A stretch of 64,000 bases of DNA, taken from NCBI GenBank assembly GCA_049513715.1, contig JBEKVV010000001.1, positions 256,001-320,000 on the forward strand, in the 5' to 3' direction. Below are positions 1 to 64,000 of this stretch, piece by piece. The stretch comes from Candidatus Bathyarchaeia archaeon. Lineage in GTDB: Archaea > Thermoproteota > Bathyarchaeia > 40CM-2-53-6. Position 1 is the first letter of the stretch, and each line of letters starts with the position of its first letter. A program made the translations under genes and the position numbers. A model generated the notes under the pieces. The model saw nothing but the letters and a program-made list of their open reading frames with translations, was not told the origin of the DNA and made no database searches.

Positions 1-31
1 GAGGTTATTTCCCTCTCGCAATAACTAGGAG

Positions 32-3000
32 ATGTTCCCGAGTTTGAAGCAGAGAAAACGAAAGGCCGCTAAAGTGAATGTAAAGGCGACCAAGATCAGC
101 GTCAAACCGCACAGAATCAAATTACATGAAAAGCTGATGGCGCTACATCAGCACGCGGCCAAACTCAGCTCAGCCACGCAGATTGAAAAGGTAGCCAAAT
201 ACACGCTAGACGCGATGGAGTACGCACTTGGATTCGACTACGGTGACTTCACAACCGTTGAGAATGGATGGCTAAGAAAAAAGGGCTCCCGAGGAATGAA
301 AATCGTCTACTCAGATCTACCTCTTAATGGGCCTGGAATAATTGTGAAGGCCGCAAGAATGAGGGACACGGTTTCAGTGTCCGACACTAGGAAGGAACCA
401 GCGTATGTCGATCGCATGGGCATCAATTGGAAAGGACCACGAACAATGCTTTCGGAACTGGCAGTGCCCGTGGTCGTAGACGAAGAGAGTGCTGCTGTGC
501 TAAACGTGGAAAACGCGCGGCCGAATACCTTCACTGACGAAGACCGCAACCTCCTCGAAATACTCGCGTCCCATGTTGGCTCAGCGTACAAGCGTCTAAA
601 CTACGAGGGGAAGTTGATTGCACTCCACAAGCATGCACAGCAACTCGCCTCCGCCACATCCTTGGAGGAGATCATCAAGTGCACCTTGGACGCAATCGAG
701 TCTCCGCTGGGAGTCGAGCTGGCGGATTTCTATGTGATTGACACCGAGAAGGAATGCCTTCGTCTTGTTGGGTTGCGCGGATGGAGTCCTTCCTTCTCAG
801 AATTGAGTCTGCGAGGCCCCGGTTTCACAGTGATGGCTGCAAACTCACAACAGACGGTTAGGATACCCAACATTAGCAAAGAAGAAGGTTATGTTGATTC
901 TGCAGGCCGTTCAGGAAAGGCGGTATCGACGACGCGGCTTTCGGAACTCGCAGTACCCGTGATCGTTGAAGGCAAGACCGTCGCAGTCTTGAACGTCGAG
1001 AGCAGTCAACTCAATGCCTTCAACGATGAAGATCAAAGGTTACTCGAAACACTTGCGGTTCACGTGGGCTCGGCGCTTGGACGCTTGAGACATGAAGAGG
1101 AGCTAGAGACTTTAGCGAGGTTCCCCTCCGAGAACCCGGATCCCATCTTAAGGTTGGACAGGCATGGCACCGTTCTCTTTGCAAATGAGGCGAGTAAGGC
1201 ACTATTGCAGGACTGGAACTCGGGAATTGGTCAAGCTGCTCCCAAGCCTTGGCGCGACCTTGTTACTGATGTTCTTTCCTTTGGAGAAGGCAGGAATATC
1301 GACATCGAGCTTGGCGGCAAATCATACACGTTTCTTGTTAAGCCGATCGTGGAAGGGGATTACGTCAACCTCTACGGAGCGGACATCACTGAACGCAAGC
1401 GGATGGAGAAGGAGCTTAGGCAGAGCGAGGAACGGTTTCGTCTCATCACCGAGAATATGCCTGGAAGCGTATATCTCATGGACATGAATCTGAAGCCGAC
1501 CTACATCAGCCCAAACAACACACGTGTTCGAGGTTACACACTAGAGGAACTTTACGCTCTACCGCTCGATAGACAATTGACCCCTGACTCACTCAAACTT
1601 GCTTTGGAAAATTTCAAAAAGGCTTTGTCCGAAGAGAACCTGAAGTCAAAGGACGCACGGACAAGTCTCACAGAGGAACTGGAGTTCTATCGGAAAGACG
1701 GATCTACTTTCTGGAGTGAGAACACATTCTCATTCGTCAGGAACTCAAAAGGCGAACCTGTCGGAATCCTGGGAGTTGGACGAGACATCACCGCACGCAA
1801 GTGGGCGGAAGAGAAACTTCGTCAATCGGTAGAACGCTACCAGTCTCTCTTCGATCGGATGCTGGATGGAACATACCGCAGCACGCACGAGGGCCGATTT
1901 GTCGACATCAATCCTGCTTTTGTAAAGATGTTCGGGTATTCGAGCAAGCAGGAAATGCTGGACATTACGGACATCAAGAAGCAACTGTATTTCTCACCCG
2001 AAGAACGCGGAAGCCACATTCTGGACACAGGCCAGGAAGAAGTGGAAGCATACCGGATGCGTCGAAAGGATGGATCCGAGATCTGGGTAGAAGATCATGG
2101 TGGTTACGTTCACGACGAACGGGGGAAAATCATCTTCCATGAGGGGCTACTGCGTAATGTTACAGAACGCGTGCGCGCCGAGGAGGCGCTACGCCAGCAT
2201 GCTAGGGAACTGGAAGCGCTCCAAGCGATAGTTCTGGATATTACCCGAAGACAAGACTTGCCGACGATGCTCCGCGCCATCGTTGAACAAGCGGCGACTT
2301 TGCTGAGAACTCCAAGCGGAGGATTGTATACGTGTAATCCTGAAAGGCAGATGGTGCGATGCGTCGTGAGTTACAACACCCTTAAGGATTATACCGGAAC
2401 GTCACTCATGTTTGGAGAGGGCGCTGCCGGCACAGTGGCCAGCACAGGACAGCCATTGATAATAGACGATTATCACAGCTGGTCAGCTCGGGCTGGAGTG
2501 TTTGAGGAGGACCAGCCTTTCGGCGCCTTGCTCAGCGTGCCCATGATCTGGGAAGGCCAAGTTACCGGCGTAATTCACGTCTTGGACAAAGAGTCAAGAC
2601 ACTTCACCAAAGCCGATCTTGCGTTGCTGAAACTCTTCGCAAACCACGCAGCGATCGCCCTCGAGAACGCACGTCATTCAGAGAACTTGGAGCGGATGGT
2701 TGGAGAAAGAACCGCTAAGTTGGCCGAGAGCCAACATCAGCTTCAACTCATGGCAGACTCCTTGCCAGCAGCGATAAGCTACGTGGATTCGCAACAGAGG
2801 TATAGTTTCAACAACAAAACCTACAAAGAATGGTTTGGTAAGTCGCCCAACGAGATTGTGGGACGACATGTTAGAGAGATATTGGGTGAGCAGACCTATC
2901 AGAGAATTCATGGGCGCATGGAAGCCGCACTCTCAGGAGAGGGACAGTTCTTCGAATATGAGTTAACGCTTAGATCGGGCACACGGTATCTCAGCGCCAC

Positions 3001-3781
3001 CTACGTTCCAAACTTCGGAGAGGACGGACAAGTCAAAGGAGTGTTTGTTTTAGGCATTGACATTACAGAACGCAAAAGGATGGAGGAGCGTCTTCTCAAG
3101 GCTCAGCGTTTTGCTGCTATCGGGGAGACAGCGGCAATGGTGGGCCATGATCTTCGCAACCCATTACAAGCAATTTCTGCGGCGGCATACGTCTTGGAGA
3201 AGAAGCTTAGCTCAGAAGCAGATTTGCAGACCAGGGAGATGCTTGAAGCGGTCAAGAACAGTGTCGCATACTCAGATAAGATCGTAGAGGACCTCTTAGA
3301 GTACTCTGAAGAGATACGATTGGAACGCTCAGAAACAACACTCAAATCGCTCGCAGGAGACGCATTACTTAACGTGAGAATTCCAAGGAACATATCCGTT
3401 TCAAACTTGACATCAGACGAGCCGAAGATACGAGTCGACGCAGCAAAGATCCGGCGTGTGTTCTCTAACCTGATCGAGAATGCTGTCGACTCCATGCCCA
3501 ACGGCGGCAAACTTACAATAATCAGCAACAAGTCAAATAGCCAAGTCGAACTCAAGTTTATGGATACGGGAGTAGGTATCCCTGAGCATGTCTTGCGTGA
3601 ACTCTGGACGCCTCTCATCACCACGAAGCCCAAGGGGATCGGGTTAGGTTTGGCTATCTGCAAACGCATCGCGGAAGCACATGGTGGTTCCATATCTGTG
3701 ACCACCAAGAAGGATGAAGGCACAACCTTAATCCTGAAACTTCCTCTCACAGCAAACCAAGAAGAAGGTAGGAGCGCATGA
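32..3781 (+). CDS. Multi-sensor histidine kinase (2xGAF, several PAS, GAF, PAS, HisKA, HATPase)
   Basis: Two tandem GAF repeats (SELAVPV..VLNVE..AF), PAS/PAC motifs (DITERKRME, RKDGS), H-box GHDLRNPL, N-box NLIENA, G-boxes DTGVGI and GIGLGL; exact start uncertain. Confidence 0.93.
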   Translation: MFPSLKQRKRKAAKVNVKATKISVKPHRIKLHEKLMALHQHAAKLSSATQIEKVAKYTLDAMEYALGFDYGDFTTVENGWLRKKGSRGMKIVYSDLPLNGPGIIVKAARMRDTVSVSDTRKEPAYVDRMGINWKGPRTMLSELAVPVVVDEESAAVLNVENARPNTFTDEDRNLLEILASHVGSAYKRLNYEGKLIALHKHAQQLASATSLEEIIKCTLDAIESPLGVELADFYVIDTEKECLRLVGLRGWSPSFSELSLRGPGFTVMAANSQQTVRIPNISKEEGYVDSAGRSGKAVSTTRLSELAVPVIVEGKTVAVLNVESSQLNAFNDEDQRLLETLAVHVGSALGRLRHEEELETLARFPSENPDPILRLDRHGTVLFANEASKALLQDWNSGIGQAAPKPWRDLVTDVLSFGEGRNIDIELGGKSYTFLVKPIVEGDYVNLYGADITERKRMEKELRQSEERFRLITENMPGSVYLMDMNLKPTYISPNNTRVRGYTLEELYALPLDRQLTPDSLKLALENFKKALSEENLKSKDARTSLTEELEFYRKDGSTFWSENTFSFVRNSKGEPVGILGVGRDITARKWAEEKLRQSVERYQSLFDRMLDGTYRSTHEGRFVDINPAFVKMFGYSSKQEMLDITDIKKQLYFSPEERGSHILDTGQEEVEAYRMRRKDGSEIWVEDHGGYVHDERGKIIFHEGLLRNVTERVRAEEALRQHARELEALQAIVLDITRRQDLPTMLRAIVEQAATLLRTPSGGLYTCNPERQMVRCVVSYNTLKDYTGTSLMFGEGAAGTVASTGQPLIIDDYHSWSARAGVFEEDQPFGALLSVPMIWEGQVTGVIHVLDKESRHFTKADLALLKLFANHAAIALENARHSENLERMVGERTAKLAESQHQLQLMADSLPAAISYVDSQQRYSFNNKTYKEWFGKSPNEIVGRHVREILGEQTYQRIHGRMEAALSGEGQFFEYELTLRSGTRYLSATYVPNFGEDGQVKGVFVLGIDITERKRMEERLLKAQRFAAIGETAAMVGHDLRNPLQAISAAAYVLEKKLSSEADLQTREMLEAVKNSVAYSDKIVEDLLEYSEEIRLERSETTLKSLAGDALLNVRIPRNISVSNLTSDEPKIRVDAAKIRRVFSNLIENAVDSMPNGGKLTIISNKSNSQVELKFMDTGVGIPEHVLRELWTPLITTKPKGIGLGLAICKRIAEAHGGSISVTTKKDEGTTLILKLPLTANQEEGRSA

Positions 3782-4248
3782 GCGGCTCGGCAAGAATTCT
3801 TATTGTCGATGATGATCAGGAGATTCTGAAGACGTTCTCCGCAGTGCTAAAGGAGACCGGGTATGTGGTGGATACGGCGGAGAGTGGGAGAGAGGCGATT
3901 GAGAAATCTGAGGCCAACTTCTACAACCTCGCTCTGATAGACATCCGTCTGCCCGACATGGAAGGCACGAGACTGCTAACAGCCCTAAGGGAGACAACTC
4001 CGAAGATGATCAAGATAATTGTGACAGGCTACCCAAGCCTGCAGAATGCTGTCGACGCTGTAAACAAAGGTGCCGACGGTTACGTTATCAAACCAGCGAA
4101 AGCAGAAGAGCTTCTCAACACCATCCGAGAACACTTGCGAAAACAACAGGAGGCGAAGCAGTACGGGGAGCAGAAGATCAAGGAGTTCATCGAAACGCGG
4201 GTTGGAGAACTAGATACGGAAGAGAAGCAGCCTTCAAAGCGAGCTTGA
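3778..4248 (+). CDS. Response regulator receiver protein with C-terminal helical extension
   Basis: ILIVDDD, phospho-acceptor DIRLPD, TG and KP motifs; ATGA overlap with the kinase stop. Confidence 0.93.
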   Translation: MSGSARILIVDDDQEILKTFSAVLKETGYVVDTAESGREAIEKSEANFYNLALIDIRLPDMEGTRLLTALRETTPKMIKIIVTGYPSLQNAVDAVNKGADGYVIKPAKAEELLNTIREHLRKQQEAKQYGEQKIKEFIETRVGELDTEEKQPSKRA

Positions 4249-4757
4249 AATTCGATGTGAATTATGGGAGGGCAGGTCGTTTGAGTGAGGATGCGGTCTG
4301 GGACACTGAGAAGGGTGAGCTTCGCATCTTAGGCAAACGCCATACAGCTATTGATGCTCAGACTCTTTGCAGCCATCTTGATTCTTTGGTCGGCGTCCAA
4401 GTTGCTGAGGTTATCATGCATAACCTTGAATTTCGCCTAGGCAAGTTGGACGCCGCAAGGCTCAAACCTGAGAGACCGCAAGCCCCTCTTAACGAACTCG
4501 TCGAGCACCTTGCCAAAACAGACCGTCTATCCGGAATAGGAGTAACGAAAGTGACGTTAGCAGAAGACCCACAGAAACCAATACATATCGAGGTTGCTAA
4601 CCCCAATGTCAAAGGAACGACAGGAGCCGCGAGAGCGTTTCTCTTCTCATGGTGGGCTGGCGCACTGACCGCACTGCTCGACAAAGAATTCGATGTGAAG
4701 TACGTTGCTTACGACGAAACAAAGAACTTGCTGAAGGGCCAAATTGCAGTGAGGTAA
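4245..4757 (+). CDS. Hypothetical protein, V4R-like small-molecule-binding fold possible
   Basis: Coupled to the response regulator; GELRILGKR...LSGIG...WAGALTALL pattern resembles archaeal V4R-like proteins, without obvious Cys ligands. Confidence 0.5.
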   Translation: MKFDVNYGRAGRLSEDAVWDTEKGELRILGKRHTAIDAQTLCSHLDSLVGVQVAEVIMHNLEFRLGKLDAARLKPERPQAPLNELVEHLAKTDRLSGIGVTKVTLAEDPQKPIHIEVANPNVKGTTGAARAFLFSWWAGALTALLDKEFDVKYVAYDETKNLLKGQIAVR

Positions 4758-4762
4758 GGTCA

Positions 4763-5146
4763 TTGACTACCGCAACGCCTGTTGTGAGCGCCGAAGAAGT
4801 CTTCGCGGTTAACAAGAAGATACGATGGATGGCCTTAACGACCGAGAGGGGCGATGTCGTTCTTAACCAGATGCGCCCGGGCGTTCAATCACACTCTCCA
4901 ACGCAAGCTGATGAGGAGTTCGTCAGGTTAGGGCCTCTCACGTTGTTAGGGGTAGCGGAGAAATATTCTGAATACCTGAAGGGGGTGGACAGCGTCGTTG
5001 TATGGTTCGGACTTGCCGTCTGCGTGTACTCAAGGCTAGGTTCCCAAGTCATATCGGTCTCGATCGAGAAACAATTCGAGGCCCTCTCTCAATTCCTGAC
5101 TTGGCTTGAGAAGAAGAGATCGCTACAAGTGCCTGCGCCTCCATGA
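4763..5146 (+). CDS. Hypothetical protein, roadblock/profilin-like fold possible
   Basis: In-frame TTG at 4763 just after the upstream stop (ORF 4649..5146); IRWMALTTERG..RPG and terminal VSIEK resemble archaeal roadblock-like proteins. Confidence 0.45.
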   Translation: MTTATPVVSAEEVFAVNKKIRWMALTTERGDVVLNQMRPGVQSHSPTQADEEFVRLGPLTLLGVAEKYSEYLKGVDSVVVWFGLAVCVYSRLGSQVISVSIEKQFEALSQFLTWLEKKRSLQVPAPP

Positions 5147-5267
5147 ATCACCCTCAAATTCATGATAGGTTGGATACGATGAATTAGCATCTGTCAGACG
5201 AAGTGCCAGAGAAGTCTGGAATGGAACAGTTGCGTGAGCGTGGTTGGTCATTACGGTTTTGGAACGT

Positions 5268-5756
5268 TTACTGAAGCTGTCGGACTTCGATTAGAATCAC
5301 TCTGTAGGAAATGTAGATCTCGACTGATAGAAAAGCTACTCCGCAGAGGACGAGCAACATGCCCCCAATGAATGTGGCGTTTATCAGGGTTTGAGTCAGG
5401 TTCGGTGCGACCGAAAAGTAGCCCAAGCTGATGGAGAAAGATGTCAGGACGAAGAACAAGACCGAGAGCATGTGACATAGCATCCCATTCCTAACGTAGG
5501 CCAAACGCGGAAGAAGCAGGTTCAGCTGAGTCTCGATGCTTCTCAACCTTTCATTTTCGGTGTCGTCCAACTTTCTCTCCTTTCGAAGCTTCTTACCCAA
5601 CGTTCTCTTCTCGTCGTCAAGCAACCTAATTCTGTTCACAATGGAGCTGTGTCTCGTATTCAACGTAAGGAGGAGTAGAGCTACGCCGGTAATCATTACC
5701 GCTGGGGCGAGAATGGCCTAAATCGCCTGTATTGTCGTGACGATGTCGCTTTCCAA
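5268..5756 (-). pseudogene. DUF2721-like membrane protein with in-frame TAG at codon 13 (or a shortened CDS from 5696)
   Basis: Frame reads LESDIVTTIQAI*AILAPAVMITGVALLLLTLNTR; the QAILAPAVM..LL.L..R start resembles DUF2721; 3 hydrophobic segments. Confidence 0.55.
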
Positions 5757-5881
5757 CCTAAGTCTCCTCGTAAACTCGATTTTGGTCGGGTGTATGAATC
5801 ACGCTCCATTTCCAGCTTGGGGAATTAGCCGGAAACATCAGGAACATCACGAATACCCTGCCTGGAATGTTGGTATGCTGC

Positions 5882-7186
5882 GTGAAGCAAGCGCAAATAG
5901 CGCTGCCCATAGACGACCTCCCGAAGAAATGGTACAACATAATCCCGGACATGCCGCACGGGATTCCTCCTCCGAAAGACCCCGCAGATGGAGAATCGCG
6001 ACTGCAAGCGCTCGGACGGAGGATGATTGGTGAGTGCCTAAAACAAGAATCATCAAATGATCGATGGATCGACATACCTGACGGAATTCGTGAACTCTAC
6101 ATTCAGGCGGGCAGGCCGCGCCCCCTCTACCGCGCCTACAGGCTCGAAGAGAAACTCGGCCTTAAGAAAGTCAGAATCTACTACAAACGAGAAGACCTCA
6201 GCCCTACAGGGTCGCACAAGGTTAACACGGCTCTGGCCCAAGCATACTTTGCCGCTAAAGCAGGAAAGCAGGTGCTTGTAACTGAGACTGGTGCAGGCCA
6301 ATGGGGAACCGCGCTGGCTTACGCAGCCAGCCTGATGGGGCTTTCCACTGAAGTATTCTGGGTGCGGGCGGTATACGACTGGAAACCCGAACGACGCACC
6401 CTAATGCAAATGTACGGCGCGAAAGTACACGCCTCTCCGAGTGGCAAAACCTCGTTCGGGAAAAAACTTCTCTCCCAAGATGCGAAACATCCCGGCTCCC
6501 TGGGTATCGCTGTATCTGAGGGCCTCGAATACACAGACGAATCACCTGAACGAGTCTATTGCTTAGGGTCAGTCCTGAATCACGTTCTGATTCACCAATC
6601 CATCATCGGTCTTGAGGCAATCAAGCAATTCGAGCAGGTGGATGATTCACCCGACCTTGTAGTTGGCTGCCTAGGCGGTGGATCAAACTTCGGCGGCATC
6701 GCTCTGCCATTCATGGGCGAAGTTCTAGCCAAGAAGAGGGAATGCGACTTCCTCGCTGCACAATCAGAGGCCGCTCCCAACCTTATCAAAGGTGAGTACA
6801 AGTATGATTTTGGCGATACTGCCGGGCATACGCCTCTTATGATGATGTACACGCTTGGTCACGAAGCGGTCATGCAGCCAATTCGCTCCGACGGCCTGCG
6901 CTATCATGCTGCTGCACCAATCATCAGCGCACTAAAGCATGAAGGCTTACTACGAGCGATTGCTTACCCCAGCGACGAAGTAGATGTATTCACAGCGGGG
7001 AAATTGTTCCTTGAGAGTGAAGGTTGGCTCATCGCGGGAGAATCCGCCCACGCGGTCAAGGCCGCAATTGATGAAGCGAAATCAGCGGAATCAAGGAACG
7101 AAGAAAAATGCATACTCATCAACATCAGTGGACATGGGTTCCTAGATATTGACGCATACCGCTCCATACTGCATCTAGATCGCTAG
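5882..7186 (+). CDS. trpB2: TrpB2-type tryptophan synthase beta chain-like PLP enzyme
   Basis: PKKWYNI, PTGSHK (PLP Lys), TETGAGQWG, GGGSN, GLRYH, SGHG; probable GTG start at 5882 within ORF 5867..7186. Confidence 0.92.
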   Translation: MKQAQIALPIDDLPKKWYNIIPDMPHGIPPPKDPADGESRLQALGRRMIGECLKQESSNDRWIDIPDGIRELYIQAGRPRPLYRAYRLEEKLGLKKVRIYYKREDLSPTGSHKVNTALAQAYFAAKAGKQVLVTETGAGQWGTALAYAASLMGLSTEVFWVRAVYDWKPERRTLMQMYGAKVHASPSGKTSFGKKLLSQDAKHPGSLGIAVSEGLEYTDESPERVYCLGSVLNHVLIHQSIIGLEAIKQFEQVDDSPDLVVGCLGGGSNFGGIALPFMGEVLAKKRECDFLAAQSEAAPNLIKGEYKYDFGDTAGHTPLMMMYTLGHEAVMQPIRSDGLRYHAAAPIISALKHEGLLRAIAYPSDEVDVFTAGKLFLESEGWLIAGESAHAVKAAIDEAKSAESRNEEKCILINISGHGFLDIDAYRSILHLDR

Positions 7187-7222
7187 CAAGGAAACCGTCA
7201 CCCAGCTAGGAGCATCAGTGAT

Positions 7223-7909
7223 TCATGGAATCTTGTATGAGAGCCACCAAAAGCATTGGCCAACATGAATCTCCAACTCGATAACTAGAGGTGCGAAGAT
7301 TCCTCGGAGTTCTTCCTCATCGTAATAGTTTTTCAGTACAACGTGCTTTGAACCGGTTCTCAGTTCTCGAATCTTGAATGTGTCTTCAATGTCTGTTCGT
7401 CTGATCAGCTCGCCGCCGATATCGGGCACGTAGACATTATCTGCCATGAATACCGCTGCCCCAGTGACGAGTTTCTTGTGAAAACCGTGCAGGAACTCAT
7501 TGACTTGAGCTTTGGGAATGTGCGAGAACCAGAAGTTCGCCAGGCCTGCGTCGAATGTGCCGGCCACCCTGTCCAAGTTGTAGGCGTCAGCTTGCTCGAA
7601 CTCCACCTTATCCGCGGGTATGTTCTTTGCTCGCGCAATTTCTAGCATTTCGAATGACTCATCGATTGCCACGATGCGCTCTGCAACTCTAGCTGCAAAT
7701 TCGGTCCAGTATCCAGTTCCGCATGCAACCTCCAGTACGCAACGCCCACGAAAGTTTTCCATGATGGCGTGGGAGATTACCTGTAGCTCGCTCAGCCGAA
7801 TTGGGTCTTGCCGTCGGTAAATTGCTTCATACTCTGAAGCGCGCTTGCTATAGTACTCAACAAGATCACCGTTGACCTGAGCTTGCTTTTTGGATTTGCC
7901 AGTTCTCAT
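7223..7909 (-). CDS. Class I SAM-dependent methyltransferase
   Basis: VLEVACGTGYWT SAM motif I, YY..RA.EY N-terminus, FWFSH. Confidence 0.85.
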   Translation of the reverse strand: MRTGKSKKQAQVNGDLVEYYSKRASEYEAIYRRQDPIRLSELQVISHAIMENFRGRCVLEVACGTGYWTEFAARVAERIVAIDESFEMLEIARAKNIPADKVEFEQADAYNLDRVAGTFDAGLANFWFSHIPKAQVNEFLHGFHKKLVTGAAVFMADNVYVPDIGGELIRRTDIEDTFKIRELRTGSKHVVLKNYYDEEELRGIFAPLVIELEIHVGQCFWWLSYKIP

Positions 7910-8778
7910 TTTATCCTGAGCAGTTTTCTAGCATTTTCACTTAGAACCATTCTTCTCACGTCGCTGTTCACGTTGAGGCCTCCAAAATCATCAAGCCACC
8001 TTTTTGGGCTCAGCATAGGGTAATCGGTTCCGAACATGAATTTTTCCGGAATCATCTTGGTCATGTATGTTACGAGGAGTGGTTGGAAGTACTTTGGGGA
8101 CCAGCCGGAGAGATCAATGTACACGTTTTCCTTATGCGCTGCAATTGCGAGCTGTTCATCTTGCCACGGCCATCCCGGGTGCGCCATGATTATTTGCAAT
8201 TCAGGAAAGTCAGCCGCCACATCATCTAGTAACATGGGATTTGAGAAACGGAGTTTCACATTGCCTCCGCCTTTGAGGCCTGCTCCCCAATTAGTCGAAC
8301 CTGTGTGAAAGGTAATTGGTACGTTCAGCTCGAGGCATTTGGAGTATATCGGATAGTACTTAGGGTCATTTGGTTCGAAGGCCTGGACTTGGGGGTGCAG
8401 CTTCAGCCCAGAGAGCTTCAGCTCTCGAATCGAGTGATCAAGCTCCTTCACTGCTTGCTTCTTGTGCGGGTCAACTGACGCAAAGCCCAAAATCCTGTCG
8501 GGATAGCGGTCAACGGCCTTCGAAACAAATTCATTACTAACAGCCGGCCTGTGGCTTGTCGTCTCTGCGTCCCAAGCAAACATAACCAACTTTTCCACCC
8601 CGCAAACTGAATACTCTTCAAGCATCTCCTCGAAGGTAGCTAGCTTGATTGGGTGCCCAAACTTCTTGGCAGCGGCCTCGGCATGAATCCCTCCAGCATC
8701 AATTAGGAACTCCTTTGTGGGCGGATGGACATGGACGTCAACGAACCCATTACTCTCAGAAGACGGCATCCTCTGCAC
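7906..8778 (-). CDS. Amidohydrolase family (Amidohydro_2) metal-dependent hydrolase
   Basis: DVHVH, GLKLHP, FHTG, AHPGWPW, FGTDYP. Confidence 0.9.
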   Translation of the reverse strand: MQRMPSSESNGFVDVHVHPPTKEFLIDAGGIHAEAAAKKFGHPIKLATFEEMLEEYSVCGVEKLVMFAWDAETTSHRPAVSNEFVSKAVDRYPDRILGFASVDPHKKQAVKELDHSIRELKLSGLKLHPQVQAFEPNDPKYYPIYSKCLELNVPITFHTGSTNWGAGLKGGGNVKLRFSNPMLLDDVAADFPELQIIMAHPGWPWQDEQLAIAAHKENVYIDLSGWSPKYFQPLLVTYMTKMIPEKFMFGTDYPMLSPKRWLDDFGGLNVNSDVRRMVLSENARKLLRIK

Positions 8779-8929
8779 TCCAAGCTAGGTCTGTTTTCGC
8801 TTTGCAGTCATAAAAGCTCAATGCGGCTCCTCATATTCTTTCCATAAGACCGAGCCTTACACGATCAATGACTCGCCAGCGACAGACTTATGATGCCGGG
8901 AATGAGTTGAGAAACGTGGCGAGTGCTGC

Positions 8930-9349
8930 TTGAAGGCGAAACACTCTGCTCTGCTGGCAATAGTTGGCGGTTTTATTGATTTGGCAGCCGGCTGGGCGTT
9001 GATGGTGAGTGTTCCACCGATGATGCCGATCACAGTTCCCCTTGGGGAAACTACGCTTCCGACTATGATGCCTATTGGCCGGTCTACGTTGGTGGTGAGC
9101 TACTTCCTGCTTGCTCTTGGCGCAATTGTCTTGGTGACCGGTGTCTCCATGTTCTACGCGAAAATGATGATGCATCGCGTAAGTTTCGGAAGGCTGATGG
9201 TTGTCTATGGCGTTATCATGCTGGTGCTAGGCGCAGGCATGATTGGGAATCTGTTTTCGATGATGCAGGGGTCGGCGATTTCGGGTGCTGCTATGCTTGT
9301 CCTTGGAGCAGCGATGCTCTACAGCGGCTCTAGTATGGCTAGGGAGTAG
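8930..9349 (+). CDS. Met-rich four-helix membrane protein, unknown function
   Basis: Four hydrophobic segments, many Met residues. Confidence 0.6.
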   Translation: MKAKHSALLAIVGGFIDLAAGWALMVSVPPMMPITVPLGETTLPTMMPIGRSTLVVSYFLLALGAIVLVTGVSMFYAKMMMHRVSFGRLMVVYGVIMLVLGAGMIGNLFSMMQGSAISGAAMLVLGAAMLYSGSSMARE

Positions 9350-9354
9350 TAGTC

Positions 9355-10584
9355 TCACTCTACGGAAATCACTATTGTTTGGCGAGCCAGCTTCAGGACT
9401 TGAGATTCAACGGCGTTCTTTTGCTTCAGCACACCCTTACTCAACTCTTGTGCCCTCCTTTCCAAATTTCGGTTTTCAGTCAAGATTGATTGTTTTCGAG
9501 TTCGCGTTTCGGTCAGCGATCGGTCAATGGTCTCCTTCTTCTCAATTAGTCCTCTAGACTTCAGCTGGCGTGTGGTTTCCTGGATGTTTGCCTGGAGGGT
9601 GAGGTATTCTTCGCGAATTGTGTCGAGCATTCCAGCATTGATAGATTGAATTGTTTCTGTCGCCTTTCTCCGCTTCCTCTCTTCAACCTCCAATTGACCT
9701 CCCTCAAGCGCTTCCTCGAGTGAGTGCAACACGTCCACAATGCCAAATGACTGGGTCATCGCAATCGATTCCACGGGTTTCTCTATCATGTCATGAAGTG
9801 CTCTTGCATCAACCGAGGCAACCTGTTTCATTGAAACGGCTCGCTCCAACTTGAGAAGAGGCTTCAAAATGGGTTGCAGCAATTGCTTGATTTCATCTTC
9901 TTTCCCGGACAATCCGTCCTCCAAGCGCTTTAGTTCAAGAAATTCCGGTCCCGACGTAAGTGCCTCCCTTTCGGATGAGAGTTGTTGCTCAACAGTTGAA
10001 ACTTCGCTTAGCAGTTGGATCTCTTGCTCTAGCTGAGCCCTAAGTGCGACTAGTTCACTCTGCTTTTCGACAACTGCATGAGCCTCTCTATGTAGAGACT
10101 CGAGTTTGAGACCAGGGGAATTGTCGAGAGCCGCTCCCAAAGCTTTGACTGAATTCTCGAGCTTTGCAAGGGCACCATTGAGAGAGGCCAATTCAGTCTT
10201 CAGTCCTCTATGCAATTTGGGAATGTACTTTCGGACGGCAAGTATGATTGAGTTCATTGCTTGAACGGATTCTTCGTGGAACTTTTCAGTGTCCTTGTAG
10301 GATGGTTTGCTGTCTTTTTGTGACAGTTCTTGAGACGTTTCCTGGATTTTGTGGGCAAGGCGCATTCCATATTCGGAGGCGGTTTTGTCCATCGATCCCC
10401 AGGCATTCTTCACGCCGGTCGCGAACTTTATTGCCGCATTGTTCAATCCCGATGCGTTATCCTTGACTGTCCTAGCTATTTCCGCGAAGCGCTTCTGGTG
10501 GTCCTTCATGAGGTCGTGCGCTAGGGAATCACAGAAGTCTGATAGTTCATCGATTCGAACATTCCTGGCGCCCACCGCTCCCAC
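9355..10584 (-). CDS. Coiled-coil hypothetical protein
   Basis: 409-aa ORF rich in E/K/L/Q with heptad-like periodicity. Confidence 0.7.
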   Translation of the reverse strand: MGAVGARNVRIDELSDFCDSLAHDLMKDHQKRFAEIARTVKDNASGLNNAAIKFATGVKNAWGSMDKTASEYGMRLAHKIQETSQELSQKDSKPSYKDTEKFHEESVQAMNSIILAVRKYIPKLHRGLKTELASLNGALAKLENSVKALGAALDNSPGLKLESLHREAHAVVEKQSELVALRAQLEQEIQLLSEVSTVEQQLSSEREALTSGPEFLELKRLEDGLSGKEDEIKQLLQPILKPLLKLERAVSMKQVASVDARALHDMIEKPVESIAMTQSFGIVDVLHSLEEALEGGQLEVEERKRRKATETIQSINAGMLDTIREEYLTLQANIQETTRQLKSRGLIEKKETIDRSLTETRTRKQSILTENRNLERRAQELSKGVLKQKNAVESQVLKLARQTIVISVE

Positions 10585-10649
10585 CTAGTGCAGCAGAAGG
10601 TGCGCGGGTTTGCCTGATAAACACCGAGTTGGGCGGTTGCGGATGGCAA

Positions 10650-11531
10650 TCATTGAGAAGGAGTGGAATCATTCGTGTGCTTCTTCTGGTCAAATCGCGC
10701 CATTGCCTGCTCTATAGCCTGGTGCAGTTCTTGGCATGCGAGCTGTCTAACGTCCACCGCATCATCTACAGTGTTCCCCTTCGCTTCTGCAAGCCCCTTT
10801 CGAAGCTCTCGTACCTCCGCCTTCAGGCGTTCGAGCTCACGTTGATGTTGAGATTTGGACTTGTCCAATTCTTGTTGGAATCCTTCTTTGTTGGTTCCCA
10901 AGGCTCTTTTCTTGGCTTCCAATGCTTTCGTGCTGTCCTCGATTTTTGACTCCGATCTGTGTAAAATTCGTTGCAGGAAGCCGCTCTTTTTGCGGAGCAT
11001 TTTCAGACGCTTCCTGTCCAGCGAGTCTATTTCACTATGGAGCTTCTCTTGGGATTTCTCGAATTTTCTCCTAGTTTCGCGGGAATGAGCCTTCTGGTCA
11101 TTTTCGAGCCTCGTGATCTCCATTTCATGTTGGGTCAGTCTGTTCTGAAGTTTGGAGACCTCTTCGGATGTGTTTTGTTCGGCTTCGACGTGTTTAGTGA
11201 AGTTTTCTTCGACGCGAACTAATGCTTTCCCGACGCGATCCTTGTATTCCTGGTCACTTGCCTCGGGTAGTTGCGTTTCGAATTCTGTAAGAACGGCTCT
11301 AAGATCTTTCATCCATCTCTGGAAGTGCTCAGAGAATGGCGGTAGTGCGAATCTCTGGTTTCCGAGGTGTAGGACCGCATTTAGCACTTTGGATGATATT
11401 TGGGTTGGGTCTACGAGTTCTGCTTCTTGGTAGGCGAATCGGGATCCGCGGTCGTCGCGCTTTTCCTTGGAAGATTTCTTGGGGGCCGGTCTACGAAACC
11501 GACTACCGCGCATGCGTGGCTCGTAGCTCAT
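10650..11531 (-). CDS. Coiled-coil hypothetical protein
   Basis: 293-aa ORF, basic N-terminus followed by a long charged helical region. Confidence 0.7.
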   Translation of the reverse strand: MSYEPRMRGSRFRRPAPKKSSKEKRDDRGSRFAYQEAELVDPTQISSKVLNAVLHLGNQRFALPPFSEHFQRWMKDLRAVLTEFETQLPEASDQEYKDRVGKALVRVEENFTKHVEAEQNTSEEVSKLQNRLTQHEMEITRLENDQKAHSRETRRKFEKSQEKLHSEIDSLDRKRLKMLRKKSGFLQRILHRSESKIEDSTKALEAKKRALGTNKEGFQQELDKSKSQHQRELERLKAEVRELRKGLAEAKGNTVDDAVDVRQLACQELHQAIEQAMARFDQKKHTNDSTPSQ

Positions 11532-11570
11532 GATTGCAGGTTTTCTTGGTCGATGCTATATTAAGTGTCA

Positions 11571-12137
11571 TCATGCTCGAGCGTTTGAGCGCAGCGCCTT
11601 GTTGAACCAAAGGTAACGGAATGCTAGACCTACGAGGAGCCCGTCAGCGTGGGCTAGGAAACCCCCGCCACTGAAGATATCCAGTCCAAGGAAGAATATC
11701 ATCCCAATGAGCCCTTTGAGCCCACCGGCGGCACCGAGCAGGCCCCAGATTGCCCCTGACGCACCCAGCCCAACCGCGTCGCCTCCCAAGAAAAGAAAAG
11801 CGACGTTTCCTACAAACCCGCTTGAGAAGTATGTGGCTAACCATTTCTTACGAGACACTTGCTCTTCTAGGGACGTTCCGAAGATTAGGAGGAACAGCAA
11901 GTTCCCACCTAAGTGGGTGGGGTTTGCGTGCATGAACATGGCCGTAAACAGCATCCACACTGCCCCCTGCCAAACCGCAGCATTGACTTGTGCCAGTGGC
12001 AGGAACAGCTGATAATTGAAAGAGAGGAGATTGCCACCAGCGATTCCTAAAGCCACGTAGATGATGAGTAAAAAGGCCGACATCATGACACTAGGCGAGT
12101 CTCTAACTCTGCCGGCCGCTCGCTTCTGCATATGCAA
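11571..12137 (-). CDS. Rhomboid family intramembrane serine protease
   Basis: W.LFTAMFMHA..HL.GN, catalytic GASG, AH..G; start uncertain. Confidence 0.88.
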   Translation of the reverse strand: MHMQKRAAGRVRDSPSVMMSAFLLIIYVALGIAGGNLLSFNYQLFLPLAQVNAAVWQGAVWMLFTAMFMHANPTHLGGNLLFLLIFGTSLEEQVSRKKWLATYFSSGFVGNVAFLFLGGDAVGLGASGAIWGLLGAAGGLKGLIGMIFFLGLDIFSGGGFLAHADGLLVGLAFRYLWFNKALRSNARA

Positions 12138-12202
12138 GACCTGTCCAATGGATATGTCTGGCTGGTTTTGGCCAGGTCCAATTTAATAAGTGAATCCGCC
12201 CA

Positions 12203-13096
12203 TTGAACCAATTCGTGTCGGGATTAGCGGGCTCCTTCCAAGCAGGTGAACGTGTCGCAAAGTTCTCGTTCATGACCCTTGTCAGCATTGGATTGGTTGA
12301 GCTCGCGATTGGGTCTTGGACCGGAAGCGTAGGGCTCACGGCTGATGGAGTCGATTCGATTTCAGACTCAGTCATTTCCGTCATCGTCTGGATCGGTTTG
12401 CACTACTCCAGGAGGCGACCTGATGCACGCTTCCACTTCGGCTACCACAAAGTCGAAAGCTTGTCCGCGCTCGTCGTATCAATCGGAATGGTGGGAGTTG
12501 CGGGTTACATCATGCTTCATTCATACTTCACCTTCCTTAACCCTAGGGCCATCAATTATCCAGAGGTTGCTTTCATCACGCTGCTGTGCGCGGGAACTGT
12601 ATCGCTGTACCGAGCATTTCGAATGAGGGCAGTCGCGAAAAAGTACGGTCTTCTTTCACTTCGGACCGATGCTAACAACTCACTCAAAGACGGGACCGCA
12701 TCGTTCGTGGTGCTCGCTAACGTAGCCGGGGCTTCACTTGGCTTCCTTCAACTTGATGCGGTGGGCGGAATGATAGTCTCAGCATACATTATCGGAATCG
12801 CATATGTTGCGATCAAGGAATCATCCTTAGTGCTTCTGGATGCTTGTGAGAGTCCAGAGATGACATCGGTATTAGCGAATGCGTTGAAAACAGTGAATGG
12901 AGTTCAAGACGTGAAGAGCATAAAGTTGCGCCCCTCGGGCCCATACTTGACCGGCATCATTTCCCTAGTCGTAGATGGCCAGAAAACGATTGTTGAGAGC
13001 GAGGGCATCCGTCGCCAAGTCTTGGACACTGTGTCGGCGATTGTCGAGCCCCTAGGCGAGATTACCGTCATATTCAGGTCGGAGAGTCAGGCATGA
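12203..13096 (+). CDS. Cation diffusion facilitator family transporter
   Basis: ADGVDSISD, PDARFHFGYHKVE, C-terminal dimerisation domain. Confidence 0.88.
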   Translation: MNQFVSGLAGSFQAGERVAKFSFMTLVSIGLVELAIGSWTGSVGLTADGVDSISDSVISVIVWIGLHYSRRRPDARFHFGYHKVESLSALVVSIGMVGVAGYIMLHSYFTFLNPRAINYPEVAFITLLCAGTVSLYRAFRMRAVAKKYGLLSLRTDANNSLKDGTASFVVLANVAGASLGFLQLDAVGGMIVSAYIIGIAYVAIKESSLVLLDACESPEMTSVLANALKTVNGVQDVKSIKLRPSGPYLTGIISLVVDGQKTIVESEGIRRQVLDTVSAIVEPLGEITVIFRSESQA

Positions 13097-13219
13097 AAAT
13101 CCATCAATCTTTGGACAATTGGACCTAGAATCGGTCAATCATGTTGCGCCACAATTCTACTTGGAAGAATCGGCCTGAAATCAGCTAAGCCGCTTGAGTT
13201 TCTGAGTATCTTTGAACTT

Positions 13220-14026
13220 TTAGGCTTCTATCTTCTCTACGAGCAGCATCTTTCCTAAGGTTGTGAGCGTAACCTTGGTTTTGCCCCTAGCGTGTCTCGT
13301 GGCTTCGGCCAGTCCGAGATCTATTAATCCTCTTGCGTCTTCAGAGCCGTGTATGTGGTAACTCAACAATGGTTTCCCATAGTTTGTGAGCTTGCTTAAC
13401 TCGTCGAGGCTATCTACTTCACCGCCAGCCTTGTCCAATGCCTTAAGGATGTCCAACTTCACCTCAGAAACCATCTCTGTGTAGCTCAGCTTCATTGGTG
13501 GAAGCATAACGCATTCGTCCCCTTTGCAGAAGAAGGCCTTGAAACCGAGTATGAACGAGGTGACCGCCGCGGCGATACAGATCATCTTGTCGCCGCTACT
13601 GACATTGAGCAGGAAGTCATCATATTGAGAACGGTTCTTCTGCACTATGTCCGAGAACACTTGCATGATGTCCTTGTAGGAATGCTCCGGCCTAATGTTG
13701 TCGTAAGCCTCTACTTCGGTCTTAAGCGTGTCGGAGATGTTCTTGGAAAGGCGCTTTGCAACCTCCTTGTCCCGATCATAACAAATCAGGACGAGTTTGT
13801 TGGCCGGAGCGTTCCGCACTCCTGAGAGGACTCCGCTGGGGTCGTCGCCGATTGTTGCGATTTGAAGTGTCTTTCGGAAAGCCCTTGAGGACTCGCTGTC
13901 CGATCCTCTTCCGCGGTGTCCGCTGTCCAATACGGTCACAGCTCTTGGCAGTCCTTTGTGCCCCTGCAGGTTTGGGTAAGAAAAGCTTGCTGGTCTCGTC
14001 GGCGTGGTTTGACATGGTTTCTTCAA
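13220..14026 (-). CDS. CARF-like (Csa3/HFX_2341-type) plus winged-helix transcriptional regulator
   Basis: Rossmann-like N-terminus with LLNVSSGDK motif; C-terminal wHTH (LDELSK..GKPLLSYHI..L...GL..VTLTTLG); true start probably about 13940. Confidence 0.75.
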   Translation of the reverse strand: MKKPCQTTPTRPASFSYPNLQGHKGLPRAVTVLDSGHRGRGSDSESSRAFRKTLQIATIGDDPSGVLSGVRNAPANKLVLICYDRDKEVAKRLSKNISDTLKTEVEAYDNIRPEHSYKDIMQVFSDIVQKNRSQYDDFLLNVSSGDKMICIAAAVTSFILGFKAFFCKGDECVMLPPMKLSYTEMVSEVKLDILKALDKAGGEVDSLDELSKLTNYGKPLLSYHIHGSEDARGLIDLGLAEATRHARGKTKVTLTTLGKMLLVEKIEA

Positions 14027-14171
14027 CTGACGCTACCTCCAATTGCGCCCAGTGGACAACGCGGTCTTATCCAGACGGTTTAAACAAATTCGTGCGGCCT
14101 GACCATTCATAAACCTAGGATCAACCCGAACCTGGGTACAAATTCTTCTAGCCAACCAGTTCTATTACAGT

Positions 14172-14996
14172 GTGGTCTCGTTGAACCTGAAGATTGGGTG
14201 CAGTGGCTGGTCATACGTCGACTGGGTAGGCCCGTTCTACCCTAAGGAAAGTAAGCAACAAGAATTCCTGCGGCTGTACTCCCAAGTCTTTGATTGTGTT
14301 GAAATCGACTCCACATTCTACAGAGCTCCCTCCATGGCCATGGTACAACAGTGGGACAAGTCAACCCCTCAGGGTTTCATCTTCTCTCCCAAACTCCCTA
14401 AACGAATAACCCACGACCAACACTTGGAAGGCATCGCATCTTATCTGGAGCATTTCACCCGAACCTTAGGGCAATTGGGGGGCAAGCTTGGCCCGTTTGT
14501 GGTGCAACTTCCACCCTCTTTCAAACGCCCAAAACACGAGAAAGCACTTAGTAGTTTCCTGTCGGAGCTGAGTGGTGCGCATAGATACGCTATCGAGTTT
14601 CGTCATAAATCCTGGTTTGATACCGACGTGGAAAAGCAGCTCGAAACGCGGAACATCTGCCAAGTATGGTCGGTCAACCAATACCTAACAACCCCAGCGA
14701 GTGTTACCTCTGATTTCGTCTACATGCGGTTCGTTGGTGATAGGGCGATAAACCAATTCAACAAAATACAGAAAGACCAAGCAGATACCATGAAGTCTCA
14801 GAGCAATACTCTCAAGGAGGTCGGAGACTCCGTCAAAGAGCGTTTCGTTTTCTTCAACAATCACTTTGCGGGTTTCGGCCCTGCTTCGGCAAACGAGTTC
14901 AGAAGGTTGATGGGCCTCGTAGAGATGGATTGGACTGGACTGCAGAAGGGCGGTTTGCCACAACGAACACTCTTCGATTTCTCGAAATCAAAATAG
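14172..14996 (+). CDS. DUF72 family protein
   Basis: IGCSGWSY..W.G.FYP, VEIDSTFY, QLPPSF, EFRH.SW, FFNNH. Confidence 0.92.
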   Translation: MVSLNLKIGCSGWSYVDWVGPFYPKESKQQEFLRLYSQVFDCVEIDSTFYRAPSMAMVQQWDKSTPQGFIFSPKLPKRITHDQHLEGIASYLEHFTRTLGQLGGKLGPFVVQLPPSFKRPKHEKALSSFLSELSGAHRYAIEFRHKSWFDTDVEKQLETRNICQVWSVNQYLTTPASVTSDFVYMRFVGDRAINQFNKIQKDQADTMKSQSNTLKEVGDSVKERFVFFNNHFAGFGPASANEFRRLMGLVEMDWTGLQKGGLPQRTLFDFSKSK

Positions 14997-15014
14997 GCTG
15001 CTGATGAAGCGCAA

Positions 15015-16100
15015 TTGGCGCGTGTAATCTTCCATGTCGATTTGGACGCATTCTATGCGTCCGTCGAACAAAGGGAAAACCCCTCACTGCGCGGAAAGGC
15101 CTTGATTATCGGTGCCGACCCAAAGGAAGGCAAAGGCCGTGGGGTTGTCGTAGCATGTTCATACGAGGCTAGGAGAAGAGGCCTCCACTCAGGGCAACCA
15201 ATTTCCCAGGCATATCGGCTGTGCCCGGACGGCGTATACATCAGACCTAACCTCGCTCTGTATGGACAAATTTCCTCGGATATCATGGAGCGCTTAAGAA
15301 AGTACGCTGACAAGTTCGAGCAAGTTAGCATAGATGAGGCCTTCCTGGATGTAACTCAAAGCTTCACTCGGTTTGGCGGAGTAGTAGAACTCGCCAAAGG
15401 CATTAAGTCCGAGCTTAAGGAAGCGGAAGGATTGACCTGTTCGATTGGGATAGCGCCGAACATTTCGGCTGCGAAGATTGCTTCTGACTTCCAAAAACCC
15501 GACGGCCTAACTTACATAGATCGTGACCGCGTGAAGGAATTTCTGGCCCCACTTGAAGTTTCCAAAATCAGCGGCATCGGAAAGAAAACTGAACGCAGCC
15601 TCAACGAATTGGGGATCAAAACCATTGGCGACTTGGCCGCATACCCGCCGAAGGAACTGTACAAGCAATTTGGGAAACCAGCAATTTGGTTGTGGGCTAT
15701 TGCCAACGGCGATGAGCGAGTCCAGGTGCAGGAAAACTATGTGATGAAATCGATTGGGGCAGAACACACGTTTGAGGAGGATGAGGATGATTGGCACGTT
15801 ATTGACCGAGAACTCGCTTCTCTAGTCGAATCTGTCCATGGACGTTTGGAGGATGAGAGAAAGGTGTATCGCACAATCACCTTGAAAATCAGGTTCAAGG
15901 GGTTCGAAACATTCACGCGGGCGAAGACACTTGCATTTTCCACATCAAGTAAAGATGTCATCCTCGAAACGATCAGTGGGCTAGCCAAAGAGTTCATGGG
16001 TTATCCCAAGAAGGTGCGGTTGGTCGGAGTCCGCCTTTCTGGGTTTGAAGCACGCCCCTCAACGGCCGGGCAGACTTTGGATTCGTTCGCGTCGTCCTGA
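15015..16100 (+). CDS. dinB: DNA polymerase IV (Y family)
   Basis: HVDLDAFYASVE, SYEAR, SIDEAFLD, AKIASD..KP.G, little-finger RLVGVR. Confidence 0.95.
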   Translation: MARVIFHVDLDAFYASVEQRENPSLRGKALIIGADPKEGKGRGVVVACSYEARRRGLHSGQPISQAYRLCPDGVYIRPNLALYGQISSDIMERLRKYADKFEQVSIDEAFLDVTQSFTRFGGVVELAKGIKSELKEAEGLTCSIGIAPNISAAKIASDFQKPDGLTYIDRDRVKEFLAPLEVSKISGIGKKTERSLNELGIKTIGDLAAYPPKELYKQFGKPAIWLWAIANGDERVQVQENYVMKSIGAEHTFEEDEDDWHVIDRELASLVESVHGRLEDERKVYRTITLKIRFKGFETFTRAKTLAFSTSSKDVILETISGLAKEFMGYPKKVRLVGVRLSGFEARPSTAGQTLDSFASS

Positions 16101-16111
16101 CGGTCATGCAT

Positions 16112-17014
16112 CTAAGCTGCGAGTTTGATCTCGGGCATGATTTTTCCGAGAGAGTCGCGAAGTGCCTGTATTTCTTGGGCGCTCATGTGGCGCAATGGTG
16201 GTTTGACCGTCCCGCTCCGTAATCCCCTCATCTTCAAGGCTTCCAGCAGTGGGGCGATGGGGGGGTTGCTCAGTGCGGACCGAAGCGCATGGATTCTCAG
16301 CTGTAAGGCTTTTCCCCGTTCGTAGTTCTTGTTCCTGTAAGCGTCGTACATTTCAACGAAGATTTCTGGAAAAGCGCTCGCGGTTGCAGAGACGCCCGCT
16401 GCGACGCCAGCGCAGAAGGCTGAAAATTGGTAGGAGTCAGTTCCGTTCAGTATGTTGAACTCGCTTGGTAATTTGTTCAGGTAGTCAAGTAGTTGCAGGA
16501 AATTTTGGCTGCTGTCTTTGATCCCTATGACGCGGGGAATTTTGCTGAGTTTCAGGAGCAGGTTCGCGTCGATGTTGTTTCCGGTATTGGGCGGTATGTT
16601 GTAGACGAGCAAGGGCAAGTTTGTTGCGCGCGACAGCCTTTGGTAGTGTTCAATGAACGCTTCTTCTCCTGGATGGTAATAGAATGGTGTTAGGTAGGCT
16701 ACGGCGTCCGCGCCGATTCCTTCAGCGTGAATAGCAAGCTCTATCCCAACTAGTGGGTCGGCGGCTCCGACCTGCACGATGACTGGTACGCGTCTCTTCA
16801 CTGCTTTAACTACGACCTCTGCAACTCTTTTTCTTTGCTCGGGTTGCATAACGGGGCCGAGGCCTGTGGTTCCGAGAGGAAAGAGCCCATTCACCTTACT
16901 CTTAATTTGGAATTCAACGAGTTCTTTCAATGAATCCTCTTCGACTTGGCCAGCGGAAGAGAAAGGTGTTACGAGCGCTGGAATCATACCGCGTAACTTG
17001 AGCGAGTTTGACAT
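16112..17014 (-). CDS. Dihydrodipicolinate synthase family aldolase/lyase
   Basis: ALVTPF, GTTG, YNIP, GIKDS (Schiff-base Lys). Confidence 0.9.
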   Translation of the reverse strand: MSNSLKLRGMIPALVTPFSSAGQVEEDSLKELVEFQIKSKVNGLFPLGTTGLGPVMQPEQRKRVAEVVVKAVKRRVPVIVQVGAADPLVGIELAIHAEGIGADAVAYLTPFYYHPGEEAFIEHYQRLSRATNLPLLVYNIPPNTGNNIDANLLLKLSKIPRVIGIKDSSQNFLQLLDYLNKLPSEFNILNGTDSYQFSAFCAGVAAGVSATASAFPEIFVEMYDAYRNKNYERGKALQLRIHALRSALSNPPIAPLLEALKMRGLRSGTVKPPLRHMSAQEIQALRDSLGKIMPEIKLAA

Positions 17015-17075
17015 TGTGTGCGCTCCGCTGTCAGTCGGAGTGTAGCACCGACTAAAAGGTATTGATTTCAGAGGG

Positions 17076-17666
17076 TTACGGTTTTCTGCGTTGCAGAAAC
17101 CGGGTAAGGCGAGTGGCCATCTTCAACGCGATTCTCCCGGGAAGAGTCACAAGGTAGCGGCCCCTGTCTCCCTCTTGGACGATTAGACCCGCCTCTTGGA
17201 GAGTCTTGAGGTGGTTCGATATTGTGCTTGGTGAAATGTCTTTGAGCACTGATTCTATTTCGCTAGCATATCTTCCTCCATACAGAAGCTCGGAGAGAAT
17301 TCGAAGGCGATGCTCGCTTGCAAGCGCTCCCATTAGTGAAGCGGCACGTTCAGCCTCAGTGGCGTTCAGAGAGTGCGCGCTAACTCTCTCGATATGTCTA
17401 TCAAACCAAGCTCCAGTCGGATCCACAAGGACTGATTTCTCGATTTCAGAAGAAATGCCTGACATGACGCTTTCAACAACATCGCTCACGTAGTCACCTA
17501 TTGACTGGCCCAAATTGCGGTTTGGAGTACGTTCCCGTGTCTTGCTGCTGGGCGGTGGAATCGATTCAGAGACCCGTCTGATATCTTCGCGGAGTTTTGC
17601 AACTTCCTCTTTCAGGTCGTCGATGCCTTCTCGACGTTCCTTGGTTGTGTCGTCCAATTCGTTCAC
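17076..17666 (-). CDS. ArsR/SmtB-type winged-helix regulator with N-terminal extension
   Basis: ALASEHRLRIL...SPSTISNHLKTLQEAGLI...GRY. Confidence 0.85.
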   Translation of the reverse strand: MNELDDTTKERREGIDDLKEEVAKLREDIRRVSESIPPPSSKTRERTPNRNLGQSIGDYVSDVVESVMSGISSEIEKSVLVDPTGAWFDRHIERVSAHSLNATEAERAASLMGALASEHRLRILSELLYGGRYASEIESVLKDISPSTISNHLKTLQEAGLIVQEGDRGRYLVTLPGRIALKMATRLTRFLQRRKP

Positions 17667-17712
17667 CGAATTTAATTCGTGTTGAATCGAATTGAATTCG
17701 TATATTATAAAT
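17667..17712 (-). promoter_or_regulatory. Two copies of palindrome CGAATT-N-AATTCG plus TATA box upstream of the ArsR gene
   Basis: CGAATTTAATTCG at 17667-17679 and CGAATTGAATTCG at 17688-17700; TTTATAATATA on the minus strand at about 17701-17711. Confidence 0.7.
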
Positions 17713-17775
17713 ATTGCTCACGTTGTGGGAGTTCCGATTATGGCCTTTCTGCTCTAAATCTCCGTGACCGACCCG

Positions 17776-18582
17776 TTACTCCTCGAGTGTAACCTGCTGG
17801 TTTTCTTGGAGCTTGATGCGGTGCCAACGTGCATCAAAACCAATATCCTTCATGCTCCTCAGGCGAATCAGATTCTGGGCTGGGTCAGAAGTCTCATCAA
17901 GCTTGAAATCCACCACTCCATCGGCAGCGGCTTCGAACCGCTTGTAGACCCAATCGCTATGGACGCCCTTGATGAGGCTAGCTATGATTGTTGTATTGCG
18001 GAACTTAGCCATGGGAATAATCCTAGTCAACGAGAATTCAACCCAGTTTTTCTCCTCGTTGAATCGAGCCAAGATAGAACCGTCATCTATGATATTCAAT
18101 GAAGTTGGAAGAGGGGGCCCTCGCAACTGTTCCTGTGAGTAAAAGATACTCAGATCGGAAACCTTCATGGATCCGATGGCGAATGGCTCATTAGATTTCT
18201 GGCCGAGTGCCGCGGTATACCAATCCCAAATCCGTAGCTTTCCTTCTTCTTCTAGGGTCTTCGGATCTAGGCCCTGGCGTTTCAACTTGAGACGTATGCT
18301 CTCTGGGGGTTGTGTGGAGACGCTGTAGCTGACTTTGCCCCCGCCCTTTATCCACCCCACCACAATTGTGAGGGAAGCATTGAACCATTGTGAGGCGGGG
18401 TCGAACTCAACTAGAAGGTTTGTTCCCTGCGGCACAGGGCCAGTGGTCAATTCTTCGATTAGTGGAATTCGCACTGTCAGTCCCTGATCTAAGGGAGTTC
18501 GTACATGACTTAACTTCTGATGCTTGTTCCGAACAAATAGAGAGGTAGGAGACTGCCTGGCCGCTTCATCGTCTCTAGGCAC
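17776..18582 (-). CDS. KaiC/RAD55-like RecA-fold protein with degenerate Walker A
   Basis: IPLIEELT.G.VP.G...LV start and ADGVVDF..R.RSMK end typical of KaiC-like domains; P-loop position reads FDPASQWF; start probably about 18474. Confidence 0.72.
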   Translation of the reverse strand: MPRDDEAARQSPTSLFVRNKHQKLSHVRTPLDQGLTVRIPLIEELTTGPVPQGTNLLVEFDPASQWFNASLTIVVGWIKGGGKVSYSVSTQPPESIRLKLKRQGLDPKTLEEEGKLRIWDWYTAALGQKSNEPFAIGSMKVSDLSIFYSQEQLRGPPLPTSLNIIDDGSILARFNEEKNWVEFSLTRIIPMAKFRNTTIIASLIKGVHSDWVYKRFEAAADGVVDFKLDETSDPAQNLIRLRSMKDIGFDARWHRIKLQENQQVTLEE

Positions 18583-18880
18583 CTTTCGAGGTCGCGACCA
18601 ATGTCTCCGTTGACCCTAGCTCAATGCTGCACGCATCGAACAATTCTTGCAAGTATTGACCCATCGTTGTCAAATCGGGTGCGCGCCATACTACGACCAG
18701 GTCGTAGCGCCCGAGTGTGACGAAGGTGTGATCCTCGTGTATCCCTCGCTTGTGTCTGGCCAACTTCTGGTCCGCTTGGTCGATGGCTTTCATGAAGTTG
18801 GTCGGGGTCTTCCCTGGACTGAGTTTGACAAGTGTGATGAAGTAGTGCGCCTTTGTTCCGTCTGGCGCAGTAATCGGCAT
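18575..18880 (-). CDS. GYD domain protein
   Basis: YFITLVKL...TLGRYDLVVV..APD...TETLVA; ATG at 18880 within ORF 18575..18985. Confidence 0.75.
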   Translation of the reverse strand: MPITAPDGTKAHYFITLVKLSPGKTPTNFMKAIDQADQKLARHKRGIHEDHTFVTLGRYDLVVVWRAPDLTTMGQYLQELFDACSIELGSTETLVATSKGA

Positions 18881-19110
18881 TATTGCAAATCGATTAGGCA
18901 AACTGTTCACCTCAACAAACTGTCCACTTCGGTACCATATATCGCTTTGCAAAGAGCAATGGTTTTTGAGGTTGGTTTTTCTCAAGGCGGCGAGATTTGG
19001 GAAATTCGTAAAATAGGAAAATTCCCGGACACAGCTGTCCTTGAGCGGTAACGCCAGTCGACTTTGGCATCTTCCAAAATCCGGAGTGGGATTAAGGGGT
19101 CCCTCGAGGT

Positions 19111-19422
19111 CTAGGCTGGATTGGCCTTTTCACAGTCGTAAATGATTTCTCGCTCAAGTGCCCTGCCCTTCCTGAACTTCCAAATTTCAGCTCGGCCGCG
19201 GAAAGCTTCAGCCCACACTTTCAGCGTCTCTTTCTCGGTTTTGCTTGCGCGGCCCTTTCCGCTCTTTACTTGAACCATTAGAATTCGGCCATCCCGGCCT
19301 GCAAAGATGTCAACGGGGCCGTGGGAGGCTGCGCTGCGGCTGCAATACCACCCTTCTTGCCTCAATTTTCGCAGCACCTGGTACTCGCGGCTACGGCCTC
19401 TAGTATAGGGTGTGGAAACCAT
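19111..19422 (-). CDS. hjc: Archaeal Holliday junction resolvase-like PD-(D/E)xK nuclease
   Basis: RGRSREY..L..LR.EGW...RSAAS..PVDIFA....VQVK. Confidence 0.75.
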   Translation of the reverse strand: MVSTPYTRGRSREYQVLRKLRQEGWYCSRSAASHGPVDIFAGRDGRILMVQVKSGKGRASKTEKETLKVWAEAFRGRAEIWKFRKGRALEREIIYDCEKANPA

Positions 19423-19549
19423 TCCTCAATCCGGCCCTCTTGATTTCCTATTCTCAATCATATACATGTTCCAGTGGATACGGGGACGGGTGGTTATCTT
19501 TGATGCGGAGATGTAAAACACTTAAGGCGCTGTAAATCGGTCTCATCGA

Positions 19550-21241
19550 GTGGGACGACCCGCTTTGCGCTCTTCAACCCGCCTGCTAGTTTTGTCAGCG
19601 CTATTTGTGGGCTTGTTTGCTCTTCTGAATCCAGCTGTTCGCGCCCAACCCATTTACACCGTCACAGTCACGGTTCAAGGGTTGCCAGATACTGCGAGTA
19701 CAGTGGTCTACGTTGACGGTGGCGCAAACGGAACTCTCTCTGGCGGCCAATCGCGCACATTCACTTTCATGTTCGCGAGCTCACCTCACATAATCACAGT
19801 GGACTATTACGTTCCTAATGTCGGAGCCAACGGCACGAGGTATTATGATAAGGATACTTCTTGGACGTTCAACGGCACGGCCAACCATGTCTTCACTTAC
19901 GTGACCCAATACTACCTTGAAGTGAAATCCTCATACAGCACATCGGGAGGGCAGGGATGGTATGACGCGGGGACGTCGGTTCAAGCCACCATTCAGGACG
20001 CTCAAGTAGGCGAGGGCGCGGGTACTCGGAACGTCTTCGCTGGTTGGTCTGGAGATGCGACCGGCAAGGATCTGAGTTCCGTAACTATATCCATGAATGG
20101 GCCGAAGACAGCAGTTGCTACTTGGAAAACGCAGTTCTACCTGAATGTAGAATCCGACCCGCCTAGCGTCAGCAACCTGAATGGGTCAGGTTGGTACGAC
20201 GCAAATAGCGTTGCGAATTTCTCCGCGCCCACAGTCATATCAGCGAATGACAATTCTCGGTTGAGGCTGAGTCATTGGACGGGTGCCTACAGTGGTAGCG
20301 ACCCTACGGGCAGCACTGTGATGGATCAACCCAAGTCGGTTAAGGCGAATTACATCGCACAATACCTGCTAACCGTAGAGTACAATCCACACAGCATCAC
20401 AACTTCCTACAATGAAACCCACACCGGCTGGTTCGACGCGAACACGAACGTGCAACTCGGTCCCGCACCGGCCACAATCACGCTCAGCACTGTGGAGAGG
20501 ATTCGATTCCTACAATGGGATGTGGACGGCAACACAAGCACCAATCTTTCGATGACGGTCCTTATGGACAAGCCGCACAAGGTTGCGTTGGCGTACAAGA
20601 CACAGTACTTCGTTGAAGTTCGCTCGTCCTATGGTTCAGCGACTGGGACCGGGTGGTATGACCAAGGGTCAACCGCAACGATAGCAGTCGCTGCGACGCA
20701 GGGAACATGGCCGATTTCATACGCGCTCACAGACTGGCGCGTAGATCCACCTACTGGAACGCTGACAAAAACGGGCGATTCATGGTCGTTGACTGTTGAC
20801 CGGCCATATGTCGTTGAAGCGGATTGGAACCTAGATTACGTGCCACTAATACTTGTCTTCGGTGGTGGTAGTGTCGCCATCGCCGCGGTTGCAGTTGGTA
20901 TTTTCTTCGCCAACCGGCGGGGGCTCTTCAATTTTGGTGGTCCAGTCCTCGGCTCTTTAGGACCAAAATCGAGGTTGCCGCGCATTCCTAGAGGGAGGGG
21001 AAGGGTCTGTAGCAGTTGTGGCAATCGCATCCCAGAGGGTGCGACCTTCTGTCAGAGATGCGGAGCGCCTGTTAGAGCGCCTGCTGTGCCGCCTTCTACT
21101 CTAGATGATAAGGTGTACGATTACATTGTCAAGCATGAAGGCGTGATTTCTACGAGCAAAGCATCGAGTGACCTGGGGCTGTCGGTTAATGAACTGAAGG
21201 AAATTACGGAGAGGTTGAAAAAGAAGGGGCTACTGACCTAG
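19550..21241 (+). CDS. Type I membrane protein: signal peptide, repeated extracellular beta domains, TM helix, zinc ribbon, C-terminal winged helix
   Basis: Hydrophobic N-terminus ending VRA-Q; about 4 repeats Q[YF][YL][LV].V....G.GW[YF]D; TM near IAAVAVGIFFA; CSSCG..IPEGATFCQRCG; LDDKVYDYI..HEG.I....S.DLG.....L.....RLKKKG. Confidence 0.8.
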   Translation: MGRPALRSSTRLLVLSALFVGLFALLNPAVRAQPIYTVTVTVQGLPDTASTVVYVDGGANGTLSGGQSRTFTFMFASSPHIITVDYYVPNVGANGTRYYDKDTSWTFNGTANHVFTYVTQYYLEVKSSYSTSGGQGWYDAGTSVQATIQDAQVGEGAGTRNVFAGWSGDATGKDLSSVTISMNGPKTAVATWKTQFYLNVESDPPSVSNLNGSGWYDANSVANFSAPTVISANDNSRLRLSHWTGAYSGSDPTGSTVMDQPKSVKANYIAQYLLTVEYNPHSITTSYNETHTGWFDANTNVQLGPAPATITLSTVERIRFLQWDVDGNTSTNLSMTVLMDKPHKVALAYKTQYFVEVRSSYGSATGTGWYDQGSTATIAVAATQGTWPISYALTDWRVDPPTGTLTKTGDSWSLTVDRPYVVEADWNLDYVPLILVFGGGSVAIAAVAVGIFFANRRGLFNFGGPVLGSLGPKSRLPRIPRGRGRVCSSCGNRIPEGATFCQRCGAPVRAPAVPPSTLDDKVYDYIVKHEGVISTSKASSDLGLSVNELKEITERLKKKGLLT

Positions 21242-21243
21242 GG

Positions 21244-21666
21244 TTAGAATGGCCAAGACCGGTTCTGTTCTTGCGGCTGGTAAACTATCTGAGGTTGTTG
21301 TTCGTACGCGTTGGGTGGGTGGCCAATTTTCGGAGCCAAGCCCCAGTAGCATTCAGGGCAGAAGTTCAGCATACCGTACTGTTTGTTGCACCCGGCGCAA
21401 ATGGATCTGCCACACCGAGAGCATACATATGACGACGGCAACTCGTTATGGTAGTAGCATGTTCCCGGCCGCGATACGTTCCTAGGGGTGTAGATTGGTG
21501 GAGCCATCGGGCTCGGGCCCGGAGTGGGCAAGCCAGTCAGCGGGGACTTCACCTCAACTTTGACGGGTGGTGTAAGTGAAGGCGCTTGCGATACTGCCGC
21601 TCCACAACTGTAGCAGAACTTAGCATTGTCTGCGTTGCCCCTGCCACAAACTCGGCATATTGCCAT
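21244..21666 (-). CDS. Zinc-ribbon + B-box-like zinc finger protein
   Basis: CRVCG..NADNAKFCYSCG, Pro-rich linker, C-x2-H-x8-C-x2-C-x4-C-x2-C-x9-C-x2-C; ATG at 21666 within ORF 21244..21696. Confidence 0.8.
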   Translation of the reverse strand: MAICRVCGRGNADNAKFCYSCGAAVSQAPSLTPPVKVEVKSPLTGLPTPGPSPMAPPIYTPRNVSRPGTCYYHNELPSSYVCSRCGRSICAGCNKQYGMLNFCPECYWGLAPKIGHPPNAYEQQPQIVYQPQEQNRSWPF

Positions 21667-21823
21667 GTCGTGTACCTTACAAAGAACTGCTCTCATGCAT
21701 TTCTTAACAGTTACTTACCCTGAAATGCTTCTCTCCATTCCCTTTCGCCACAAAACAAGGCTATTTCAGCGAGTGACGCTGCATTGGCTTATGAAATATG
21801 ACACGGTTGATGCAAAATCATTC

Positions 21824-23074
21824 CTAAATCAGCCTGAGGATTGATTCGCGCAGTTCTCCGTTTTTGCTTTCTGAAATGACTTTCAGGTAATCCCCATGTG
21901 CAAGCTTCTTAACCGCTCTAGGGAGAGGCTCTAGGCTTTCCTCTCCTTTGATGGTTTCAGTGAAAATTCTGACTTGTGCTTCTGTTCTGAGAGCTTCTCG
22001 AATCGCGCCTTGCGGAGTCTGGCTTGAGGCGTGGATTTTCGCGAGCACAAAGTCGAGTCGCGGCACAACTTCCTTTGCAGTTCCATCTTTTCCGCATACG
22101 AAGCATTTCTCGCCTCGCTTCAAATCCATTTGTGTAAATCGGTTGTTTTTCATGTCAATGAACAGTACTGATCGCAAGGGTGGCCCGCTTGTCTCTGGCC
22201 ATTTGTGTTTCTCTTGGAACGTTGCGAGTCCCAGGATCAGTTTGGTGGTTTCTTGGGCGACGATTGAGGAGACGAGTGAGATTGAGGTCGCGAAAGATGG
22301 AACGGCTTCCTGTTCTAATGGTGCATCGCATGGGTTTCGTAGACCCACGATGTGTGAGTATTGGTTTGGCGGGAACATGCAGATTGGGCAAGGGTCTTCG
22401 GGCGGGATGTAAACGTGGACTCTGGCATTCAGGCCAGTGATACCGCCGTCGACCAGGGGCGTCGAGTATTTTCTGCTTACTTGTGTTAGGAAAATCCTTG
22501 AGACAACATTGTCGAGTCCGCAAACAATCACGTCGGAATCCAGGTAGAGCTTCAAGGGCAGCGATTCCAAATCGCCCCTAAAGGCTGCGGTTTCCACGAA
22601 TGGATACTTTTTGTGTACGTTTTTTGCGAGAACCTCGGCCTTGTTCTTTCCCAAATTGGTGGGTTCGAAGAATATCATGCGGCTGACGTTTGACATTTCT
22701 ACTTTATCGCGGTCCACAATGAGAAGTTTGCCGATTCCAAGCATCGCCAGATTCTTGGCGACTTCGTTTCCTATGGCGCCTGCGCCAGCGATAAGGACGG
22801 TTGAGTTTCTAATCTTATTCTGCCCGTCTGAGCCCCAGGCAATTAGGTGCCTTGCCCAAAGGTAGTCTACGACCACTGGCTCGCCAGACACTTTGAGTTT
22901 CGACACTCGGGTTGCGTCAGGGAGATTTTTCCCTGCCAGAAGTAGTCTTGTGAGTTCCGGCTCGATGCCGAACTTTGCACAAACAAGTTTCTTGAGATCT
23001 CTGACAGTCTGGTTGGGGCTCAGCTCCATCTCGATTTGTTTGTATGAGGGAATGGAGGCTTTCAGGCGCATCAA
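21824..23074 (-). CDS. E1-like (ThiF/MoeB family) activating enzyme with N-terminal ubiquitin-like domain
   Basis: GAGAIG, DRDKVEMSNVSR, LDN..SR, CPIC and CFVC Zn pairs, candidate catalytic Cys in RNPCD; residues 1-70 ubiquitin-like (TVRDLK...RLLLAGKNL). Confidence 0.9.
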   Translation of the reverse strand: MMRLKASIPSYKQIEMELSPNQTVRDLKKLVCAKFGIEPELTRLLLAGKNLPDATRVSKLKVSGEPVVVDYLWARHLIAWGSDGQNKIRNSTVLIAGAGAIGNEVAKNLAMLGIGKLLIVDRDKVEMSNVSRMIFFEPTNLGKNKAEVLAKNVHKKYPFVETAAFRGDLESLPLKLYLDSDVIVCGLDNVVSRIFLTQVSRKYSTPLVDGGITGLNARVHVYIPPEDPCPICMFPPNQYSHIVGLRNPCDAPLEQEAVPSFATSISLVSSIVAQETTKLILGLATFQEKHKWPETSGPPLRSVLFIDMKNNRFTQMDLKRGEKCFVCGKDGTAKEVVPRLDFVLAKIHASSQTPQGAIREALRTEAQVRIFTETIKGEESLEPLPRAVKKLAHGDYLKVISESKNGELRESILRLI

Positions 23075-23670
23075 GTGGACGCCCTATGCTCTTTCCCCGG
23101 AATACTGAACCTGACAATGTCCCTGGGTCCTGAGGGTGTGACAGGTACTCGTGGGACGGGAACGACGTTGAAGCGGAGAGTGTCGTCAGCTTCTTTCTTG
23201 GGTTGTTGTTTGACCTTGGTCATCTTCGGGAAGCCGTAGGAACGGCACACGTTTGCCGCCTTCAGTGACCGGGGATGGTCGAAGACGTTCGAAGGGTTCG
23301 GGTCGGTTAGGAGGTAGTGTAAGGCGTTAACAACTGAAATGAGCCTGAGGCGCGGGTCCCACTTATCCCCGAGGATCGAAACGCAGACAGCGTTCGGTAT
23401 GTTCGGCACAATGTTGGGGTGTGAGATGTCGGAAAGCCACATTGCTACCGGCGGCTTCAGGGGGTACTCTGGCGTTAGGTCTAGCCGAAACCGGTTCCAG
23501 TCAGTGTACTCAGTGAAAGGCCAGACGCCCTTCTCGGAGAGCTTCTTTACCTCACCCTTCTCGCAGCGAATCAGGCCCTCGAATTGGGTGGGGGGGTCGT
23601 TGAGGGCCGTGATCGTGGGGAACTGGTGGTTCAGCAGGGTCTTCTCTTTGTAAAGTACAGTGGTGTCCAT
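23071..23670 (-). CDS. Ubiquitin-conjugating enzyme E2 (UBC fold)
   Basis: FRLDLTPEYPLKPP...ISHPNI...VCVSIL..KWDP...LLTDPN matches the UBC signature with HPN and catalytic Cys; stop overlaps the E1 start. Confidence 0.92.
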   Translation of the reverse strand: MDTTVLYKEKTLLNHQFPTITALNDPPTQFEGLIRCEKGEVKKLSEKGVWPFTEYTDWNRFRLDLTPEYPLKPPVAMWLSDISHPNIVPNIPNAVCVSILGDKWDPRLRLISVVNALHYLLTDPNPSNVFDHPRSLKAANVCRSYGFPKMTKVKQQPKKEADDTLRFNVVPVPRVPVTPSGPRDIVRFSIPGKEHRAST

Positions 23671-23681
23671 TTGGGTTGGCC

Positions 23682-23924
23682 TTACCCACCTATGATGTTG
23701 TACGGCATGAGGGCAAGTTGAGCGTTCTCGGGAATACCCAACCGCGCTACGGTTGTACTCTCGTCAAGTATGGCTCCACCATACATGAGAGCGACGGTGG
23801 TGGGATCGACGTTGAAGGACTGGCAGACCTGCTGCTTGATTTCGCCAACTGTGTGGTCTGGAATTACGTCAATCTCCGCCAAGCCTGTCTGCGGCCCGAT
23901 TGGAGCTTGGACGAACAGTTTCAT
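23682..23924 (-). CDS. Ubiquitin-like modifier with C-terminal diglycine
   Basis: MKLFV...TVGEIKQQV...LMYGGAIL...IIGG-stop; GGAGGTGA Shine-Dalgarno 10 nt before ATG 23924 (alternative start 23948). Confidence 0.92.
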   Translation of the reverse strand: MKLFVQAPIGPQTGLAEIDVIPDHTVGEIKQQVCQSFNVDPTTVALMYGGAILDESTTVARLGIPENAQLALMPYNIIGG

Positions 23925-23974
23925 CTGCGATGATTCACCTCCGCTCATGCTGGTCTGGCAATTCTATAGAGGAG

Positions 23975-23980
23975 CTTAAA
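23975..23980 (-). promoter_or_regulatory. Candidate TATA box (TTTAAG) for the Ubl-E2-E1 transcript
   Basis: TTTAAG directly after the JAB stop, about 27 nt upstream of ATG 23948. Confidence 0.4.
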
Positions 23981-25534
23981 CTATCTTACTATGAATTGAA
24001 TTGCCTGGGAATGGGTGACTCCGCCACCCGACGCGTTGATGGTTAGGGTGTATGATCCCCGTTTTACTGCCGTGGTTGTCGTGATTTGGAGTGTGATGGT
24101 GATGGTTCCGGTGCCACCGACCGTGTTTCCGCTTGTGGTCAGTTTGTACGTTGCCCCTTGAGGAAGGCCGTTGACAGTTACCGCCACAGGGTCTACGAAT
24201 CCGTGTTGCAAAGTTATCAGCAGTGTATAGGCGGTTGACGTCCCCGCAGACACCTGCGCAAGACTCGGCGAGACTTGCAGGTCAAAGTCAGCGACGGTGA
24301 CCGGTATCGTAACCTGGCGCGTAACTGGTTGGGCTCCGGAGGGGGAATAGGTGCTTTTCACCACAATTTGATACGTGCCGTTGGGAGTCGTTTGGGATGC
24401 TGCGAGTTTCATTGTTACTTTGGTCAAACCAATCGGAACGGGGTTGGGGTTGAAGCTTATCGCCAACCCGGATGGGGCGCCATCCGCAGAAAACGACACT
24501 TGTTGGCTGAAATCATTGATCATGAATAGATCCACTTCCTCAGATGCCGTTTGTGTTCGGTAAACGGTAAGCGTCGGAGTTCCTGGGGAGAGCGCAAAGT
24601 CTGAGATCAGGATTCGATATTGGCTTGTCTGTTTCTGGTTGCCTGCCTGATCAGCTGCCGCAATGTAGTACGCCAAGTTTCCAGTAACCTGCTGGCCTGG
24701 AATCGTGTACCCGTAGAAGCTTCCTTGCACCAGCGTCATTTTGACCGGGGCCAAGTTTGCGCCGGGTGCTGCGTAGTATAGTGTTACGTCTCGAACTGGG
24801 CCGGTAACGTTAGCTGTGATCTCAACGGGTGTTCCAACAGTGCCGGTTAGAACTGGGTTGTGAACAATCGCCAAGCCTGATGTCGACGGGGTGCCCCTGT
24901 ATAATATTGCGCCGATTAAGCCCGCGGATGCCACGAGCGTTATGAAAACCACGACCATGAGAGTGGTGCTTATTCGCTGCTTTGGCATGGGTCGGGGTTG
25001 GGGCGGGAGCAACTGTTGCTGCCGCACCTCGATCGTTGGCGTGGGTCGAGTAAGGGCTCTGGTTGGCTCCCGCGGGGTTGCCTCAAAGGCTTCTTCGGTT
25101 CGAACGCTCACCATTTCTTCAGGTATCCGAAAGGGTTTCTTGGTTTGTGGGTCGATTCTGAAGTATCCCACTTCTCCCGTGGTAGCGTCTATAACGACAC
25201 CTGTGACGAGGGAAGAGAACTGCTGAAGGGTCCTCTGTGTCTCAATGTCGGTTTCAGAAAAGAACACTCCACCCTCGGTGTGTGAGTGGTACCATCCTAC
25301 AATGTTGCCTTTCACCCGCCCACTAACCAAGTCATCGGCAATTTGGGCGAGCGTTGAGGGAGGTAGCGTTACTCGGTGCGGTTCTGATGAGAATTCGCCG
25401 GTAATTGAATCGTCAATAACGATGGAGTCACTTTCGCGCCGGCCAAGTAGAAGGCCGATTATTTCGTTTCTTGTCTCATGTGAAGCCTGGACGATTCGGT
25501 CGTAGACAGGCTTCCATATGCTCACATAAGACAA
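23981..25534 (-). CDS. JAB/MPN+ metallo-isopeptidase fused to a TM helix and extracellular Ig-like domains
   Basis: EIIGLLLG...VGWYHSHTEGGVFFSETD (E..HxH-x7-S-x2-D); TM TLMVVVFITLVASAGLIGAILY; Thr/Val-rich beta domains with two DF.L...G.P.G repeats. Confidence 0.9.
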   Translation of the reverse strand: MSYVSIWKPVYDRIVQASHETRNEIIGLLLGRRESDSIVIDDSITGEFSSEPHRVTLPPSTLAQIADDLVSGRVKGNIVGWYHSHTEGGVFFSETDIETQRTLQQFSSLVTGVVIDATTGEVGYFRIDPQTKKPFRIPEEMVSVRTEEAFEATPREPTRALTRPTPTIEVRQQQLLPPQPRPMPKQRISTTLMVVVFITLVASAGLIGAILYRGTPSTSGLAIVHNPVLTGTVGTPVEITANVTGPVRDVTLYYAAPGANLAPVKMTLVQGSFYGYTIPGQQVTGNLAYYIAAADQAGNQKQTSQYRILISDFALSPGTPTLTVYRTQTASEEVDLFMINDFSQQVSFSADGAPSGLAISFNPNPVPIGLTKVTMKLAASQTTPNGTYQIVVKSTYSPSGAQPVTRQVTIPVTVADFDLQVSPSLAQVSAGTSTAYTLLITLQHGFVDPVAVTVNGLPQGATYKLTTSGNTVGGTGTITITLQITTTTAVKRGSYTLTINASGGGVTHSQAIQFIVR

Positions 25535-25549
25535 TCGTTACACCGAAAG

Positions 25550-25586
25550 TAAAAAGGGAACAAAAAATTGGGGACCCTTGCGGGGT
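25550..25586 (-). terminator. Possible hairpin + T-tract after the membrane zinc-finger gene
   Basis: Minus strand reads ACCCC-GCAA-GGGT then AATTTTTTGTTCCCTTTT directly after the stop at 25589. Confidence 0.35.
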
Positions 25587-25588
25587 TG

Positions 25589-26422
25589 CTAACGTCCCAG
25601 CATGCCGAGTATTCCGCCCAGCACGCCAAGGACGAAGCCGGCCACAAAACCTCCGCCAATTATCAGACTCATTACAGCCAGCGGGAAGACAACGATGCTT
25701 CCGATGGTTCCGTACCCTAGTAGCATCAAAATCGAACCGATCACTAGGATGAGTCCGATGATAGCGCCGAGAGCGAAGGCAAGGCTTTGTGGAATCGATG
25801 TCGGTGGAGCCAACCAGAAGAAGATGCTCGACCACATTGTGTAGAACGAACTGGAGAGCAATGCTGCTGCGTTGAGTATGACCAGGATTCCTGCAATCAT
25901 GGAGAGTATGAATCCCCACAGAGCTCTTGGCGCACTCGGGGCCATGAACGGTCCCGGATAGGGTGCTGGCATGAAGGACGCTGGCGGGCCTGACATCGGT
26001 GGGGCCATCATTGGTCCCATTGGTGGGGCCATCGCTGGACCCATTTGAGGTGCGTAAGCCGGACTGTATTGGGGTGCCGGTTGCTGCGGATTTGCCATAG
26101 GTTGTTGGGCTGTCATAGGCACTATTCCTGCGTAACACTGAGGACAGAGAACAAGGTCCATATATGCTTTAGAGTCGTCTCTGCAGATTGCTCGTCCACA
26201 GCGGTTGCAAACGTAGATTGCTGGAAGGTTCGGGTGATAGAAGCATTGGCCAGGTGCTGGAACCCTAATTGGGCCGCCGGGGCTGACTGGGGTTACTACG
26301 CGGACTGATGGGACTGGTTTGAGTGCTGGGGCCATTGCGCCTGCAAGTGACGCGCCACAACTGGAACAGAATGCTGCATCGTCGCGGTTGTTGTAGCCAC
26401 ATGATGGGCATTTCTTGACCAT
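25589..26422 (-). CDS. Zinc-ribbon + B-box-like finger + Pro/Met-rich linker + multi-pass membrane domain
   Basis: CPSCG..NRDDAAFCSSCG; CFYH-x8-CNRC-x4-CRDD-x9-CPQC; about 4 C-terminal hydrophobic helices; AAAGGAGG SD at 26435-26442. Confidence 0.82.
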   Translation of the reverse strand: MVKKCPSCGYNNRDDAAFCSSCGASLAGAMAPALKPVPSVRVVTPVSPGGPIRVPAPGQCFYHPNLPAIYVCNRCGRAICRDDSKAYMDLVLCPQCYAGIVPMTAQQPMANPQQPAPQYSPAYAPQMGPAMAPPMGPMMAPPMSGPPASFMPAPYPGPFMAPSAPRALWGFILSMIAGILVILNAAALLSSSFYTMWSSIFFWLAPPTSIPQSLAFALGAIIGLILVIGSILMLLGYGTIGSIVVFPLAVMSLIIGGGFVAGFVLGVLGGILGMLGR

Positions 26423-27286
26423 TTTTCTAAATATCCTCCTTTAGCTAATTTAACACGGATTGACCGTGCTATGGTGAGCGCACTTAAGCATTTGCTCCAG
26501 CGTTGTCAAATTAGTGAATGGTAAAAGCCCAGTTATACCATTTTTTAGCGCAAACATAGGGGAGTCCCCAAAAATGGCTGCCACGAGCAGTTTTCGCGCA
26601 TCCGTTTGACAAAGAGAAAGCAATGAAACCCTTCGGAAATCTACTACGCGTTTCTGAACAGAACAATTTCATGATCAACCAGGCGCCCAACGTGACCAGT
26701 AATGCCGAGATTTCACCAAACGCGATTTTTCGTGGCCGCGATCTCGAAACATGGCCAAGGAAATTGCTCGATCACTGTTTCTCCGATCCCCTGCGTTGTA
26801 GCATAAGAAAATTCAGATCTCACGGCCTTCTGTAGGGCTAGGTACTGTGATGCCGAGAGGAGGAGTTGCATTCGGAATCTGCGGGGGTGTCCTGTGATTC
26901 GTTTGCGATGCGCCCGCCCCCTGTGGGTTGAGATGTAGCCTATTGGCGGGCGGGATGATGTCGTTTCGGTTTGCATAATGGCTCCCTTCCAGTCCTGGCT
27001 GGGTCAATTGGGTGCTCGCCTGCCTGCTGTTTGGAAATGTAAATAGTGGATGAACGCTTCTACGTGAGTTCGCTTCGTTCTTTGTACCTAGTGTCGCGAC
27101 GTGGGTTTTTTCGTTACTTAGTTATCTTCGCGCATGGCAAATGATTCATCTCTATCGGTGCAACGTGCTGAAGACACGTGTTTGTGGCTGTGAGTATCAT
27201 TCATGTCTGGCTACGAGTTTGCGTGAAATGCCTGTTGGATTCAGCAGATATTTAGCGAAGTTGTGCATAGGTGCGGTTTCGCGGAA

Positions 27287-27390
27287 GCCCCGGTGGCTCA
27301 GCCTGGTAGAATGATTGCCAACAGCGACGCCTTGGTAGCATAGTGACAATGAGGCGTAGGTCGCGGGTTCAAACCCCGCCCGGGGCTCCA
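27287..27390 (+). tRNA. tRNA-Thr(GGT) with two introns (about 27310-27322 in the D arm; 27338-27351 at 37/38)
   Basis: Acceptor GCCCCGG/CCGGGGC-T-CCA, anticodon arm ACGCC-TTGGTA^A-GGCGT, T arm GCGGG-TTCAAAC-CCCGC. Confidence 0.92.
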
Positions 27391-27531
27391 GTTTTTGCCG
27401 AACCTCACCAGCGAGTGCAATGACTCCGTTCAGCACGTTACATGATTTGATGCAAACTCAAGGCTAATCACTTATTCCGCTTCAGCCATTCCAACCTCAT
27501 TTCTCCAAGCATGATTGCGAATCGGATCTCT

Positions 27532-28360
27532 TTATCGCCTGGCACGGGGAGTTAAGTGCAGTCCTGTAGATACAATACTGAAAAGGAAAACAAGATACAA
27601 CCACACGTTCACGCCTGACCAATTTACGTTTGAAGCATAGCGCGCCAGCGCAGTCAATTCAAGTAAACCGAAGGCAACGTAACTCACTGAACCAGACCTG
27701 ACTCGTGTATAGTCCCTCTCTACGAGGGAATGTGAAGCGAAAATCCCAATACCCACCAACCACGCGCCGACCGCACGGGCCGTCAGAGGCGTAAGCTTCC
27801 ACAGCCAAACGCCAGCGAACATGGATGGAAACGTGAACAACCCCACCCCAATGACCAGCATGACGAACGCTTGAACGCCCAGAACCACGAGCAACCAAGA
27901 AGGAATAGGCATCTTCCGGGACGAATCGGAGCCCTTCTTCAACGCCTGTCGAAACAAGGCAAGGATCATTGCTGGAGGAACTAAACGCGTAGATCCCCAA
28001 CTATAACCATGCAGCAGCATTTGCGAAGGGGCTCGGGCTTCCAAAGTGAAATCGGTCTAGGTGGAGCAGTGTTGCCACAAGCGTCAAGGTTATGAATGCG
28101 AAAACCGCAGGGATCGCGATCCGCGCGTTCGCCCACTCTTTCTCTCGCGCCGCAAGGAACTCCATAAGGAAGCTGGCGAAGTATCCGGCGCCTAGGAAGG
28201 CTGCGGTAAGCGGAGGCTGAATTGTCCACGCAAAATAGAGGTCAGTCTGCTCGGTCAAAGTGAAAAGTTGGAATCCTGCCAGGAAGACAAGAGCGCTTGC
28301 AGCCAAGAGTAAGAGGCGCATACTCATCGTCAGCGGGACCGTGGTTCCTGAACCAGCCAA
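27532..28360 (-). pseudogene. Disrupted multi-pass membrane protein
   Basis: ORF 28001..28360 ends AAWL-TAG, continues LGIYA in frame, then shifts into LVPPAM.. of ORF 27532..28044; both halves share a W...PLTA...GA motif. Confidence 0.7.
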
Positions 28361-28691
28361 CCAGAATCAACATTCCCGAACGATGTTTGAACTTAAAGGT
28401 CGGTGTATAACTCGTTCGGGTATCAAAAAGAACCCAAAACGAAATGGAACCGCTGAAGTGTTGAGTTTGGCACATTTGCCCACTTCTTTATGGTAAATGC
28501 TTGGATGCGATAACGCGTACAGACTATGCCTCAGACCGCGGATGCAAGCTTCTGAATTCGCAACTTGCGGGGCGAAGGGCGGATTGAGGCATGTCAGCTG
28601 CAACAGGTTCCCTGAACGGCCCGCCCGGCTGAAAAAACATTAATGCGGGGTCCTTGCAGAAAGCAACCTCTCAGAGCAGGGTGGTTTTGGT

Positions 28692-29894
28692 TTGGAAGGT
28701 CCATTTGCGGAAGCTGTTCAGCTCGCTGGCCGACTGCGTAAGCTGAGTGAAGGTCAATTGAAGATTCTTGAGCGTGTAGATGAGGCCTCTCAAGAGCTGT
28801 ATCTCCCTGAGTTTGAGCATTACCTCGCCCACAAATACAATGAGGAAACGCCCAAGATTCTGAAAAAGTACGGTTTGATGGGTCTTACAGTCTCCTCAGA
28901 TTTCGGGGGGCTCGGTGCTGATTCTCTGACTTGGGCTCTGGCCTTGGAGCGGCTCGTAACCTTCGTTGATGTTCATTGCTTGTTGGCGGCGGTAGCGATT
29001 GAACAATGGGGCAGTGATTACCTGAAGAAGCAGTATCTGATTCCAGCGGCGAAGGGCGACAAAATCCTAGCATACGGTTTGACTGAGCCTGAAGCGGGGA
29101 GCGAGCCGACGAGACTAAAGACGAACTACGAGGAACGTGACGGCGGTTATGTCCTGAATGGAACGAAGTACTTGATTTCAAACGGCTCTATCGCGGACTC
29201 CCTGGTCATTTTTGCTTACCCGAAGGGCAAGACGCAGGGCATGTCAGCCTTTGTCGTTGATTCGAAATCTCAAGGGTTCTCGGTGGCAATGCACCTTGAA
29301 GAGAAGATTGGACTGTTCACGTCCGACACAGCCATGCTGGAATTGGCCAATTGCAAAGTGCCCAAGGAAAACCTGCTAGGACAACCTGGAAAGGGACTTC
29401 ACGTAGCCTACTCCGCGCTCTTGAACGGGCGAATCGGCATAGGGTCAGGTTGCGTCGGCGTAATCGAAGACTGCCTGACCGCCGTCATTGAACGCGCAAA
29501 GTCACGAGTCCAACATGGCAAGCTGATTGGGAAGCATCAGTTGATTCAAAGGCACATTTCCAACATCGCTATGAACCTGACAATGGCTCGGTGGCCTACG
29601 TACGTGGCCGCGTTAGAGAAGACCAAGCTGGACGCCGAGCCTGCCAACCTCGAACTACGCAACCAGGTCGATTTGCAGTCAGCCATCGCGAAACGCATTA
29701 CGTCTCGCATGGCGTATGAGAGCGCAGATTTGGCGGTTCAGGTGTTCGGTGGTTTTGGATACTCACTACTTTCACCTGTCGCCAGGCATTTGTGCGATAC
29801 GCGGGTTGCGAGGATTTATGAAGGCACGGACGAGATCATGGAGTTGAAGATTGCCTCCCTAATTCTAGGGAAGGGATTCGAAGCTTATAGTTAG
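28692..29894 (+). CDS. Acyl-CoA dehydrogenase
   Basis: YGLTEPEAGS, LNGTKYLISNG, R.Q.GK.IG.HQ, QVFGGFGY, RIYEGTDEI. Confidence 0.93.
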   Translation: MEGPFAEAVQLAGRLRKLSEGQLKILERVDEASQELYLPEFEHYLAHKYNEETPKILKKYGLMGLTVSSDFGGLGADSLTWALALERLVTFVDVHCLLAAVAIEQWGSDYLKKQYLIPAAKGDKILAYGLTEPEAGSEPTRLKTNYEERDGGYVLNGTKYLISNGSIADSLVIFAYPKGKTQGMSAFVVDSKSQGFSVAMHLEEKIGLFTSDTAMLELANCKVPKENLLGQPGKGLHVAYSALLNGRIGIGSGCVGVIEDCLTAVIERAKSRVQHGKLIGKHQLIQRHISNIAMNLTMARWPTYVAALEKTKLDAEPANLELRNQVDLQSAIAKRITSRMAYESADLAVQVFGGFGYSLLSPVARHLCDTRVARIYEGTDEIMELKIASLILGKGFEAYS

Positions 29895-29898
29895 AAGC

Positions 29899-30354
29899 TC
29901 ACTTGCCTGCCTTGGCTTTCAGGCGGGTCTCCATGTTTTCTACGACCTGCTCGACCATTTTGGTTGAAGTGGAATCCAGCAATTTCGTGCCCAACCCGGC
30001 CATTATTCCACCCACAGTAACATCTGCAACCCAACCAACTTTCGTTGCCGAGTTCGTTTCTTCCAGAGTGAAAGCGGTTTGGATGTCGACTGTGCTTCCC
30101 ACGCCTTTGCCCTTGCCGATTAGTTTGGCCGAACTCGGTGGGGTTTTCTCAGCCGCATGGAAATCAAAATCCATAGTTCCCCTAACTACTGAGAGGCCAA
30201 CCTTCACTTTGGCTTTGAATGAATCGGGGCCTAAGACTTCCAAGGATTGCATATCGGGGAAGCATGGTCCGATGTCATTGGGGTTGAGGAGAAATTCCCA
30301 CACCGTTTGCCGCGGAACGGGGGTCTCAAAGGATCCTTCTAAGTGCATTTTCAT
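29899..30354 (-). CDS. CoxG/SRPBCC family protein
   Basis: LEGSF..PRQTVWEFL..P..I..C.P...GG..A.LG..LL. Confidence 0.82.
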   Translation of the reverse strand: MKMHLEGSFETPVPRQTVWEFLLNPNDIGPCFPDMQSLEVLGPDSFKAKVKVGLSVVRGTMDFDFHAAEKTPPSSAKLIGKGKGVGSTVDIQTAFTLEETNSATKVGWVADVTVGGIMAGLGTKLLDSTSTKMVEQVVENMETRLKAKAGK

Positions 30355-30579
30355 CCACCTAAGCTACGAGTCCTCTTTGCATCAGATAGTTAAATTAGTC
30401 GTGATCGTGGAAGCATGTCGTGAGAGAATGGCGGCATTTTCTACCCGTGGCCGTGCGCCCACCATTTTGCGGTCGCCCCTTCTGCATGGCGAGTCTCAGT
30501 CATGAAACCAGGTTTGGCAGGGCGCTAAGCTATTAATACACTCATTCGCAGATAGTCGCTTGGAATTCAGGGGCCAATC

Positions 30580-31230
30580 TTGGTGAGCTTGACCACCCTA
30601 CTTGCTTTTTGGAAGAAAAAGGAAACCTCTGCCCCTGAGCGAATAATCCTACTCCCAACCATGCCAAGCCCACGTACAGAAACGCCTCGGTCGACAAGTC
30701 AGGAAGCTGTTGGCCGCGCAAGGGAGGACCTGAAAGTTCTCAGGTTGGAAAGGCAAATTCTTGGGTCTGCGGTTACTACGATTTACGAGTCACAAACGAA
30801 GGGCCAGATTAGCCAGGTCGAGAGGGATCGGCTACTGGAAAAGTACAAAGTGGACCTGAAGAGGCTGGAGAAAGCGATCGAAGAGAACCAAAGGGTCGTC
30901 GACCTCTTTGACCTCGAGTCCGCGCGGGATAACCTGATTAGAGATTTCAACGCCAGGATGGCCGATATTGATGCCCGCCTCAAGGACATGAAATCAGGCA
31001 CGAGTTCCATGAGTGTGGCTAAGCAGGCACAAGACCTGAAGCCGGACCCAGCTGAAGACGGGAATAAGAGTCAAGATCAGGCAGACGAGTCCGCGCAAAA
31101 GCAAGCAAATGAAACCAACCCCAAAGAGGACGACCCGGAGATCACTGACGCTGAAAAGCGAGTCAACCAGATTCGCGAGGAAATTCTCAGAGCCATGGAT
31201 CGCCTTGAACAGATCGAAGCGGAAGGATGA
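30580..31230 (+). CDS. Coiled-coil hypothetical protein
   Basis: 216-aa helical charged ORF overlapping the rpiA start. Confidence 0.65.
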   Translation: MVSLTTLLAFWKKKETSAPERIILLPTMPSPRTETPRSTSQEAVGRAREDLKVLRLERQILGSAVTTIYESQTKGQISQVERDRLLEKYKVDLKRLEKAIEENQRVVDLFDLESARDNLIRDFNARMADIDARLKDMKSGTSSMSVAKQAQDLKPDPAEDGNKSQDQADESAQKQANETNPKEDDPEITDAEKRVNQIREEILRAMDRLEQIEAEG

Positions 31231-31931
31231 AAATGTCTTGGGTTGAGGACGCCAAACGCAAAGCTGTCCTCAAAGCCCTTCAGCCCATAAAGAATGGTTG
31301 GGTCGTGGGCGTTGGTAGCGGAACAACGACTGCTTATGCAGTTGCGGAGCTGGCGAGGCTCGCCAGAGGAAGGCATTTGGAGATTTCAGTAGTTCCAACA
31401 TCACATCAAATTGAGAACCTCGCACACGCACACGGACTTCGAACCCTTACAATGAATGAGGCCTACGTGGTCGACTATGCAATTGACGGCGCCGACCAAG
31501 TTGAGCGGCGCTCACTCCATTTGATAAAAGGAGGAGGAGGAGCATTACTCAGGGAGAAAATAGTTGATGCAGCCGCCCAACAACTCGCCATAGTTGTAGA
31601 TGAAACGAAGCTCTCAACGACATTGGGAGGAAAGCAACTGGTTCCTTTGGAGGTTCTCCCATTCGCTCACAAGTATGTGCAAGCTCAGATTGCGAGAATG
31701 GGGGGCCGAGCAAAGCTGCGGGAAGGGACGGGAAAGGTCGGGCCCGTGGTGACTGATAATGGCAATTTCGTGTTGGACGCTGATTTCGGCAAAATTGAGA
31801 AGCCCCATCTGTTAGAGAAGAGGTTGAAAACGATGCCGGGGTTGCTGGAGACCGGCCTCTTCCTAGGTATGGCAGATTTCGTTTATGTCGGCTTGAGGGG
31901 CGGGGACGTGAACGTGCTGTCTCCATCCTGA
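31227..31931 (+). CDS. rpiA: Ribose-5-phosphate isomerase A
   Basis: GVGSGTT, DGADQV, IKGGGGALLREK, TDNGN. Confidence 0.96.
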   Translation: MKMSWVEDAKRKAVLKALQPIKNGWVVGVGSGTTTAYAVAELARLARGRHLEISVVPTSHQIENLAHAHGLRTLTMNEAYVVDYAIDGADQVERRSLHLIKGGGGALLREKIVDAAAQQLAIVVDETKLSTTLGGKQLVPLEVLPFAHKYVQAQIARMGGRAKLREGTGKVGPVVTDNGNFVLDADFGKIEKPHLLEKRLKTMPGLLETGLFLGMADFVYVGLRGGDVNVLSPS

Positions 31932-32068
31932 TTTGACGAATTTCACTTTCTGCAAGTTCTTGACAAGGCAAACCGCCTGCATAACAGGCTTTGGCGCGAT
32001 GTTGGGTCTCATGCGTAAGGTTTTTGCGTCGAAGCGCAGAGGGGGGCGGGTTTAAGGCCTGATTAGAG

Positions 32069-33232
32069 ATGGTATCACGAAACACGTATGTGGCGCTCAA
32101 GACAGAGGTTGTAAAGATAGCTGACTACTACAAGCAAGTATGGCGCACGACGAAACAGATGGACAAGACGACAGTCAGAATCCTCAAAGCCATTCAGAAA
32201 CTGGGCCCCCGGAACCTCTTGGCTGTTTCGCGCTACACTAGGATACCATTCTCATCCGTCTATAACCGCGTAGGAAAGATGGAGGCTCTGAGCGGGCCGA
32301 TCGAGTATACGTTACCAAATGCCTCAAAGTTAGGCTTGGCCACCATGTTTGCTCTGACCTCAGCAAAACCCGGCCTAGAGGAGAATGTGACTCAGGCCTT
32401 GAAGGTGCCCGGCTATTGGCGTATGATTGTGGGCTGCGAAGGAGGGTCCACACATGTTTCCTTCCATTACGTACCCTTCGAGCTTGTGAAGGCCTTTCAA
32501 CAATACTTCAAAGGAATGGTGACGAGCGGCTTAGCCCTCAAGAATTCGGTCGTCATGATAGGGGATTATCTCCCCAACGATGTCAACTATGACTACTATG
32601 ATCCAAGTCGGAAACTCTGGAAGTTCTGCTGGGATAAATGGCTCAACGGTCTGATGAAACGGAAACCAACCAAGACGATAGAAGACCCTGAAAGCTATGA
32701 TGTGCTCGTTGACCGAAAAGACCTCGTGTTAATCAAGGAACTTCAAATCGATGCCAGAAAGAAATTCGTCGACTTGGCGAAGCCCCTCGGGATAACGCTT
32801 CAGGCTGTGAAGTACCGATATGATAAGAAACTTGTGAAACACGGCATATTGGGGGGCAGCGGATTGACAATTCATCCGTATCCGCGAGAGATTGCGGCGT
32901 ACTACCAAATCTTCTGTGAGTTTGCCAGTGCTCCCAAGATGAACAGGTTCTACTCATATCTGAACGAACTATTCTTCGTCGTGGGACGTTCGAAGGCTCT
33001 AAAGCGCAACGCGTTAGTGCTGAGGGTCGCAATACTTGAGTCGCAAGTCTCAAACCTCTTCAGGTTCCTCTCTGAGTTGTGCAGGCGCAACATTCTAACC
33101 TCCTACTCGGGCCTGAGGTTGAGGTACGATACACGAGAAAGACAAGTGATTCCGATTGAGCTGTTCGATGACAAAACGGGCTGGAAGTTCGATTATGGCC
33201 GATCCATGGCAGCCCTAAAGAAACTCGCCTAA
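32069..33232 (+). CDS. Tandem Lrp/AsnC-like HTH protein
   Basis: Two HTH-like segments (VSRYTRIPFSSVYNRV; DRKDL.LIKELQ.DAR....LA..LGITLQAVKYR). Confidence 0.7.
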   Translation: MVSRNTYVALKTEVVKIADYYKQVWRTTKQMDKTTVRILKAIQKLGPRNLLAVSRYTRIPFSSVYNRVGKMEALSGPIEYTLPNASKLGLATMFALTSAKPGLEENVTQALKVPGYWRMIVGCEGGSTHVSFHYVPFELVKAFQQYFKGMVTSGLALKNSVVMIGDYLPNDVNYDYYDPSRKLWKFCWDKWLNGLMKRKPTKTIEDPESYDVLVDRKDLVLIKELQIDARKKFVDLAKPLGITLQAVKYRYDKKLVKHGILGGSGLTIHPYPREIAAYYQIFCEFASAPKMNRFYSYLNELFFVVGRSKALKRNALVLRVAILESQVSNLFRFLSELCRRNILTSYSGLRLRYDTRERQVIPIELFDDKTGWKFDYGRSMAALKKLA

Positions 33233-33575
33233 GGTCCGATTTTTCATTACTCTAAATTTTGTAAATACGTACAGCCTATCAACCATTATTATCTAGCCAT
33301 CTGCGACGGAGATTGGGAATAGCAGAGTTTGCTAGGCTTCACGCAAGTGGAATCTCCCTGCTCCTCTATGCTAGCGTTATTCTCTGGATGTTCTACCTGA
33401 CAAAGAAAGCTGCTGAACAGATCTCTTCAACTCTGCAGTGAGCAAGCAACAGACTCCCGTTACTTGTTCAGAATGATGGATTCGTAACGCCGGACGCGCT
33501 CAGTTTTCTTGCGGTACTCCCCAAACGATTTGGTGCCTGATCTACCATTCCGATCGAGATGAGATACGTCAATAT

Positions 33576-33685
33576 TGGTGCCGGGAGCGGGGTTCGAACC
33601 CGCGGCTTCTGGGCCCACGGCTCTCCAGATTATGAGTTTCGTCCCTTAAGCCTGGCTGGCGCTCTACCAGCTGAGCCACCCCGGC
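33576..33685 (-). tRNA. tRNA-Met(CAT), probably elongator, with two non-canonical introns (33638-33655 at 30/31; 33607-33622 at 45/46)
   Basis: GCCGGGG/TCCCGGC-A-CCA; CCAG^A-CTCATAA-TCTGG; second intron has a clean BHB (CTGG-AGA...CCAG-AAG). Ile2 identity not excluded. Confidence 0.88.
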
Positions 33686-33902
33686 CCAAACCACAAAATC
33701 AAAGCTGTATGTAAAAACGTTCTCCAACAGGCCGAAACCCTTCTGCATGAGGGGAATGTATACACTTCCGGGCCTTTGCATACAGAATTAGGTTTCGTCC
33801 TAACTAGCTGTAAGCAACAAGTTTGAGTTGAAAATGTCCGCGTCTTTGAAAAGTGTTTAATCAGCAGCCACACAAGGTTTAGGCTGCAGGTTTGGGGCGC
33901 AG

Positions 33903-35126
33903 ATGGACCTTGACTACCTGACTCTCGACGACTTCGATTTACGAGACAAACGCGTCCTACTCAGGTTAGATATCAACGCGCCACTCGATCCAAGTACAAA
34001 TCAAATCCTGGATGATAGCCGAATCGTTGCAGCTAGGCCAACTTTGGACGCGCTCGCTCAAGCCAAGGTTGCGGTCCTCTCACACCAGAGTCGCCCTGGC
34101 AAGGGAGATTTTACGTCCCTCGAGCAACACGCACGTATATTACAAGAGAATTGCTCACAGAACGTCAGATTCATCGAAGACATTATTGGACCCGCAGCAC
34201 GTGAGGCCATCAGGGACCTCAAGAGGGGTGAGGTCTTAGTTTTGGACAATGTCCGTCTCTTAGCAGAGGAAACACTGGAGAGATCAGGCGAAAAACTTGT
34301 CCGCACCAATTTTGTCTCCCGTTTGGCGCCGTTGTTCGACCTTTATGTGAACGATGCATTCGCAGCGGCCCATAGGTCACAGGCTTCCCTTGTTGCCTTT
34401 CCATACGTCCTCCCATCGGCGGCAGGGAAGTTGATGGAGAAGGAGCTTCGAGCCCTGAAGCGGTTGCTTGTGGAACCGGGGCGGCCGAGCACATACCTCC
34501 TTGGCGGCGCAAAAGTGGAAGACAAGGTCCCGGTAATCGAGCACATTCTTAGTACAGGTAAAGCCGACCATGTGCTGGTGGGCGGGAATGTTGCAAAAGT
34601 GTTCCTCAAGGCGAGGGACGTGAAGTTCTGCCCGTCAGAAGAGGAGGAACTGGCGAATGTCACCGACGAGGTCATGAAAGCAGGTAGGATTTTGACGAAA
34701 TATCGTGGGCGAGTAATAGTTCCGAAGGATTTCGGCACTGAGAAAAACCGCAAACGCGTGGACATCAAAGTGGGCAAGCTTGCCCGCGCGGGCCGGGCCT
34801 TAGATATAGGAGAGGAAACTGCAGCTGAATTCGCAAACATGATCGCAAATTCAAGAACCGTTGTGGGCAGTGGGCCAATGGGCGTCTTCGAACAGAACGG
34901 ATTCGATGCCGGTACAAAAGCTGTTCTGGAGGCAATGGCGAACTCGGGAGCCTTCACCGTGATTGGCGGAGGTCATATGTCGGGGTTTGCGGGAATCTTG
35001 GGAATCGCAGACAAGTTCTCACACGTTAGCACGGCTGGAGGTGCGATGCTATCACTTCTTGCAGGTGAAGAGTTGCCAGCCATTGCGGCCCTCACGCACG
35101 CTGCGAAGCGGCGCAGAGGGACATAG
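33903..35126 (+). CDS. pgk: Phosphoglycerate kinase
   Basis: RLDINAP, SHQSRP, NDAFAAAHR, GGAKV, GPMGVFE, STAGGA. Confidence 0.96.
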   Translation: MDLDYLTLDDFDLRDKRVLLRLDINAPLDPSTNQILDDSRIVAARPTLDALAQAKVAVLSHQSRPGKGDFTSLEQHARILQENCSQNVRFIEDIIGPAAREAIRDLKRGEVLVLDNVRLLAEETLERSGEKLVRTNFVSRLAPLFDLYVNDAFAAAHRSQASLVAFPYVLPSAAGKLMEKELRALKRLLVEPGRPSTYLLGGAKVEDKVPVIEHILSTGKADHVLVGGNVAKVFLKARDVKFCPSEEEELANVTDEVMKAGRILTKYRGRVIVPKDFGTEKNRKRVDIKVGKLARAGRALDIGEETAAEFANMIANSRTVVGSGPMGVFEQNGFDAGTKAVLEAMANSGAFTVIGGGHMSGFAGILGIADKFSHVSTAGGAMLSLLAGEELPAIAALTHAAKRRRGT

Positions 35127-35176
35127 CACATCCTCTTAGCGAGAATTTTTAGCGGACGCAATGTTAGTCCGCTTGG

Positions 35177-35292
35177 GCCTCGGTGGCTCAGCCTGGCAGA
35201 TGCCCACGGCTTAGGGCACTAGGAAGCAGCCGCCTTGTAAGGGCGTCCTTGAAAGCGGCAGGTCGCGGGTTCAAACCCCGCCCGAGGCTCCA
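35177..35292 (+). tRNA. tRNA-Thr(TGT) with two introns (about 35200-35224 in the D arm; 35240-35253 at 37/38)
   Basis: GCCTCGG/CCGAGGC-T-CCA; GCCGC-CTTGTA^A-GCGGC; T arm GCGGG-TTCAAAC-CCCGC. Confidence 0.92.
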
Positions 35293-35506
35293 ATACGAAT
35301 CGAATCGCTCATCTCTGAGCAGTTTTTCGGCTCTTTTCGAGCAGCACGTCTTCTTGTCTATGATTACACAACCCAGAAAAATGGGCTATGACGTGGAGAG
35401 CTCATCTTAGGAAACTGAAAAGTAACGCTAGTTGACAAAAACTGCTCTTACTATTCTTGTCGGACGAATGTGAGTTAAACGGTCTCCTTCTCCGCGTTAG
35501 TGAGCC

Positions 35507-36307
35507 TCAGGAGCCCTTGTATTCTTGAATTATGTTACCGCCATCGATGACCACGTCATGGCCGGTCATGTATGATGAATCGTCAGAGGCGAGGAACGCG
35601 ACAAGGTTTGCCACTTCTTCAGCTCTACCAGGTCTCTTCATTGGAGTTGAGAGTCCAGCTTTGATCTCTGATTCTAATGAAGAACCAGTCTGGATCCAGC
35701 CGGGAGCTATGGCATTGACAGTTATGCCGAATTCTCCGACTTCAAGCGCCAATGCCTTAGTCAGGCCCGACACGGCTCCTTTGGCTGCGGAATAAGCGCT
35801 TTCACCTGGTATTGATACGAGTGTCCCTGTGCAAGATGACATGTTCACGATTTTTCCATATCTCTGTTTTATCATGAATGGGAGGACTGCTTTGATGCAG
35901 TTGAAGGTTGTTGTGAGGTTAATCGCTATCTGCGAGGACCACTCTTTTTCTGTTAGATCGACAAAGGGCTTTTCGGTCACTCCAGATCCAGACCCTCGCG
36001 GGGCCAGACCTGCAATGTTGGCCAAAATGTCTATGCGTCCATATCTTTCAAGCACACTACGAACCATACCCTGGACGTTAGTCAATTTCGTAAGGTCCAA
36101 ATCGAAAGAGACGACTTGACCTCCAAACCCTTCCAACTCTTTGGCGCGCTGGTGAACTTCTCTCGAGACATCAACAACTGCCAAAGATGCCCCCTCTCGG
36201 GCGAGTCTGGTCGCCGAGGCATATCCTATACCCTTAGGTCCAGCTACTCCGGTAACCAATGCAACTTTGTTTTGGAGATTCATTTTCTTAGTCGATACCT
36301 GTGACAC
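35507..36307 (-). CDS. Short-chain dehydrogenase/reductase
   Basis: VTG..G..GIG, NIAG, YSAAK, VNAIAPG, IDGG. Confidence 0.93.
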   Translation of the reverse strand: MSQVSTKKMNLQNKVALVTGVAGPKGIGYASATRLAREGASLAVVDVSREVHQRAKELEGFGGQVVSFDLDLTKLTNVQGMVRSVLERYGRIDILANIAGLAPRGSGSGVTEKPFVDLTEKEWSSQIAINLTTTFNCIKAVLPFMIKQRYGKIVNMSSCTGTLVSIPGESAYSAAKGAVSGLTKALALEVGEFGITVNAIAPGWIQTGSSLESEIKAGLSTPMKRPGRAEEVANLVAFLASDDSSYMTGHDVVIDGGNIIQEYKGS

Positions 36308-36461
36308 TGTTGAGACTAATGGATTTGTCGATTGGAAGCTCGGTGGGATCGGGAGACTCCGTATTCCTCATCACAATGGATATCGCTGCAAGCGATCAGC
36401 CTCAACTAGATTTGCGATTTGAACCGCCCATGGTCTCTCTTGCGAATCATCGAAAAAGTCC

Positions 36462-37598
36462 TCATTTGCTGTCTACCTTGTAGACCGTTCTTCCTCCATA
36501 CCCAGTAATGACTTTGATATAGCCGCTCAGAATCTTGTCGACTTCGCTGTCACCCGTATCTACTAAGATGGGAGCTCCTATCAATGATGCGAGCTTGCTA
36601 AGTGTGGCAACAACGATTATGTTCTCTTTGCCCGCACTCTTGATTACTTCTGGACTGATCTGTTGATTTCCCCTGCCAAATATGAATCCCTGGTTACCTA
36701 TGACGCTAACGATTATTCGTATTCTCTTAGCGCCTGTTATCTGTAGCAGTTGATTCTCAGTGAGGTCTGAGCCGAGCAATCTGCGGTTGTAAATGGCGTC
36801 AACTCCAAGTAACGTCTTCTTCAATCCAAGTCTTTCCACGATAGGTCGAGTTGTTGTGCCCGGTCCAATGATATATGCGCAATCGTCTTCCATATTGTCT
36901 ATGATGTCGTTCGCGATCGCTTGCGCGGCATATTCTTCCCCAGGAGCAGATCCTGCCTTTGCGCTTTGAACAAGCGTCTTCTCGTAGGGAACTCGAAGAT
37001 AGCCGTACAAGCGAGCCGAAATCCGGTTCTCTCTAAAAGCTTTCTCATCGATGTCCATAACTTCCGCTTCACGAAGGACTGATTGTCTATCCTGCAAGTA
37101 TGCTAGAGCAAGTTCTCCAGCATTCCGTGGATTCACTGCGAACACGCCCGACTGAATCTTGACTCCCGCAGGTATCCCTAGAACGGGTATAGTCTGACCG
37201 ACTGCTTGGTAGATATCTCTCGCTGTTCCATCTCCACCAGCGAAGAGCAGGAGAGATACCTGCAACCTCCCCATTTCTTTAGCAGCGTTCATGGTATCCG
37301 TTGAAGTGGTCTTTCCCCTCTCCGAAGTTGCAAGAATTCTCGGTCTAAAACCACATTCTCGCGCTTCTTCCTCACCCATCTCGTGGGAACATGTTAGAAG
37401 ATCGATACTTTCTTTAATGGGGGCGATTCTGCTGAGGGCCTGGATGGCTCTGCTTGGAGAGATCGGAGTAGCTCCAAGTTGTATTGCCTTCCTGAGGATC
37501 TCTTCTCCATCGCTACCCTTGAGCCCTACTCTGCCTCCCATTCCAGCCACGGGATTTACCAAAAATCCGAGTTTCTTCATTGAGATTAATTCATCCAA
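36462..37598 (-). CDS. ATP-NAD kinase family protein
   Basis: VNPVAGMGGRVGLKGSD, GGDGTARD, GVKIQSG, GRGNQQ, VDTGD. Confidence 0.88.
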   Translation of the reverse strand: MDELISMKKLGFLVNPVAGMGGRVGLKGSDGEEILRKAIQLGATPISPSRAIQALSRIAPIKESIDLLTCSHEMGEEEARECGFRPRILATSERGKTTSTDTMNAAKEMGRLQVSLLLFAGGDGTARDIYQAVGQTIPVLGIPAGVKIQSGVFAVNPRNAGELALAYLQDRQSVLREAEVMDIDEKAFRENRISARLYGYLRVPYEKTLVQSAKAGSAPGEEYAAQAIANDIIDNMEDDCAYIIGPGTTTRPIVERLGLKKTLLGVDAIYNRRLLGSDLTENQLLQITGAKRIRIIVSVIGNQGFIFGRGNQQISPEVIKSAGKENIIVVATLSKLASLIGAPILVDTGDSEVDKILSGYIKVITGYGGRTVYKVDSK

Positions 37599-37629
37599 GA
37601 AAAATCTGGTTTAGTGAACTCTCCTACGC

Positions 37630-38151
37630 TTGGAGGTATCATCGAGTTTCAAGAAAAGGTTCAGGTGGCTTCGGCTATTGGTTGTTCTCCTAATAATTCT
37701 CTTCACGGCTATCTGGTACGTCACCTTCATCGCCTCATTCTTTGGTGTATCCTTCGTCTCAGGCGCTGTGACCGCTATTCTGTTGTCCATGTTCGTTTTC
37801 ATTCTGCCAGGATTCAACGCCTTGTTGCTTCCCTACCGAAGACCGGACCTTTATGAGTTAATACCTCAATCGATGAGGAAGAAATTCGGGATTCCACTAA
37901 TTAGCATCCTAGGTATCATCTGGCTTGTCTTCGTCATTCCCGTCTTCTTCCTCTACGTAATCTGGCCGCTTCTTGCCACCGCCTACGGAGTGCATTTGGC
38001 AGATGTTATCACGTTTGCAGTATCACAAGGCTGGACAACCTTTGCAGCAATAACCATTGCAGGAATCATTATCTACTATGCAGCTAGATGGTACAACGCA
38101 AAACGAGGCATCGACCTGAGCCTCCTCTTCAAGTCCGTTCCTCCTGAATAG
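37630..38151 (+). pseudogene. C-terminal fragment of an APC-family amino acid permease
   Basis: Only about 4 TM helices, ending YY...YN.KRGIDLSLLFKSVPPE as in archaeal APC permeases; N-terminal part missing. Confidence 0.65.
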
Positions 38152-38230
38152 TCTCGGACACACACTCCTAAACCAGGCAGCCCGGGACGCAGAGGGTACT
38201 GACCGAAGGGGAACTGGGTTTAGAACAAGA

Positions 38231-39640
38231 ATGACCTATTCCATAAAGTCATGCGACACAATGGTGGCCTTGGGAGATTCAACGTCTGATGGGTCAATAA
38301 TTTTCGGTAAGAACAGCGACAGGCCTCCGAATGAAAGCCAACCTCTAAGATACTACCCGCGGGAAACGCACCCCTCTGATTCACTTGTTCAATGTACGTA
38401 CATCAAGGTACCTCAGGCGAGAGAAACTTACGAGATTATCGTCTCCGCGCCTTGGTGGATCTGGGGAGCAGAGATGGGAGCCAACGAACGAAGCGTGGTA
38501 ATCGGAAACGAGTCGGTGTGGTCAAAGGAACCAGTCATCAAGGAAGGTGCTCTGCTTGGCATGGATTTGCTTAGACTCGCCCTTGAAAGAGGAGAAACAG
38601 CCCATGCTGCGATGAACGTCATGATCGATCATCTGCAAAAATACGGACAAGGGGGTACATGCGCGTACGGTGAACAGTCGTACTACGACAATTCGTTCAT
38701 AATAGCTGACAAAAAAGAAGCTTGGATCTTCGAAACCGCGGGTAAGTACTTTGCTGCCAGGAGAGTAAACCACGGAACTGACTCATTATCAAATGCGTAC
38801 ACAATTGAGAGGGATTACGAAGTAGCACATCCGGACCTCATAAAGCATGCAATTGAGAAGAAATGGGCTCGCTCAGAAACCGATTTCAATTTCGTGCGAG
38901 CATACTGGGACTTTACTAAAGAGGACCCGGCTGGTTGTCAGAATAGACGAAACAGGAGTTTTTCATTACTCCAAGAGATGAAAGGTTCAATCACTCCGGA
39001 ATACATAATGCGTGTTCTAAGAGACCATCACGAGGGAACTGTCATCGCGCCCCGTTGGAGCCCAGATCAACACTTCTGGGCGAGTCTCTGCCTTCATGCT
39101 CGTGATAGAGATCCTTTTCACACTTCCGGCAGCTTCGTAGCTCATCTGAAAGACAAATTGCCCACCTTCTGGTTCACAGGATCGTCACAGCCCTGCACGA
39201 GTGACTTTAAGGCAACGTATCTATTCGGAGGAATTCGCCCTCCTGATATCTACACTAGAGGCAATGACAAGTACTCGGATCAATCAGCATGGTGGTTGTA
39301 CGAGGAGTTGAAGCGCCATATCAACATAAATTACAAAGTATATGCCCCCATAGTAATCGCCGTTCTGCGCGATCAAGAGGAAAAGACAATTGAACGAGCG
39401 AGGCTAGTCGAAAGACGCGTGCATCAGCTGTCAGGAGAGGGGCAGAAGGAAAAAGCACAGCAATTGGTTCAAGGTTTTGTGCATGGGACTTGGCTAGATG
39501 CCGTCAGCCACATCAAGGAGCTGAATGAAGTCCTTTCCAGACTGGACCGGTTCGTGGAAAAGCCTCAGCACCTCTACCGAGAATATTGGCACGCGATGAA
39601 TGCTGAAGCACAAATGCCAGAAGAATATACGAGTCTTTGA
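38231..39640 (+). CDS. Peptidase C69 (secernin/dipeptidase) Ntn hydrolase
   Basis: SCDT nucleophile, FGKNSDR..NE.Q, WGAEMGANE, GMDLLRLALER. Confidence 0.92.
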   Translation: MTYSIKSCDTMVALGDSTSDGSIIFGKNSDRPPNESQPLRYYPRETHPSDSLVQCTYIKVPQARETYEIIVSAPWWIWGAEMGANERSVVIGNESVWSKEPVIKEGALLGMDLLRLALERGETAHAAMNVMIDHLQKYGQGGTCAYGEQSYYDNSFIIADKKEAWIFETAGKYFAARRVNHGTDSLSNAYTIERDYEVAHPDLIKHAIEKKWARSETDFNFVRAYWDFTKEDPAGCQNRRNRSFSLLQEMKGSITPEYIMRVLRDHHEGTVIAPRWSPDQHFWASLCLHARDRDPFHTSGSFVAHLKDKLPTFWFTGSSQPCTSDFKATYLFGGIRPPDIYTRGNDKYSDQSAWWLYEELKRHININYKVYAPIVIAVLRDQEEKTIERARLVERRVHQLSGEGQKEKAQQLVQGFVHGTWLDAVSHIKELNEVLSRLDRFVEKPQHLYREYWHAMNAEAQMPEEYTSL

Positions 39641-40017
39641 TGACAGTCTGACATGTATTGTTGCGAATAGCGTCTTGTCCGGCTGTCTGCATGGCCGGGG
39701 AATGCCAAATCCTCTGTAGTCGCGCCGTTTCGATGCGAAATACACTACGATTGTTTCTCAATTCGGAAGTTAGGTCCGGTCTCCTGCCAATCTGGCGAAC
39801 TTCTCGTTTCCCCTTCCCAGAATATCGCTTAATCGCTCCGGGCTTGCGGCGGAGTTTCAAGTCTGGATTGGCTGCTTTTGATCAGCATTGGTTTCATTGG
39901 CCTCCTAAAGTGACTCGCTGTAGAGCAATGTATCGAAGCCGATTTGAAATTCCTCGTTGGAAACGATACAAAATGCACTAATGCCGTTTCCGCTCACACG
40001 AGTAGGAGAAGATCCAA

Positions 40018-41376
40018 ATGCCAATCATCAAGAATAGACGCGAACTCCTTTCCCATGGCAGCAGAGATGGAAGAAAGGTTGTCTTAGATGTGTTGGAATC
40101 CGCTATTGGCGCGGTGAGCGGCCACGAATTAGTCAGACAGTCAGTCGTCATCGCGGGAAACTCGCTAAGAGTTGGTTCTCTCACTTTCGATCTCTCGAAG
40201 ACTGGAGACCTGTACGTTATTGGGGCCGGGAAAGGATCTCTTTCAATTGCTAAAGGGTTAGAAGAAATACTCGGAAGCAGGATCAAAACAGGTCTTGTAA
40301 TCGAGAAGAGGGGCCAAGGCCGGAAGCTCAAATCGATTGAGGTAGTAGAAGCGGATCATCCAATCCCAGACGATGACGGGGTTCGAGCGACAAAGAAGAT
40401 CCTTGACATAGCAGATAATGCGAAAACAAACGATCTGGTGTTCGTTTGCGTGACGGGCGGCTGTTCTGCGCTGATGACAATTCCGGCAGATGGTTTGAGC
40501 CTTGATGATGTTAGAGAGCTGACTCAACAAGTTCTCATGTGTGGCGCCTCCCTCCGCGACATAAACACCGTGAGGAAGCACATCTCCAAAGTGATGGGTG
40601 GACGACTTGCTATGAGAATTCATCCTGCGCAGACAATAGGTCTCATAATAGTTGACGAGGTGGAAGGACGACCATGGGGCCCGACTGTTCCGGACACCAC
40701 TACATTTCGAGACGCCCTTCATGTACTAAAGAAATACAACCTGCTGAATGTAGTTCCGGTCTCGGTTAGGAAGCATTTGGAAAAGGCAGAGCCTGAACAA
40801 GAGACTCCCAAGCTTCTTGATTTTCAACGCCAGAAAGTTAAGGTGCACAACTGGGTCTTGGCGAACAGCGAAACACTGTGCGAGGCAGCACAAGAAAGAG
40901 CTAAGGAATTGGGCTGTAATGCTATGATTCTTTCGACTGCTCTTGAAGGTGAAAGCCGAGAGGCAGGAACCATGTTGGCGTGCATTGCAAGAGAAGTGGA
41001 AGAACACATGAGACCTCTACATCCTCCCTGCGTTCTTATAGTAGGCGGAGAGACGACGGTCACAATCCGAGGACAACATGGCGAAGGAGGAAGAAACCAA
41101 GAATTTGCGCTCGCTGCGTCGTTGAAGATTGAAGGAAGCCGGAAGACCGTAATTGCGTCTGTTGGTACGGATGGAACTGACGGACCAACGGATGCCGCCG
41201 GTGCGATAGCTGATGGTTACACAGCGGAAAGAGCACGTGAAATGAAGACCGACGTATATGAAAACCTTGCAAAACACAATTCATATCATGTCTTTAGACA
41301 GCTTGAGGACGCGGTCTTCACAAGACCAACAGGAACAAACGTAATGGACCTACGACTTGCGTACGTTAGCGTATGA
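40018..41376 (+). CDS. Glycerate 2-kinase (MOFRL family)
   Basis: GAGKG, HPIPD, TGGCSAL, RKHIS...GG, GGETTV, GGRNQE, TDGTDG, TGTNVMD. Confidence 0.92.
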   Translation: MPIIKNRRELLSHGSRDGRKVVLDVLESAIGAVSGHELVRQSVVIAGNSLRVGSLTFDLSKTGDLYVIGAGKGSLSIAKGLEEILGSRIKTGLVIEKRGQGRKLKSIEVVEADHPIPDDDGVRATKKILDIADNAKTNDLVFVCVTGGCSALMTIPADGLSLDDVRELTQQVLMCGASLRDINTVRKHISKVMGGRLAMRIHPAQTIGLIIVDEVEGRPWGPTVPDTTTFRDALHVLKKYNLLNVVPVSVRKHLEKAEPEQETPKLLDFQRQKVKVHNWVLANSETLCEAAQERAKELGCNAMILSTALEGESREAGTMLACIAREVEEHMRPLHPPCVLIVGGETTVTIRGQHGEGGRNQEFALAASLKIEGSRKTVIASVGTDGTDGPTDAAGAIADGYTAERAREMKTDVYENLAKHNSYHVFRQLEDAVFTRPTGTNVMDLRLAYVSV

Positions 41377-41470
41377 TTCTCAATAGTTTTCAAGGAAAGA
41401 TAGAAGGAGCAATGCTTATACTTTCAACAACGGGCTTTCGCAAAGTCCACTTGTAGGAAGTCCCTTCAAG

Positions 41471-42754
41471 ATGCGCCAATTCACAATAGCTTCAGTAAAT
41501 GCAAGGGAGATTCTGGACAGCAGGGGAAACCCAACGGTCGAGGTTGATGTGGTCACCCAAACCGGAGTTTTGGGACGCGCAGATGCCCCTGCCGGTCGAT
41601 CAAGAGGAACCTACGAAGCCGTCGAGATCAGGGACGGCGGCAGAAGATACGGTGGACTCGGCGTAAGGAAAGCTGTCGAAATTGTAAACCGCAAGCTGGC
41701 GCCTCTTCTGAGAGGTATGGATGCAAGAAGACAGAGAGATATCGACCGGAAAATGATAGAATTTGATGGTACAGAAAACAAGTCCAAACTTGGTGGAAAC
41801 GTTACAGTTGCAGCATCATGGGCGGTAGCAAAAGCAGCAGCAAACGCGCTTTCTGTTCCGATTTATCGACACATAGGTGGTCCTAACGCCCACATTCTGC
41901 CGGTTCCAATGTTCCTCTACATTTGCGGAGGAAAACTCGCTGCAACCGACTTCGACTTTCAAGAGTTCAACGTCATGCCAGTTGGATCAAAGAGTTTCTC
42001 TGAAGCACTGCAACTAGGCGCCGAAGTCTATCATACGCTGGGCAAAATGCTCGCGAAGAAGTATGGAAAACACTCCTTGAACACTGGCGATGAAGGGACC
42101 TACGCTCCACCGGGACCAAACGACCCACACGATGCCTACGATATGATTTTGAAGGCAATCGAAGAAGAAGGGTATGGAAAGAAATTCATACTGGCATTGG
42201 ACGCAGCCGCAACTCACCTGTACGACCCCAGAACGAAGAGGTACAAGTACATGGGAAAGAAAATCACACGCGAGACGCTGATGGACGTTTACGAAGATCT
42301 TGTAAAGACATACCCACTCGCCTCCATCGAGGACCCGTTTCAAGAGGACGACTTCGAAGCATTCGCCGAGATTAGGAAGAAACTTGACATCCAAATAGTA
42401 GGAGATGACTTCCTCGTTTCAAGCACTAAACGCCTAAAGAAGGCGGTCAAAATGGGCGCCGCAAATTGCGTGCTTCTCAAGGTTAATCAAATCGGAACTC
42501 TCACCGAAGCTTTGGAAACAGCCGAATGCGCTAACGAGAATAGCTACGGTGTACTAGTTTCAGAACGGTCGGCTCAAACGGAGGATACTTGGCTCGCAGA
42601 CCTGACGGTTGGAATCGACGCTGGCCAGATAAAAAACGGCGCACCCGCCAGAAGCGAAAGGGTCGCTCAATTCAATCAGCTCCTTCGAATCGAGGAAGAG
42701 TTAGGAAGATCCGCAAAGTATGCTGGCCGCAACTTCCGAACGCCCCTACAGTGA
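41471..42754 (+). CDS. eno: Enolase homolog with divergent active-site motifs
   Basis: REILDSRGNPTVEV, QEF, GDEG, SIED, VGDD, LKVNQIG, NQLLRIEE. Confidence 0.88.
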   Translation: MRQFTIASVNAREILDSRGNPTVEVDVVTQTGVLGRADAPAGRSRGTYEAVEIRDGGRRYGGLGVRKAVEIVNRKLAPLLRGMDARRQRDIDRKMIEFDGTENKSKLGGNVTVAASWAVAKAAANALSVPIYRHIGGPNAHILPVPMFLYICGGKLAATDFDFQEFNVMPVGSKSFSEALQLGAEVYHTLGKMLAKKYGKHSLNTGDEGTYAPPGPNDPHDAYDMILKAIEEEGYGKKFILALDAAATHLYDPRTKRYKYMGKKITRETLMDVYEDLVKTYPLASIEDPFQEDDFEAFAEIRKKLDIQIVGDDFLVSSTKRLKKAVKMGAANCVLLKVNQIGTLTEALETAECANENSYGVLVSERSAQTEDTWLADLTVGIDAGQIKNGAPARSERVAQFNQLLRIEEELGRSAKYAGRNFRTPLQ

Positions 42755-42871
42755 TGCTTCCTCATACAGTTGACACCACCTACACCGTGACCTCGACATG
42801 TTCCTGATTCGATGCTTGTTGACGGCCTTGAATTGGACAAGTCGCTTGAATGCGCGCGGGCTCTGTTGGAC

Positions 42872-44143
42872 ATGAATCAAATGGTGACACTTCCCTACGG
42901 TCAACAGCACCTCACTCTAAGGACACGAAACGCGAAACTCTTTAGACCGAAGAGTCCGCGGCCAGTTGGGAACCCGAGAAAGTATGCTCAACGTAAGATC
43001 TCAACTTACTTCAAAGAGAACCGCGGTTCCTTCCTCCAGTTCAAAGGGAAGAAAGCCTGCCTCGTTGTCAGCGATAATACGCGTTTTGCATTGAATCACA
43101 TCACCGTACCGCTGTTGCTTAAGGAACTTGAGAGCGTGGAGATCGCAACAAGGGATATCCTGATTCTGGTCGCAACAGGTCTTCACGCGCCAATGAGCCG
43201 GAGTGAATTGATCGAGAATCTCGGAGAGCAAATCGTCGTGAACTTTAACATCAAGAACCATGATGCGAATGCAGGACTGGTTTCTGTTGGAAAAACTTCG
43301 CGAGGAACTCCACTGTTGCTCAACAGACACTTCATGGAATCTGATCTGAAAATCGCCACAGGTCTAGTTGCGCCACACTTTCACGCAGGGTTCGGTGGAG
43401 GGTACAAGAGCATCGTTCCAGGAATCGCGGGTGAACTCACCATTCTGAGGAATCACAGCTTCAACATGCTGGAACACGACAACGCTAGGTACGGATGCAT
43501 GGACGGAAACCCCGTCTACGAGGATATTGTAGAAGCGGGACAAAAAAGCGGACTACATTTCATCGTCAACATCACTGTGGATCCGGAAATGAGGTTGACG
43601 CACCTGTTCATTGGAGAGCCACGAGTAACTCATAGGAAAGCGGCTGAAACGGTTGCTAAGGACATGGAGGTGAAGTTCCACGGACTCTTTGATGTCGTTG
43701 TGACCACGAATGGGGGGTATCCACTCGACAGGAACCTGTATCAGTGTGTTAAGGGCTTGGCTGTCGCAGAACGAATGACCAAACATGGCGGGACAATTAT
43801 ACTTGCGAGTGAGTGTAGGGATGGCGTAGGACACGTAACCTTTCAAAAATACATGGCCTTCGGAAAGGATCCCAATGAGGTTCTACAAAGACTCAAGGCC
43901 GACGAGCCCGTTCCAGATCAAGACAACATCCAGATACTAGCAAGAATTCTAACAAAGGCAAGAGTCATAGTCGTCACTAGGGGAGTTGACGCCACAACCA
44001 TCAGAGCAATGAAAATGGAGCACGCCGAATCCATTGACCAGGGGCTACGGTCATGCGGCCAGTCTGCGAGCGAGAGGCGAAGCGTTGCAATCGTGCCTGG
44101 AGGACCGTATGTTTTTCCAATCGAACCCGGCCCAACCTTCTGA
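42872..44143 (+). CDS. LarA family nickel-pincer-dependent racemase/epimerase
   Basis: SDNTR, ATGLH, NHD, PHFHAGFGGGYK, GYPLD.NLYQ..K; ATG 42872 within ORF 42812..44143. Confidence 0.9.
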   Translation: MNQMVTLPYGQQHLTLRTRNAKLFRPKSPRPVGNPRKYAQRKISTYFKENRGSFLQFKGKKACLVVSDNTRFALNHITVPLLLKELESVEIATRDILILVATGLHAPMSRSELIENLGEQIVVNFNIKNHDANAGLVSVGKTSRGTPLLLNRHFMESDLKIATGLVAPHFHAGFGGGYKSIVPGIAGELTILRNHSFNMLEHDNARYGCMDGNPVYEDIVEAGQKSGLHFIVNITVDPEMRLTHLFIGEPRVTHRKAAETVAKDMEVKFHGLFDVVVTTNGGYPLDRNLYQCVKGLAVAERMTKHGGTIILASECRDGVGHVTFQKYMAFGKDPNEVLQRLKADEPVPDQDNIQILARILTKARVIVVTRGVDATTIRAMKMEHAESIDQGLRSCGQSASERRSVAIVPGGPYVFPIEPGPTF

Positions 44144-44431
44144 ACAAATGGCTGAGCTTACCACACACGAGAAAACACGCTAACGTTTCGCAATGCTAGC
44201 TGGATACTTCACGGTTATGATAGAAATCGTACATTACATGGAGCCGGAAAGTAAGGAAGAGTCCGTTCACAGCTCAAGTTCAGTTTTCATTCGGCCTAAA
44301 ACCGGCTCAAAACCAGCTGAAAACCTGCTAGGTCGACAGTTCTAAACGACGGTGTAAAGCTATCCCGAGGCTCCATAATACTGGTTCAAATCCTTGCATT
44401 TTTCTACTGGGCAACCAGCCTTGAGAAATAA

Positions 44432-44776
44432 GCTGGACATATACGACTGGCAACGACTGACGATATCAAGAAGCTTGTAGCCGACCTTAACGATTCAAAA
44501 TATGCTGACTGGACTAAGAACGACTTCCGGATCGCTCTGAAACGGTTTTATCGGTGGCTTCGAGGTTTTCAATCAGAGCAAGACCCACCGGAGACCGCCT
44601 GGCTTCGTGTACGCGCAAGCAAGAAGACGATATTGCCAGAGGAACTGCTCTCCCAGGATGACGTTTCAAAGCTTCTTCGAGCATGTGAAAACTCTAGGGA
44701 TAGGGCATTTGTTCTGACTCTTTACGAACTTGGCGGGAGAATCGGCGAGATTCTATCGCTACGGCGAAAGATCTGA
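44432..44776 (+). pseudogene. Tyrosine recombinase/integrase remnant (absent from the ORF track)
   Basis: Hand translation ATTDDIKKLV..YADWTKNDFRIALKRFYRWL..PPETAWL..LPEELLSQDDVSKLLRACENSRDRAFVLTLYELGGRIGEILSLR; no start codon; ends after the box I Arg; H-x-x-R and Tyr missing. Confidence 0.85.
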
Positions 44777-44802
44777 TTGAGGAGAGTATCAAGATCTACA
44801 GT

Positions 44803-46014
44803 GTGGTTCAGGAGGCGGAGATCGGAAACGCATTGAGTTTTATTCAGTTTGGGGGCGAACCCCATCTTAGATGCTCCACTTGCGCTCAGACTTTCGGGCC
44901 ATACTCTCCTGGAACATACATATCCGGCGGATTCAGCGACCTTTCCGCAGCCTACACCAACGGAGCGGACCCCGCGCCGTTGCTTAAGGGACTGAAAGTT
45001 GAATTGGAGAGGTTTAGCCCATTGGTAGAGAGCTATCCATTCTTTACGAACGCTTGTTACTGGGTGCTGAAAATCATTGATTCGGCGACATTCTTCATAG
45101 ACGGAGAGCTTGCCGCTAACCACATTTCCGTAACGACTATCATTGGCAGGTCACCCGTCAACATAATTGTGATGGATCCGCTGCGAAGGATTATCGGCGG
45201 CAACCCTGCCAGTAGTAACTCCTCGGCGAACCAGATCCCTGATTCCAACTATGGTGGCCCGAATGTTGAACCGCAGGAAATCGTCATATTCAACCCTCTT
45301 AACGGTAGCTACCAAGTCAGACTGGTCGGAACAGCTAACGGGTCCTTCAATATCTCGCTAGCACTCGTAACAGAGGATTCCCTTCTCAACCAAAGCTACT
45401 CAGGAACTACTGTGAAAGATGAAACACATCTCCTCTCGCAGACGATTGCATCTGGAAGATTACAATCCACCGCGCCAATCACTGTGAACCCTTCGGTCCT
45501 CATACCTCTAGGAGCGGGGTGGAACCTAATTTCGTTGTATCTGGTGCCCGACACCGTGGATGTGTCAAAGATTCTTGCACCACTCATAGCAAAGAATGAA
45601 ATCGGAGCGGTGTGGGGGTACACGGGTCTTCCGAGGAGCTGGAAGTTTCTCATTCCCGGCAAAACGGGCACGTTGACCAGCATGGTGGATGGGTATGGTT
45701 ACTGGGTTTACATGCTGAAAGCCGACACCCTGTACCTGAACGGAACAGTGATTCTGCATGCCGCAACTCCGCCAAGTTATGTCCTAGCGGCTGGGTGGAA
45801 TCTGGTTGGGTTCAAACCTCAGCCTACGGTACAGAACGAGACCGTCACACAATATCTAACGAGCATCTCTGGAAGCTACGATCAGAATAATGTGTGGATC
45901 TACGACAACACCAGCGGTGCATGGATTCGGGCCACAAGCACAACGATGTTCACACCCGGAGAAGCCATGTGGATACTCGTAACATCACCCTCAGGCGCAA
46001 CACTTAGACCATGA
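44803..46014 (+). CDS. Probably 5'-truncated secreted/surface protein with two L..GWNL repeats
   Basis: SPV.I.V.DP..R..G module, LGAGWNLISL and LAAGWNLVGF repeats; no signal peptide; abuts the integrase break. Confidence 0.6.
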   Translation: MVQEAEIGNALSFIQFGGEPHLRCSTCAQTFGPYSPGTYISGGFSDLSAAYTNGADPAPLLKGLKVELERFSPLVESYPFFTNACYWVLKIIDSATFFIDGELAANHISVTTIIGRSPVNIIVMDPLRRIIGGNPASSNSSANQIPDSNYGGPNVEPQEIVIFNPLNGSYQVRLVGTANGSFNISLALVTEDSLLNQSYSGTTVKDETHLLSQTIASGRLQSTAPITVNPSVLIPLGAGWNLISLYLVPDTVDVSKILAPLIAKNEIGAVWGYTGLPRSWKFLIPGKTGTLTSMVDGYGYWVYMLKADTLYLNGTVILHAATPPSYVLAAGWNLVGFKPQPTVQNETVTQYLTSISGSYDQNNVWIYDNTSGAWIRATSTTMFTPGEAMWILVTSPSGATLRP

Positions 46015-46412
46015 ATCAGCTGTATCGGTTTAAGCACAGCATGGATTTTGAATTGAATACAGGGGGATTACTTGCCACGCTAAAGTCAGAGGATAACCTC
46101 TTAGCCCCTAAGCGTCTGTCCTCTTAGGGCATCGGGATTTCTCAAGTTGAGCGCAAGCAGCGAATTCTCCGACAGCCATAAAATCGGTGATTTCTGACCT
46201 TTTTTCAGCTCTTCTTGAGCTGTACGGCTGCTTTATCGCGCTTGTCTTTCGCGTATGTTTTCCATTTATCACTGAGGTGGGCGGAGGGCAGTGCCCGTTG
46301 CCGAGGAAGAAGCGCACATTCTGTTGTTCGAGCCTGCATCCACGCTGAATACCGGTAGTGTGCGGGACGAGCGGACCATAGAAAATGTCGACAGAATCTG
46401 AGTGTTACTGCG

Positions 46413-46898
46413 TCAAACCAGATTCTTTACGAGATCCCAACCATCTCTTAGCCAAGGAGTTACGGATCTGGAAACTAGTAATTCGCTAATCTTGTCTTTC
46501 GATAGAAATTCAAAACCTGCGGATTCCTTGTCATCAATCTTCACAGGCTCATTGCTCACACAGGTGAAGGCAGTAACAGCCTGGTGTTCTGGTGGGTCAT
46601 GGTGTATGAATTTCCCAACAAGTTGAAGAGCTGCCGTACTTCCGACCTCTTCCAGCAATTCTCGCTCTGCAGCTTGTTCGTAGGTCTCTCCGTAGATAAC
46701 GTGAAACGCGCAGGAACTATCGTAACGGTTGGGGAAAATTCGCTTCGAGGGGCTTCGGTGCTGAATCAGTATCATTCCATCAGAACGCTTTAGGAAAATA
46801 ATCCCTGACCGGTGCAGGACGCCTTCGGAATGGGCATATTTTCTTTCCACAGAGCCGACTACAGAGTCGTCTTCGCGGACGTGATAAAGCAGCTCCAA
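46413..46898 (-). CDS. NUDIX hydrolase (type 1 IPP isomerase-like)
   Basis: AH..G.LHR, R...K..FP...D, GETYEQAAERELLEEVG. Confidence 0.85.
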   Translation of the reverse strand: MELLYHVREDDSVVGSVERKYAHSEGVLHRSGIIFLKRSDGMILIQHRSPSKRIFPNRYDSSCAFHVIYGETYEQAAERELLEEVGSTAALQLVGKFIHHDPPEHQAVTAFTCVSNEPVKIDDKESAGFEFLSKDKISELLVSRSVTPWLRDGWDLVKNLV

Positions 46899-46912
46899 AT
46901 TCCCTAAACCCT

Positions 46913-48565
46913 TCAGAAAATTCTCTTTCTGGCGAGCACTATGAAGATCACAGCTACGATCGCGATCACCGCTACGGCTCTTTGCGTTTCCTGTGTGAAT
47001 GCTTGAGTTTCGTCTTGGGCGGTGAGGGGCTCGCCGGTTATCGGATTTAGCAGGTTTTCAACGGGGGCGTAGTTGTCGGTGAGTATTGGTGCGTTATTAG
47101 CGCTTGGAGTGGTGTAGTTGCTTACGTCTTCTTCGAGCGATGAGATTCTTGGGCTGGTTGTAGTGTCGGCTAATTGTTGAAAGTTGTTTTCCGTCAATGT
47201 TTTGGGTTGTAAGGTTGCCACTATTATCACGTTCTGTGGGTTCCCATAGCCAGCTCCCATTACAGGAAAGATGTAGATGTTGGGGAACGTGAGGTGCATA
47301 GTGTTTGTTTCGGCGTAAAGCAGTTTCGAATTGTCCCCGCTTGTTGCAGCGATCAGGTTTGAGATTACTGTGCCGTTTGTTGTTAGGTGATTAACTAGGA
47401 GTTTGAAGAACTCGTTTGTCATCAAGTGAAATGGAACGTAAGTTTTTGAGTAGGCGTCGAGCACTATCAGGTCGTACTTCCGCTGCGTCGATTGCAGGAA
47501 GATACGGCCGTCGTCGTTGAATACGTGCAGCCGTGGGGTGTTTGGGTCTACGAAGAAGTATTGTTCAGCGACGTGAATCACCTCAGGGTCGATTTCCACG
47601 ACGTCCACTGTGACGTTCGGGTAGTCTTTCAGGAAAGCTTTCGGCCCCGTAAAGCCCCCGCCGCCGATGAAGAGGACTCTTGTTATGTTCGGGTTGAGCA
47701 GAAATCCCAAATGGAAATAGTCAGTGTAAGGGTAAACGGTCCTATCGGGGTTCTTGAGGTCCATAGCGCTGTGGAAATTGTCGTCTAGGACTAGGATGCG
47801 AATGTAAGAGGCGTGAGCTGGATCGTACGAGTCTGCCACGATTAGATGGTGGTATGGCGTGTCCGTCTCGTAGATTGTGTCGCCTAACGCCAACGTGTAG
47901 GCGGCTACGGTCAAGCGTTGACTGACGAGATATGGGGCTGCAAAAGGCATGATGATGAGGATGAGAAGAACGAAGGCTTTCATCCGGAAGCCCAGTCCAA
48001 GAAATGCAACTACCAGCAGCGTGATTCCCAATGCGAAGATAATCTTGTTCACGCCGAATGCAGGAATTAGTACGAAGACTGTGATGAATGTGCCAGCGAT
48101 GCTGCCTAAGGTCGAGAGCGCGTATAGGTTTCCTGAGGCCTTGCCCAGCTTCTCGAAGCTTTCGGTTGCCAATCGTATTGCATAGGGCGATACCATTCCT
48201 AGGAGTATGCTTGGCGGCCCGAGTAGGATGGTGGTTGCGATTAGGGGCGAGTATCGTTCTCCTAGATTGAGGGCTATCACAGAATTGAAAATTGGGGGTG
48301 CCAGAGCCGGCAACGCTAGGGCAAGGAGCCCCGCAGCGAAGATTATGGTTGATAGAATGTGGAGTTGTGGTAACCGGTCGGCCAGCTGTCCGCCAAGATA
48401 GTAACCTGCGCTCAGCGCGGCCAACACCACGCCAATGAGACTCCCCCAAACGAAAATCGAGTTACCGAACACTGGTGCCAGCAACCGGCTGCCCAACAGT
48501 TCAAGCGCCATAACCACGGCGCCAGAGACGAAGACTGAGAGCAAGAGGCGTAGTTGTTGGGGCAT
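46913..48565 (-). CDS. Fused membrane domain/spermidine synthase-like protein
   Basis: SGAVVMALE..SRLLAP.FG TM region; VLFIGGGG, VEIDPEV, DGR.FL, LDAY, TDNYAP. Confidence 0.88.
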   Translation of the reverse strand: MPQQLRLLLSVFVSGAVVMALELLGSRLLAPVFGNSIFVWGSLIGVVLAALSAGYYLGGQLADRLPQLHILSTIIFAAGLLALALPALAPPIFNSVIALNLGERYSPLIATTILLGPPSILLGMVSPYAIRLATESFEKLGKASGNLYALSTLGSIAGTFITVFVLIPAFGVNKIIFALGITLLVVAFLGLGFRMKAFVLLILIIMPFAAPYLVSQRLTVAAYTLALGDTIYETDTPYHHLIVADSYDPAHASYIRILVLDDNFHSAMDLKNPDRTVYPYTDYFHLGFLLNPNITRVLFIGGGGFTGPKAFLKDYPNVTVDVVEIDPEVIHVAEQYFFVDPNTPRLHVFNDDGRIFLQSTQRKYDLIVLDAYSKTYVPFHLMTNEFFKLLVNHLTTNGTVISNLIAATSGDNSKLLYAETNTMHLTFPNIYIFPVMGAGYGNPQNVIIVATLQPKTLTENNFQQLADTTTSPRISSLEEDVSNYTTPSANNAPILTDNYAPVENLLNPITGEPLTAQDETQAFTQETQRAVAVIAIVAVIFIVLARKRIF

Positions 48566-48621
48566 GGTTCACTCATCGCAGGCATGTCTAGGTAATAAAC
48601 GCTGAAGAATTCGGTTGGGTG

Positions 48622-49161
48622 TCAGGTGTTCTTCTTCTCAGTTTCTTTGTAGAGGTTCATCGCGTCTCTAGTGATTTTTCTGGCTTCCTCGGCGTTTGCC
48701 CACTTCTTGAACTTGACCCATTTGCTCGGTTCCAACCGCTTGTAGTACTCGAAGAAATCCTGAATTTCCCGGAGTTTGTTCTGGTGTACATCTGGCAGGT
48801 CCTTGTGGCCTTCGAACCTTGGGTCACCTAACGGTGCGCACAGAATCTTCGTATCGTCCCCCTTCTCGTCCTCCATAACTAAGGCACCTATCGTTCTGGC
48901 CTTAACGACGCACCCTACTCGCAGGGGTTCGTACCCCAGTACCAGTGCGTCCAATGGGTCGCCGTCGTTGGACCAAGTCTGTGGTATGAAACCGTAGTCA
49001 GCAGGGAAGACAATTGATGAGTGTAACACCCTGTCCAATGTGAGAACCTCCCACTCCGGGTTGTACTCGTACTTGTCCCTGGAACCGCTGGCAACCTCGA
49101 TGACAACGTTTATCGTGTCCGGGGGATTGTCGTCCGGAGGTATTTTCCGTAATAGGTTCAT
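48622..49161 (-). CDS. ppa: Inorganic pyrophosphatase
   Basis: KYEY, LDR, YGFIPQT, DGDPLD, FFEYYK. Confidence 0.96.
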   Translation of the reverse strand: MNLLRKIPPDDNPPDTINVVIEVASGSRDKYEYNPEWEVLTLDRVLHSSIVFPADYGFIPQTWSNDGDPLDALVLGYEPLRVGCVVKARTIGALVMEDEKGDDTKILCAPLGDPRFEGHKDLPDVHQNKLREIQDFFEYYKRLEPSKWVKFKKWANAEEARKITRDAMNLYKETEKKNT

Positions 49162-49270
49162 CGTAAACCGCCGCCAGTGTGGAAGCGACTACTTGATTCA
49201 GTGGAGGTAGTTAATCAGTTAGATTAGTCCTAAAAGGACTATGAGTATGCTTAGTACTTCAATTCACAGC

Positions 49271-50479
49271 TTACGACATCGGCTGCAGTTTCACCACTTT
49301 GACTTGTATGATTTCGTCCTTGCGTGCCGACATTCTGTCAAGAGTTCTCTGTGGTGGCGGCGTATCCAGTTGGATTTGGGCAACGGCTGCTTTGGAACCT
49401 TCGAAAATTATGTTGTGCACTTGGTGCACATTGGCCTTCGATTCTCTGAGGTCGTTTAGAATCCGCGTCAACACACCCATCTTGTCGTAGTGCCGCACGA
49501 TTAGCTCGTATTCTGCAGGTGTTTCTTTGGCGAAGTTGACGCAATTTTCAACGTTCCCTGTCTCCGCATAAGTTTCAATGATCCGAACCGTTTCATCTGC
49601 TGTGGCGACTTGTGCTTGGGCAGTTGAGGCCCCCACATGGTGAGTGCCCACCCAATTCGGCACGCCGTTAAGGACAGTGAAGTTACCACTCCCTTGCGCG
49701 GGCTCATTTTCATAGACATCAAGACCCGCGCGAACTCGCCCCGCCTTGAGCGCGTCAGCCAAGGCAGCGTTGTCGATGACTGCGCCGCGTGAAGTGTTGA
49801 GTACGATTGCGCCGGGTTTGAGCTTAGCAATGCGTTCAGCTGAGATGAGATGTTTGGTTTCGTCTGTGAACACTACATGAACCGAAACAATATCGCATGT
49901 GCCAAGGAGGTCGTCGATAGTTCTCGCTCTGGATACCCCCAGCTGTTTCGCCTTTTCGTCCGTAAGTGTGCGTGACCATGCAACGACTGGCATGTCGAAA
50001 GCTTTGACTCGTTTGATGACCTCCCTACCGATTGCGCCCGTGCCTATGACCCCGAAGACTTTCCCCTTCAGACCGTCAGCTCTCGAAAAACCTGCTTTAT
50101 TCCAAATTTGCTTCTTCAGCTCCGCGTCCTGCTCTGGAATGCGTCGGTCAACTGCCAGCAATAGCCCCAAAGTGAGCTCGGCCACTGCCGCAGAATTCTT
50201 GTCGGGGCAGTTGGCCACGTAGACTCCTCGTCCCGAAGCGGCATCCATGTCGATGTTTTCGGTTCCCGCACCCGCTCTAACAATGAGCTCCAATGAATTA
50301 GCACTATCAATGCACTCAGTGCTAACTCTCGTACCCCTGACTATCAGAATGTTCACTCCGATCATTCGCATTGCTAAAGACTCTGCAGTTATGTCGGGTT
50401 CGTATTCGGCCGCATCAGCTATGCCTCGCAGCCTATCCACATGTGTGCCGGGAAGCTTGTCCGCAATCAGCAATTTCAT
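49271..50479 (-). CDS. D-3-phosphoglycerate dehydrogenase-like 2-hydroxyacid dehydrogenase with ACT domain
   Basis: RAGAG..NID, GTGAIG, NTSRG, DVYENEP, HVGAST, C-terminal ACT. Confidence 0.88.
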   Translation of the reverse strand: MKLLIADKLPGTHVDRLRGIADAAEYEPDITAESLAMRMIGVNILIVRGTRVSTECIDSANSLELIVRAGAGTENIDMDAASGRGVYVANCPDKNSAAVAELTLGLLLAVDRRIPEQDAELKKQIWNKAGFSRADGLKGKVFGVIGTGAIGREVIKRVKAFDMPVVAWSRTLTDEKAKQLGVSRARTIDDLLGTCDIVSVHVVFTDETKHLISAERIAKLKPGAIVLNTSRGAVIDNAALADALKAGRVRAGLDVYENEPAQGSGNFTVLNGVPNWVGTHHVGASTAQAQVATADETVRIIETYAETGNVENCVNFAKETPAEYELIVRHYDKMGVLTRILNDLRESKANVHQVHNIIFEGSKAAVAQIQLDTPPPQRTLDRMSARKDEIIQVKVVKLQPMS

Positions 50480-50721
50480 AATAGGATTTCAACCTGAAAT
50501 CGGCCACCATACTAAGATGCCTTTGACTAAAAAGCCAGCCGCGAAATTGAAAGCCTTGGATCTGCTCCTAGCGAGAGAGAACAATGTTTCACTAATCCGA
50601 CTGTTGAGCATCAAGCAAAGCACTCGGAGGCTTCGTAGGATCGCGAAGGATCCCAGGACCATTAGCCTATGCAATTTCTCGATCTCTTTCGGAATCGGAA
50701 TGATCAAACCAAACAGCTGAG

Positions 50722-51393
50722 CTAGGCGGGCAAAACGTCTATGAACTGAAACCCATCGCGCAATACACGTTTTCCCGCGACCACGGGGATTGACTCCTTG
50801 AAGGTTGGTCCATCATAGACAAACGTATGGAATTCTCCGTTCTCACCGCATGGGTCGACTTGTGGTGGAAGGTCACTTAGAAATGAGTCGTCGAATTGAC
50901 GGCCCACAAACCCAGGGTCAAGTTTCTTAGGATCAACGCAGGTGACAAGGCCGCGAAAACCAACTCGAATTATCCCTTTGGCAAGTATTGTGGTGTCCTC
51001 CCCCCAAAGAGGGAAGACTGGCGTAAGGCCGATCTGCGCGAGCTTTTCCTCCCGATACTTGCGTATATCCTCCAGGAAGAGATCTCCGAATATCACCTGA
51101 GAGACTCCTCGTTCTTTCCATTTGGAAAGCAGTCTACGCATCTTCTCTTCGTAGATTTCGTTTGGACAAGGATATGGTATCTGGACCTTTTCAATTTCGT
51201 AACCCAGTGACTTCGCCTGCAAATCGAGCAGCTCCTCTCGAACTCCATGCATTGAGACCCGATGATACCGATCGGTCACTGTCGTTACGAGGCAGACTAC
51301 TTCGAACTGCTTAGTTGTCAGTATTCGGTGGAGTGCCATGGCGCTATCCTTGCCGGAGGACCAAGAGAGAATCGCTCGGGGAACCATAGACAA
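50722..51393 (-). CDS. PP-loop ATPase, diphthine-ammonia ligase-like family
   Basis: SWSSGKDS, FGDLFL, PCGENGEFHTFV. Confidence 0.85.
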   Translation of the reverse strand: MSMVPRAILSWSSGKDSAMALHRILTTKQFEVVCLVTTVTDRYHRVSMHGVREELLDLQAKSLGYEIEKVQIPYPCPNEIYEEKMRRLLSKWKERGVSQVIFGDLFLEDIRKYREEKLAQIGLTPVFPLWGEDTTILAKGIIRVGFRGLVTCVDPKKLDPGFVGRQFDDSFLSDLPPQVDPCGENGEFHTFVYDGPTFKESIPVVAGKRVLRDGFQFIDVLPA

Positions 51394-51461
51394 TTCGCCA
51401 GTAGTTGCTGGTACAATTCTCTTAACTGTCTGCTAAGTAGGTTGAGCTCTCGTGTTGACCG

Positions 51462-52739
51462 TTGAGTGCGGAGCCGCGTTCTCTCAAGAAGAGTATAAGG
51501 CTGAGAGAGGGTGTCTTCTTGTACATTGGCTCCGTTTTGGGAAGCGGGATACTCGTAGCGCCTGCCATCGCAGCTAACATAGCGGGGCCAGCGTCGTTAG
51601 TGGCTTGGGTTTTGCTCTCTTTTCTGAGCTATCCAATTGGATACACCTTTGGCGCGCTTGCCGCTAGTTACCCAGATGCCGGCGGATTATCTGCGTTCAT
51701 CAAGCGAGGATTTGGTTGGACTGCCGGAACAGTTGGAGGATGGCTTTTCGTTTTCTCGTTCTTCGTCGGAGCCCCAGTAGTTGCAATAATCGCATCATCA
51801 TACTTCATAATCTCATTGGGGCTATCGCCCAACCTGCTCTATCCAATCGCGTTCCTGTTCATTAGCTTCACAATCCTCATCAACGTTACTGGAATCAGAA
51901 TAGGGAGCCGAGTAGAGTCCGTTATCCTCGGAATGGTTGTCACGTTACTATTCGTGGCTGTGGGCTTGACGTTGCCGCACGTTCAACAGAGCAATTTCTT
52001 GCCGTTCGCTCCGCACGGTTGGTTCGCAGTGGGCGTTGTTGGTGTGATAATCTTCTGGTCTTTTCAAGGATACGAGAACGTTCCACAACTGGCTGAGGAG
52101 TTCAAGAATCCGGGGCGCGATTTCCAGCTCAGCATTGCTGCAAGTGCAACGATTACGAGTTTGTTGTACATTCTAACTTCCTTCAGCGTAATCGGGACGG
52201 CCATCTACGTTAATCAAAGTCTCTACGCGCCAGTTGCTCTGATGTTTTCGCGCTCGCTCGGTGTCAGTGCGGCTATTATTACTCTGTTTCTGGCAGTTAC
52301 TACGTGCTTTGGCACAATGAACGCCTACAGCATCGGCGTTTCTCGTCTTGTCTACGCCCTCGCCCGTGATGGTAGCATGCCATCGGCGCTGATGAAGCTG
52401 AATAAACAAGCCGCCCCCACGAGGGCCTTGCTCGTTCTCCTCGTAGGTGCCGCAACGTGCCTAGTTTTTGATGCTCTGATCGGCGCGAAACTGGACCAGT
52501 TATTCTTGGTCTCCGGCGCCGGTTTCATCGCACTCTATATTTTAGGCTCTGCGGCTGCTGTTAAGCTACTGAAGCTGCGTGGACTAAAACGGGTCTTTCC
52601 TTATGTGAGCCTCATCGTGTCGGCAGTTGTCTTCGTCTTTGTAGGGGAATATGCGCTGTTCCCGATCGTGATAGCATTGTTGTCCATACTGTGGGTAAAG
52701 ATTAGAACCGCCCGCATTGACTCACACAGGTTGAAGTAA
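51462..52739 (+). CDS. APC-family amino acid permease
   Basis: GSVLGSGI, YPDAGG, FWSFQGYE..EE..NP; about 12 TM. Confidence 0.9.
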   Translation: MSAEPRSLKKSIRLREGVFLYIGSVLGSGILVAPAIAANIAGPASLVAWVLLSFLSYPIGYTFGALAASYPDAGGLSAFIKRGFGWTAGTVGGWLFVFSFFVGAPVVAIIASSYFIISLGLSPNLLYPIAFLFISFTILINVTGIRIGSRVESVILGMVVTLLFVAVGLTLPHVQQSNFLPFAPHGWFAVGVVGVIIFWSFQGYENVPQLAEEFKNPGRDFQLSIAASATITSLLYILTSFSVIGTAIYVNQSLYAPVALMFSRSLGVSAAIITLFLAVTTCFGTMNAYSIGVSRLVYALARDGSMPSALMKLNKQAAPTRALLVLLVGAATCLVFDALIGAKLDQLFLVSGAGFIALYILGSAAAVKLLKLRGLKRVFPYVSLIVSAVVFVFVGEYALFPIVIALLSILWVKIRTARIDSHRLK

Positions 52740-52774
52740 GGATTCCGCGTAACGCTGGCTCATGTCAAGAGCCT

Positions 52775-52876
52775 TGGTGGGGTCGCTGGGATTTGAACCC
52801 AGGACTTCGCGGTTGCGGTTTAGGCAACTCACGCGGGCCCAAGCCGCGTATCATAACCATGCTAGACTACGACCCC
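52775..52876 (-). tRNA. tRNA-Pro(TGG) with one non-canonical intron at 45/46 (52806-52829)
   Basis: GGGGTCG/CGACCCC-A-CCA; CGCGG-CTTGGGC-CCGCG; BHB CGCG-TGA-GTTGC..GCAAC-CGCG-AAG. Confidence 0.92.
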
Positions 52877-53107
52877 TAATCAGCGACAGTGTTTGCGTGA
52901 TTTTTCAAGGGTTCGGTCTGTGCCTTAATAGGTTATGTGAACATCTCTGGCCCGAGTTTTGATCGGGTCAGCACGAGCAGCAAAGCTGAAGGGAGCTGAT
53001 TCTGCTATCCGCAGAAGCCTCTCTCTTTTCATCCCGGTATTGAGTATATCAAGGCACTGCCTGTGCACGAAACGCTTATGAGGTCACTGACTAGTTAGCT
53101 TCATTCT

Positions 53108-53296
53108 GTGTGTTATCATTTGTCTGGAGAAAGTGAGGAAGTGCTAGTCGTGGAAGAACCTATTGAGATCATAATCGAAGCCCCCGTTGTTGAGGGCGGA
53201 AGCTACCTCTACGTCTGCTCCGAGTGCGGCTACGACCTGACTGAGATTCCGTACTACAATCGATTCTACTGCCAAAACTGCGGCTTACACTACTGA
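53108..53296 (+). CDS. Small acidic zinc-ribbon protein
   Basis: CSECG and CQNCG pairs; start may be TTG 53120. Confidence 0.55.
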   Translation: MCYHLSGESEEVLVVEEPIEIIIEAPVVEGGSYLYVCSECGYDLTEIPYYNRFYCQNCGLHY

Positions 53297-53426
53297 GCCG
53301 CGAGCGTACCTCGAAGAACAATGTTTGTTTACCTATCGTAGATTCTGTTCGTACCGCGGTTCATAGCTGCGGAGAGAAATAACCACGAAATCACCGGAAG
53401 CCACGCGGAGATACGTCCTCGTCCTG

Positions 53427-54938
53427 GTGGTGTGCCTGTTTGTCACCACTTTGTTTCCTATGCACCCCGTCGGCGCTCAAACATCTCTGCCCCAGTACAT
53501 CGATGAATTCAACGTCCCAACTCCCTACTCGGCACCCTTAGCGATCGCTGTCGACAAACAGGGCATCGTTTGGTTCACTGAATCTAACGTTAGCCAACTT
53601 GGTAGATTTGACCCTACGAATCGCACATTCAAAGAATATCCAGTTCCAGGGATCGGTGACATGTGGGGAATCACAACCGACCAGAATGGGGTGTTGTGGC
53701 TGACTCAATACTCCGGGAAGGGGGCCGTCAACCCGGGTGGGCTAGTCGTCTCTGGAGGCCAAGGCAGACTACTTCGCTTCGATCCTTCTACAGCCCAGTT
53801 TTCAACCGTAAACATACCAACGAATAGCTCCTTTCCCATGAGAGTCACCGCGGACCATGAGAACCGCATCTGGTTCACTGAACTCCTAGGCAACAAAATC
53901 GGCATGTATGATTCAACCTCGAACTCGCTAAAAGAATACCCTGTGCCTACGAATGTTTCAGGCCCCGCTGACCTAACGTTCGACCAGTACGGAACTCTGT
54001 GGTTCACGGAAACTTACAACCAATCAGTCGCCAAATTCTTCCTAGGCAATCAGAGTTTTGTTGAATATCACCTATCAACTCGTGATCCTTCTAAGATCTT
54101 GTCCTCACCAGTTGGCATTGGCGTCTCAGCCAGCGGCGGCGTGTGGTTGACCGACCACGGCGGGAACTGGATAGCACAATTCGACCCTGCTTCCAATAAC
54201 GTTACTCGTTACCCTACTCACACTCCTCCAAGTGACGTGTATCCGACATCTATCCCAAACGGCTTGGCGATTGACAATGTGGGGAGGGTATGGTTCACTG
54301 AGCATGGGGGCAATAGTATCGGCTACTATGAGCCGGCAAATCGAACGATGGTAGAATTTCCCATACCCACCGGACCCATAAGCACGGCGTTGTGGCTGTC
54401 CTTGGCACCTAATGGTGATGTGTGGTTTACTGAGTGGAGCGGGAACAAGATCGGCGTAGTTCACGCTAGTCGTCCAGTTCCAATATCCCTGCGCCTTTCA
54501 GTAACCTACTTGCGCCTGGAGACAGGTAGTGCGGCGAAGTTATCTCTGCTTGCGAAGGTATCCGAAAATCTCGAAGGTAACGGAACGTTCCGTTTTTCTT
54601 GGGCTTCCTATGATGTGCGTCAAATCAGCGTTGGATTTTCGCCACGATATCCATTCTTCTCTGGCCTAGTTGACACGCCAGCCCAAGCCCAAGTGAGTCT
54701 CGACGGCAAGATTTCTCCGGGAAGATATGCCCTGGGGTTGGGAATTGACGCCGGTATAGTTCGCGTGTGGACGATTGTTCCGGTGGATGTTGTGCAGGCT
54801 GTTCCATCAAACGCCATGCCCAGCATGAGCTGGTTACTCACGACGATTCTTTTGGTGGTGCTTTTGGGCGCACTGCTGGGAGTAATCCTGAGACGGCGTT
54901 TGGGCCGCTCTCTGCCCAAATCCGTCATCTCCTTGTAG
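53427..54938 (+). CDS. Membrane-anchored Vgb (virginiamycin B lyase)-like beta-propeller protein
   Basis: Repeated G.[VI]WFTE....IG..DP motifs, signal-like N-terminus, C-terminal TM + RRR. Confidence 0.85.
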   Translation: MVCLFVTTLFPMHPVGAQTSLPQYIDEFNVPTPYSAPLAIAVDKQGIVWFTESNVSQLGRFDPTNRTFKEYPVPGIGDMWGITTDQNGVLWLTQYSGKGAVNPGGLVVSGGQGRLLRFDPSTAQFSTVNIPTNSSFPMRVTADHENRIWFTELLGNKIGMYDSTSNSLKEYPVPTNVSGPADLTFDQYGTLWFTETYNQSVAKFFLGNQSFVEYHLSTRDPSKILSSPVGIGVSASGGVWLTDHGGNWIAQFDPASNNVTRYPTHTPPSDVYPTSIPNGLAIDNVGRVWFTEHGGNSIGYYEPANRTMVEFPIPTGPISTALWLSLAPNGDVWFTEWSGNKIGVVHASRPVPISLRLSVTYLRLETGSAAKLSLLAKVSENLEGNGTFRFSWASYDVRQISVGFSPRYPFFSGLVDTPAQAQVSLDGKISPGRYALGLGIDAGIVRVWTIVPVDVVQAVPSNAMPSMSWLLTTILLVVLLGALLGVILRRRLGRSLPKSVISL

Positions 54939-54988
54939 GGTTGAGTTTAAACATACATGAGGCCTCTTGTGGGGAAAAGGGTTTTTTC

Positions 54989-56170
54989 TTGGCGTCATCT
55001 AAGAAGATTAGTCGCTTTTCTGAATCGGTCATCCGGGAGATGACTAGGCTTAGCGAAAAGTACGGCGCCATCAACCTCTCACAAGGTATGCCAGATTTTG
55101 ACCCGTCACCCAAGCTGGTTGAAGCTGCCGTTGAGGCCATTAGGAGAGGGTCGAATCAATACTCGGTTACATGGGGCCAGAGAAGCCTGCGAGTGGCCAT
55201 AGCGGAGAAAGCCAAGGAGTTTAATCGAATCGACGCCGACCCTGAGAAGAATATCACGGTCACTTGTGGAGTAACCGAGGGGATCACATCAGCTGTTTTA
55301 GGGATGGTCGATTCAGGCGACAAAGTAGTCGTCACCGACCCCTTCTACGAAAACTACGTTCCCGACGCTATTCTAGCAGGTGCCGAAATCCTCTACGTTC
55401 CACTTGTGGGAAAAGATCTGCACTTGGACGAGGAGAAACTCAAAGAAACCCTGGGCAAGCACCCCAAGGTAATCATTCTCAATACTCCAAACAATCCAAC
55501 GGGAAGAGTCTTCAGCTCCAAAGAACTGAAACTCATAGCCGACCTCTGCGAAGATTCAGGGACCACCGCCATCACAGACGAGATATACGAACACATAACC
55601 TACGACGGAAAGGAACACATTAGCCTTGCAACAATCGGAAACATGCACGACAAAACGATTACCGTAACCGGCGCCTCGAAAACGTATTCCGTAACAGGGT
55701 GGCGCATTGGCTGGGTTATTGCCAACGAAACTCTGACGGAGGCTGTTCGAAAAGTACATGATTACCTAACAATTTGTGCCCCAACCCCTCTACAGGACGC
55801 TTTGGTAACGGCATTGAATTTCCCGCAATCATACTATGAGAAACTAGCGGACACGTATGATCGGAAGAGACGATTTTTGTTGAAGGTTCTGGAAGAAGTT
55901 GGGCTTGAATATTTGCGACCTGAAGGAACCTATTACGTCCTAGTTGAGGCACCGAAGGCTTTCAAGGATGGCCAGGAATTCACTGATCACCTGCTGAAGA
56001 ATGCAGGTGTCGCCGTACTCCCTGCTAATGCACTCTATCACGATAAGACCCTTGGAAGCAGGAAAGTTCGATTGGCGTTCTGCAAGAAGGATACGACACT
56101 GCAAGATGTCGCGAGAAGTCTAAGGAAACTTACTTCGAAGCAGAAGTTGACGGTCAGGACCAGAGCTTGA
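54989..56170 (+). CDS. PLP-dependent aminotransferase class I/II
   Basis: INLSQGMPD, NTPNNPTG, DEIY, SKTYSVTGWRIG; TTG 54989 within ORF 54767..56170. Confidence 0.92.
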   Translation: MASSKKISRFSESVIREMTRLSEKYGAINLSQGMPDFDPSPKLVEAAVEAIRRGSNQYSVTWGQRSLRVAIAEKAKEFNRIDADPEKNITVTCGVTEGITSAVLGMVDSGDKVVVTDPFYENYVPDAILAGAEILYVPLVGKDLHLDEEKLKETLGKHPKVIILNTPNNPTGRVFSSKELKLIADLCEDSGTTAITDEIYEHITYDGKEHISLATIGNMHDKTITVTGASKTYSVTGWRIGWVIANETLTEAVRKVHDYLTICAPTPLQDALVTALNFPQSYYEKLADTYDRKRRFLLKVLEEVGLEYLRPEGTYYVLVEAPKAFKDGQEFTDHLLKNAGVAVLPANALYHDKTLGSRKVRLAFCKKDTTLQDVARSLRKLTSKQKLTVRTRA

Positions 56171-56198
56171 AATATGCGGCAGCACAGCTAGCCGACCG

Positions 56199-56837
56199 GT
56201 GGACCGCTTGTCCAACGATATTCTGCGCAGCCTCTACGCCCTGTCGAAACTCCCTAGTCCGGGCCCCGCGCCTGCGTTCTCCTATCTTCACGTCTGCAAT
56301 GCACTATTGACCATTGGTGACGAAGGTCCGATTGGCAGAATTGAGCTTTCACGCAGGCTAGGCTTGGGTGAAGGCGCGATAAGAACTGTCATGAAGCATT
56401 TGACGCAGGCCAAGGTTATTTCTACTGAGAAAGAGGGATGCATTTTGACCAGCCGCGGAAGCAAGCTCTATGAAGGCCTGAGGAAGAGAGTGTCAAGAGT
56501 CAAAGAGGTCGACGCGGGTCCGCTCTCTTTGGATGAATTCAATGCAGCCATCTTAATCCGGCATGCAGCCCGATTCTTGAAGAAGGGAATCGAGCAGAGG
56601 GACGCGGCAGTCCGCACCGGCGCCACAGGTGCTTGCACCTTGGTAGTTCATGGCGGGCGGTACACGATGCCATTGGCAGATGACGATGATTGGAGCATGA
56701 GTTCTGACGAACCGCTAGCCGAAGTATTGAAGAAGTTATTCAATCCAAAGGAAGGTGACATCATAGCGATTGTTGGTGCAGCAAACAAGGAGTTGGCTGA
56801 GCAAGGCGCGATGGCCGTAGCGCTCACACTTTTGTGA
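56199..56837 (+). CDS. Winged-helix protein, DUF4443-like
   Basis: GPIGRIELSRRLGLGEGAIRT, GIEQRDAAV..GA.GA. Confidence 0.75.
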   Translation: MDRLSNDILRSLYALSKLPSPGPAPAFSYLHVCNALLTIGDEGPIGRIELSRRLGLGEGAIRTVMKHLTQAKVISTEKEGCILTSRGSKLYEGLRKRVSRVKEVDAGPLSLDEFNAAILIRHAARFLKKGIEQRDAAVRTGATGACTLVVHGGRYTMPLADDDDWSMSSDEPLAEVLKKLFNPKEGDIIAIVGAANKELAEQGAMAVALTLL

Positions 56838-56865
56838 GCTTGGATCGCCTGAATAGATTTTCAGA

Positions 56866-57936
56866 CTACTTGCCCTTAATGAAGTCCTCAACCATCTGTC
56901 TCGCTACATCGTCTAAGAACTGCTCTGGCGGAGACTTCATGAAGTAGGCGGAGGGAGCCTTCAACGCACCGCTGATTCCTCTGTCCAGCGCTAACTTGGC
57001 GCATCTAATAGCGTCAATGACAACTCCGGCGCTGTTCGGCGAATCCCACACTTCAAGCTTCAACTCCATATTTAACGGGACATTGCCGAAAGTTGTCCCC
57101 TCCAAACGGATGTATGCCCATTTGCGGTCCAAGAGCCACGGGACGTAATCGCTCGGGCCAATGTGCACGTTGTCAGGCTCCATTTTGTAAGCCAATACTG
57201 ATGTGACAGCATTCGTCTTCGAGATCTTCTTGCTCTCCAGCCTTTCCCGTTCGAGCATGTTTAGAAAATCAGTGTTCCCGCCCACATTCAATTGCATTGT
57301 GCGGTCAAGCCTGACTCCACGGTCCCTGTATAACTGTGCGAGAACGCGATGGACTATCGTCGCACCGACCTGTGACTTTATGTCATCCCCGATTATTGGT
57401 AGTCCTCTTTTCACGAACACTTCCTGCCAGCGCTTCTCCCTGGCTATGAAGACGGGGATGCAATTGACTACTGCGCAGCCAGCGTTTATGGCCTGCTCAA
57501 CATACCACTTGGTCCCAAACTCACTACCTACTGGGAGGTAGTTTACGACCATGTCCGTCTTCGTTTCTTTCAAGACGTGGGCGACATCAACTGTGTGTGA
57601 CGGATGTTTCTCGATCACCTTGCTAAGGTATTTTCCCAAACCATCATGCGTCATCCCACGTTGCACAGGTACGCCGAGATTGGGAACGTCACTGAACCTG
57701 ATGGTGTTGTTCGGTCTTGTGAAAATCGCTTCAGAAAGGTCCTTTCCAACTTTGTTCTTGTCGATGTCGAACGCCGCTGAGAACGTGACGTCGCGAATGT
57801 GGTAGCCGCCGAGCCGTGGATGCATTAGGCCGGGGATGAATTCGTTGTCCTTGGCGTTCTTGTAGAATTCGACGCCTTGAACGAGTGATGAGGCGCAGTT
57901 ACCTACGCCGACGATGGCCACGCGGATCTTGGGCAT
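56866..57936 (-). CDS. ino1: myo-Inositol-1-phosphate synthase
   Basis: [45 protein letters not shown]. Confidence 0.95.
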
Positions 57937-58155
57937 GCTGTGAACTCCTCAACCTACGCGAATCTTTGTGCATTTGTTGCGTACATATGTAAAAAGCTAC
58001 TTAGCCGGTCTCAATCGTTCTCCGCGGGCCTGCGGAGGCGTCGCGAAGGCTTTTGTGAAGAAACTATATTCACGTTGGTGCAGCTAAGGCTCTGAGCATA
58101 TACCGGTGAACGTGGGATTCGGCCAAGGGATTTCGAAATTGTGGACGCCCAGTTT

Positions 58156-58368
58156 CTAGTATCGCTGTATAGGAAACTCCCAAAAAACGGCGCCGAACGA
58201 GAGCATCATTAGGATGCCTGCTATCAGAATCATGCCTTTCAAGAGAAAGAAGAGTCCGGTGAAGGCCACCCCGGTGGCCATTGCGATTAATGCTGGCCAA
58301 ATGCCGTGCTCGAGATATTCTGGGGCTTCTTCATGTTTCCCTTGGGACAGTTCTGCAGCAGACCCCAT
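58156..58368 (-). CDS. Small two-helix membrane protein resembling heme-copper oxidase subunit III N-terminus or accessory subunit
   Basis: HGIWPALIA followed by two TM helices ending in W. Confidence 0.4.
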   Translation of the reverse strand: MGSAAELSQGKHEEAPEYLEHGIWPALIAMATGVAFTGLFFLLKGMILIAGILMMLSFGAVFWEFPIQRY

Positions 58369-58502
58369 TTTCGAGAACCTTCTCGCCCAGCCGTTGGATA
58401 CCGAATATAAGTTTTCGCAAATCGTAAATCACATCTAGTTGCCTGAAACAAAAATCGCATTCTTATTAGCTACCCTTTCATCTCCGGAAGGGTCGAAAGG
58501 AA

Positions 58503-59108
58503 TTGGGGTCTCGAACGCTTTACGAAATCATCGGCTTCGCTTGCGGGTTTGCACTTATCGATTACGGCTTCAATTTCATGGCTACAGGACTTCCAGGAGC
58601 ACGCTCGCTTACTTCGCAGTTCATAGGAGCCAACCTTCTAGTCGGCGGATCCGCCGCTGTCTTCATCTCACTCTTCTACATGCTAAGATCTGACAACGTC
58701 CCAACCTCTGCGATCCCGCAAGTTGCTGCAATCGTTCCTGACGTTCGAGTCGAGACCGTTGTTGAAGAGCAGACACCCATACCGGAAGCTGCGAAGCCTA
58801 CACTGCCTTCATACGCTGAATCACTTGAAGTACATCTAAGCGAATTCCATGTGTTGTCACCAGGTGACTATGAGCAGCACTTGGCTGCAAACGTATTCGA
58901 TAAGATTCGGATTGAAGCGGAGACTGTGACAATTTGGCGAGAGGATCGCCAGGGGATTCGCTCTATTTACCTTGCAGGGCCGTACGAGCTGAAAAGAAAA
59001 CTGATGGAAAGTTACGTAGAACGCGGGGAGGACTTGAAAATCGGGTATCTGTCGCTTTCAGTGGAAACGATCCGAGACTTGCTGGCTCTCCAACAAAAGC
59101 CCGTCTAG
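58503..59108 (+). CDS. Hypothetical membrane protein
   Basis: Two N-terminal hydrophobic helices and a soluble C-terminal part. Confidence 0.6.
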   Translation: MGSRTLYEIIGFACGFALIDYGFNFMATGLPGARSLTSQFIGANLLVGGSAAVFISLFYMLRSDNVPTSAIPQVAAIVPDVRVETVVEEQTPIPEAAKPTLPSYAESLEVHLSEFHVLSPGDYEQHLAANVFDKIRIEAETVTIWREDRQGIRSIYLAGPYELKRKLMESYVERGEDLKIGYLSLSVETIRDLLALQQKPV

Positions 59109-59286
59109 GGGATTGACTGGCTCTTTAGCTTGGCCTAGCCTAACGCGTGAGGACAGCCCGCAGGATTACTCCGATTGTGGCAATTGCAGTTGTGGCGAAC
59201 ACGATCACAACGATTTGCTCTTTGGTGATCTGCTATCTCTTCTTGGATTGTGCATGAGCGAGACTAGAGCTGAAATTTCACAGGCT

Positions 59287-59409
59287 TCATGGCCATGGGT
59301 CACCGAGACCAAAGGCCCGCGTAGCCAGCTGTAAACGAAGTTGGCGACCATCACGAGAACAGCGATTCCGATTAAAAAGCCGCCTATGCTGGAAAGTGTT
59401 CAAGCTCTC
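59287..59409 (-). pseudogene. Possible remnant of heme-copper oxidase subunit I (last helix)
   Basis: Hand translation SLN/LSSIGGFLIGIAVLVMVANFVYSWLRGPLV/GDPWP* with two frameshifts. Confidence 0.5.
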
Positions 59410-59476
59410 AGCCGGTTACCTGTTCCTCACTCTAATCCTAATTGTCGTGGGGCACATTCTCTAGTCGGAGTCTGCG

Positions 59477-59731
59477 TTGAATTTGGCGTATGAGTTCGTC
59501 GAGGCATTCTCCTCTGTTCCGCCGAGAATTCGAGTAAGCCAGATTTTGGCGGTTATAGGAATAATAGTTGACCTGGTTTGGCGCATCGCAACCAGAAACC
59601 TGTTCCACCCAGATTTCATTGATATTCCAGCAGCCCTGCTTATTGGGTTCTACTTTGGAAAGCACCCGAGGGGAAGTAAGTCTGAGGAGGGTAAGAAACC
59701 GAAGTGGATTCGCCTATCCAAACCCACATAG
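59477..59731 (+). CDS. Small hypothetical membrane protein
   Basis: Two hydrophobic segments and a basic tail; could be spurious. Confidence 0.35.
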   Translation: MNLAYEFVEAFSSVPPRIRVSQILAVIGIIVDLVWRIATRNLFHPDFIDIPAALLIGFYFGKHPRGSKSEEGKKPKWIRLSKPT

Positions 59732-59740
59732 GCGGCGTTT

Positions 59741-60403
59741 CTACCCTAGTTTCTTGAACCATCTGGCCAGGTCCATGATGGTTTCCTCGTTGACCTCGTG
59801 GCCCATCAGGTACTCATGAAATGACACTTCTGCACCAGCGTTTCTTAACAGGTCTGAAGCTTCTCGCCCGAACTTCACCGGGATCAAGTCGTCGTAAGTT
59901 CCGTGCGATATGAAGACCGGCAGCCCCTTTAGACCATCAAGTTTCAACGGCAAACCTGACCGAAGTGGAACATAACCACTCAACGCAACAATTCCCTGCA
60001 CGAAAGAAGGTTCCAACAACCCCGCAGCATAAGACATCACGGTACCTTGGCTGAACCCAAGCAGAACCAGTCTTGAAGGATCCACAGGGTACCCTGCCTT
60101 GACTTCAACCAAGAAGCTCCTGAGCAAATCCAGGCTCTTGCCGAACGTCACCGGGTGTGGTGTCCAATCCTGACCCATGTCGTACCATGCGAATCCCCCA
60201 CCCAGACTGAAAGGGAGGGGCGCACGAGGCGCAATGACCAATGCGTCACCTCTACCGAGGGACTCGACTAACGGCACCAAATCACTGGCATCCGCACCGC
60301 GGCCATGCAAAGCAATGATGGTAGGGTACTTTTCTCTCTTGGAAGGAGGATAAACGACAATGTGCTCGAGTGACGCCCGAATATTCTTGTCAACGCTCGA
60401 CAT
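59741..60403 (-). CDS. Phospholipase/carboxylesterase (alpha/beta hydrolase)
   Basis: LHGRG, GFSQG, HGTYD, GH. Confidence 0.9.
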   Translation of the reverse strand: MSSVDKNIRASLEHIVVYPPSKREKYPTIIALHGRGADASDLVPLVESLGRGDALVIAPRAPLPFSLGGGFAWYDMGQDWTPHPVTFGKSLDLLRSFLVEVKAGYPVDPSRLVLLGFSQGTVMSYAAGLLEPSFVQGIVALSGYVPLRSGLPLKLDGLKGLPVFISHGTYDDLIPVKFGREASDLLRNAGAEVSFHEYLMGHEVNEETIMDLARWFKKLG

Positions 60404-60545
60404 GGAATAACCAATCCGGAGTCTGCAGGCCCCCGAAAAGCTGTTACCTCCAACTTATACCCTTGTTGAAGCAAAATCCACCGAGCCTTTCCTTATTCAG
60501 CAAAGTTTGTTATCGCATTGCCCACAGTTACCTCGGCGCGAGACC

Positions 60546-61658
60546 ATGAGGCTGCACCCTTTCGAGCTGGAACGTTGGCAATCTGTTTGGGAGAACAAAG
60601 TCGAATACAACCTTGCTGAGAGCGGCGTTCACCCCCTTCGCCTGAGCGAGGTTCTTGGAGGCGATGTCACGGCCCTCCTTGACCAGCCACTTTGTTATAC
60701 TCAAACCAATGGTACGAAGGAATTGCGAGACGCGATCGCATCAATTTACCCTGCCGCAGGCCCTGAGAATGTTCTAGTGACCAACGGGAGCTCTGAGGCT
60801 ATTTTCCTAACGATGTGGTCCTTCCTTGAGCGGGGGGCCAAAGTTGCCGTCATGCTTCCCAACTACATGCAAGCCTGGGGCTTGGCGGAGACGATGCAGG
60901 CAAAGGTTCGGGGGTTCTGGCTTCGAGAACAAGAGGACGGGTGGGATCTGAATCTGACTGCCTTGAAGAGAATCGCGAGCAGCAAACCCAAGCTCATCGT
61001 CGTGTGCAACCCAAACAACCCAACGGGCGCCAAAATGCCAGAGGATACAGTTGACGAGATTTGCAGAATCGCTCGCAAGGCGGGCGCTTGGATTCTCTCC
61101 GACGAGGTTTACCATGGAGCAGAATTGGACGGTCAGGCAACCGCTACGTTTTGGGGCAGATACGACAGGGTAATCGTGACTGGTGGCCTTTCCAAAGCGT
61201 ACGGGCTGCCGGGTCTCAGGGTGGGCTGGGCGGTTACAAAACCGGATTTGGCGGCTAAACTCTGGGCCTACCATGATTACACAACCATTTGTCCTACAGC
61301 ACTGAGCGATTTCATTGCCCGAAAGGTTCTGCAGCCCGACAAACGCACGATGGTCTTAAGCAGGACGAGGAGGATTCTTCAAGAGAATTTGCCGATCGTA
61401 ACCGAATGGGTGCGGCGCCAGCAAGGCCGTTTCTCCCTCATGGCGCCAAAAGCAGGTGCAATAGCTTTCGTAAGATACTTCATCAAAATTAACTCCACCA
61501 AGCTCGCGGAGCGGCTCGTAAGAGAAAAGAGCACGTTGATCGTCCCTGGAGACCAATTCGGCTTGGACCATTACATCCGAATCGGCTACGGCTCGCCCCA
61601 AGGCTACTTGAAGGCCGGTCTCTCCCGCCTAGAAGAACTTGTAGGTAGTTTGAGGTAG
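60546..61658 (+). CDS. PLP-dependent aminotransferase class I/II
   Basis: F.LERW..NLAES, NPNNPTG, DEVY, SKAYGLPGLRVGW; ATG 60546 within ORF 60507..61658. Confidence 0.92.
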   Translation: MRLHPFELERWQSVWENKVEYNLAESGVHPLRLSEVLGGDVTALLDQPLCYTQTNGTKELRDAIASIYPAAGPENVLVTNGSSEAIFLTMWSFLERGAKVAVMLPNYMQAWGLAETMQAKVRGFWLREQEDGWDLNLTALKRIASSKPKLIVVCNPNNPTGAKMPEDTVDEICRIARKAGAWILSDEVYHGAELDGQATATFWGRYDRVIVTGGLSKAYGLPGLRVGWAVTKPDLAAKLWAYHDYTTICPTALSDFIARKVLQPDKRTMVLSRTRRILQENLPIVTEWVRRQQGRFSLMAPKAGAIAFVRYFIKINSTKLAERLVREKSTLIVPGDQFGLDHYIRIGYGSPQGYLKAGLSRLEELVGSLR

Positions 61659-61745
61659 AATTTCGTTTCCGAGCTTGGGGAAATCGACCGAAAGGTTTCA
61701 ATTACAGGAACGGAGACTGTTCGCTCTGATTGAGAAGTATCAAGA

Positions 61746-61946
61746 ATGAGTCAGAAAACAGCGCACGTGAAGCTTAGGTGTATGGAGTGTAAGGCAAAGT
61801 TCGACAGCAAGTATGACGCCTTCGACACCGCCGTAATCACCAACGTGGGACAGGTTCTGGACAATTTCATCTTCTGCCAGAAATGCAAAAAGCGTGTATC
61901 TGTCGTGGTCTTCGACATAAGAGCAGCAAACGAGATTACCCGCTGA
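61746..61946 (+). CDS. Small zinc-finger protein
   Basis: CMEC and CQKC pairs. Confidence 0.55.
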   Translation: MSQKTAHVKLRCMECKAKFDSKYDAFDTAVITNVGQVLDNFIFCQKCKKRVSVVVFDIRAANEITR

Positions 61947-62034
61947 GCATGTTCAAGAGAAATTCAGAGTGAAAGCGGGGCTCTGACGGGACACTGAAGC
62001 CCGAAGTGCCTTTGGCAAGTTAGTCTGCGAGTTC

Positions 62035-62928
62035 GTGATTATGAAGTCGAAAGCATCCGAGGTGGTCTTTGCAGCTCTGTGCTTTGTCTGGGGCTCAACT
62101 TGGGTCGCAATTAAGGTTGGTTTGGAATATCTTCCCCCGTTTCTTTTTGCAGGGATCAGGTTTGCTACGGCAACAGTCGCTCTACTGTTGCTCATGAAAC
62201 TAATGCACGCTCATATGCCAAGGGACCGTTCTTCTTGGTCACTAATGCTATTCCTTGGCGTCTTCCAAATCACTGTCCCATACGGTCTGGTGTTCTGGGG
62301 TGAGCAATACATCTCGTCCGGGCTCTCCGCAGTGCTGTTTGCTACGCTTCCATTCTTCGTCTCCGTCTTCGCGCACTTTTTTGTTGGTGAAAGGCTCACA
62401 AAGTTGAAGGTCGCTGGGGTATTCGCTTCGTTCATGGGTTTGGTGGCGATTTTTTGGCGGGACATTGCTGCCTTCCAGAGTGCTGTTGGGCAGCTCTCAC
62501 TGTTTGGAAGTCTAGCTGTGGTCGGCAGCGCCATATCGGGAGGATTGGGCAACGTTGTGGGCAAGCGTCACGCGGAAAAAATCGACCCTGCGGCGAACGT
62601 CTTGGTCCAGATGTTGATGGGAACGCTCGTTCTGTTTTTCATTGACCTCGTGACGGAGAGGGCTTTCGTTACGGATTTCACGTTTGCCGCGGTTGTGTCG
62701 ATTCTTTACTTGGGTGTTGTTGGCTCTGCGTTGGGTTTTGTTGCATTGTACTGGCTCTTGAAGAGGATGACGGCTACGAATGTTTCCCTGGTTACCTTCG
62801 TGAACCCGATTGTTGCTCTGTTACTGGGTTGGGTTGTTCTGGGAGAGACACCCGACCCGAATATTGGGATAGGGGCGGTGTTGATTCTCGCCGGAGTCTA
62901 CCTTACAACGAGACCAAGCTCAACATGA
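62035..62928 (+). CDS. EamA/DMT family transporter
   Basis: WGSTWVAIK...PP...AGIRF; duplicated 5-TM halves. Confidence 0.92.
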   Translation: MIMKSKASEVVFAALCFVWGSTWVAIKVGLEYLPPFLFAGIRFATATVALLLLMKLMHAHMPRDRSSWSLMLFLGVFQITVPYGLVFWGEQYISSGLSAVLFATLPFFVSVFAHFFVGERLTKLKVAGVFASFMGLVAIFWRDIAAFQSAVGQLSLFGSLAVVGSAISGGLGNVVGKRHAEKIDPAANVLVQMLMGTLVLFFIDLVTERAFVTDFTFAAVVSILYLGVVGSALGFVALYWLLKRMTATNVSLVTFVNPIVALLLGWVVLGETPDPNIGIGAVLILAGVYLTTRPSST

Positions 62929-62949
62929 CAATCCTGTTACCTGCGTGAT

Positions 62950-63390
62950 CTAACGGTTGGCGAGCTCCAACGCGGTACCGATGCTGCGAGCGATCTCTTC
63001 CATCGGCGGCTCAATGCCGCGGTAGACTTCAACGATTCCAACCTCGGTCTTCAGAAGAATTAGGTAAGTAGAGTAAGCAGCGAATTTCAGCGTGCGGCGG
63101 AAATCTTGAAGGCTTTCCCTAAACCGCTGCTCTCCGGAAACATGGATTGTGTTGAATCGGACTCGGTCGCCATACTTCTGTTGAATTGAGTCTGCAAGTT
63201 TCTCGAACAGTGGTCTCTGTATCTCGCAACCACTGCAACGGTCTCTTGTGAGAGCGTAAACGTACACCGTCTTTTCCTCCTGGACAAATGTAGCGAAAGG
63301 ATTCGAGCCTGATTGCTCGGCAGCCTTGACAAACTCTTCATAACGCAATCGAGTGAGTGGCATGCTCAAGTTAACTGAACCTCCGCCCAA
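62950..63390 (-). CDS. Thioredoxin-fold protein
   Basis: CSGC motif after a beta strand; start uncertain. Confidence 0.65.
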   Translation of the reverse strand: MGGGSVNLSMPLTRLRYEEFVKAAEQSGSNPFATFVQEEKTVYVYALTRDRCSGCEIQRPLFEKLADSIQQKYGDRVRFNTIHVSGEQRFRESLQDFRRTLKFAAYSTYLILLKTEVGIVEVYRGIEPPMEEIARSIGTALELANR

Positions 63391-63411
63391 TATACTGAAC
63401 CAGTGAAGCGC

Positions 63412-63870
63412 TCAGCCTAGGAATGCGAACGTGGTTCCTAGTGTTACATTATGGCCCTGAACGAACCCTGCGTCAACTTCCAGGACGTAAGTCGCCTTGA
63501 CTGGTGGTTCGAATACTGGGCACCCTTGTGGGGTGCATGGCGGTAGGTTCTGCTGGATGTAAACCACTTGTCTATTCGAGTTGAACCAGATGATGTCCAA
63601 AGGGAACTTCATGTCAATCATCCAGAACCCCCAGAAATCCTCATGGTCGAAGACGAAGAGCATTCCATGGTCAGCTGGCAATTTGTCTCTGCCCGAGAGG
63701 CCTTTTGCTTGTTCGGTGGAGGTTTTCGCAATTTCCACAGTTAGTGTCACCCCTGCGATTCTGATTTGAGGAGCGTTATTGCTGGGTGGTCGCATCAAGA
63801 GGTAGGCCGCCGATAGAGTTGAGACTAGAACCAATGCAAGAACCGCGCCGATGATGATGCGCTTTCTCAA
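63412..63870 (-). CDS. DUF192 family protein
   Basis: VEIA...GLSGR..GMLFVF..FWM.DMKFPLDII, YVLEV.AG; N-terminal anchor. Confidence 0.9.
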   Translation of the reverse strand: MRKRIIIGAVLALVLVSTLSAAYLLMRPPSNNAPQIRIAGVTLTVEIAKTSTEQAKGLSGRDKLPADHGMLFVFDHEDFWGFWMIDMKFPLDIIWFNSNRQVVYIQQNLPPCTPQGCPVFEPPVKATYVLEVDAGFVQGHNVTLGTTFAFLG

Positions 63871-64000
63871 TTGCTATGCACCTTGCCAATTCCGAACTCA
63901 ATCGATATCTTTGGCAATTGCCCAGTGATTGTGGGGAAGAAATTCCTTTCGTTTGATCCTGTGGAAGTGCTCTGCGACTAGCCTTTCTTTGCCCCTAGGT

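Follow-up and report, generated by a model that had tools for sequence, protein, structure and literature searches.

A soil archaeon of the Bathyarchaeia carries, at positions 21244..26422 of the window (the whole stretch of 64,000 nucleotides that was analysed), a set of six minus-strand ORFs which, judged from their sequences, is a eukaryote-type ubiquitin system comprising a ubiquitin-like modifier (Ubl), a UBC E2, an E1 and an Rpn11-like JAMM protease (Table 1). It is a known type of cascade in a new guise, in which B-box proteins take the position that a RING ligase has in related archaea and several parts are anchored in the membrane. The six co-oriented genes proposed by the first-pass annotation are all present as ORFs in the order that it gave, and its impression that the architecture had not been described agrees with our literature search, in which no published description of a membrane-tethered B-box ubiquitin operon was found. 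Its inventory was correct for these six genes but missed a seventh conserved gene as well as two extra domains of the E1, one N-terminal and ubiquitin-like, the other UFD-like.

With moderate confidence, we read the locus as a working eukaryote-type system for Ubl conjugation and deconjugation on the cytosolic side of the membrane. The E1 would adenylate the 80-aa Ubl at its C-terminal Gly-Gly, and the activated Ubl would then be held as a thioester on Cys249 of the E1 crossover loop; the E2, recruited through the UFD-like C-terminal domain of the E1, would receive the Ubl on Cys96; and the B-box proteins, one with four TM helices and the other soluble, may act as RING-like E3s or adaptors directing E2~Ubl to its targets, for which the cytosolic portions of proteins in the membrane or on the surface, the one encoded by the conserved neighbouring gene among them, are the most plausible choice. 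The tag would be removed by the membrane-anchored Rpn11-like JAMM protease, which may also mature the precursor in those orthologues that have a short tail after the GG. Sequence, a structure model and comparative genomics supply the domain identities, catalytic residues, membrane topology and conserved co-inheritance, from which we infer all the catalytic reactions, what the substrates are and that the B-box proteins serve as E3s.

Table 1. Genes of the locus, with window coordinates and the evidence for each call
Gene product	Coordinates	Strand	Length	Evidence
Zinc-ribbon/B-box membrane protein	25589..26422	-	277 aa	ORF, Pfam, hydropathy
JAB membrane protein, Rpn11-like JAMM/MPN+	23981..25534	-	517 aa	ORF, Pfam, PDB sequence matches, hydropathy
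Ubl, ends GG-stop	23682..23948	-	88 aa as called	Pfam, PDB sequence matches
UBC-type E2	23071..23670	-	199 aa	Pfam UQ_con
E1	21824..23074	-	416 aa	Pfam ThiF and ubiquitin, AF2 model
Zinc-ribbon/B-box soluble protein	21244..21696	-	150 aa	Pfam, AF2
Seventh gene, type-I surface protein, convergent	19550..21241	+	563 aa	ORF, Pfam, hydropathy

Gene organization and inheritance

The tight coupling of Ubl, E2 and E1 noted in the first pass is borne out by an 11-nt spacing between Ubl and E2 and by an overlap of the E2 stop with the E1 start, which amounts to 4 nt with a TTG start and to 1 nt (TGATG) with the in-frame ATG one codon on. The seventh gene converges on the soluble B-box gene, their stops being 2 nt apart. 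Hydropathy predicts that three gene products of the locus are membrane proteins, in keeping with the membrane components claimed earlier. Comparison with related genomes, which the first-pass annotation had suggested as a check, found the cluster of JAB (with a TM helix in all), Ubl, E2 and E1, anchored on the membrane zinc-ribbon/B-box protein, to keep its synteny in 38 of the 41 Bathyarchaeia loci that were informative, with a second B-box in 33/41; because the corresponding genes recur in unchanged order in these 38 loci of other genomes, the gene set lies far beyond chance.

Within the host family, the E2 is found, by genus, in 16/17 (g1), 7/8 (g14), 0/15 (g2), 0/2 (g3) and 0/1 (g15), and the zinc-ribbon/B-box in 17/17, 8/8, 0/15, 0/2 and 0/1, respectively; E2 and B-box follow each other in presence and absence, and the TM part survives in two g2 genomes as remnants riddled with stops. 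The cluster occurs in 51/78 genomes of the host order versus 3/222 in the rest of the class, and 43 of the 99 loci searched have it in the same place beside Hjc. It is inherited within one order, among housekeeping genes: its neighbours in the window are the Hjc, PGK, enolase, RpiA and DinB-type polymerase genes, and no mobile-element genes were found among them.

These data weigh on the earlier suggestion of antiviral defence of the Bil or CBASS-Cap2/Cap3 kind, in which the Ubl would be put on viral proteins. Bacterial E3-less Ubl/E1/E2/JAB operons do work in phage defence, according to the available part of PMC10557695, and the E1 adenylation core matches the PADLOC E1-E2 (Cap2-type) models (E 1.5e-17). 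However, PADLOC matches nothing beyond this generic core, returning no hit for the E2, the Ubl, the JAB or the B-box proteins; the E2 is of the classical UBC type and the JAB is Rpn11-like; the site beside Hjc recurs among loci and the distribution tracks taxonomy; and the Ubl, at 79-97% identity throughout the host order, displays the opposite of an arms-race pattern, all of which makes a defence role very unlikely.

Modifier, E2 and E1

The Ubl scores 38.9 bits against the Pfam ubiquitin family (cut-off 25.4), and its PDB sequence matches are ubiquitin and the Caldiarchaeum Ubl 6fj7 (E 1e-6). Since GGAGGTG lies just upstream and most orthologues begin there, its true start is probably the ninth codon, at 23924, which would give 80 aa. 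The GG is kept in 38/38 orthologues, with a variable tail of 1-8 residues beyond it in 19/38; in Caldiarchaeum, as described in the accessible part of PMC5654768, a Ubl precursor with a post-GG tail is matured by a JAMM protease. High identity, the kept GG and the precursor tails together suggest that the Ubl is a conjugated tag.

The E2, which is the sole UQ_con match in the host genome (52.5 bits, cut-off 27), has its closest solved relatives by sequence search in Rad6/UBE2 (E 1.4e-12), and both H84-P85-N86 and the catalytic C96 are invariant in 41 orthologues. Its alignment is confined to positions 48-119 of the 140 in UQ_con, so that the N-terminal E1/E3-binding face is divergent, and its C-terminal tail of ~55 aa contains two conserved Arg-Phe motifs.

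The E1 matches Pfam ThiF at 163.6 bits and, through its N-terminus, the ubiquitin domain at 39.4 bits. It comprises a ubiquitin-like domain (2-71), an adenylation domain (74-316, with GxGxxG at 97-102) and a C-terminal beta-grasp (339-415) which, on the structure model, is UFD-like, together with zinc motifs C229/C232 and C324/C327. The nucleotide-binding residues, the two CxxC pairs and C249, the last on a flexible crossover loop, are invariant across 40 orthologues. Among solved structures, sequence ranks Uba1 (E 2e-28) ahead of ThiF (6e-19) and MoeB (3.5e-13), and the AF2 model (pLDDT 88.9, pTM 0.88) aligned with UBA3, UBA1, UBA7 and the SUMO E1 through its last residue over 291-313 residues, as against 234 for MoeB. 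Pfam searches thereby support each core assignment of the first pass, namely a Ubl ending in GG, a UBC E2 with HPN and Cys, an E1 and a JAB, and the eukaryote-like character that it proposed is reflected in the nearest solved relatives, which are Uba1, Rad6-type E2s, ubiquitin, and the Caldiarchaeum Ubl and Rpn11-like protein.

The E1 core also bears on whether the Ubl is merely a thiocarboxylate sulfur carrier for cofactor or tRNA thiolation, like ThiS, MoaD or SAMP. The SAMP/UbaA/JAMM1 system of Haloferax and the ThiS/MoaD-ThiF/MoeB systems have in common with the locus a GG beta-grasp modifier, a ThiF-fold E1 and a JAMM protease, and here the fold of the E1 core is that of MoeB/ThiF (Z 31), with sub-threshold NCBIfam matches to ThiF, MoeB and the SAMP-activating E1. 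We nevertheless regard this reading as barely tenable: to our knowledge, neither sampylation nor the ThiS/MoaD sulfur-transfer systems have an E2 or E3, whereas an HPN-Cys UBC E2 and an Rpn11-like protease are strictly co-inherited at the locus; the E1 lacks a rhodanese domain and ends in a UFD-like domain; no NCBIfam sulfur-transfer model reaches its cut-off, those for SAMP-E1, desampylase, ThiF and MoeB all falling far below for the locus proteins; and a second, canonical ThiF/MoeB (255 bits), encoded elsewhere in the host genome, may serve sulfur chemistry.

Membrane-anchored protease and linked surface protein

The JAB protein scores 43.8 bits in Pfam (cut-off 22.5), and its best solved relative is the Caldiarchaeum Rpn11-like 6fjv (E 1.2e-14), followed by CSN5 (8e-10) and Rpn11. 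Hydropathy places a predicted cytosolic JAB domain (1-~140) N-terminal of one TM helix (~190-212), beyond which an extracellular part of ~300 aa yields weak Ig-like matches only. The window copy has the JAMM residues E24, H83, H85, S93 and D96; H-x-H, S and D are kept among orthologues, and Gln, Arg or Lys stands in for the general-base Glu in the orthologues L019, L020, L021, L033 and L034. The membrane JAB of the first-pass annotation thus stands as regards the predicted helix but is not unique to this lineage, a tail-anchored JAB being found in 1/5 loci from other families of the phylum (L119).

The convergent seventh gene, present in 19/20 loci of one set and 37/41 of another, encodes a protein with a signal peptide, an ectodomain of ~400 aa with InlB-B-repeat-like domains, a TM helix at ~430-452 and an Arg-rich cytosolic tail that contains a zinc ribbon like that of the B-box proteins and possibly a winged-helix end, the match for the latter not being significant (E 0.03). 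In Pfam it matches Zn_Ribbon_1 (31.6 bits) and Flg_new_2 (24.8 bits, cut-off 23.6), and its Atlas cluster is mostly Bathyarchaeota. It is a candidate substrate, receptor or partner of the system. An 819-aa surface protein has the same zinc ribbon in its cytosolic tail, together with a shared four-helix membrane domain.

Such topologies raise the idea of a transmembrane signalling device instead of turnover, whereby the ectodomains of the JAB and the surface protein would sense the outside and toggle ubiquitylation of a cytosolic tail, for instance the zinc-ribbon/winged-helix one. Two of the seven proteins are receptor-like in topology, each combining a large ectodomain with a small effector part in the cytosol, the surface-protein gene is locked to the cluster, and ectodomain length varies by lineage, the JAB ranging from 212 to 613 aa. 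Yet the ectodomains contain no ligand-binding family, offering InlB-B-repeat-like and weak Ig-like matches only, the winged-helix call falls short of significance, and the JAB of a locus from another order (L122) is tail-anchored without any ectodomain; we consider signalling unlikely.

Zinc-ribbon/B-box proteins

Both flanking proteins have a Zn_Ribbon_1 above the Pfam cut-off (33.3 bits in the 277-aa protein) and a B-box-like domain, for which the zf-B_box scores across the two proteins, 18.2 bits (277-aa protein) and 18.8 bits, both lie below the cut-off of 24.1; zf-B_box is nonetheless matched at E<=0.01 by 43/46 family members, and some relatives exceed the cut-off (28.0, 26.8, 35.0 and 29.7 bits). 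In the 277-aa protein a cytosolic, RanBP2-like ribbon (C5, C8, C19, C22) is followed by a binuclear B-box-like domain (C60, H63, C72, C75, C80, D83, C93, C96), a Pro/Met/Gln-rich linker and, by hydropathy, ~4 TM helices at 164-277, the ligands being invariant in 18 orthologues with D or C at position 83. The 150-aa protein consists of a ribbon (C14, C17, C28, C31), a disordered linker, a B-box-like domain (C80, H83, C92, C95, C100, C103, C113, C116) and a Gln/Pro-rich tail, its eight B-box ligands being invariant in 18 and in 46 orthologues; in its AF2 model the ribbon reaches pLDDT 89 and the B-box 95. The ribbon spacing is C-x2-C-x3-N-x6-C-x2-C, with a near-invariant Asn, and that of the B-box ligands, C-x2-H-x8-C-x2-C-x4-C-x2-[C/D]-x9-C-x2-C, is one that we take to be B-box2-like with Asp as an alternative ligand. 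Relatives combine the B-box domain with a RanBP2-like ribbon and with the small multi-TM domains DUF6114, DUF7144 or DUF4190.

The first-pass view that the locus lacks a RING E3 holds inasmuch as no RING family scores for it in Pfam, apart from a weak Prok-RING_1 match of the 277-aa protein, but it is probably misleading, since the B-box proteins are RING-like and one of them occupies the slot of a RING protein in genome G328. There, a 75-aa protein with zf-RING_2 (39.6 bits) directly follows the E1, as the soluble B-box protein does here. Because of this position and the invariant eight-ligand RING-like domain, the two zinc-ribbon/B-box proteins are better read as likely candidate E3s or adaptors, with the qualification that the B-boxes of eukaryotes mostly lack ligase activity of their own. 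A fold search with the AF2 B-box domain returned cross-brace fingers at Z 4.8 to 2.5, including the TRIM39 RING and MID1 B-box1, with FYVE-type fingers first and B-box or RING not separable from FYVE, PHD and Rab-effector fingers. No second B-box was seen at 8/41 loci (L055, L059, L062, L080, L087, L047, L061 and L088); as the JAB-Ubl-E2-E1 core is present in the first five of these, the soluble copy is dispensable.

We take seriously, while doubting it, the possibility that the cascade is real but that the B-box proteins are Ubl receptors, scaffolds or main substrates rather than ligases; the ribbon would bind the Ubl or the E1 N-domain and dock the machinery at the membrane, the B-box would only oligomerise, and the E2 would transfer without an E3. 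The modelled ribbon aligned over its full length with the NZF fingers of Npl4 (1q5w; Z 3.2, rmsd 2.5, 31 aa), and also with the TAB2 NZF-diubiquitin complex (7e62; Z 3.2) and other RanBP2 fingers; its spacing and near-invariant Asn fit, 7/46 members match Pfam Zn_ribbon_RanBP at E<=0.01, and matching ribbons lie in the cytosolic tails of both surface proteins. The B-box family, moreover, has no detectable sequence relationship to the G328 RING protein (hhalign probability 8.9%). However, the Thr-Phe pair and Trp that are the hallmark of ubiquitin-binding NZF fingers are absent from the ribbon, and ribbons of this type are very common and not tied to ubiquitin, with 21 matches in the host genome and further occurrences in Actinomycetota zinc-ribbon+FHA proteins (3/3 examined) and in ArnA. 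Both the strict invariance of all eight ligands in the B-box and the place after E1 speak instead for the catalytic partner of our preferred reading.

Comparison with known systems

The closest parallel is the rpn11 / ub-e2-e1-srfp operon of Caldiarchaeum subterraneum, which, in the available parts of the reports, has been reconstituted in vitro (Hennell James 2017, PMC5654768; Fuchs 2018, PMC6043591), and whose arrangement is also present in G328 (L116). As far as those parts extend, the two share a GG Ubl (often a precursor), an E1 with a C-terminal ubiquitin-like/UFD domain, a UBC E2, an Rpn11-like JAMM enzyme, which in Caldiarchaeum is the best solved relative of the locus JAB, and two small cross-brace zinc-finger proteins per locus; the Ub-E2-E1 order, its tight coupling and the zinc-finger gene directly after E1 are likewise common to both. 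They differ in that the zinc fingers are zinc-ribbon plus B-box here and RING-H2 there, with no detectable homology; that the JAB and one of the B-box proteins are integral membrane proteins here, whereas L116, L117, L118 and L121 have soluble JABs; and that the JAB gene is co-directional and upstream of the Ubl here but divergent there. The extra N-terminal ubiquitin-like domain of the E1 and the attached surface-protein gene are further differences, and the E2 of G328 reaches 103 bits against UQ_con versus 52 bits here, where only the central half is matched.

The Asgard systems, with Ub, E1, E2, RING and JAMM and a link to ESCRT (PMC10936438; 10.1101/2021.04.02.438162), are likewise eukaryote-type cascades in an archaeon for which, in the accessible text, a ubiquitin-membrane link has been proposed. 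They belong to another phylum, the relatives of the window being labelled Bathyarchaeia; no ESCRT-I/II or UEV genes were seen beside the operon in the window, B-box takes the place of RING, and the enzymes carry their own membrane anchors. The Bil and CBASS Cap2/Cap3 operons, to judge from the available part of PMC10557695, resemble the locus in uniting Ubl, E1, E2 and JAB without a recognisable RING. Here, in contrast, a classical UBC E2 and an Rpn11-like JAB are accompanied by B-box partners in a core-genome, vertically inherited context.

Eukaryotic B-box/TRIM proteins, membrane-embedded RING ligases and membrane-recruited JAMM deubiquitinases bring ligase and deubiquitinase to the membrane by the same logic as the locus, although no homology to eukaryotic ligases was found for its membrane parts. 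Compared with the TRIM family, the locus B-box differs in having no RING or coiled coil beside it and in a last ligand pair that is Cys-Cys instead of His-His; it is joined, here, to a RanBP2-like ribbon and small multi-TM domains.

Gene layout

The genes of this locus point to a ubiquitin cycle in which the modifier would pass from E1 to E2 and on to a candidate B-box E3, to be removed by the JAMM protease, with all steps cycling at the membrane. Taken as a whole, this E1-E2-(B-box E3)-JAMM cycle is the best-supported reading and one towards which we lean modestly; the predicted cascade itself is quite probable, and for the candidate E3 role of the B-box proteins the chances stand about even.

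Features of the ubiquitin-type operon and its flanks (positions in the window)
Feature	Coordinates	Strand	Product or remark
Membrane ribbon/B-box protein	26422-25589	-	277 aa
JAB protein	25534-23981	-	517 aa
Ubl	23948-23682	-	88 aa ORF
E2	23670-23071	-	199 aa
E1	23074-21824	-	416 aa
Soluble ribbon/B-box protein	21696-21244	-	150 aa
Seventh protein	19550-21241	+	signal peptide and one TM helix (hydropathy)
Hjc Holliday-junction resolvase gene	19111-19422	-	directly adjoins seventh gene
Two membrane-protein ORFs just upstream of operon	27532-28360	-	170 aa and 119 aa

ORF listing recovers all six co-oriented minus-strand genes of the first-pass annotation precisely where it had placed them, separated in transcription order by 54, 32 and 11 nt, an overlap, and 127 nt; the tight Ubl-E2-E1 coupling that it described is likewise borne out, by the 11 nt between Ubl and E2 and by an E2 stop and an E1 start that overlap as TTGATG/TGATG. 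A gap of 2 nt separates the end of the convergent seventh gene from that of the gene for the 150-aa protein, and the tail of the seventh protein carries winged-helix (E 0.03) and UBZ (E 0.011) hints, both below significance. The two ORFs just upstream of the operon overlap by 44 nt in different frames and may be one frameshifted gene; the pair has no Pfam match and no counterpart in related loci. No tRNA was found on scanning 17000-30000, and a scan for consensus promoters and terminators, which applies a bacterial model to an archaeal host, gave sites no commoner than in shuffles. Soil metatranscriptomes yielded only small shares of the locus: two RNA-Seq runs, both from a single study, contain short contigs that match parts of the B-box, JAB, Ubl/E2 and membrane-B-box genes with 95-99% identity. 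Contigs reveal neither transcription nor strand, DNA carry-over is possible, and these matches are not taken to support expression.

Ubl, E2 and E1

Pfam searches bear out the domains proposed for the Ubl, E2, E1 and JAB proteins. The Ubl scores 38.9 bits with the ubiquitin family (cut-off 25.4), ends in GG-stop and is 79-97% identical across the order. Its GG is kept in all 38 orthologues, 19 of which carry 1-8 further residues after it; a Ubl tailed in this way is, according to PMC5654768, the precursor form trimmed by the Caldiarchaeum protease. Because GGAGGTG lies just 5' of the ninth codon of the ORF, where most orthologues begin, the product is probably 80 aa long. The E2 reaches 52.5 bits with UQ_con (cut-off 27) in a match limited to profile positions 48-119 of 140, so that its N-terminal face is divergent; 41 orthologues share H84, P85, N86 and C96 without exception, E2s of the Rad6/UBE2 family are its closest solved sequences (1.4e-12), and the NCBI name for the protein in these MAGs is already "ubiquitin-conjugating enzyme E2".

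The E1 combines a ThiF domain (163.6 bits) with an N-terminal ubiquitin domain (39.4 bits), and across 40 orthologues its GxGxxG, its ATP/Mg residues, both CxxC pairs and C249 never vary. Its AF2 model (pLDDT 88.9, pTM 0.88) comprises a beta-grasp at 2-71, the adenylation domain and a C-terminal beta-grasp-like domain at 339-415, with C249 on a crossover loop that is disordered at 244-256. In VIA-align comparisons the core aligns with MoeB at Z 31.1 over 234 residues; UBA3 (2nvu_B) is aligned over 313 residues, at model positions 40-416, UBA1 (9mc5_A) over 306 residues, up to chain residue 1058, and the alignments to UBA3, UBA1, UBA7 and SUMO E1 all reach the last residue. As modelled, residues 339-415 fit a UFD-like domain in the canonical place, the putative E2-recruiting end.

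A sulfur-transfer function would make of the same genes a system of the ThiS/MoaD/SAMP type, and the E1 does find ThiF (6e-19) and MoeB (3.5e-13) among its matches; Uba1 (2e-28) is the better match, however, and against the NCBIfam ThiF, MoeB and UbaA models it stays far below every cut-off (e.g. 108.8 versus 275 bits). Sulfur-transfer systems, moreover, have an equivalog E1 and no E2, whereas here an E2 is present and co-inherited, and we regard this function as barely credible. The genome under study (2.79 Mb in 11 contigs) has one UQ_con gene in all; of its two ThiF-family genes, the one outside the operon is a canonical ThiF/MoeB (255 bits).

The membrane JAB protease

The JAB domain (Pfam 43.8 bits) has the full E...HxH...S..D motif, and its best solved relative is the Rpn11-like 6fjv of Caldiarchaeum (1.2e-14), followed by CSN5 and Rpn11. 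Hydropathy gives the protein a single TM helix; the JAB domain lies N-terminal to it, on the positive-inside face, and some 300 residues are extracellular. The JAB of known systems had been taken to be soluble. Among five loci of other families it is soluble in four; in the fifth, L119, it has a C-terminal TM helix. This 266-aa Rpn11-like protein (L119:6845-7645, from G417, a genome of another family of the phylum) has a 19-aa hydropathy of 3.04 in its C-terminal helix and adjoins Ubl-E2-E1 genes of the full-length-UQ_con type; a tail-anchored deubiquitinase is thus not confined to Bathyarchaeia. At L122, in another Bathyarchaeia order, a 212-aa JAB is tail-anchored and has no ectodomain. The general-base Glu of the JAMM motif is replaced by Gln, Arg or Lys in five orthologues of other families (L019, L020, L021, L033 and L034), which keep the H-x-H, Ser and Asp; L020 and L034 still encode Ubl precursors tailed after GG.

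The ribbon/B-box proteins

Both proteins that flank the enzymes, the 277-aa one with about four TM helices at its C-terminus (hydropathy), match Zn_Ribbon_1 above its cut-off and zf-B_box (PF00643) at 18.2 and 18.8 bits, below the 24.1 bits required. Whether 18 soluble, 18 membrane or 46 mixed orthologues are aligned, a four-Cys ribbon comes first and an invariant eight-ligand motif follows, C-x2-H-x8-C-x2-C-x4-C-x2-[C/D]-x9-C-x2-C; zf-B_box is matched at E<=0.01 by 43 of the 46 family members (best 5.3e-7), and relatives exceed its cut-off at 28.0 and 26.8 bits and at 35.0, 29.7 and 28.0 bits. The AF2 model of the soluble protein gives the ribbon a pLDDT of 89 and the B-box one of 95, with a disordered linker. 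When this fold was searched against 48,161 chains with VIA-align, residues ~70-125 matched best the FYVE, Slp-homology and RIM fingers (Z 4.8-4.2), and also the piggyBac CRD, PHD fingers, the TRIM39 RING (Z 2.8) and the MID1 B-box1 (Z 2.5), values that support the cross-brace superfamily and do not resolve the family. Foldseek with the whole model against the PDB gave no match at E<=0.001 and a mix of LIM, FYVE, RING and PHD fingers; in sequence and profile searches of the PDB the B-box went unmatched, and the ribbon alone matched DZANK1, ArnA and eL40. The family profile, run against 1.84 billion representatives, collected 16,053 matches at E<=0.001, mainly multi-zinc-ribbon repeat proteins; full-length family members make up about 40 of the best 150 of these, a count that says little on range.

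The main rival reading keeps the cascade and casts the ribbon/B-box proteins as receptors, scaffolds or substrates. The ribbon (residues 6-38) matches RanBP2-type fingers, including the ubiquitin-binding NZFs of Npl4 and TAB2 (Z 3.2, rmsd ~2.5, 30-31 residues; Z 3.5-2.5 over ~30 residues when the Nup153/RanBP2 fingers are taken in), and it has the spacing C-x2-C-x3-N-x6-C-x2-C with a near-invariant Asn. Ubiquitin-binding NZFs are defined by a Thr-Phe after the second Cys and a conserved Trp. Both are missing from the ribbon alignments, which have Gly-[Arg/Tyr/Lys] at those positions and no Trp before the first Cys, and only 7 of the 46 members match the Pfam family Zn_ribbon_RanBP, all below cut-off. 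The ribbon type is also common, with 21 matches in the genome under study and others in ArnA, DZANK1 and actinobacterial ribbon+FHA proteins. We consider a receptor, scaffold or substrate role somewhat unlikely, and a signalling variant very unlikely. Actinomycetota loci that had been taken for ribbon/B-box relatives without ubiquitin genes turned out to encode zinc-ribbon+FHA proteins in all three cases examined.

Relation to RING-bearing systems

As in the eukaryote-type ubiquitin systems of Caldiarchaeum and Asgard archaea, a Ubl ending in GG, an E1, a UBC E2 and an Rpn11-like JAMM protease are all present here; unlike in those systems, the small RING-finger E3 (srfp) is absent. The proposal that the locus lacks a RING E3 holds for the RING families of Pfam, none of which reaches threshold (Prok-RING_1, 18.1 bits against 29.1), but it needs to be qualified, in that a candidate B-box cross-brace protein sits in the RING slot. 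The comparison comes from G328, a genome of another family in the phylum, where a JAB (202 aa, opposite strand) is followed by Ubl, E2, E1 and a 75-aa protein with zf-RING_2 at 39.6 bits, an order that corresponds to the arrangement published for Caldiarchaeum in PMC6043591. The soluble B-box gene of Bathyarchaeia occupies the exact post-E1 slot of this RING gene. Comparison of the profiles finds no homology between the B-box family and the G328 RING protein (hhalign probability 8.9%); this looks like the replacement of one cross-brace finger by another, untraceable as divergence.

Distribution and genomic setting

Proteins closely related to the E2 or to the membrane B-box protein carry the labels Candidatus Bathyarchaeia or Bathyarchaeota and come mainly from soil and peat MAGs. 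UQ_con occurs in 35 of 41 relatives' genomes versus none of 14 control genomes; at the level of the class it is found in 55 of 301 genomes (51 of 78 in the own order, 3 of 222 elsewhere, one of them weak and broken), and at that of the phylum in 70 of 401, four other families having an E2 that matches the whole profile at ~1e-30. In the public records three loci with this archaeal operon (L039, L043 and L067) bear the names of bacterial MAGs (Methylomirabilota, Acidoferrum, Acidiferrales), probably through binning contamination.

Around 20 E2 genes of relatives, Ubl, E2 and E1 are present in every locus, the JAB in 19 (it is missing from L031), the convergent surface protein in 19, a second B-box gene after E1 in 18 and the membrane B-box protein also in 18, its two misses being a contig end and the 8.9-kb insertion described below. 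An independent set anchored on the membrane B-box protein comprised 79 loci, 54 with a full-length anchor and 41 with at least 7.3 kb downstream. In 38 of these 41 the anchor is accompanied by Ubl, E1, an HPN-bearing E2 and a JAB that has a TM helix in every case, and the neighbourhood laid out in the first-pass annotation is upheld across related genomes; the second B-box is found in 33 and the surface protein in 37. Of the three loci outside the 38, L047 has the insertion, and L061 and L088 are extra copies of a paralogue. At L047/L026 (G013:C22) about 8.9 kb, probably an insertion, lie between the membrane B-box and JAB genes, versus about 50 nt in other genomes.

Within the own family (44 genomes at least 80% complete) the E2 is found in 16 of 17 genomes of genus g1 and 7 of 8 of g14, and in none of g2 (0/15), g3 (0/2) or g15 (0/1); the ribbon/B-box part of the membrane protein follows it, with 17/17, 8/8, 0/15, 0/2 and 0/1, respectively. 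E2 and B-box parts are lost together, in what are maybe only one or two loss events, since the genera are kin. In g2 three weak matches to the TM part alone remain, two of them with six stop codons each; such remnants of the membrane domain (e.g. G086:C54:18152-18616 and G023:C35:41598-42053) look like decay after loss of the system.

These data also bear on antiviral defence, a function that the first-pass annotation had entertained and that the results do not favour. In PADLOC the Bil/CBASS Cap2-Cap3 models match the adenylation core of the E1 (1.5e-17) and nothing in the E2, JAB or Ubl. The distribution follows the order and is neither patchy nor set in a defence-island or mobile context; the gene-content survey found no mobile-element genes in the window, whose other genes are of housekeeping and metabolic kinds (PGK, enolase, RpiA, a DinB-type polymerase, DHDPS, a sensor kinase). 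The Hjc gene is conserved beside the cluster in 43 of 99 loci searched, a set in which some loci lack the operon and some contigs occur more than once, and is a stable chromosomal landmark with no functional link implied. Defence is, on these grounds, highly improbable.

Novelty and significance

The architecture had been put forward as undescribed, and in the literature searched, as far as the portions consulted extend, there is no Bathyarchaeia ubiquitin operon and there are no B-box partners or membrane-anchored components; Burroughs et al. 2011 may treat prokaryotic B-boxes. The comparison took in parts of PMC4571572, PMC10936438, PMC5654768 with its supplement, PMC6043591, PMC9534799, 10.1101/763623, PMC8195603, PMC11354881, 10.1101/2021.04.02.438162, PMC3082918 (Nunoura 2011) and PMC10557695 (Chambers 2023). 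What these portions say on the subject is limited to general remarks on M67 isopeptidases or "ubiquitin system" ESPs in Bathyarchaeota MAGs; the text of the PMC5654768 supplement, as distinct from its gene-cluster figure, contains none of "Bathyarchae", "B-box" and "transmembrane".

Eukaryote-like archaeal ubiquitin cascades are central to ideas on the origin of ubiquitin signalling, ideas that rest so far on Caldiarchaeum and Asgard operons with small RING fingers and soluble enzymes. The present locus adds a complete predicted cascade, under strong purifying selection in an entire order of Bathyarchaeia that are widespread in soil and sediment, and it differs in three respects: its E3 position is taken by B-box fingers, its E1 is fused to a Ubl, and its ligase candidate and deubiquitinase are embedded in the membrane beside a dedicated surface protein. 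If the B-box proteins are ligases, then both B-box E3 activity and membrane-coupled ubiquitylation would predate eukaryotes. A bolder and quite unlikely extension would have B-box rather than RING proteins as the working E3s of an ancient, membrane-built archaeal system, in which a B-box ligase anchored by four helices and an Rpn11 deubiquitinase of receptor-like build might write and erase ubiquitin on the cytosolic zinc-ribbon tails of surface proteins for turnover control or outside-in signalling; it would be a precursor, among prokaryotes, of the ubiquitin-dependent sorting of membrane proteins and of the TRIM-type function of B-boxes, with the RanBP2/NZF-like ribbon as the earliest finger for docking ubiquitin or E1. 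The parts are all small and open to reconstitution in vitro, as with Caldiarchaeum.

Related proteins in other settings

A third ribbon/B-box paralogue of the genome under study (L115:5141-5506, minus strand, contig C2; 121 aa, all eight ligands of the motif present) lies outside the operon, adjoining a thermosome subunit gene, and there are thus three candidate B-box partners for one E2. Contig C1 of the same genome encodes an 819-aa surface protein (L124:2785-5244, minus strand) with a signal peptide, a TM helix, a zinc ribbon on the cytosolic side and a large ectodomain whose Ig-like repeats are similar to the extracellular part of the JAB protein. The protein matches no Pfam family, and its C-terminus is the four-helix membrane domain of the membrane B-box protein (E 9e-32), which suggests that surface proteins share this domain as a module for association; most genomes of the genus encode an orthologue of about 800-830 aa.

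Fusions of an N-terminal ubiquitin domain with a UBC domain were also encountered. One, of 272 aa (L121:7232-8050, in G429), lies beside a soluble JAB; another, of 291 aa (L094:12022-12897, in a Thermoprotei-labelled MAG), has as neighbours a Ubl-E1, a JAB of 595 aa and a ribbon/B-box protein with a B-box that, at 28 bits, exceeds the Pfam cut-off.

Follow-up and report, generated by a model that had tools for sequence, protein, structure and literature searches.

A probable membrane-tethered Rpn11-like deubiquitinase with exchangeable outside modules in a ubiquitin gene cluster of Bathyarchaeia

Introduction

What is the role of a protein that joins an Rpn11-like JAB domain to a transmembrane (TM) helix and a row of Ig-like domains, and that is encoded within a ubiquitin (Ub) gene cluster? 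Archaeal E1/E2/Ub/Rpn11 operons serve to reconstruct the origin of eukaryotic ubiquitin signalling, and the studied example, that of Caldiarchaeum, is entirely soluble according to the available text of two reports (PMC6043591, PMC5654768). The gene considered here lies in a window of 64,000 nucleotides, the whole stretch of DNA that was analysed (contig JBEKVV010000001.1, assembly GCA_049513715.1), from a soil Bathyarchaeia archaeon that carries a eukaryote-like ubiquitin gene cluster. A sequence-only reading of the gene had described a receptor-like deubiquitinase with the enzyme inside and a sensor or adhesion region outside.

Integrity of the JAB-TM gene

The JAB-linker-TM-3xIg gene (JAB-TM; 23981..25534, minus strand) encodes 517 aa from a TTG start codon, which agrees with the homologues in their shared N-terminus, MSYVSI... 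Homologues of the protein form 171 clusters at E <= 1e-3. These clusters share the JAB+TM+Ig architecture; 116 of the 120 listed keep the fusion at full length, with at least 98% of the query covered, and full-length matches are found in 15 species-representative genomes. In the ESM Atlas, the protein matches just a cluster of its own kind, labelled "hypothetical protein" (Archaea 94%). Moreover, the gene is crossed with 0 differences by two independently assembled contigs, 24.8 and 24.1 kb long; the runs behind them are possibly the source samples of the genome. These homologues and contigs argue against a chimeric assembly or frameshift that fused a JAB gene with a surface-protein gene. No support for such an artefact was found for the window gene itself; among the relatives, one gene has an internal frameshift (L021) and two are split or masked (L102 and L103). 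Conservation of the fusion thus excludes a misassembly as well as a frameshift peculiar to this genome, and we give such an origin a negligible probability.

The catalytic domain

Residues 1-147 (25094..25534, minus strand) make up an MPN+/JAMM domain of the Rpn11 type, which is predicted to be cytoplasmic. Pfam JAB (PF01398) matches residues 13-106 with 43.8 bits against a cut-off of 22.5 (E 2.5e-11), Prok-JAB matches with E 2e-09, and AF2 gives residues 1-147 an alpha/beta fold with a low-confidence loop at residues 49-56. The best PDB sequence match of the domain is the C. subterraneum Rpn11-like protein 6fjv (E 1.2e-15, residues 16-137), followed by CSN5 (6e-11) and Rpn11 (3.5e-07). The motif H83-S-H85-x7-S93-x2-D96 (25247..25288, minus strand) occurs once in the protein, and its partner Glu24 stands within "NEIIG" (25463-25465, minus strand). 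Among 30 aligned homologues, H83, S84, H85, S93 and D96 are invariant and E24 is present in at least 90%; the identity of the whole domain among homologues is 70%. The intact N-terminal MPN+ motif that had been noticed in the sequence is thus borne out by a Pfam score above the cut-off and by the conservation of the catalytic residues, and the domain has the full set of Zn-binding and catalytic residues.

Linker, membrane helix and topology

The JAB domain is followed by a linker (residues 148-189; 24968..25093, minus strand) that is rich in Pro (21%) and Arg (14%) and disordered in AF2, and then by a single transmembrane helix (residues 190-212; 24899..24967, minus strand). The linker bears a juxtamembrane motif, PTPTxEVR, in which P164, T165, P166, E169 and R171 are nearly invariant; over the whole linker (~40 aa) the identity among homologues is 30%, and over the helix 33%. 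The Kyte-Doolittle profile exceeds 1.6 in the sole segment 187-214, AF2 places a helix at 190-212, and an N-terminal hydrophobic stretch is absent. Hydropathy, composition and AF2 therefore agree with the earlier description of a protein with no signal peptide, a Pro-rich basic linker and one hydrophobic helix.

The net charge around the helix is +3.57 before and +0.53 after. N-glycosylation sequons number 8 in 5294 aa on the N-terminal side versus 176 in 9250 aa on the C-terminal side, a 13-fold excess on the latter, and the bias is also present in the variants, e.g. 0 versus 20 in P0196. The type II topology (N-in/C-out) that had been proposed fits both the positive-inside rule and the sequon bias, and as a prediction from hydropathy, charge and sequons it is supported.

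The Ig-like ectodomain

The region of about 300 aa that had been described as Thr/Val-rich and beta-structured (residues 215-517; 15% Thr and 10% Val) resolves into three Ig-like beta-sandwiches by structure prediction and fold search. AF2 predicts three such domains with block pLDDT mostly above 90, and in Foldseek they resemble tandem Ig domains, e.g. titin I67-I69 (E 1.2e-11). All on the minus strand, they span approximately residues 220-317 (domain 1; 24584..24877), 318-415 (domain 2; 24290..24583) and 416-517 (domain 3; 23984..24289). Together, the features of the JAB domain, linker, helix and ectodomain far exceed what chance would give. Three sequon columns are conserved, 242 and 249 in domain 1 and N385 in domain 2; at column 249 the window protein has D. 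The ectodomain retains its ~300 aa and 46-54% identity among homologues over many lineages.

Domains 2 and 3 jointly correspond to a unit that also occurs as a repeat in giant proteins and in surface proteins of this genome. Some 10 further ORFs of the genome contain repeats of the ectodomain, together with signal peptides and TM anchors. The Foldseek search on the ectodomain gave generic tandem-Ig matches alone, with no functional clue, ligand-binding pocket or known binding domain. A predicted complex between residues 215-517 and the ectodomain (residues 33-427) of the 563-aa protein of the same cluster had a score of 0.00, which is uninformative on binding.

The ubiquitin gene cluster

The gene cluster comprises, in order, a Zn-ribbon/B-box-like membrane protein, JAB-TM, Ub, E2, E1, a small Zn-finger protein and a convergent receptor-like Zn-ribbon protein, with gaps of 54, 32 and 11 nt and then a 4-nt overlap counted from the first of these genes. 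The cognate modifier and its enzymes are thus encoded beside JAB-TM, as Pfam and the related loci agree: a ubiquitin homologue of 88 aa ending in ...YNIIGG-stop (23682..23948; Pfam ubiquitin E 7.4e-10), an E2 of the UQ_con family with an HPN...C motif (23071..23670; E 4.9e-14) and an E1 of the ThiF family (21824..23074; E 5.5e-48) with an N-terminal ubiquitin-like domain (residues 11-68; ubiquitin E 5.2e-10), all on the minus strand. The JAB gene precedes Ub, E2 and E1 at 29 of 30 related loci, that is, 19 of 20 loci (the exception being L012), 8 of 8 genomes of other families and 2 loci with split genes. PDB sequence matches of the ubiquitin are to ubiquitin and to "Ubiquitin-like protein" chains (6fj7, 2mqj and 6fnn_C, the last co-deposited with an Rpn11-like protein). 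In the window's genus the ubiquitin ends in GG-stop, and maturation is therefore not required; in other families 1-4 residues follow the GG.

Three Zn-ribbon proteins accompany this core. The upstream gene (25589..26422, minus strand) encodes 277 aa with a Zn ribbon, a B-box-like Cys/His module, a Pro/Met-rich linker and a polytopic membrane domain, and is a candidate membrane E3-like partner. The small soluble protein of 150 aa (21244..21696, minus strand) has a Cys/His module of 8 invariant ligands and is likewise an E3-like candidate. The convergent gene, which co-occurs with the cluster (19550..21241, plus strand), encodes 563 aa with a signal peptide, a repeat ectodomain, a TM helix, a cytoplasmic Zn ribbon and a conserved C-terminal helical tail. 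In Pfam, no RING family scored on the Zn-finger proteins of the cluster, and the matches to zf-B_box (18-19 bits, cut-off 24.1) and Prok-RING_1 (18.1, cut-off 29.1) are sub-threshold. For the 150-aa protein, AF2 gave a poor model (pLDDT 52.7, below 50 across the Cys/His module), and a PDB profile search gave Zn-ribbon matches alone, DZANK1 and ArnA.

The cluster is tightly packed and vertically inherited. Two genera have it, one in 21 of 22 genomes and the other in 10 of 10, and its gene order is fixed. Its ubiquitin is 87-96% identical across the loci of relatives, and its neighbours have housekeeping functions and include neither mobile nor defence genes. All of these argue against an antiviral conjugation system like bacterial Bil or CBASS Cap2/Cap3, in which the cluster would tag viral or host proteins during infection and the surface-exposed ectodomain would meet virions. 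Such a function might be suspected from the set of Ubl, E1, E2 and JAB, which equals that of bacterial defence operons in the available text of PMC10557695, from the modular ectodomain, which evolves faster than the catalytic domain (46-54% versus 70% identity), and from a sister genus in which the cluster was not found (0 of 22 genomes). The PADLOC matches, however, are those of E1-E2 models to the generic E1 adenylation domain only, with none for the JAB, Ub, E2 and Zn-finger proteins, and the JAB domain is nearest to Rpn11/CSN5-type enzymes; an antiviral role is thus very unlikely.

In RNA-labelled runs, where the shares are small, contigs lie over the 5' part of the 277-aa gene and over the Ub/E2 edge and none over the JAB gene, a coverage that bears neither for nor against its transcription. 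These contigs derive from relatives, because their likeness is 90-99%.

Variants and distribution

Long variants of JAB-TM all have one TM helix at about residue 160-220 together with an intact motif (22 of 22), and their outside modules include PKD, Big_7, CarboxypepD_reg-like and Big_3_5. At 5 of 20 loci the ectodomain is replaced by a polytopic DUF998 domain, and there are also tail-anchored forms of 209-212 aa without an outside module. A tree was built from 46 chosen JAB domains, and its root depends on the choice of outgroup. One branch (SH-aLRT 93) separates 43 anchored forms from 3 soluble ones, and the DUF998 forms are nested within the TM+Ig clade (support 99). Among the forms examined, the membrane anchor is constant and the outside module exchangeable. 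A JAB-TM gene in a long open frame is found in 43 of 401 sampled Bathyarchaeia genomes; we counted such frames rather than the 70 of 401 class-level hits, because some of the latter genomes hold just a soluble JAB paralogue of ~145 aa, and at the three loci checked in family f4 no Ub, E2 or E1 lies close by.

These variants bear on the suggestion that an external ligand controls deconjugation. A receptor-deubiquitinase would bind a glycan, protein, virion or neighbouring cell through its Ig domains and thereby switch or relocate the JAB activity, for example by clustering, which would turn events at the surface into changes of ubiquitylation. The single-pass N-in/C-out architecture is compatible with it, as are the ~300-aa ectodomain retained with its conserved residues and sequons, the diversity of outside modules, which is like that of receptor families, and the type I receptor-like protein with a cytoplasmic Zn ribbon in the same cluster. 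Furthermore, the membrane domain of the 277-aa protein has a single paralogue in the genome, which is fused to the best paralogue of the ectodomain. On the other hand, DUF998 takes the place of the ectodomain inside the same genus-level clade and the tail-anchored forms dispense with it, yet in both cases the cluster retains its Ub, E2, E1, Zn-finger and receptor-like genes. The Ig modules, moreover, are generic surface repeats of the genome, for which Foldseek gave no binding pocket or domain. Since the linker and helix are disordered or poorly conserved, allosteric coupling across the membrane is unlikely, and clustering alone stays plausible. The control by an external ligand that the sequence-only reading had proposed is thus possible and unsupported, and as a whole the receptor reading seems to us rather unlikely. 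The ectodomain nevertheless has a selected function beyond that of an anchor alone, because its 46-54% identity is kept and a tail anchor is enough in one lineage; this counts against a reading in which it serves solely as an anchor.

The constant anchor also bears on whether JAB-TM is a general ubiquitin-recycling or maturation peptidase, for which the anchor would merely assemble or stabilise the protein, with no membrane-specific substrates. Such a peptidase might be expected where residues past the GG have to be removed, as for CsRpn11 in the available text of PMC6043591, and the genome has a single other JAB protein, a soluble paralogue of 143 aa with 43% identity. Against it, the ubiquitin of the window's genus needs no such removal, at least two further cluster proteins are in the membrane, and the anchor is kept in all 43 members of the anchored clade examined, with any C-terminal module; we consider this explanation distinctly unlikely.

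Because the anchor is constant while the outside module is exchangeable, a membrane-tethered deubiquitinase is the best reading. JAB-TM is probably an Rpn11-like (JAMM/MPN+) deubiquitinase of this kind, working in a membrane-centred, eukaryote-like ubiquitin system of Bathyarchaeia, and we hold this with reasonable rather than high confidence.

Discussion

As a membrane-tethered deubiquitinase, JAB-TM would hydrolyse ubiquitin isopeptide bonds, an activity that its sequence suggests, in conjugates built by the E1, E2 and candidate E3 of the cluster on the cytoplasmic face of the membrane. Where a lineage has 1-4 residues past the GG, it may also cut the peptide bond that follows the GG. The anchor would restrict deconjugation to the membrane, where the enzyme would probably act on membrane or surface proteins and on those products of the cluster that are themselves in the membrane. 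The ectodomain appears to be the cell's ordinary surface Ig module, which most likely positions or holds the enzyme in the envelope and does not act as an allosteric gate. A bolder extension is a prokaryotic pathway in which a membrane-embedded B-box/RING-like ligase of a TACK archaeon tags surface or membrane proteins with a near-eukaryotic ubiquitin and a transmembrane deubiquitinase edits the tags, the place and time of removal being set by envelope or external ligands that cluster its Ig domains; it is speculative, and we think it rather improbable in this full form. If it were true, archaea outside the Asgard lineage would have a forerunner of ERAD, ESCRT sorting or the turnover of receptors under ubiquitin control; a Snf7-like/Vps4 cluster is also present in the genome.

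In the literature searched, which takes in few subscription journals, neither a membrane-anchored JAMM/Rpn11 nor a ubiquitin operon of Bathyarchaeia is mentioned, and the available text of PMC6043591, PMC5654768, PMC4571572, 10.1101/763623, PMC9534799, PMC1779556 and PMC11188069 contains neither. A conserved membrane-fixed JAB with outside Ig domains thus appears to be undescribed there. The cluster is a second, widespread version from the TACK lineage, in which the deubiquitinase is always membrane-bound and at least two more components are in the membrane. If membrane proteins are what the system targets, the cell surface would have come under ubiquitin control before eukaryotes existed and outside Asgard archaea, and a JAB domain of ~150 aa, an 88-aa Ub, one E1 and one E2 would offer a tractable small set for membrane-confined editing. 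In addition, the exchange of outside modules amounts to a natural experiment on the contribution of an ectodomain to a cytoplasmic enzyme.

Comparison with known systems

The earlier statement that archaeal JAMM relatives are soluble holds for the nearest characterised one, CsRpn11 of Caldiarchaeum subterraneum (PDB 6fjv/6fju), a soluble 202-aa protein with C-terminal helices in the available text of PMC6043591 and PMC5654768. CsRpn11 and JAB-TM share the catalytic motif and are both encoded next to Ub, E2 and E1, and the JAB-TM loop at residues 49-56 may correspond to the flexible Ins-1 described in the former (PMC6043591, available text). JAB-TM differs in having 517 aa, a TM helix and three outside Ig domains instead of a soluble body of ~200 aa. 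According to the same partial source, CsUb requires C-terminal processing (PMC6043591), whereas the window's Ub already ends in GG; likewise, the C. subterraneum operon, as far as the available text describes it, has a RING-H2 protein, whereas the window's Zn-finger proteins are B-box-like at best.

The Bil and CBASS Cap3 operons follow the same logic of Ubl, E1, E2 and JAB (PMC10557695, available text), but the window cluster is core-genome and vertical, and its JAB, Ub and E2 have no PADLOC match. Archaeal desampylases of the HvJAMM1 type are similar in being JAMM proteases on an archaeal Ubl, but JAB-TM scores 25.5 bits against the cut-off of 130 for desampylase NF041370, and the soluble 143-aa JAB is the likelier counterpart in this genome.

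Eukaryotic Rpn11 (PSMD14) and CSN5 share the MPN+ fold and motif with JAB-TM and, to our knowledge, have no membrane anchor. CSN5 works in a soluble multi-subunit complex, where it pairs with an MPN- partner. Rpn11 is also paired with one, Rpn8, in a soluble multi-subunit complex (PMC6043591, available text). For JAB-TM, no MPN- partner is seen in the cluster. USP30 and USP19 are membrane-anchored cysteine proteases of the USP fold without a large ectodomain, and AMSH is a peripheral JAMM enzyme that is brought to the endosome via ESCRT proteins; we know of no combination of a JAMM domain, a TM helix and extracellular Ig domains among the three. What JAB-TM would share with them is the principle of a deubiquitinase that is confined to a membrane surface and edits conjugates there.

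The JAB-TM protein and the ubiquitin cluster

The minus-strand gene at 23981-25534 (TTG start) encodes a 517-aa product, the JAB-TM protein, with a JAB/MPN domain at residues 13-106 (Pfam: 43.8 bits, cut-off 22.5, E = 2.5e-11). The motif H83-S-H85-x7-S93-x2-D96 occurs once in the protein, with Glu24 located upstream, and H83, S84, H85, S93 and D96 are invariant among 30 aligned homologs. Because its only strongly hydrophobic stretch lies at residues 187-214, the protein has no signal peptide. The linker at 148-189 is rich in Pro (21%) and Arg (14%), and residues 215-517 contain 15% Thr and 10% Val. In an AlphaFold2 model using the 30 homologs as input (mean pLDDT 79.3), the JAB domain is alpha/beta, 148-189 is disordered, a helix spans 190-212, and the C-terminal part forms three beta-sandwich domains, most of whose blocks exceed a pLDDT of 90. 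The Foldseek hits of this C-terminal part are generic tandem Ig domains, e.g., titin I67-I69 (E = 1.2e-11). The elements listed in the sequence-only reading, namely an intact N-terminal MPN+ motif without a signal peptide, a Pro-rich basic linker before a hydrophobic helix, and Thr/Val-rich beta domains, are thus all found where that reading placed them.

The JAB-TM gene is the second of six minus-strand genes. It follows the gene for a 277-aa protein with a Zn ribbon, a B-box-like module and a polytopic membrane domain, and precedes those for an 88-aa ubiquitin ending in GG-stop (23682-23948), an E2 (UQ_con, 4.9e-14), an E1 (21824-23074; ThiF, 5.5e-48) with an N-terminal ubiquitin-like domain, and a 150-aa Zn-ribbon/B-box-like protein (21244-21696). 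A convergent plus-strand gene encodes a 563-aa protein with a signal peptide, a repeat ectodomain, a TM helix and a cytoplasmic Zn ribbon. The first five minus-strand genes are separated by 54, 32 and 11 nt and then overlap by 4 nt, and housekeeping genes (DNA polymerase IV family, DHDPS, acyl-CoA dehydrogenase and ribose-5-phosphate isomerase) surround the cluster. The ubiquitin-family domain of the E1 is PF00240 (E = 5.2e-10, residues 11-68), and the E1 gene weakly cross-matches the ubiquitin gene in tblastn. Eight Cys/His ligands are invariant in a Zn-finger protein of the cluster, and the zf-B_box and Prok-RING Pfam matches of the Zn-finger proteins are below threshold; these proteins are no more than candidates for an E3 role.

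Several smaller features concern the same proteins. F150 of the 150-aa protein is invariant, all 15 aligned homologs also ending in Phe after a Gln/Pro-rich tail. Wetland Nanopore metatranscriptome contigs, originating from relatives (90-99% likeness), stack at 26219-26452, where the 277-aa gene has its 5' end, to a summed depth of up to about 630; they may be drawn there by the conserved Zn-ribbon region. Short, conserved, Pro-flanked, beta-strand-like motifs lie on the minus strand within otherwise disordered linkers of three cluster proteins: PTPTxEVR in the JAB linker (approximately 25040-25063), the invariant PPVKVEVKSP in the 150-aa protein (approximately 21541-21570) and PVPSVRVVTP in the 277-aa protein (approximately 26300-26330). 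We take them to be similar to SUMO-interacting motifs, and they could be a shared docking element.

Membrane topology

The mean net charge of the 20 residues flanking the TM helix is +3.57 before and +0.53 after it in the 30 sequences. In the same sequences, 8 N-x-S/T sequons are present in 5294 aa on the N-side of the helix versus 176 in 9250 aa on the C-side (0.15 vs 1.90 per 100 aa), with three conserved sequon columns at residues 242, 249 and 385. More distant variants show the same bias (e.g., 0 vs 20, 0 vs 17 and 1 vs 20). Moreover, as is known from biochemistry, the JAB domain requires cytoplasmic ubiquitin conjugates, which are products of an ATP-dependent E1. Taken together, the two biases and this need support the N-in/C-out (type II) arrangement proposed earlier as the likely topology.

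Conservation of the gene and of the cluster

The fusion is not an assembly artefact. Searching 5.8 billion proteins (8000 candidates scored, E ≤ 1e-3), we found JAB-TM homologs in 171 clusters. All of the best 120 contain PF01398, with lengths of 415-534 aa and identities of 44-99%, and 116 of these best 120 reach a query coverage of at least 98%. All sampled words of 23600-26500 are present in eighteen wetland or peat DNA runs, and in two of these a single contig (24.8 and 24.1 kb) spans the region with zero differences. Because the matching runs may include the source sample, the argument against an artefact rests mainly on conservation of the JAB-TM-Ig fusion. In individual related loci the JAB-TM gene is frameshifted (L021), split (L102, which additionally bears an N-terminal Zn ribbon) or broken by masked bases (L103).

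Ubiquitin, E2 and E1 genes lie downstream of the JAB gene in 19 of 20 related loci; the exception, L012, has a JAB-TM gene with unrelated genes downstream and lacks all three. The cluster also recurs in a further set of genomes (8 of 8), drawn from other families of the order and, in one case, from a different family of the class; in two more it is present with the JAB gene split or masked. Identity to the window across loci is 87-96% for ubiquitin, 72-80% for E2 and 58-68% for E1, and the JAB-TM protein as a whole shows 40-54%. By segment, identity in the JAB-TM protein is 70% in the JAB domain, 30% in the linker, 33% in the helix and 46-54% in the Ig domains. A JAB match within an open frame of 381-625 aa was found in 43 of 401 sampled genomes of the class. 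By genus, hits were obtained in 21/22 genomes of the window's own, 10/10 of a second and 0/22 of a third, which belongs to the same family. A looser count of 70/401 takes in genomes having only a soluble paralog of about 145 aa; at three such loci, no ubiquitin, E2 or E1 gene was found nearby. In one family of the order (G087, G161, G209, G091, G149, G230, G173, G095, G272 and G022), a third type of JAB paralog is encoded in open frames of 299-336 aa.

The 20 closest loci all come from species-representative genomes. The record title is Bathyarchaeia or Bathyarchaeota for 15 of them and "archaeon RBG_16_50_20" for one, and four bear bacterial labels on the same archaeal cluster (L004, L007, L011 and L013; Acidiferrales, Nitrospiraceae, Acidoferrum and Methylomirabilota). 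The RefSeq protein P0149, labeled [Eubacterium] cellulosolvens, also falls within the JAB-TM family. Binning error probably explains the four loci, and binning or contamination is the likely source of these labels together with that of P0149.

The window's genome (G000) comprises 2.79 Mb in 11 contigs, with 99.4% completeness and 8.79% contamination. Two minus-strand tRNA genes of 99 and 107 nt (52778-52876 and 33579-33685) match Rfam and were missed by ARAGORN, which suggests that they bear introns, as would fit an archaeon. A Cdv/ESCRT-III-like cluster lies at G000:C1:731367-734375, where a 382-aa ORF matching Vps4_C is found between two Snf7-like ORFs; the scores of these two, like that of the Sulfolobus control, are below threshold.

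A constant anchor and a variable outside module

An exhaustive HMMER search (1.84 billion representatives, E ≤ 1e-3, 3913 hits) shows the Ig pair (residues about 310-516) to be a repeat unit of giant proteins, with a maximum of 27 stretches (in a protein of 3577 aa). It is also repeated in about 10 other ORFs of G000; of six examined, five possess further TM anchors in addition to a signal peptide or an N-terminal TM segment, and one has none. Because it recurs in giant proteins and in the genome's own surface ORFs, the Ig pair is an ordinary surface module of the cell. In many JAB proteins the JAB-linker-TM plan is in turn combined with other outside modules, including four PKD domains (761 aa), Big_7, CarboxypepD_reg-like and Big_3_5. 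The 22 long variants checked all keep the motif intact, and each has a single hydrophobic segment around residues 160-220. In 5 of 20 loci, from the same genus, a six-helix DUF998 domain replaces the Ig part (PF06197, 6.6e-24 and 8.5e-19 in the two proteins scanned). Another family has a 212-aa form ending in the TM helix as a tail anchor, P0240 being alike, and one lineage adds an N-terminal Zn ribbon. We selected 46 JAB domains (14 of the 30 aligned homologs, 29 other anchored forms of various kinds and three soluble forms as outgroup) for a quick maximum-likelihood tree, in which the 43 anchored forms lie on one side of a branch with SH-aLRT 93. The DUF998 forms are nested within the TM+Ig clade (support 99), and the tail-anchored pair is nested among ectodomain-bearing forms at a weakly supported node. 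The invariant is therefore the membrane anchor; the ectodomain, probably the earlier state, is widespread and can be swapped or dropped while the cluster persists.

Two further loci of G000 combine similar parts. At L084 (G000:C1:835438-839058; ORF 847-3306, minus strand), an 819-aa protein (827-aa stop-to-stop frame) joins a signal peptide, a TM helix and a Zn ribbon to two paralogous regions: the genome's best paralog of the JAB ectodomain and its only one of the 277-aa protein's membrane domain (58% identity over 112 aa). This fusion hints, in the manner of a Rosetta stone, that the JAB-TM and 277-aa proteins may work together. At L088 (G000:C1:125532-129035), a surface protein with the same Ig repeats, a TM helix and a terminal cytoplasmic Zn ribbon resembles the convergent 563-aa protein; G000 thus has more than one type I membrane protein with a Zn-ribbon tail.

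Proposed function

In silico, the JAB-TM protein has a complete catalytic residue set, the architecture and likely topology described above, and a conserved operon with ubiquitin, E2 and E1. The enzyme would strip ubiquitin off conjugates made on the cytoplasmic side of the membrane, and its anchor would restrict ubiquitin removal to the membrane. The cluster's other membrane proteins and the hint from L084 strengthen this membrane-centered reading. The sequence-only reading had gone further, proposing that an external ligand could control deconjugation; a linker that is disordered and little conserved, and an outside module that can be exchanged, speak against tight coupling of this kind. Ligand control through the ectodomain is possible, with clustering as the only plausible route.

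Comparison with known enzymes

Among PDB sequences, the JAB domain best matches a Caldiarchaeum Rpn11-like protein (6fjv, E = 1.2e-15), followed by CSN5 (6e-11), Rpn11 (3.5e-07) and BRCC36 (6.7e-05). According to the published accounts, CsRpn11 is a soluble 202-aa enzyme that matures CsUb and strips it off conjugates (PMC6043591), and its operon includes a RING-H2 protein (PMC5654768). The window's ubiquitin matches both ubiquitin itself and chains named "Ubiquitin-like protein", among them 6fnn_C, co-deposited with the Caldiarchaeum Rpn11-like protein. Because it ends at GG, it needs no maturation. This GG-stop end is found in the window's genus, and 1-4 residues follow GG at six loci of other families (L091, L093, L095-L098); precursor processing is therefore lineage-specific. 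The haloarchaeal desampylase model gives the JAB-TM protein only 25.5 bits (cut-off 130), and only the E1 adenylation domain of the cluster matches PADLOC defense models. G000 encodes a separate soluble 143-aa JAB protein (43% identical), and soluble E1-E2-JAB clusters occur in Thermoplasmata relatives. Long JAB proteins, 460-570 aa in length, also occur in acidobacterial genomes (Bryobacterales/Solibacter records, L023-L065 among others) and share 35-40% identity over the catalytic core; some have one hydrophobic segment near residue 230-300, and no further Pfam domain was found in them.

JAMM deubiquitinases, archaeal eukaryote-like ubiquitin operons and Ig-like surface domains are each of a known kind. 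In the full texts searched, mostly outside subscription journals, we found no account of an Rpn11-like enzyme that is constantly anchored in the membrane and bears extracellular modules such as Ig or PKD, nor of the Bathyarchaeia ubiquitin cluster as a whole. Within that literature, the individual parts are thus already known, and the anchored combination and the Bathyarchaeia cluster are apparently new.
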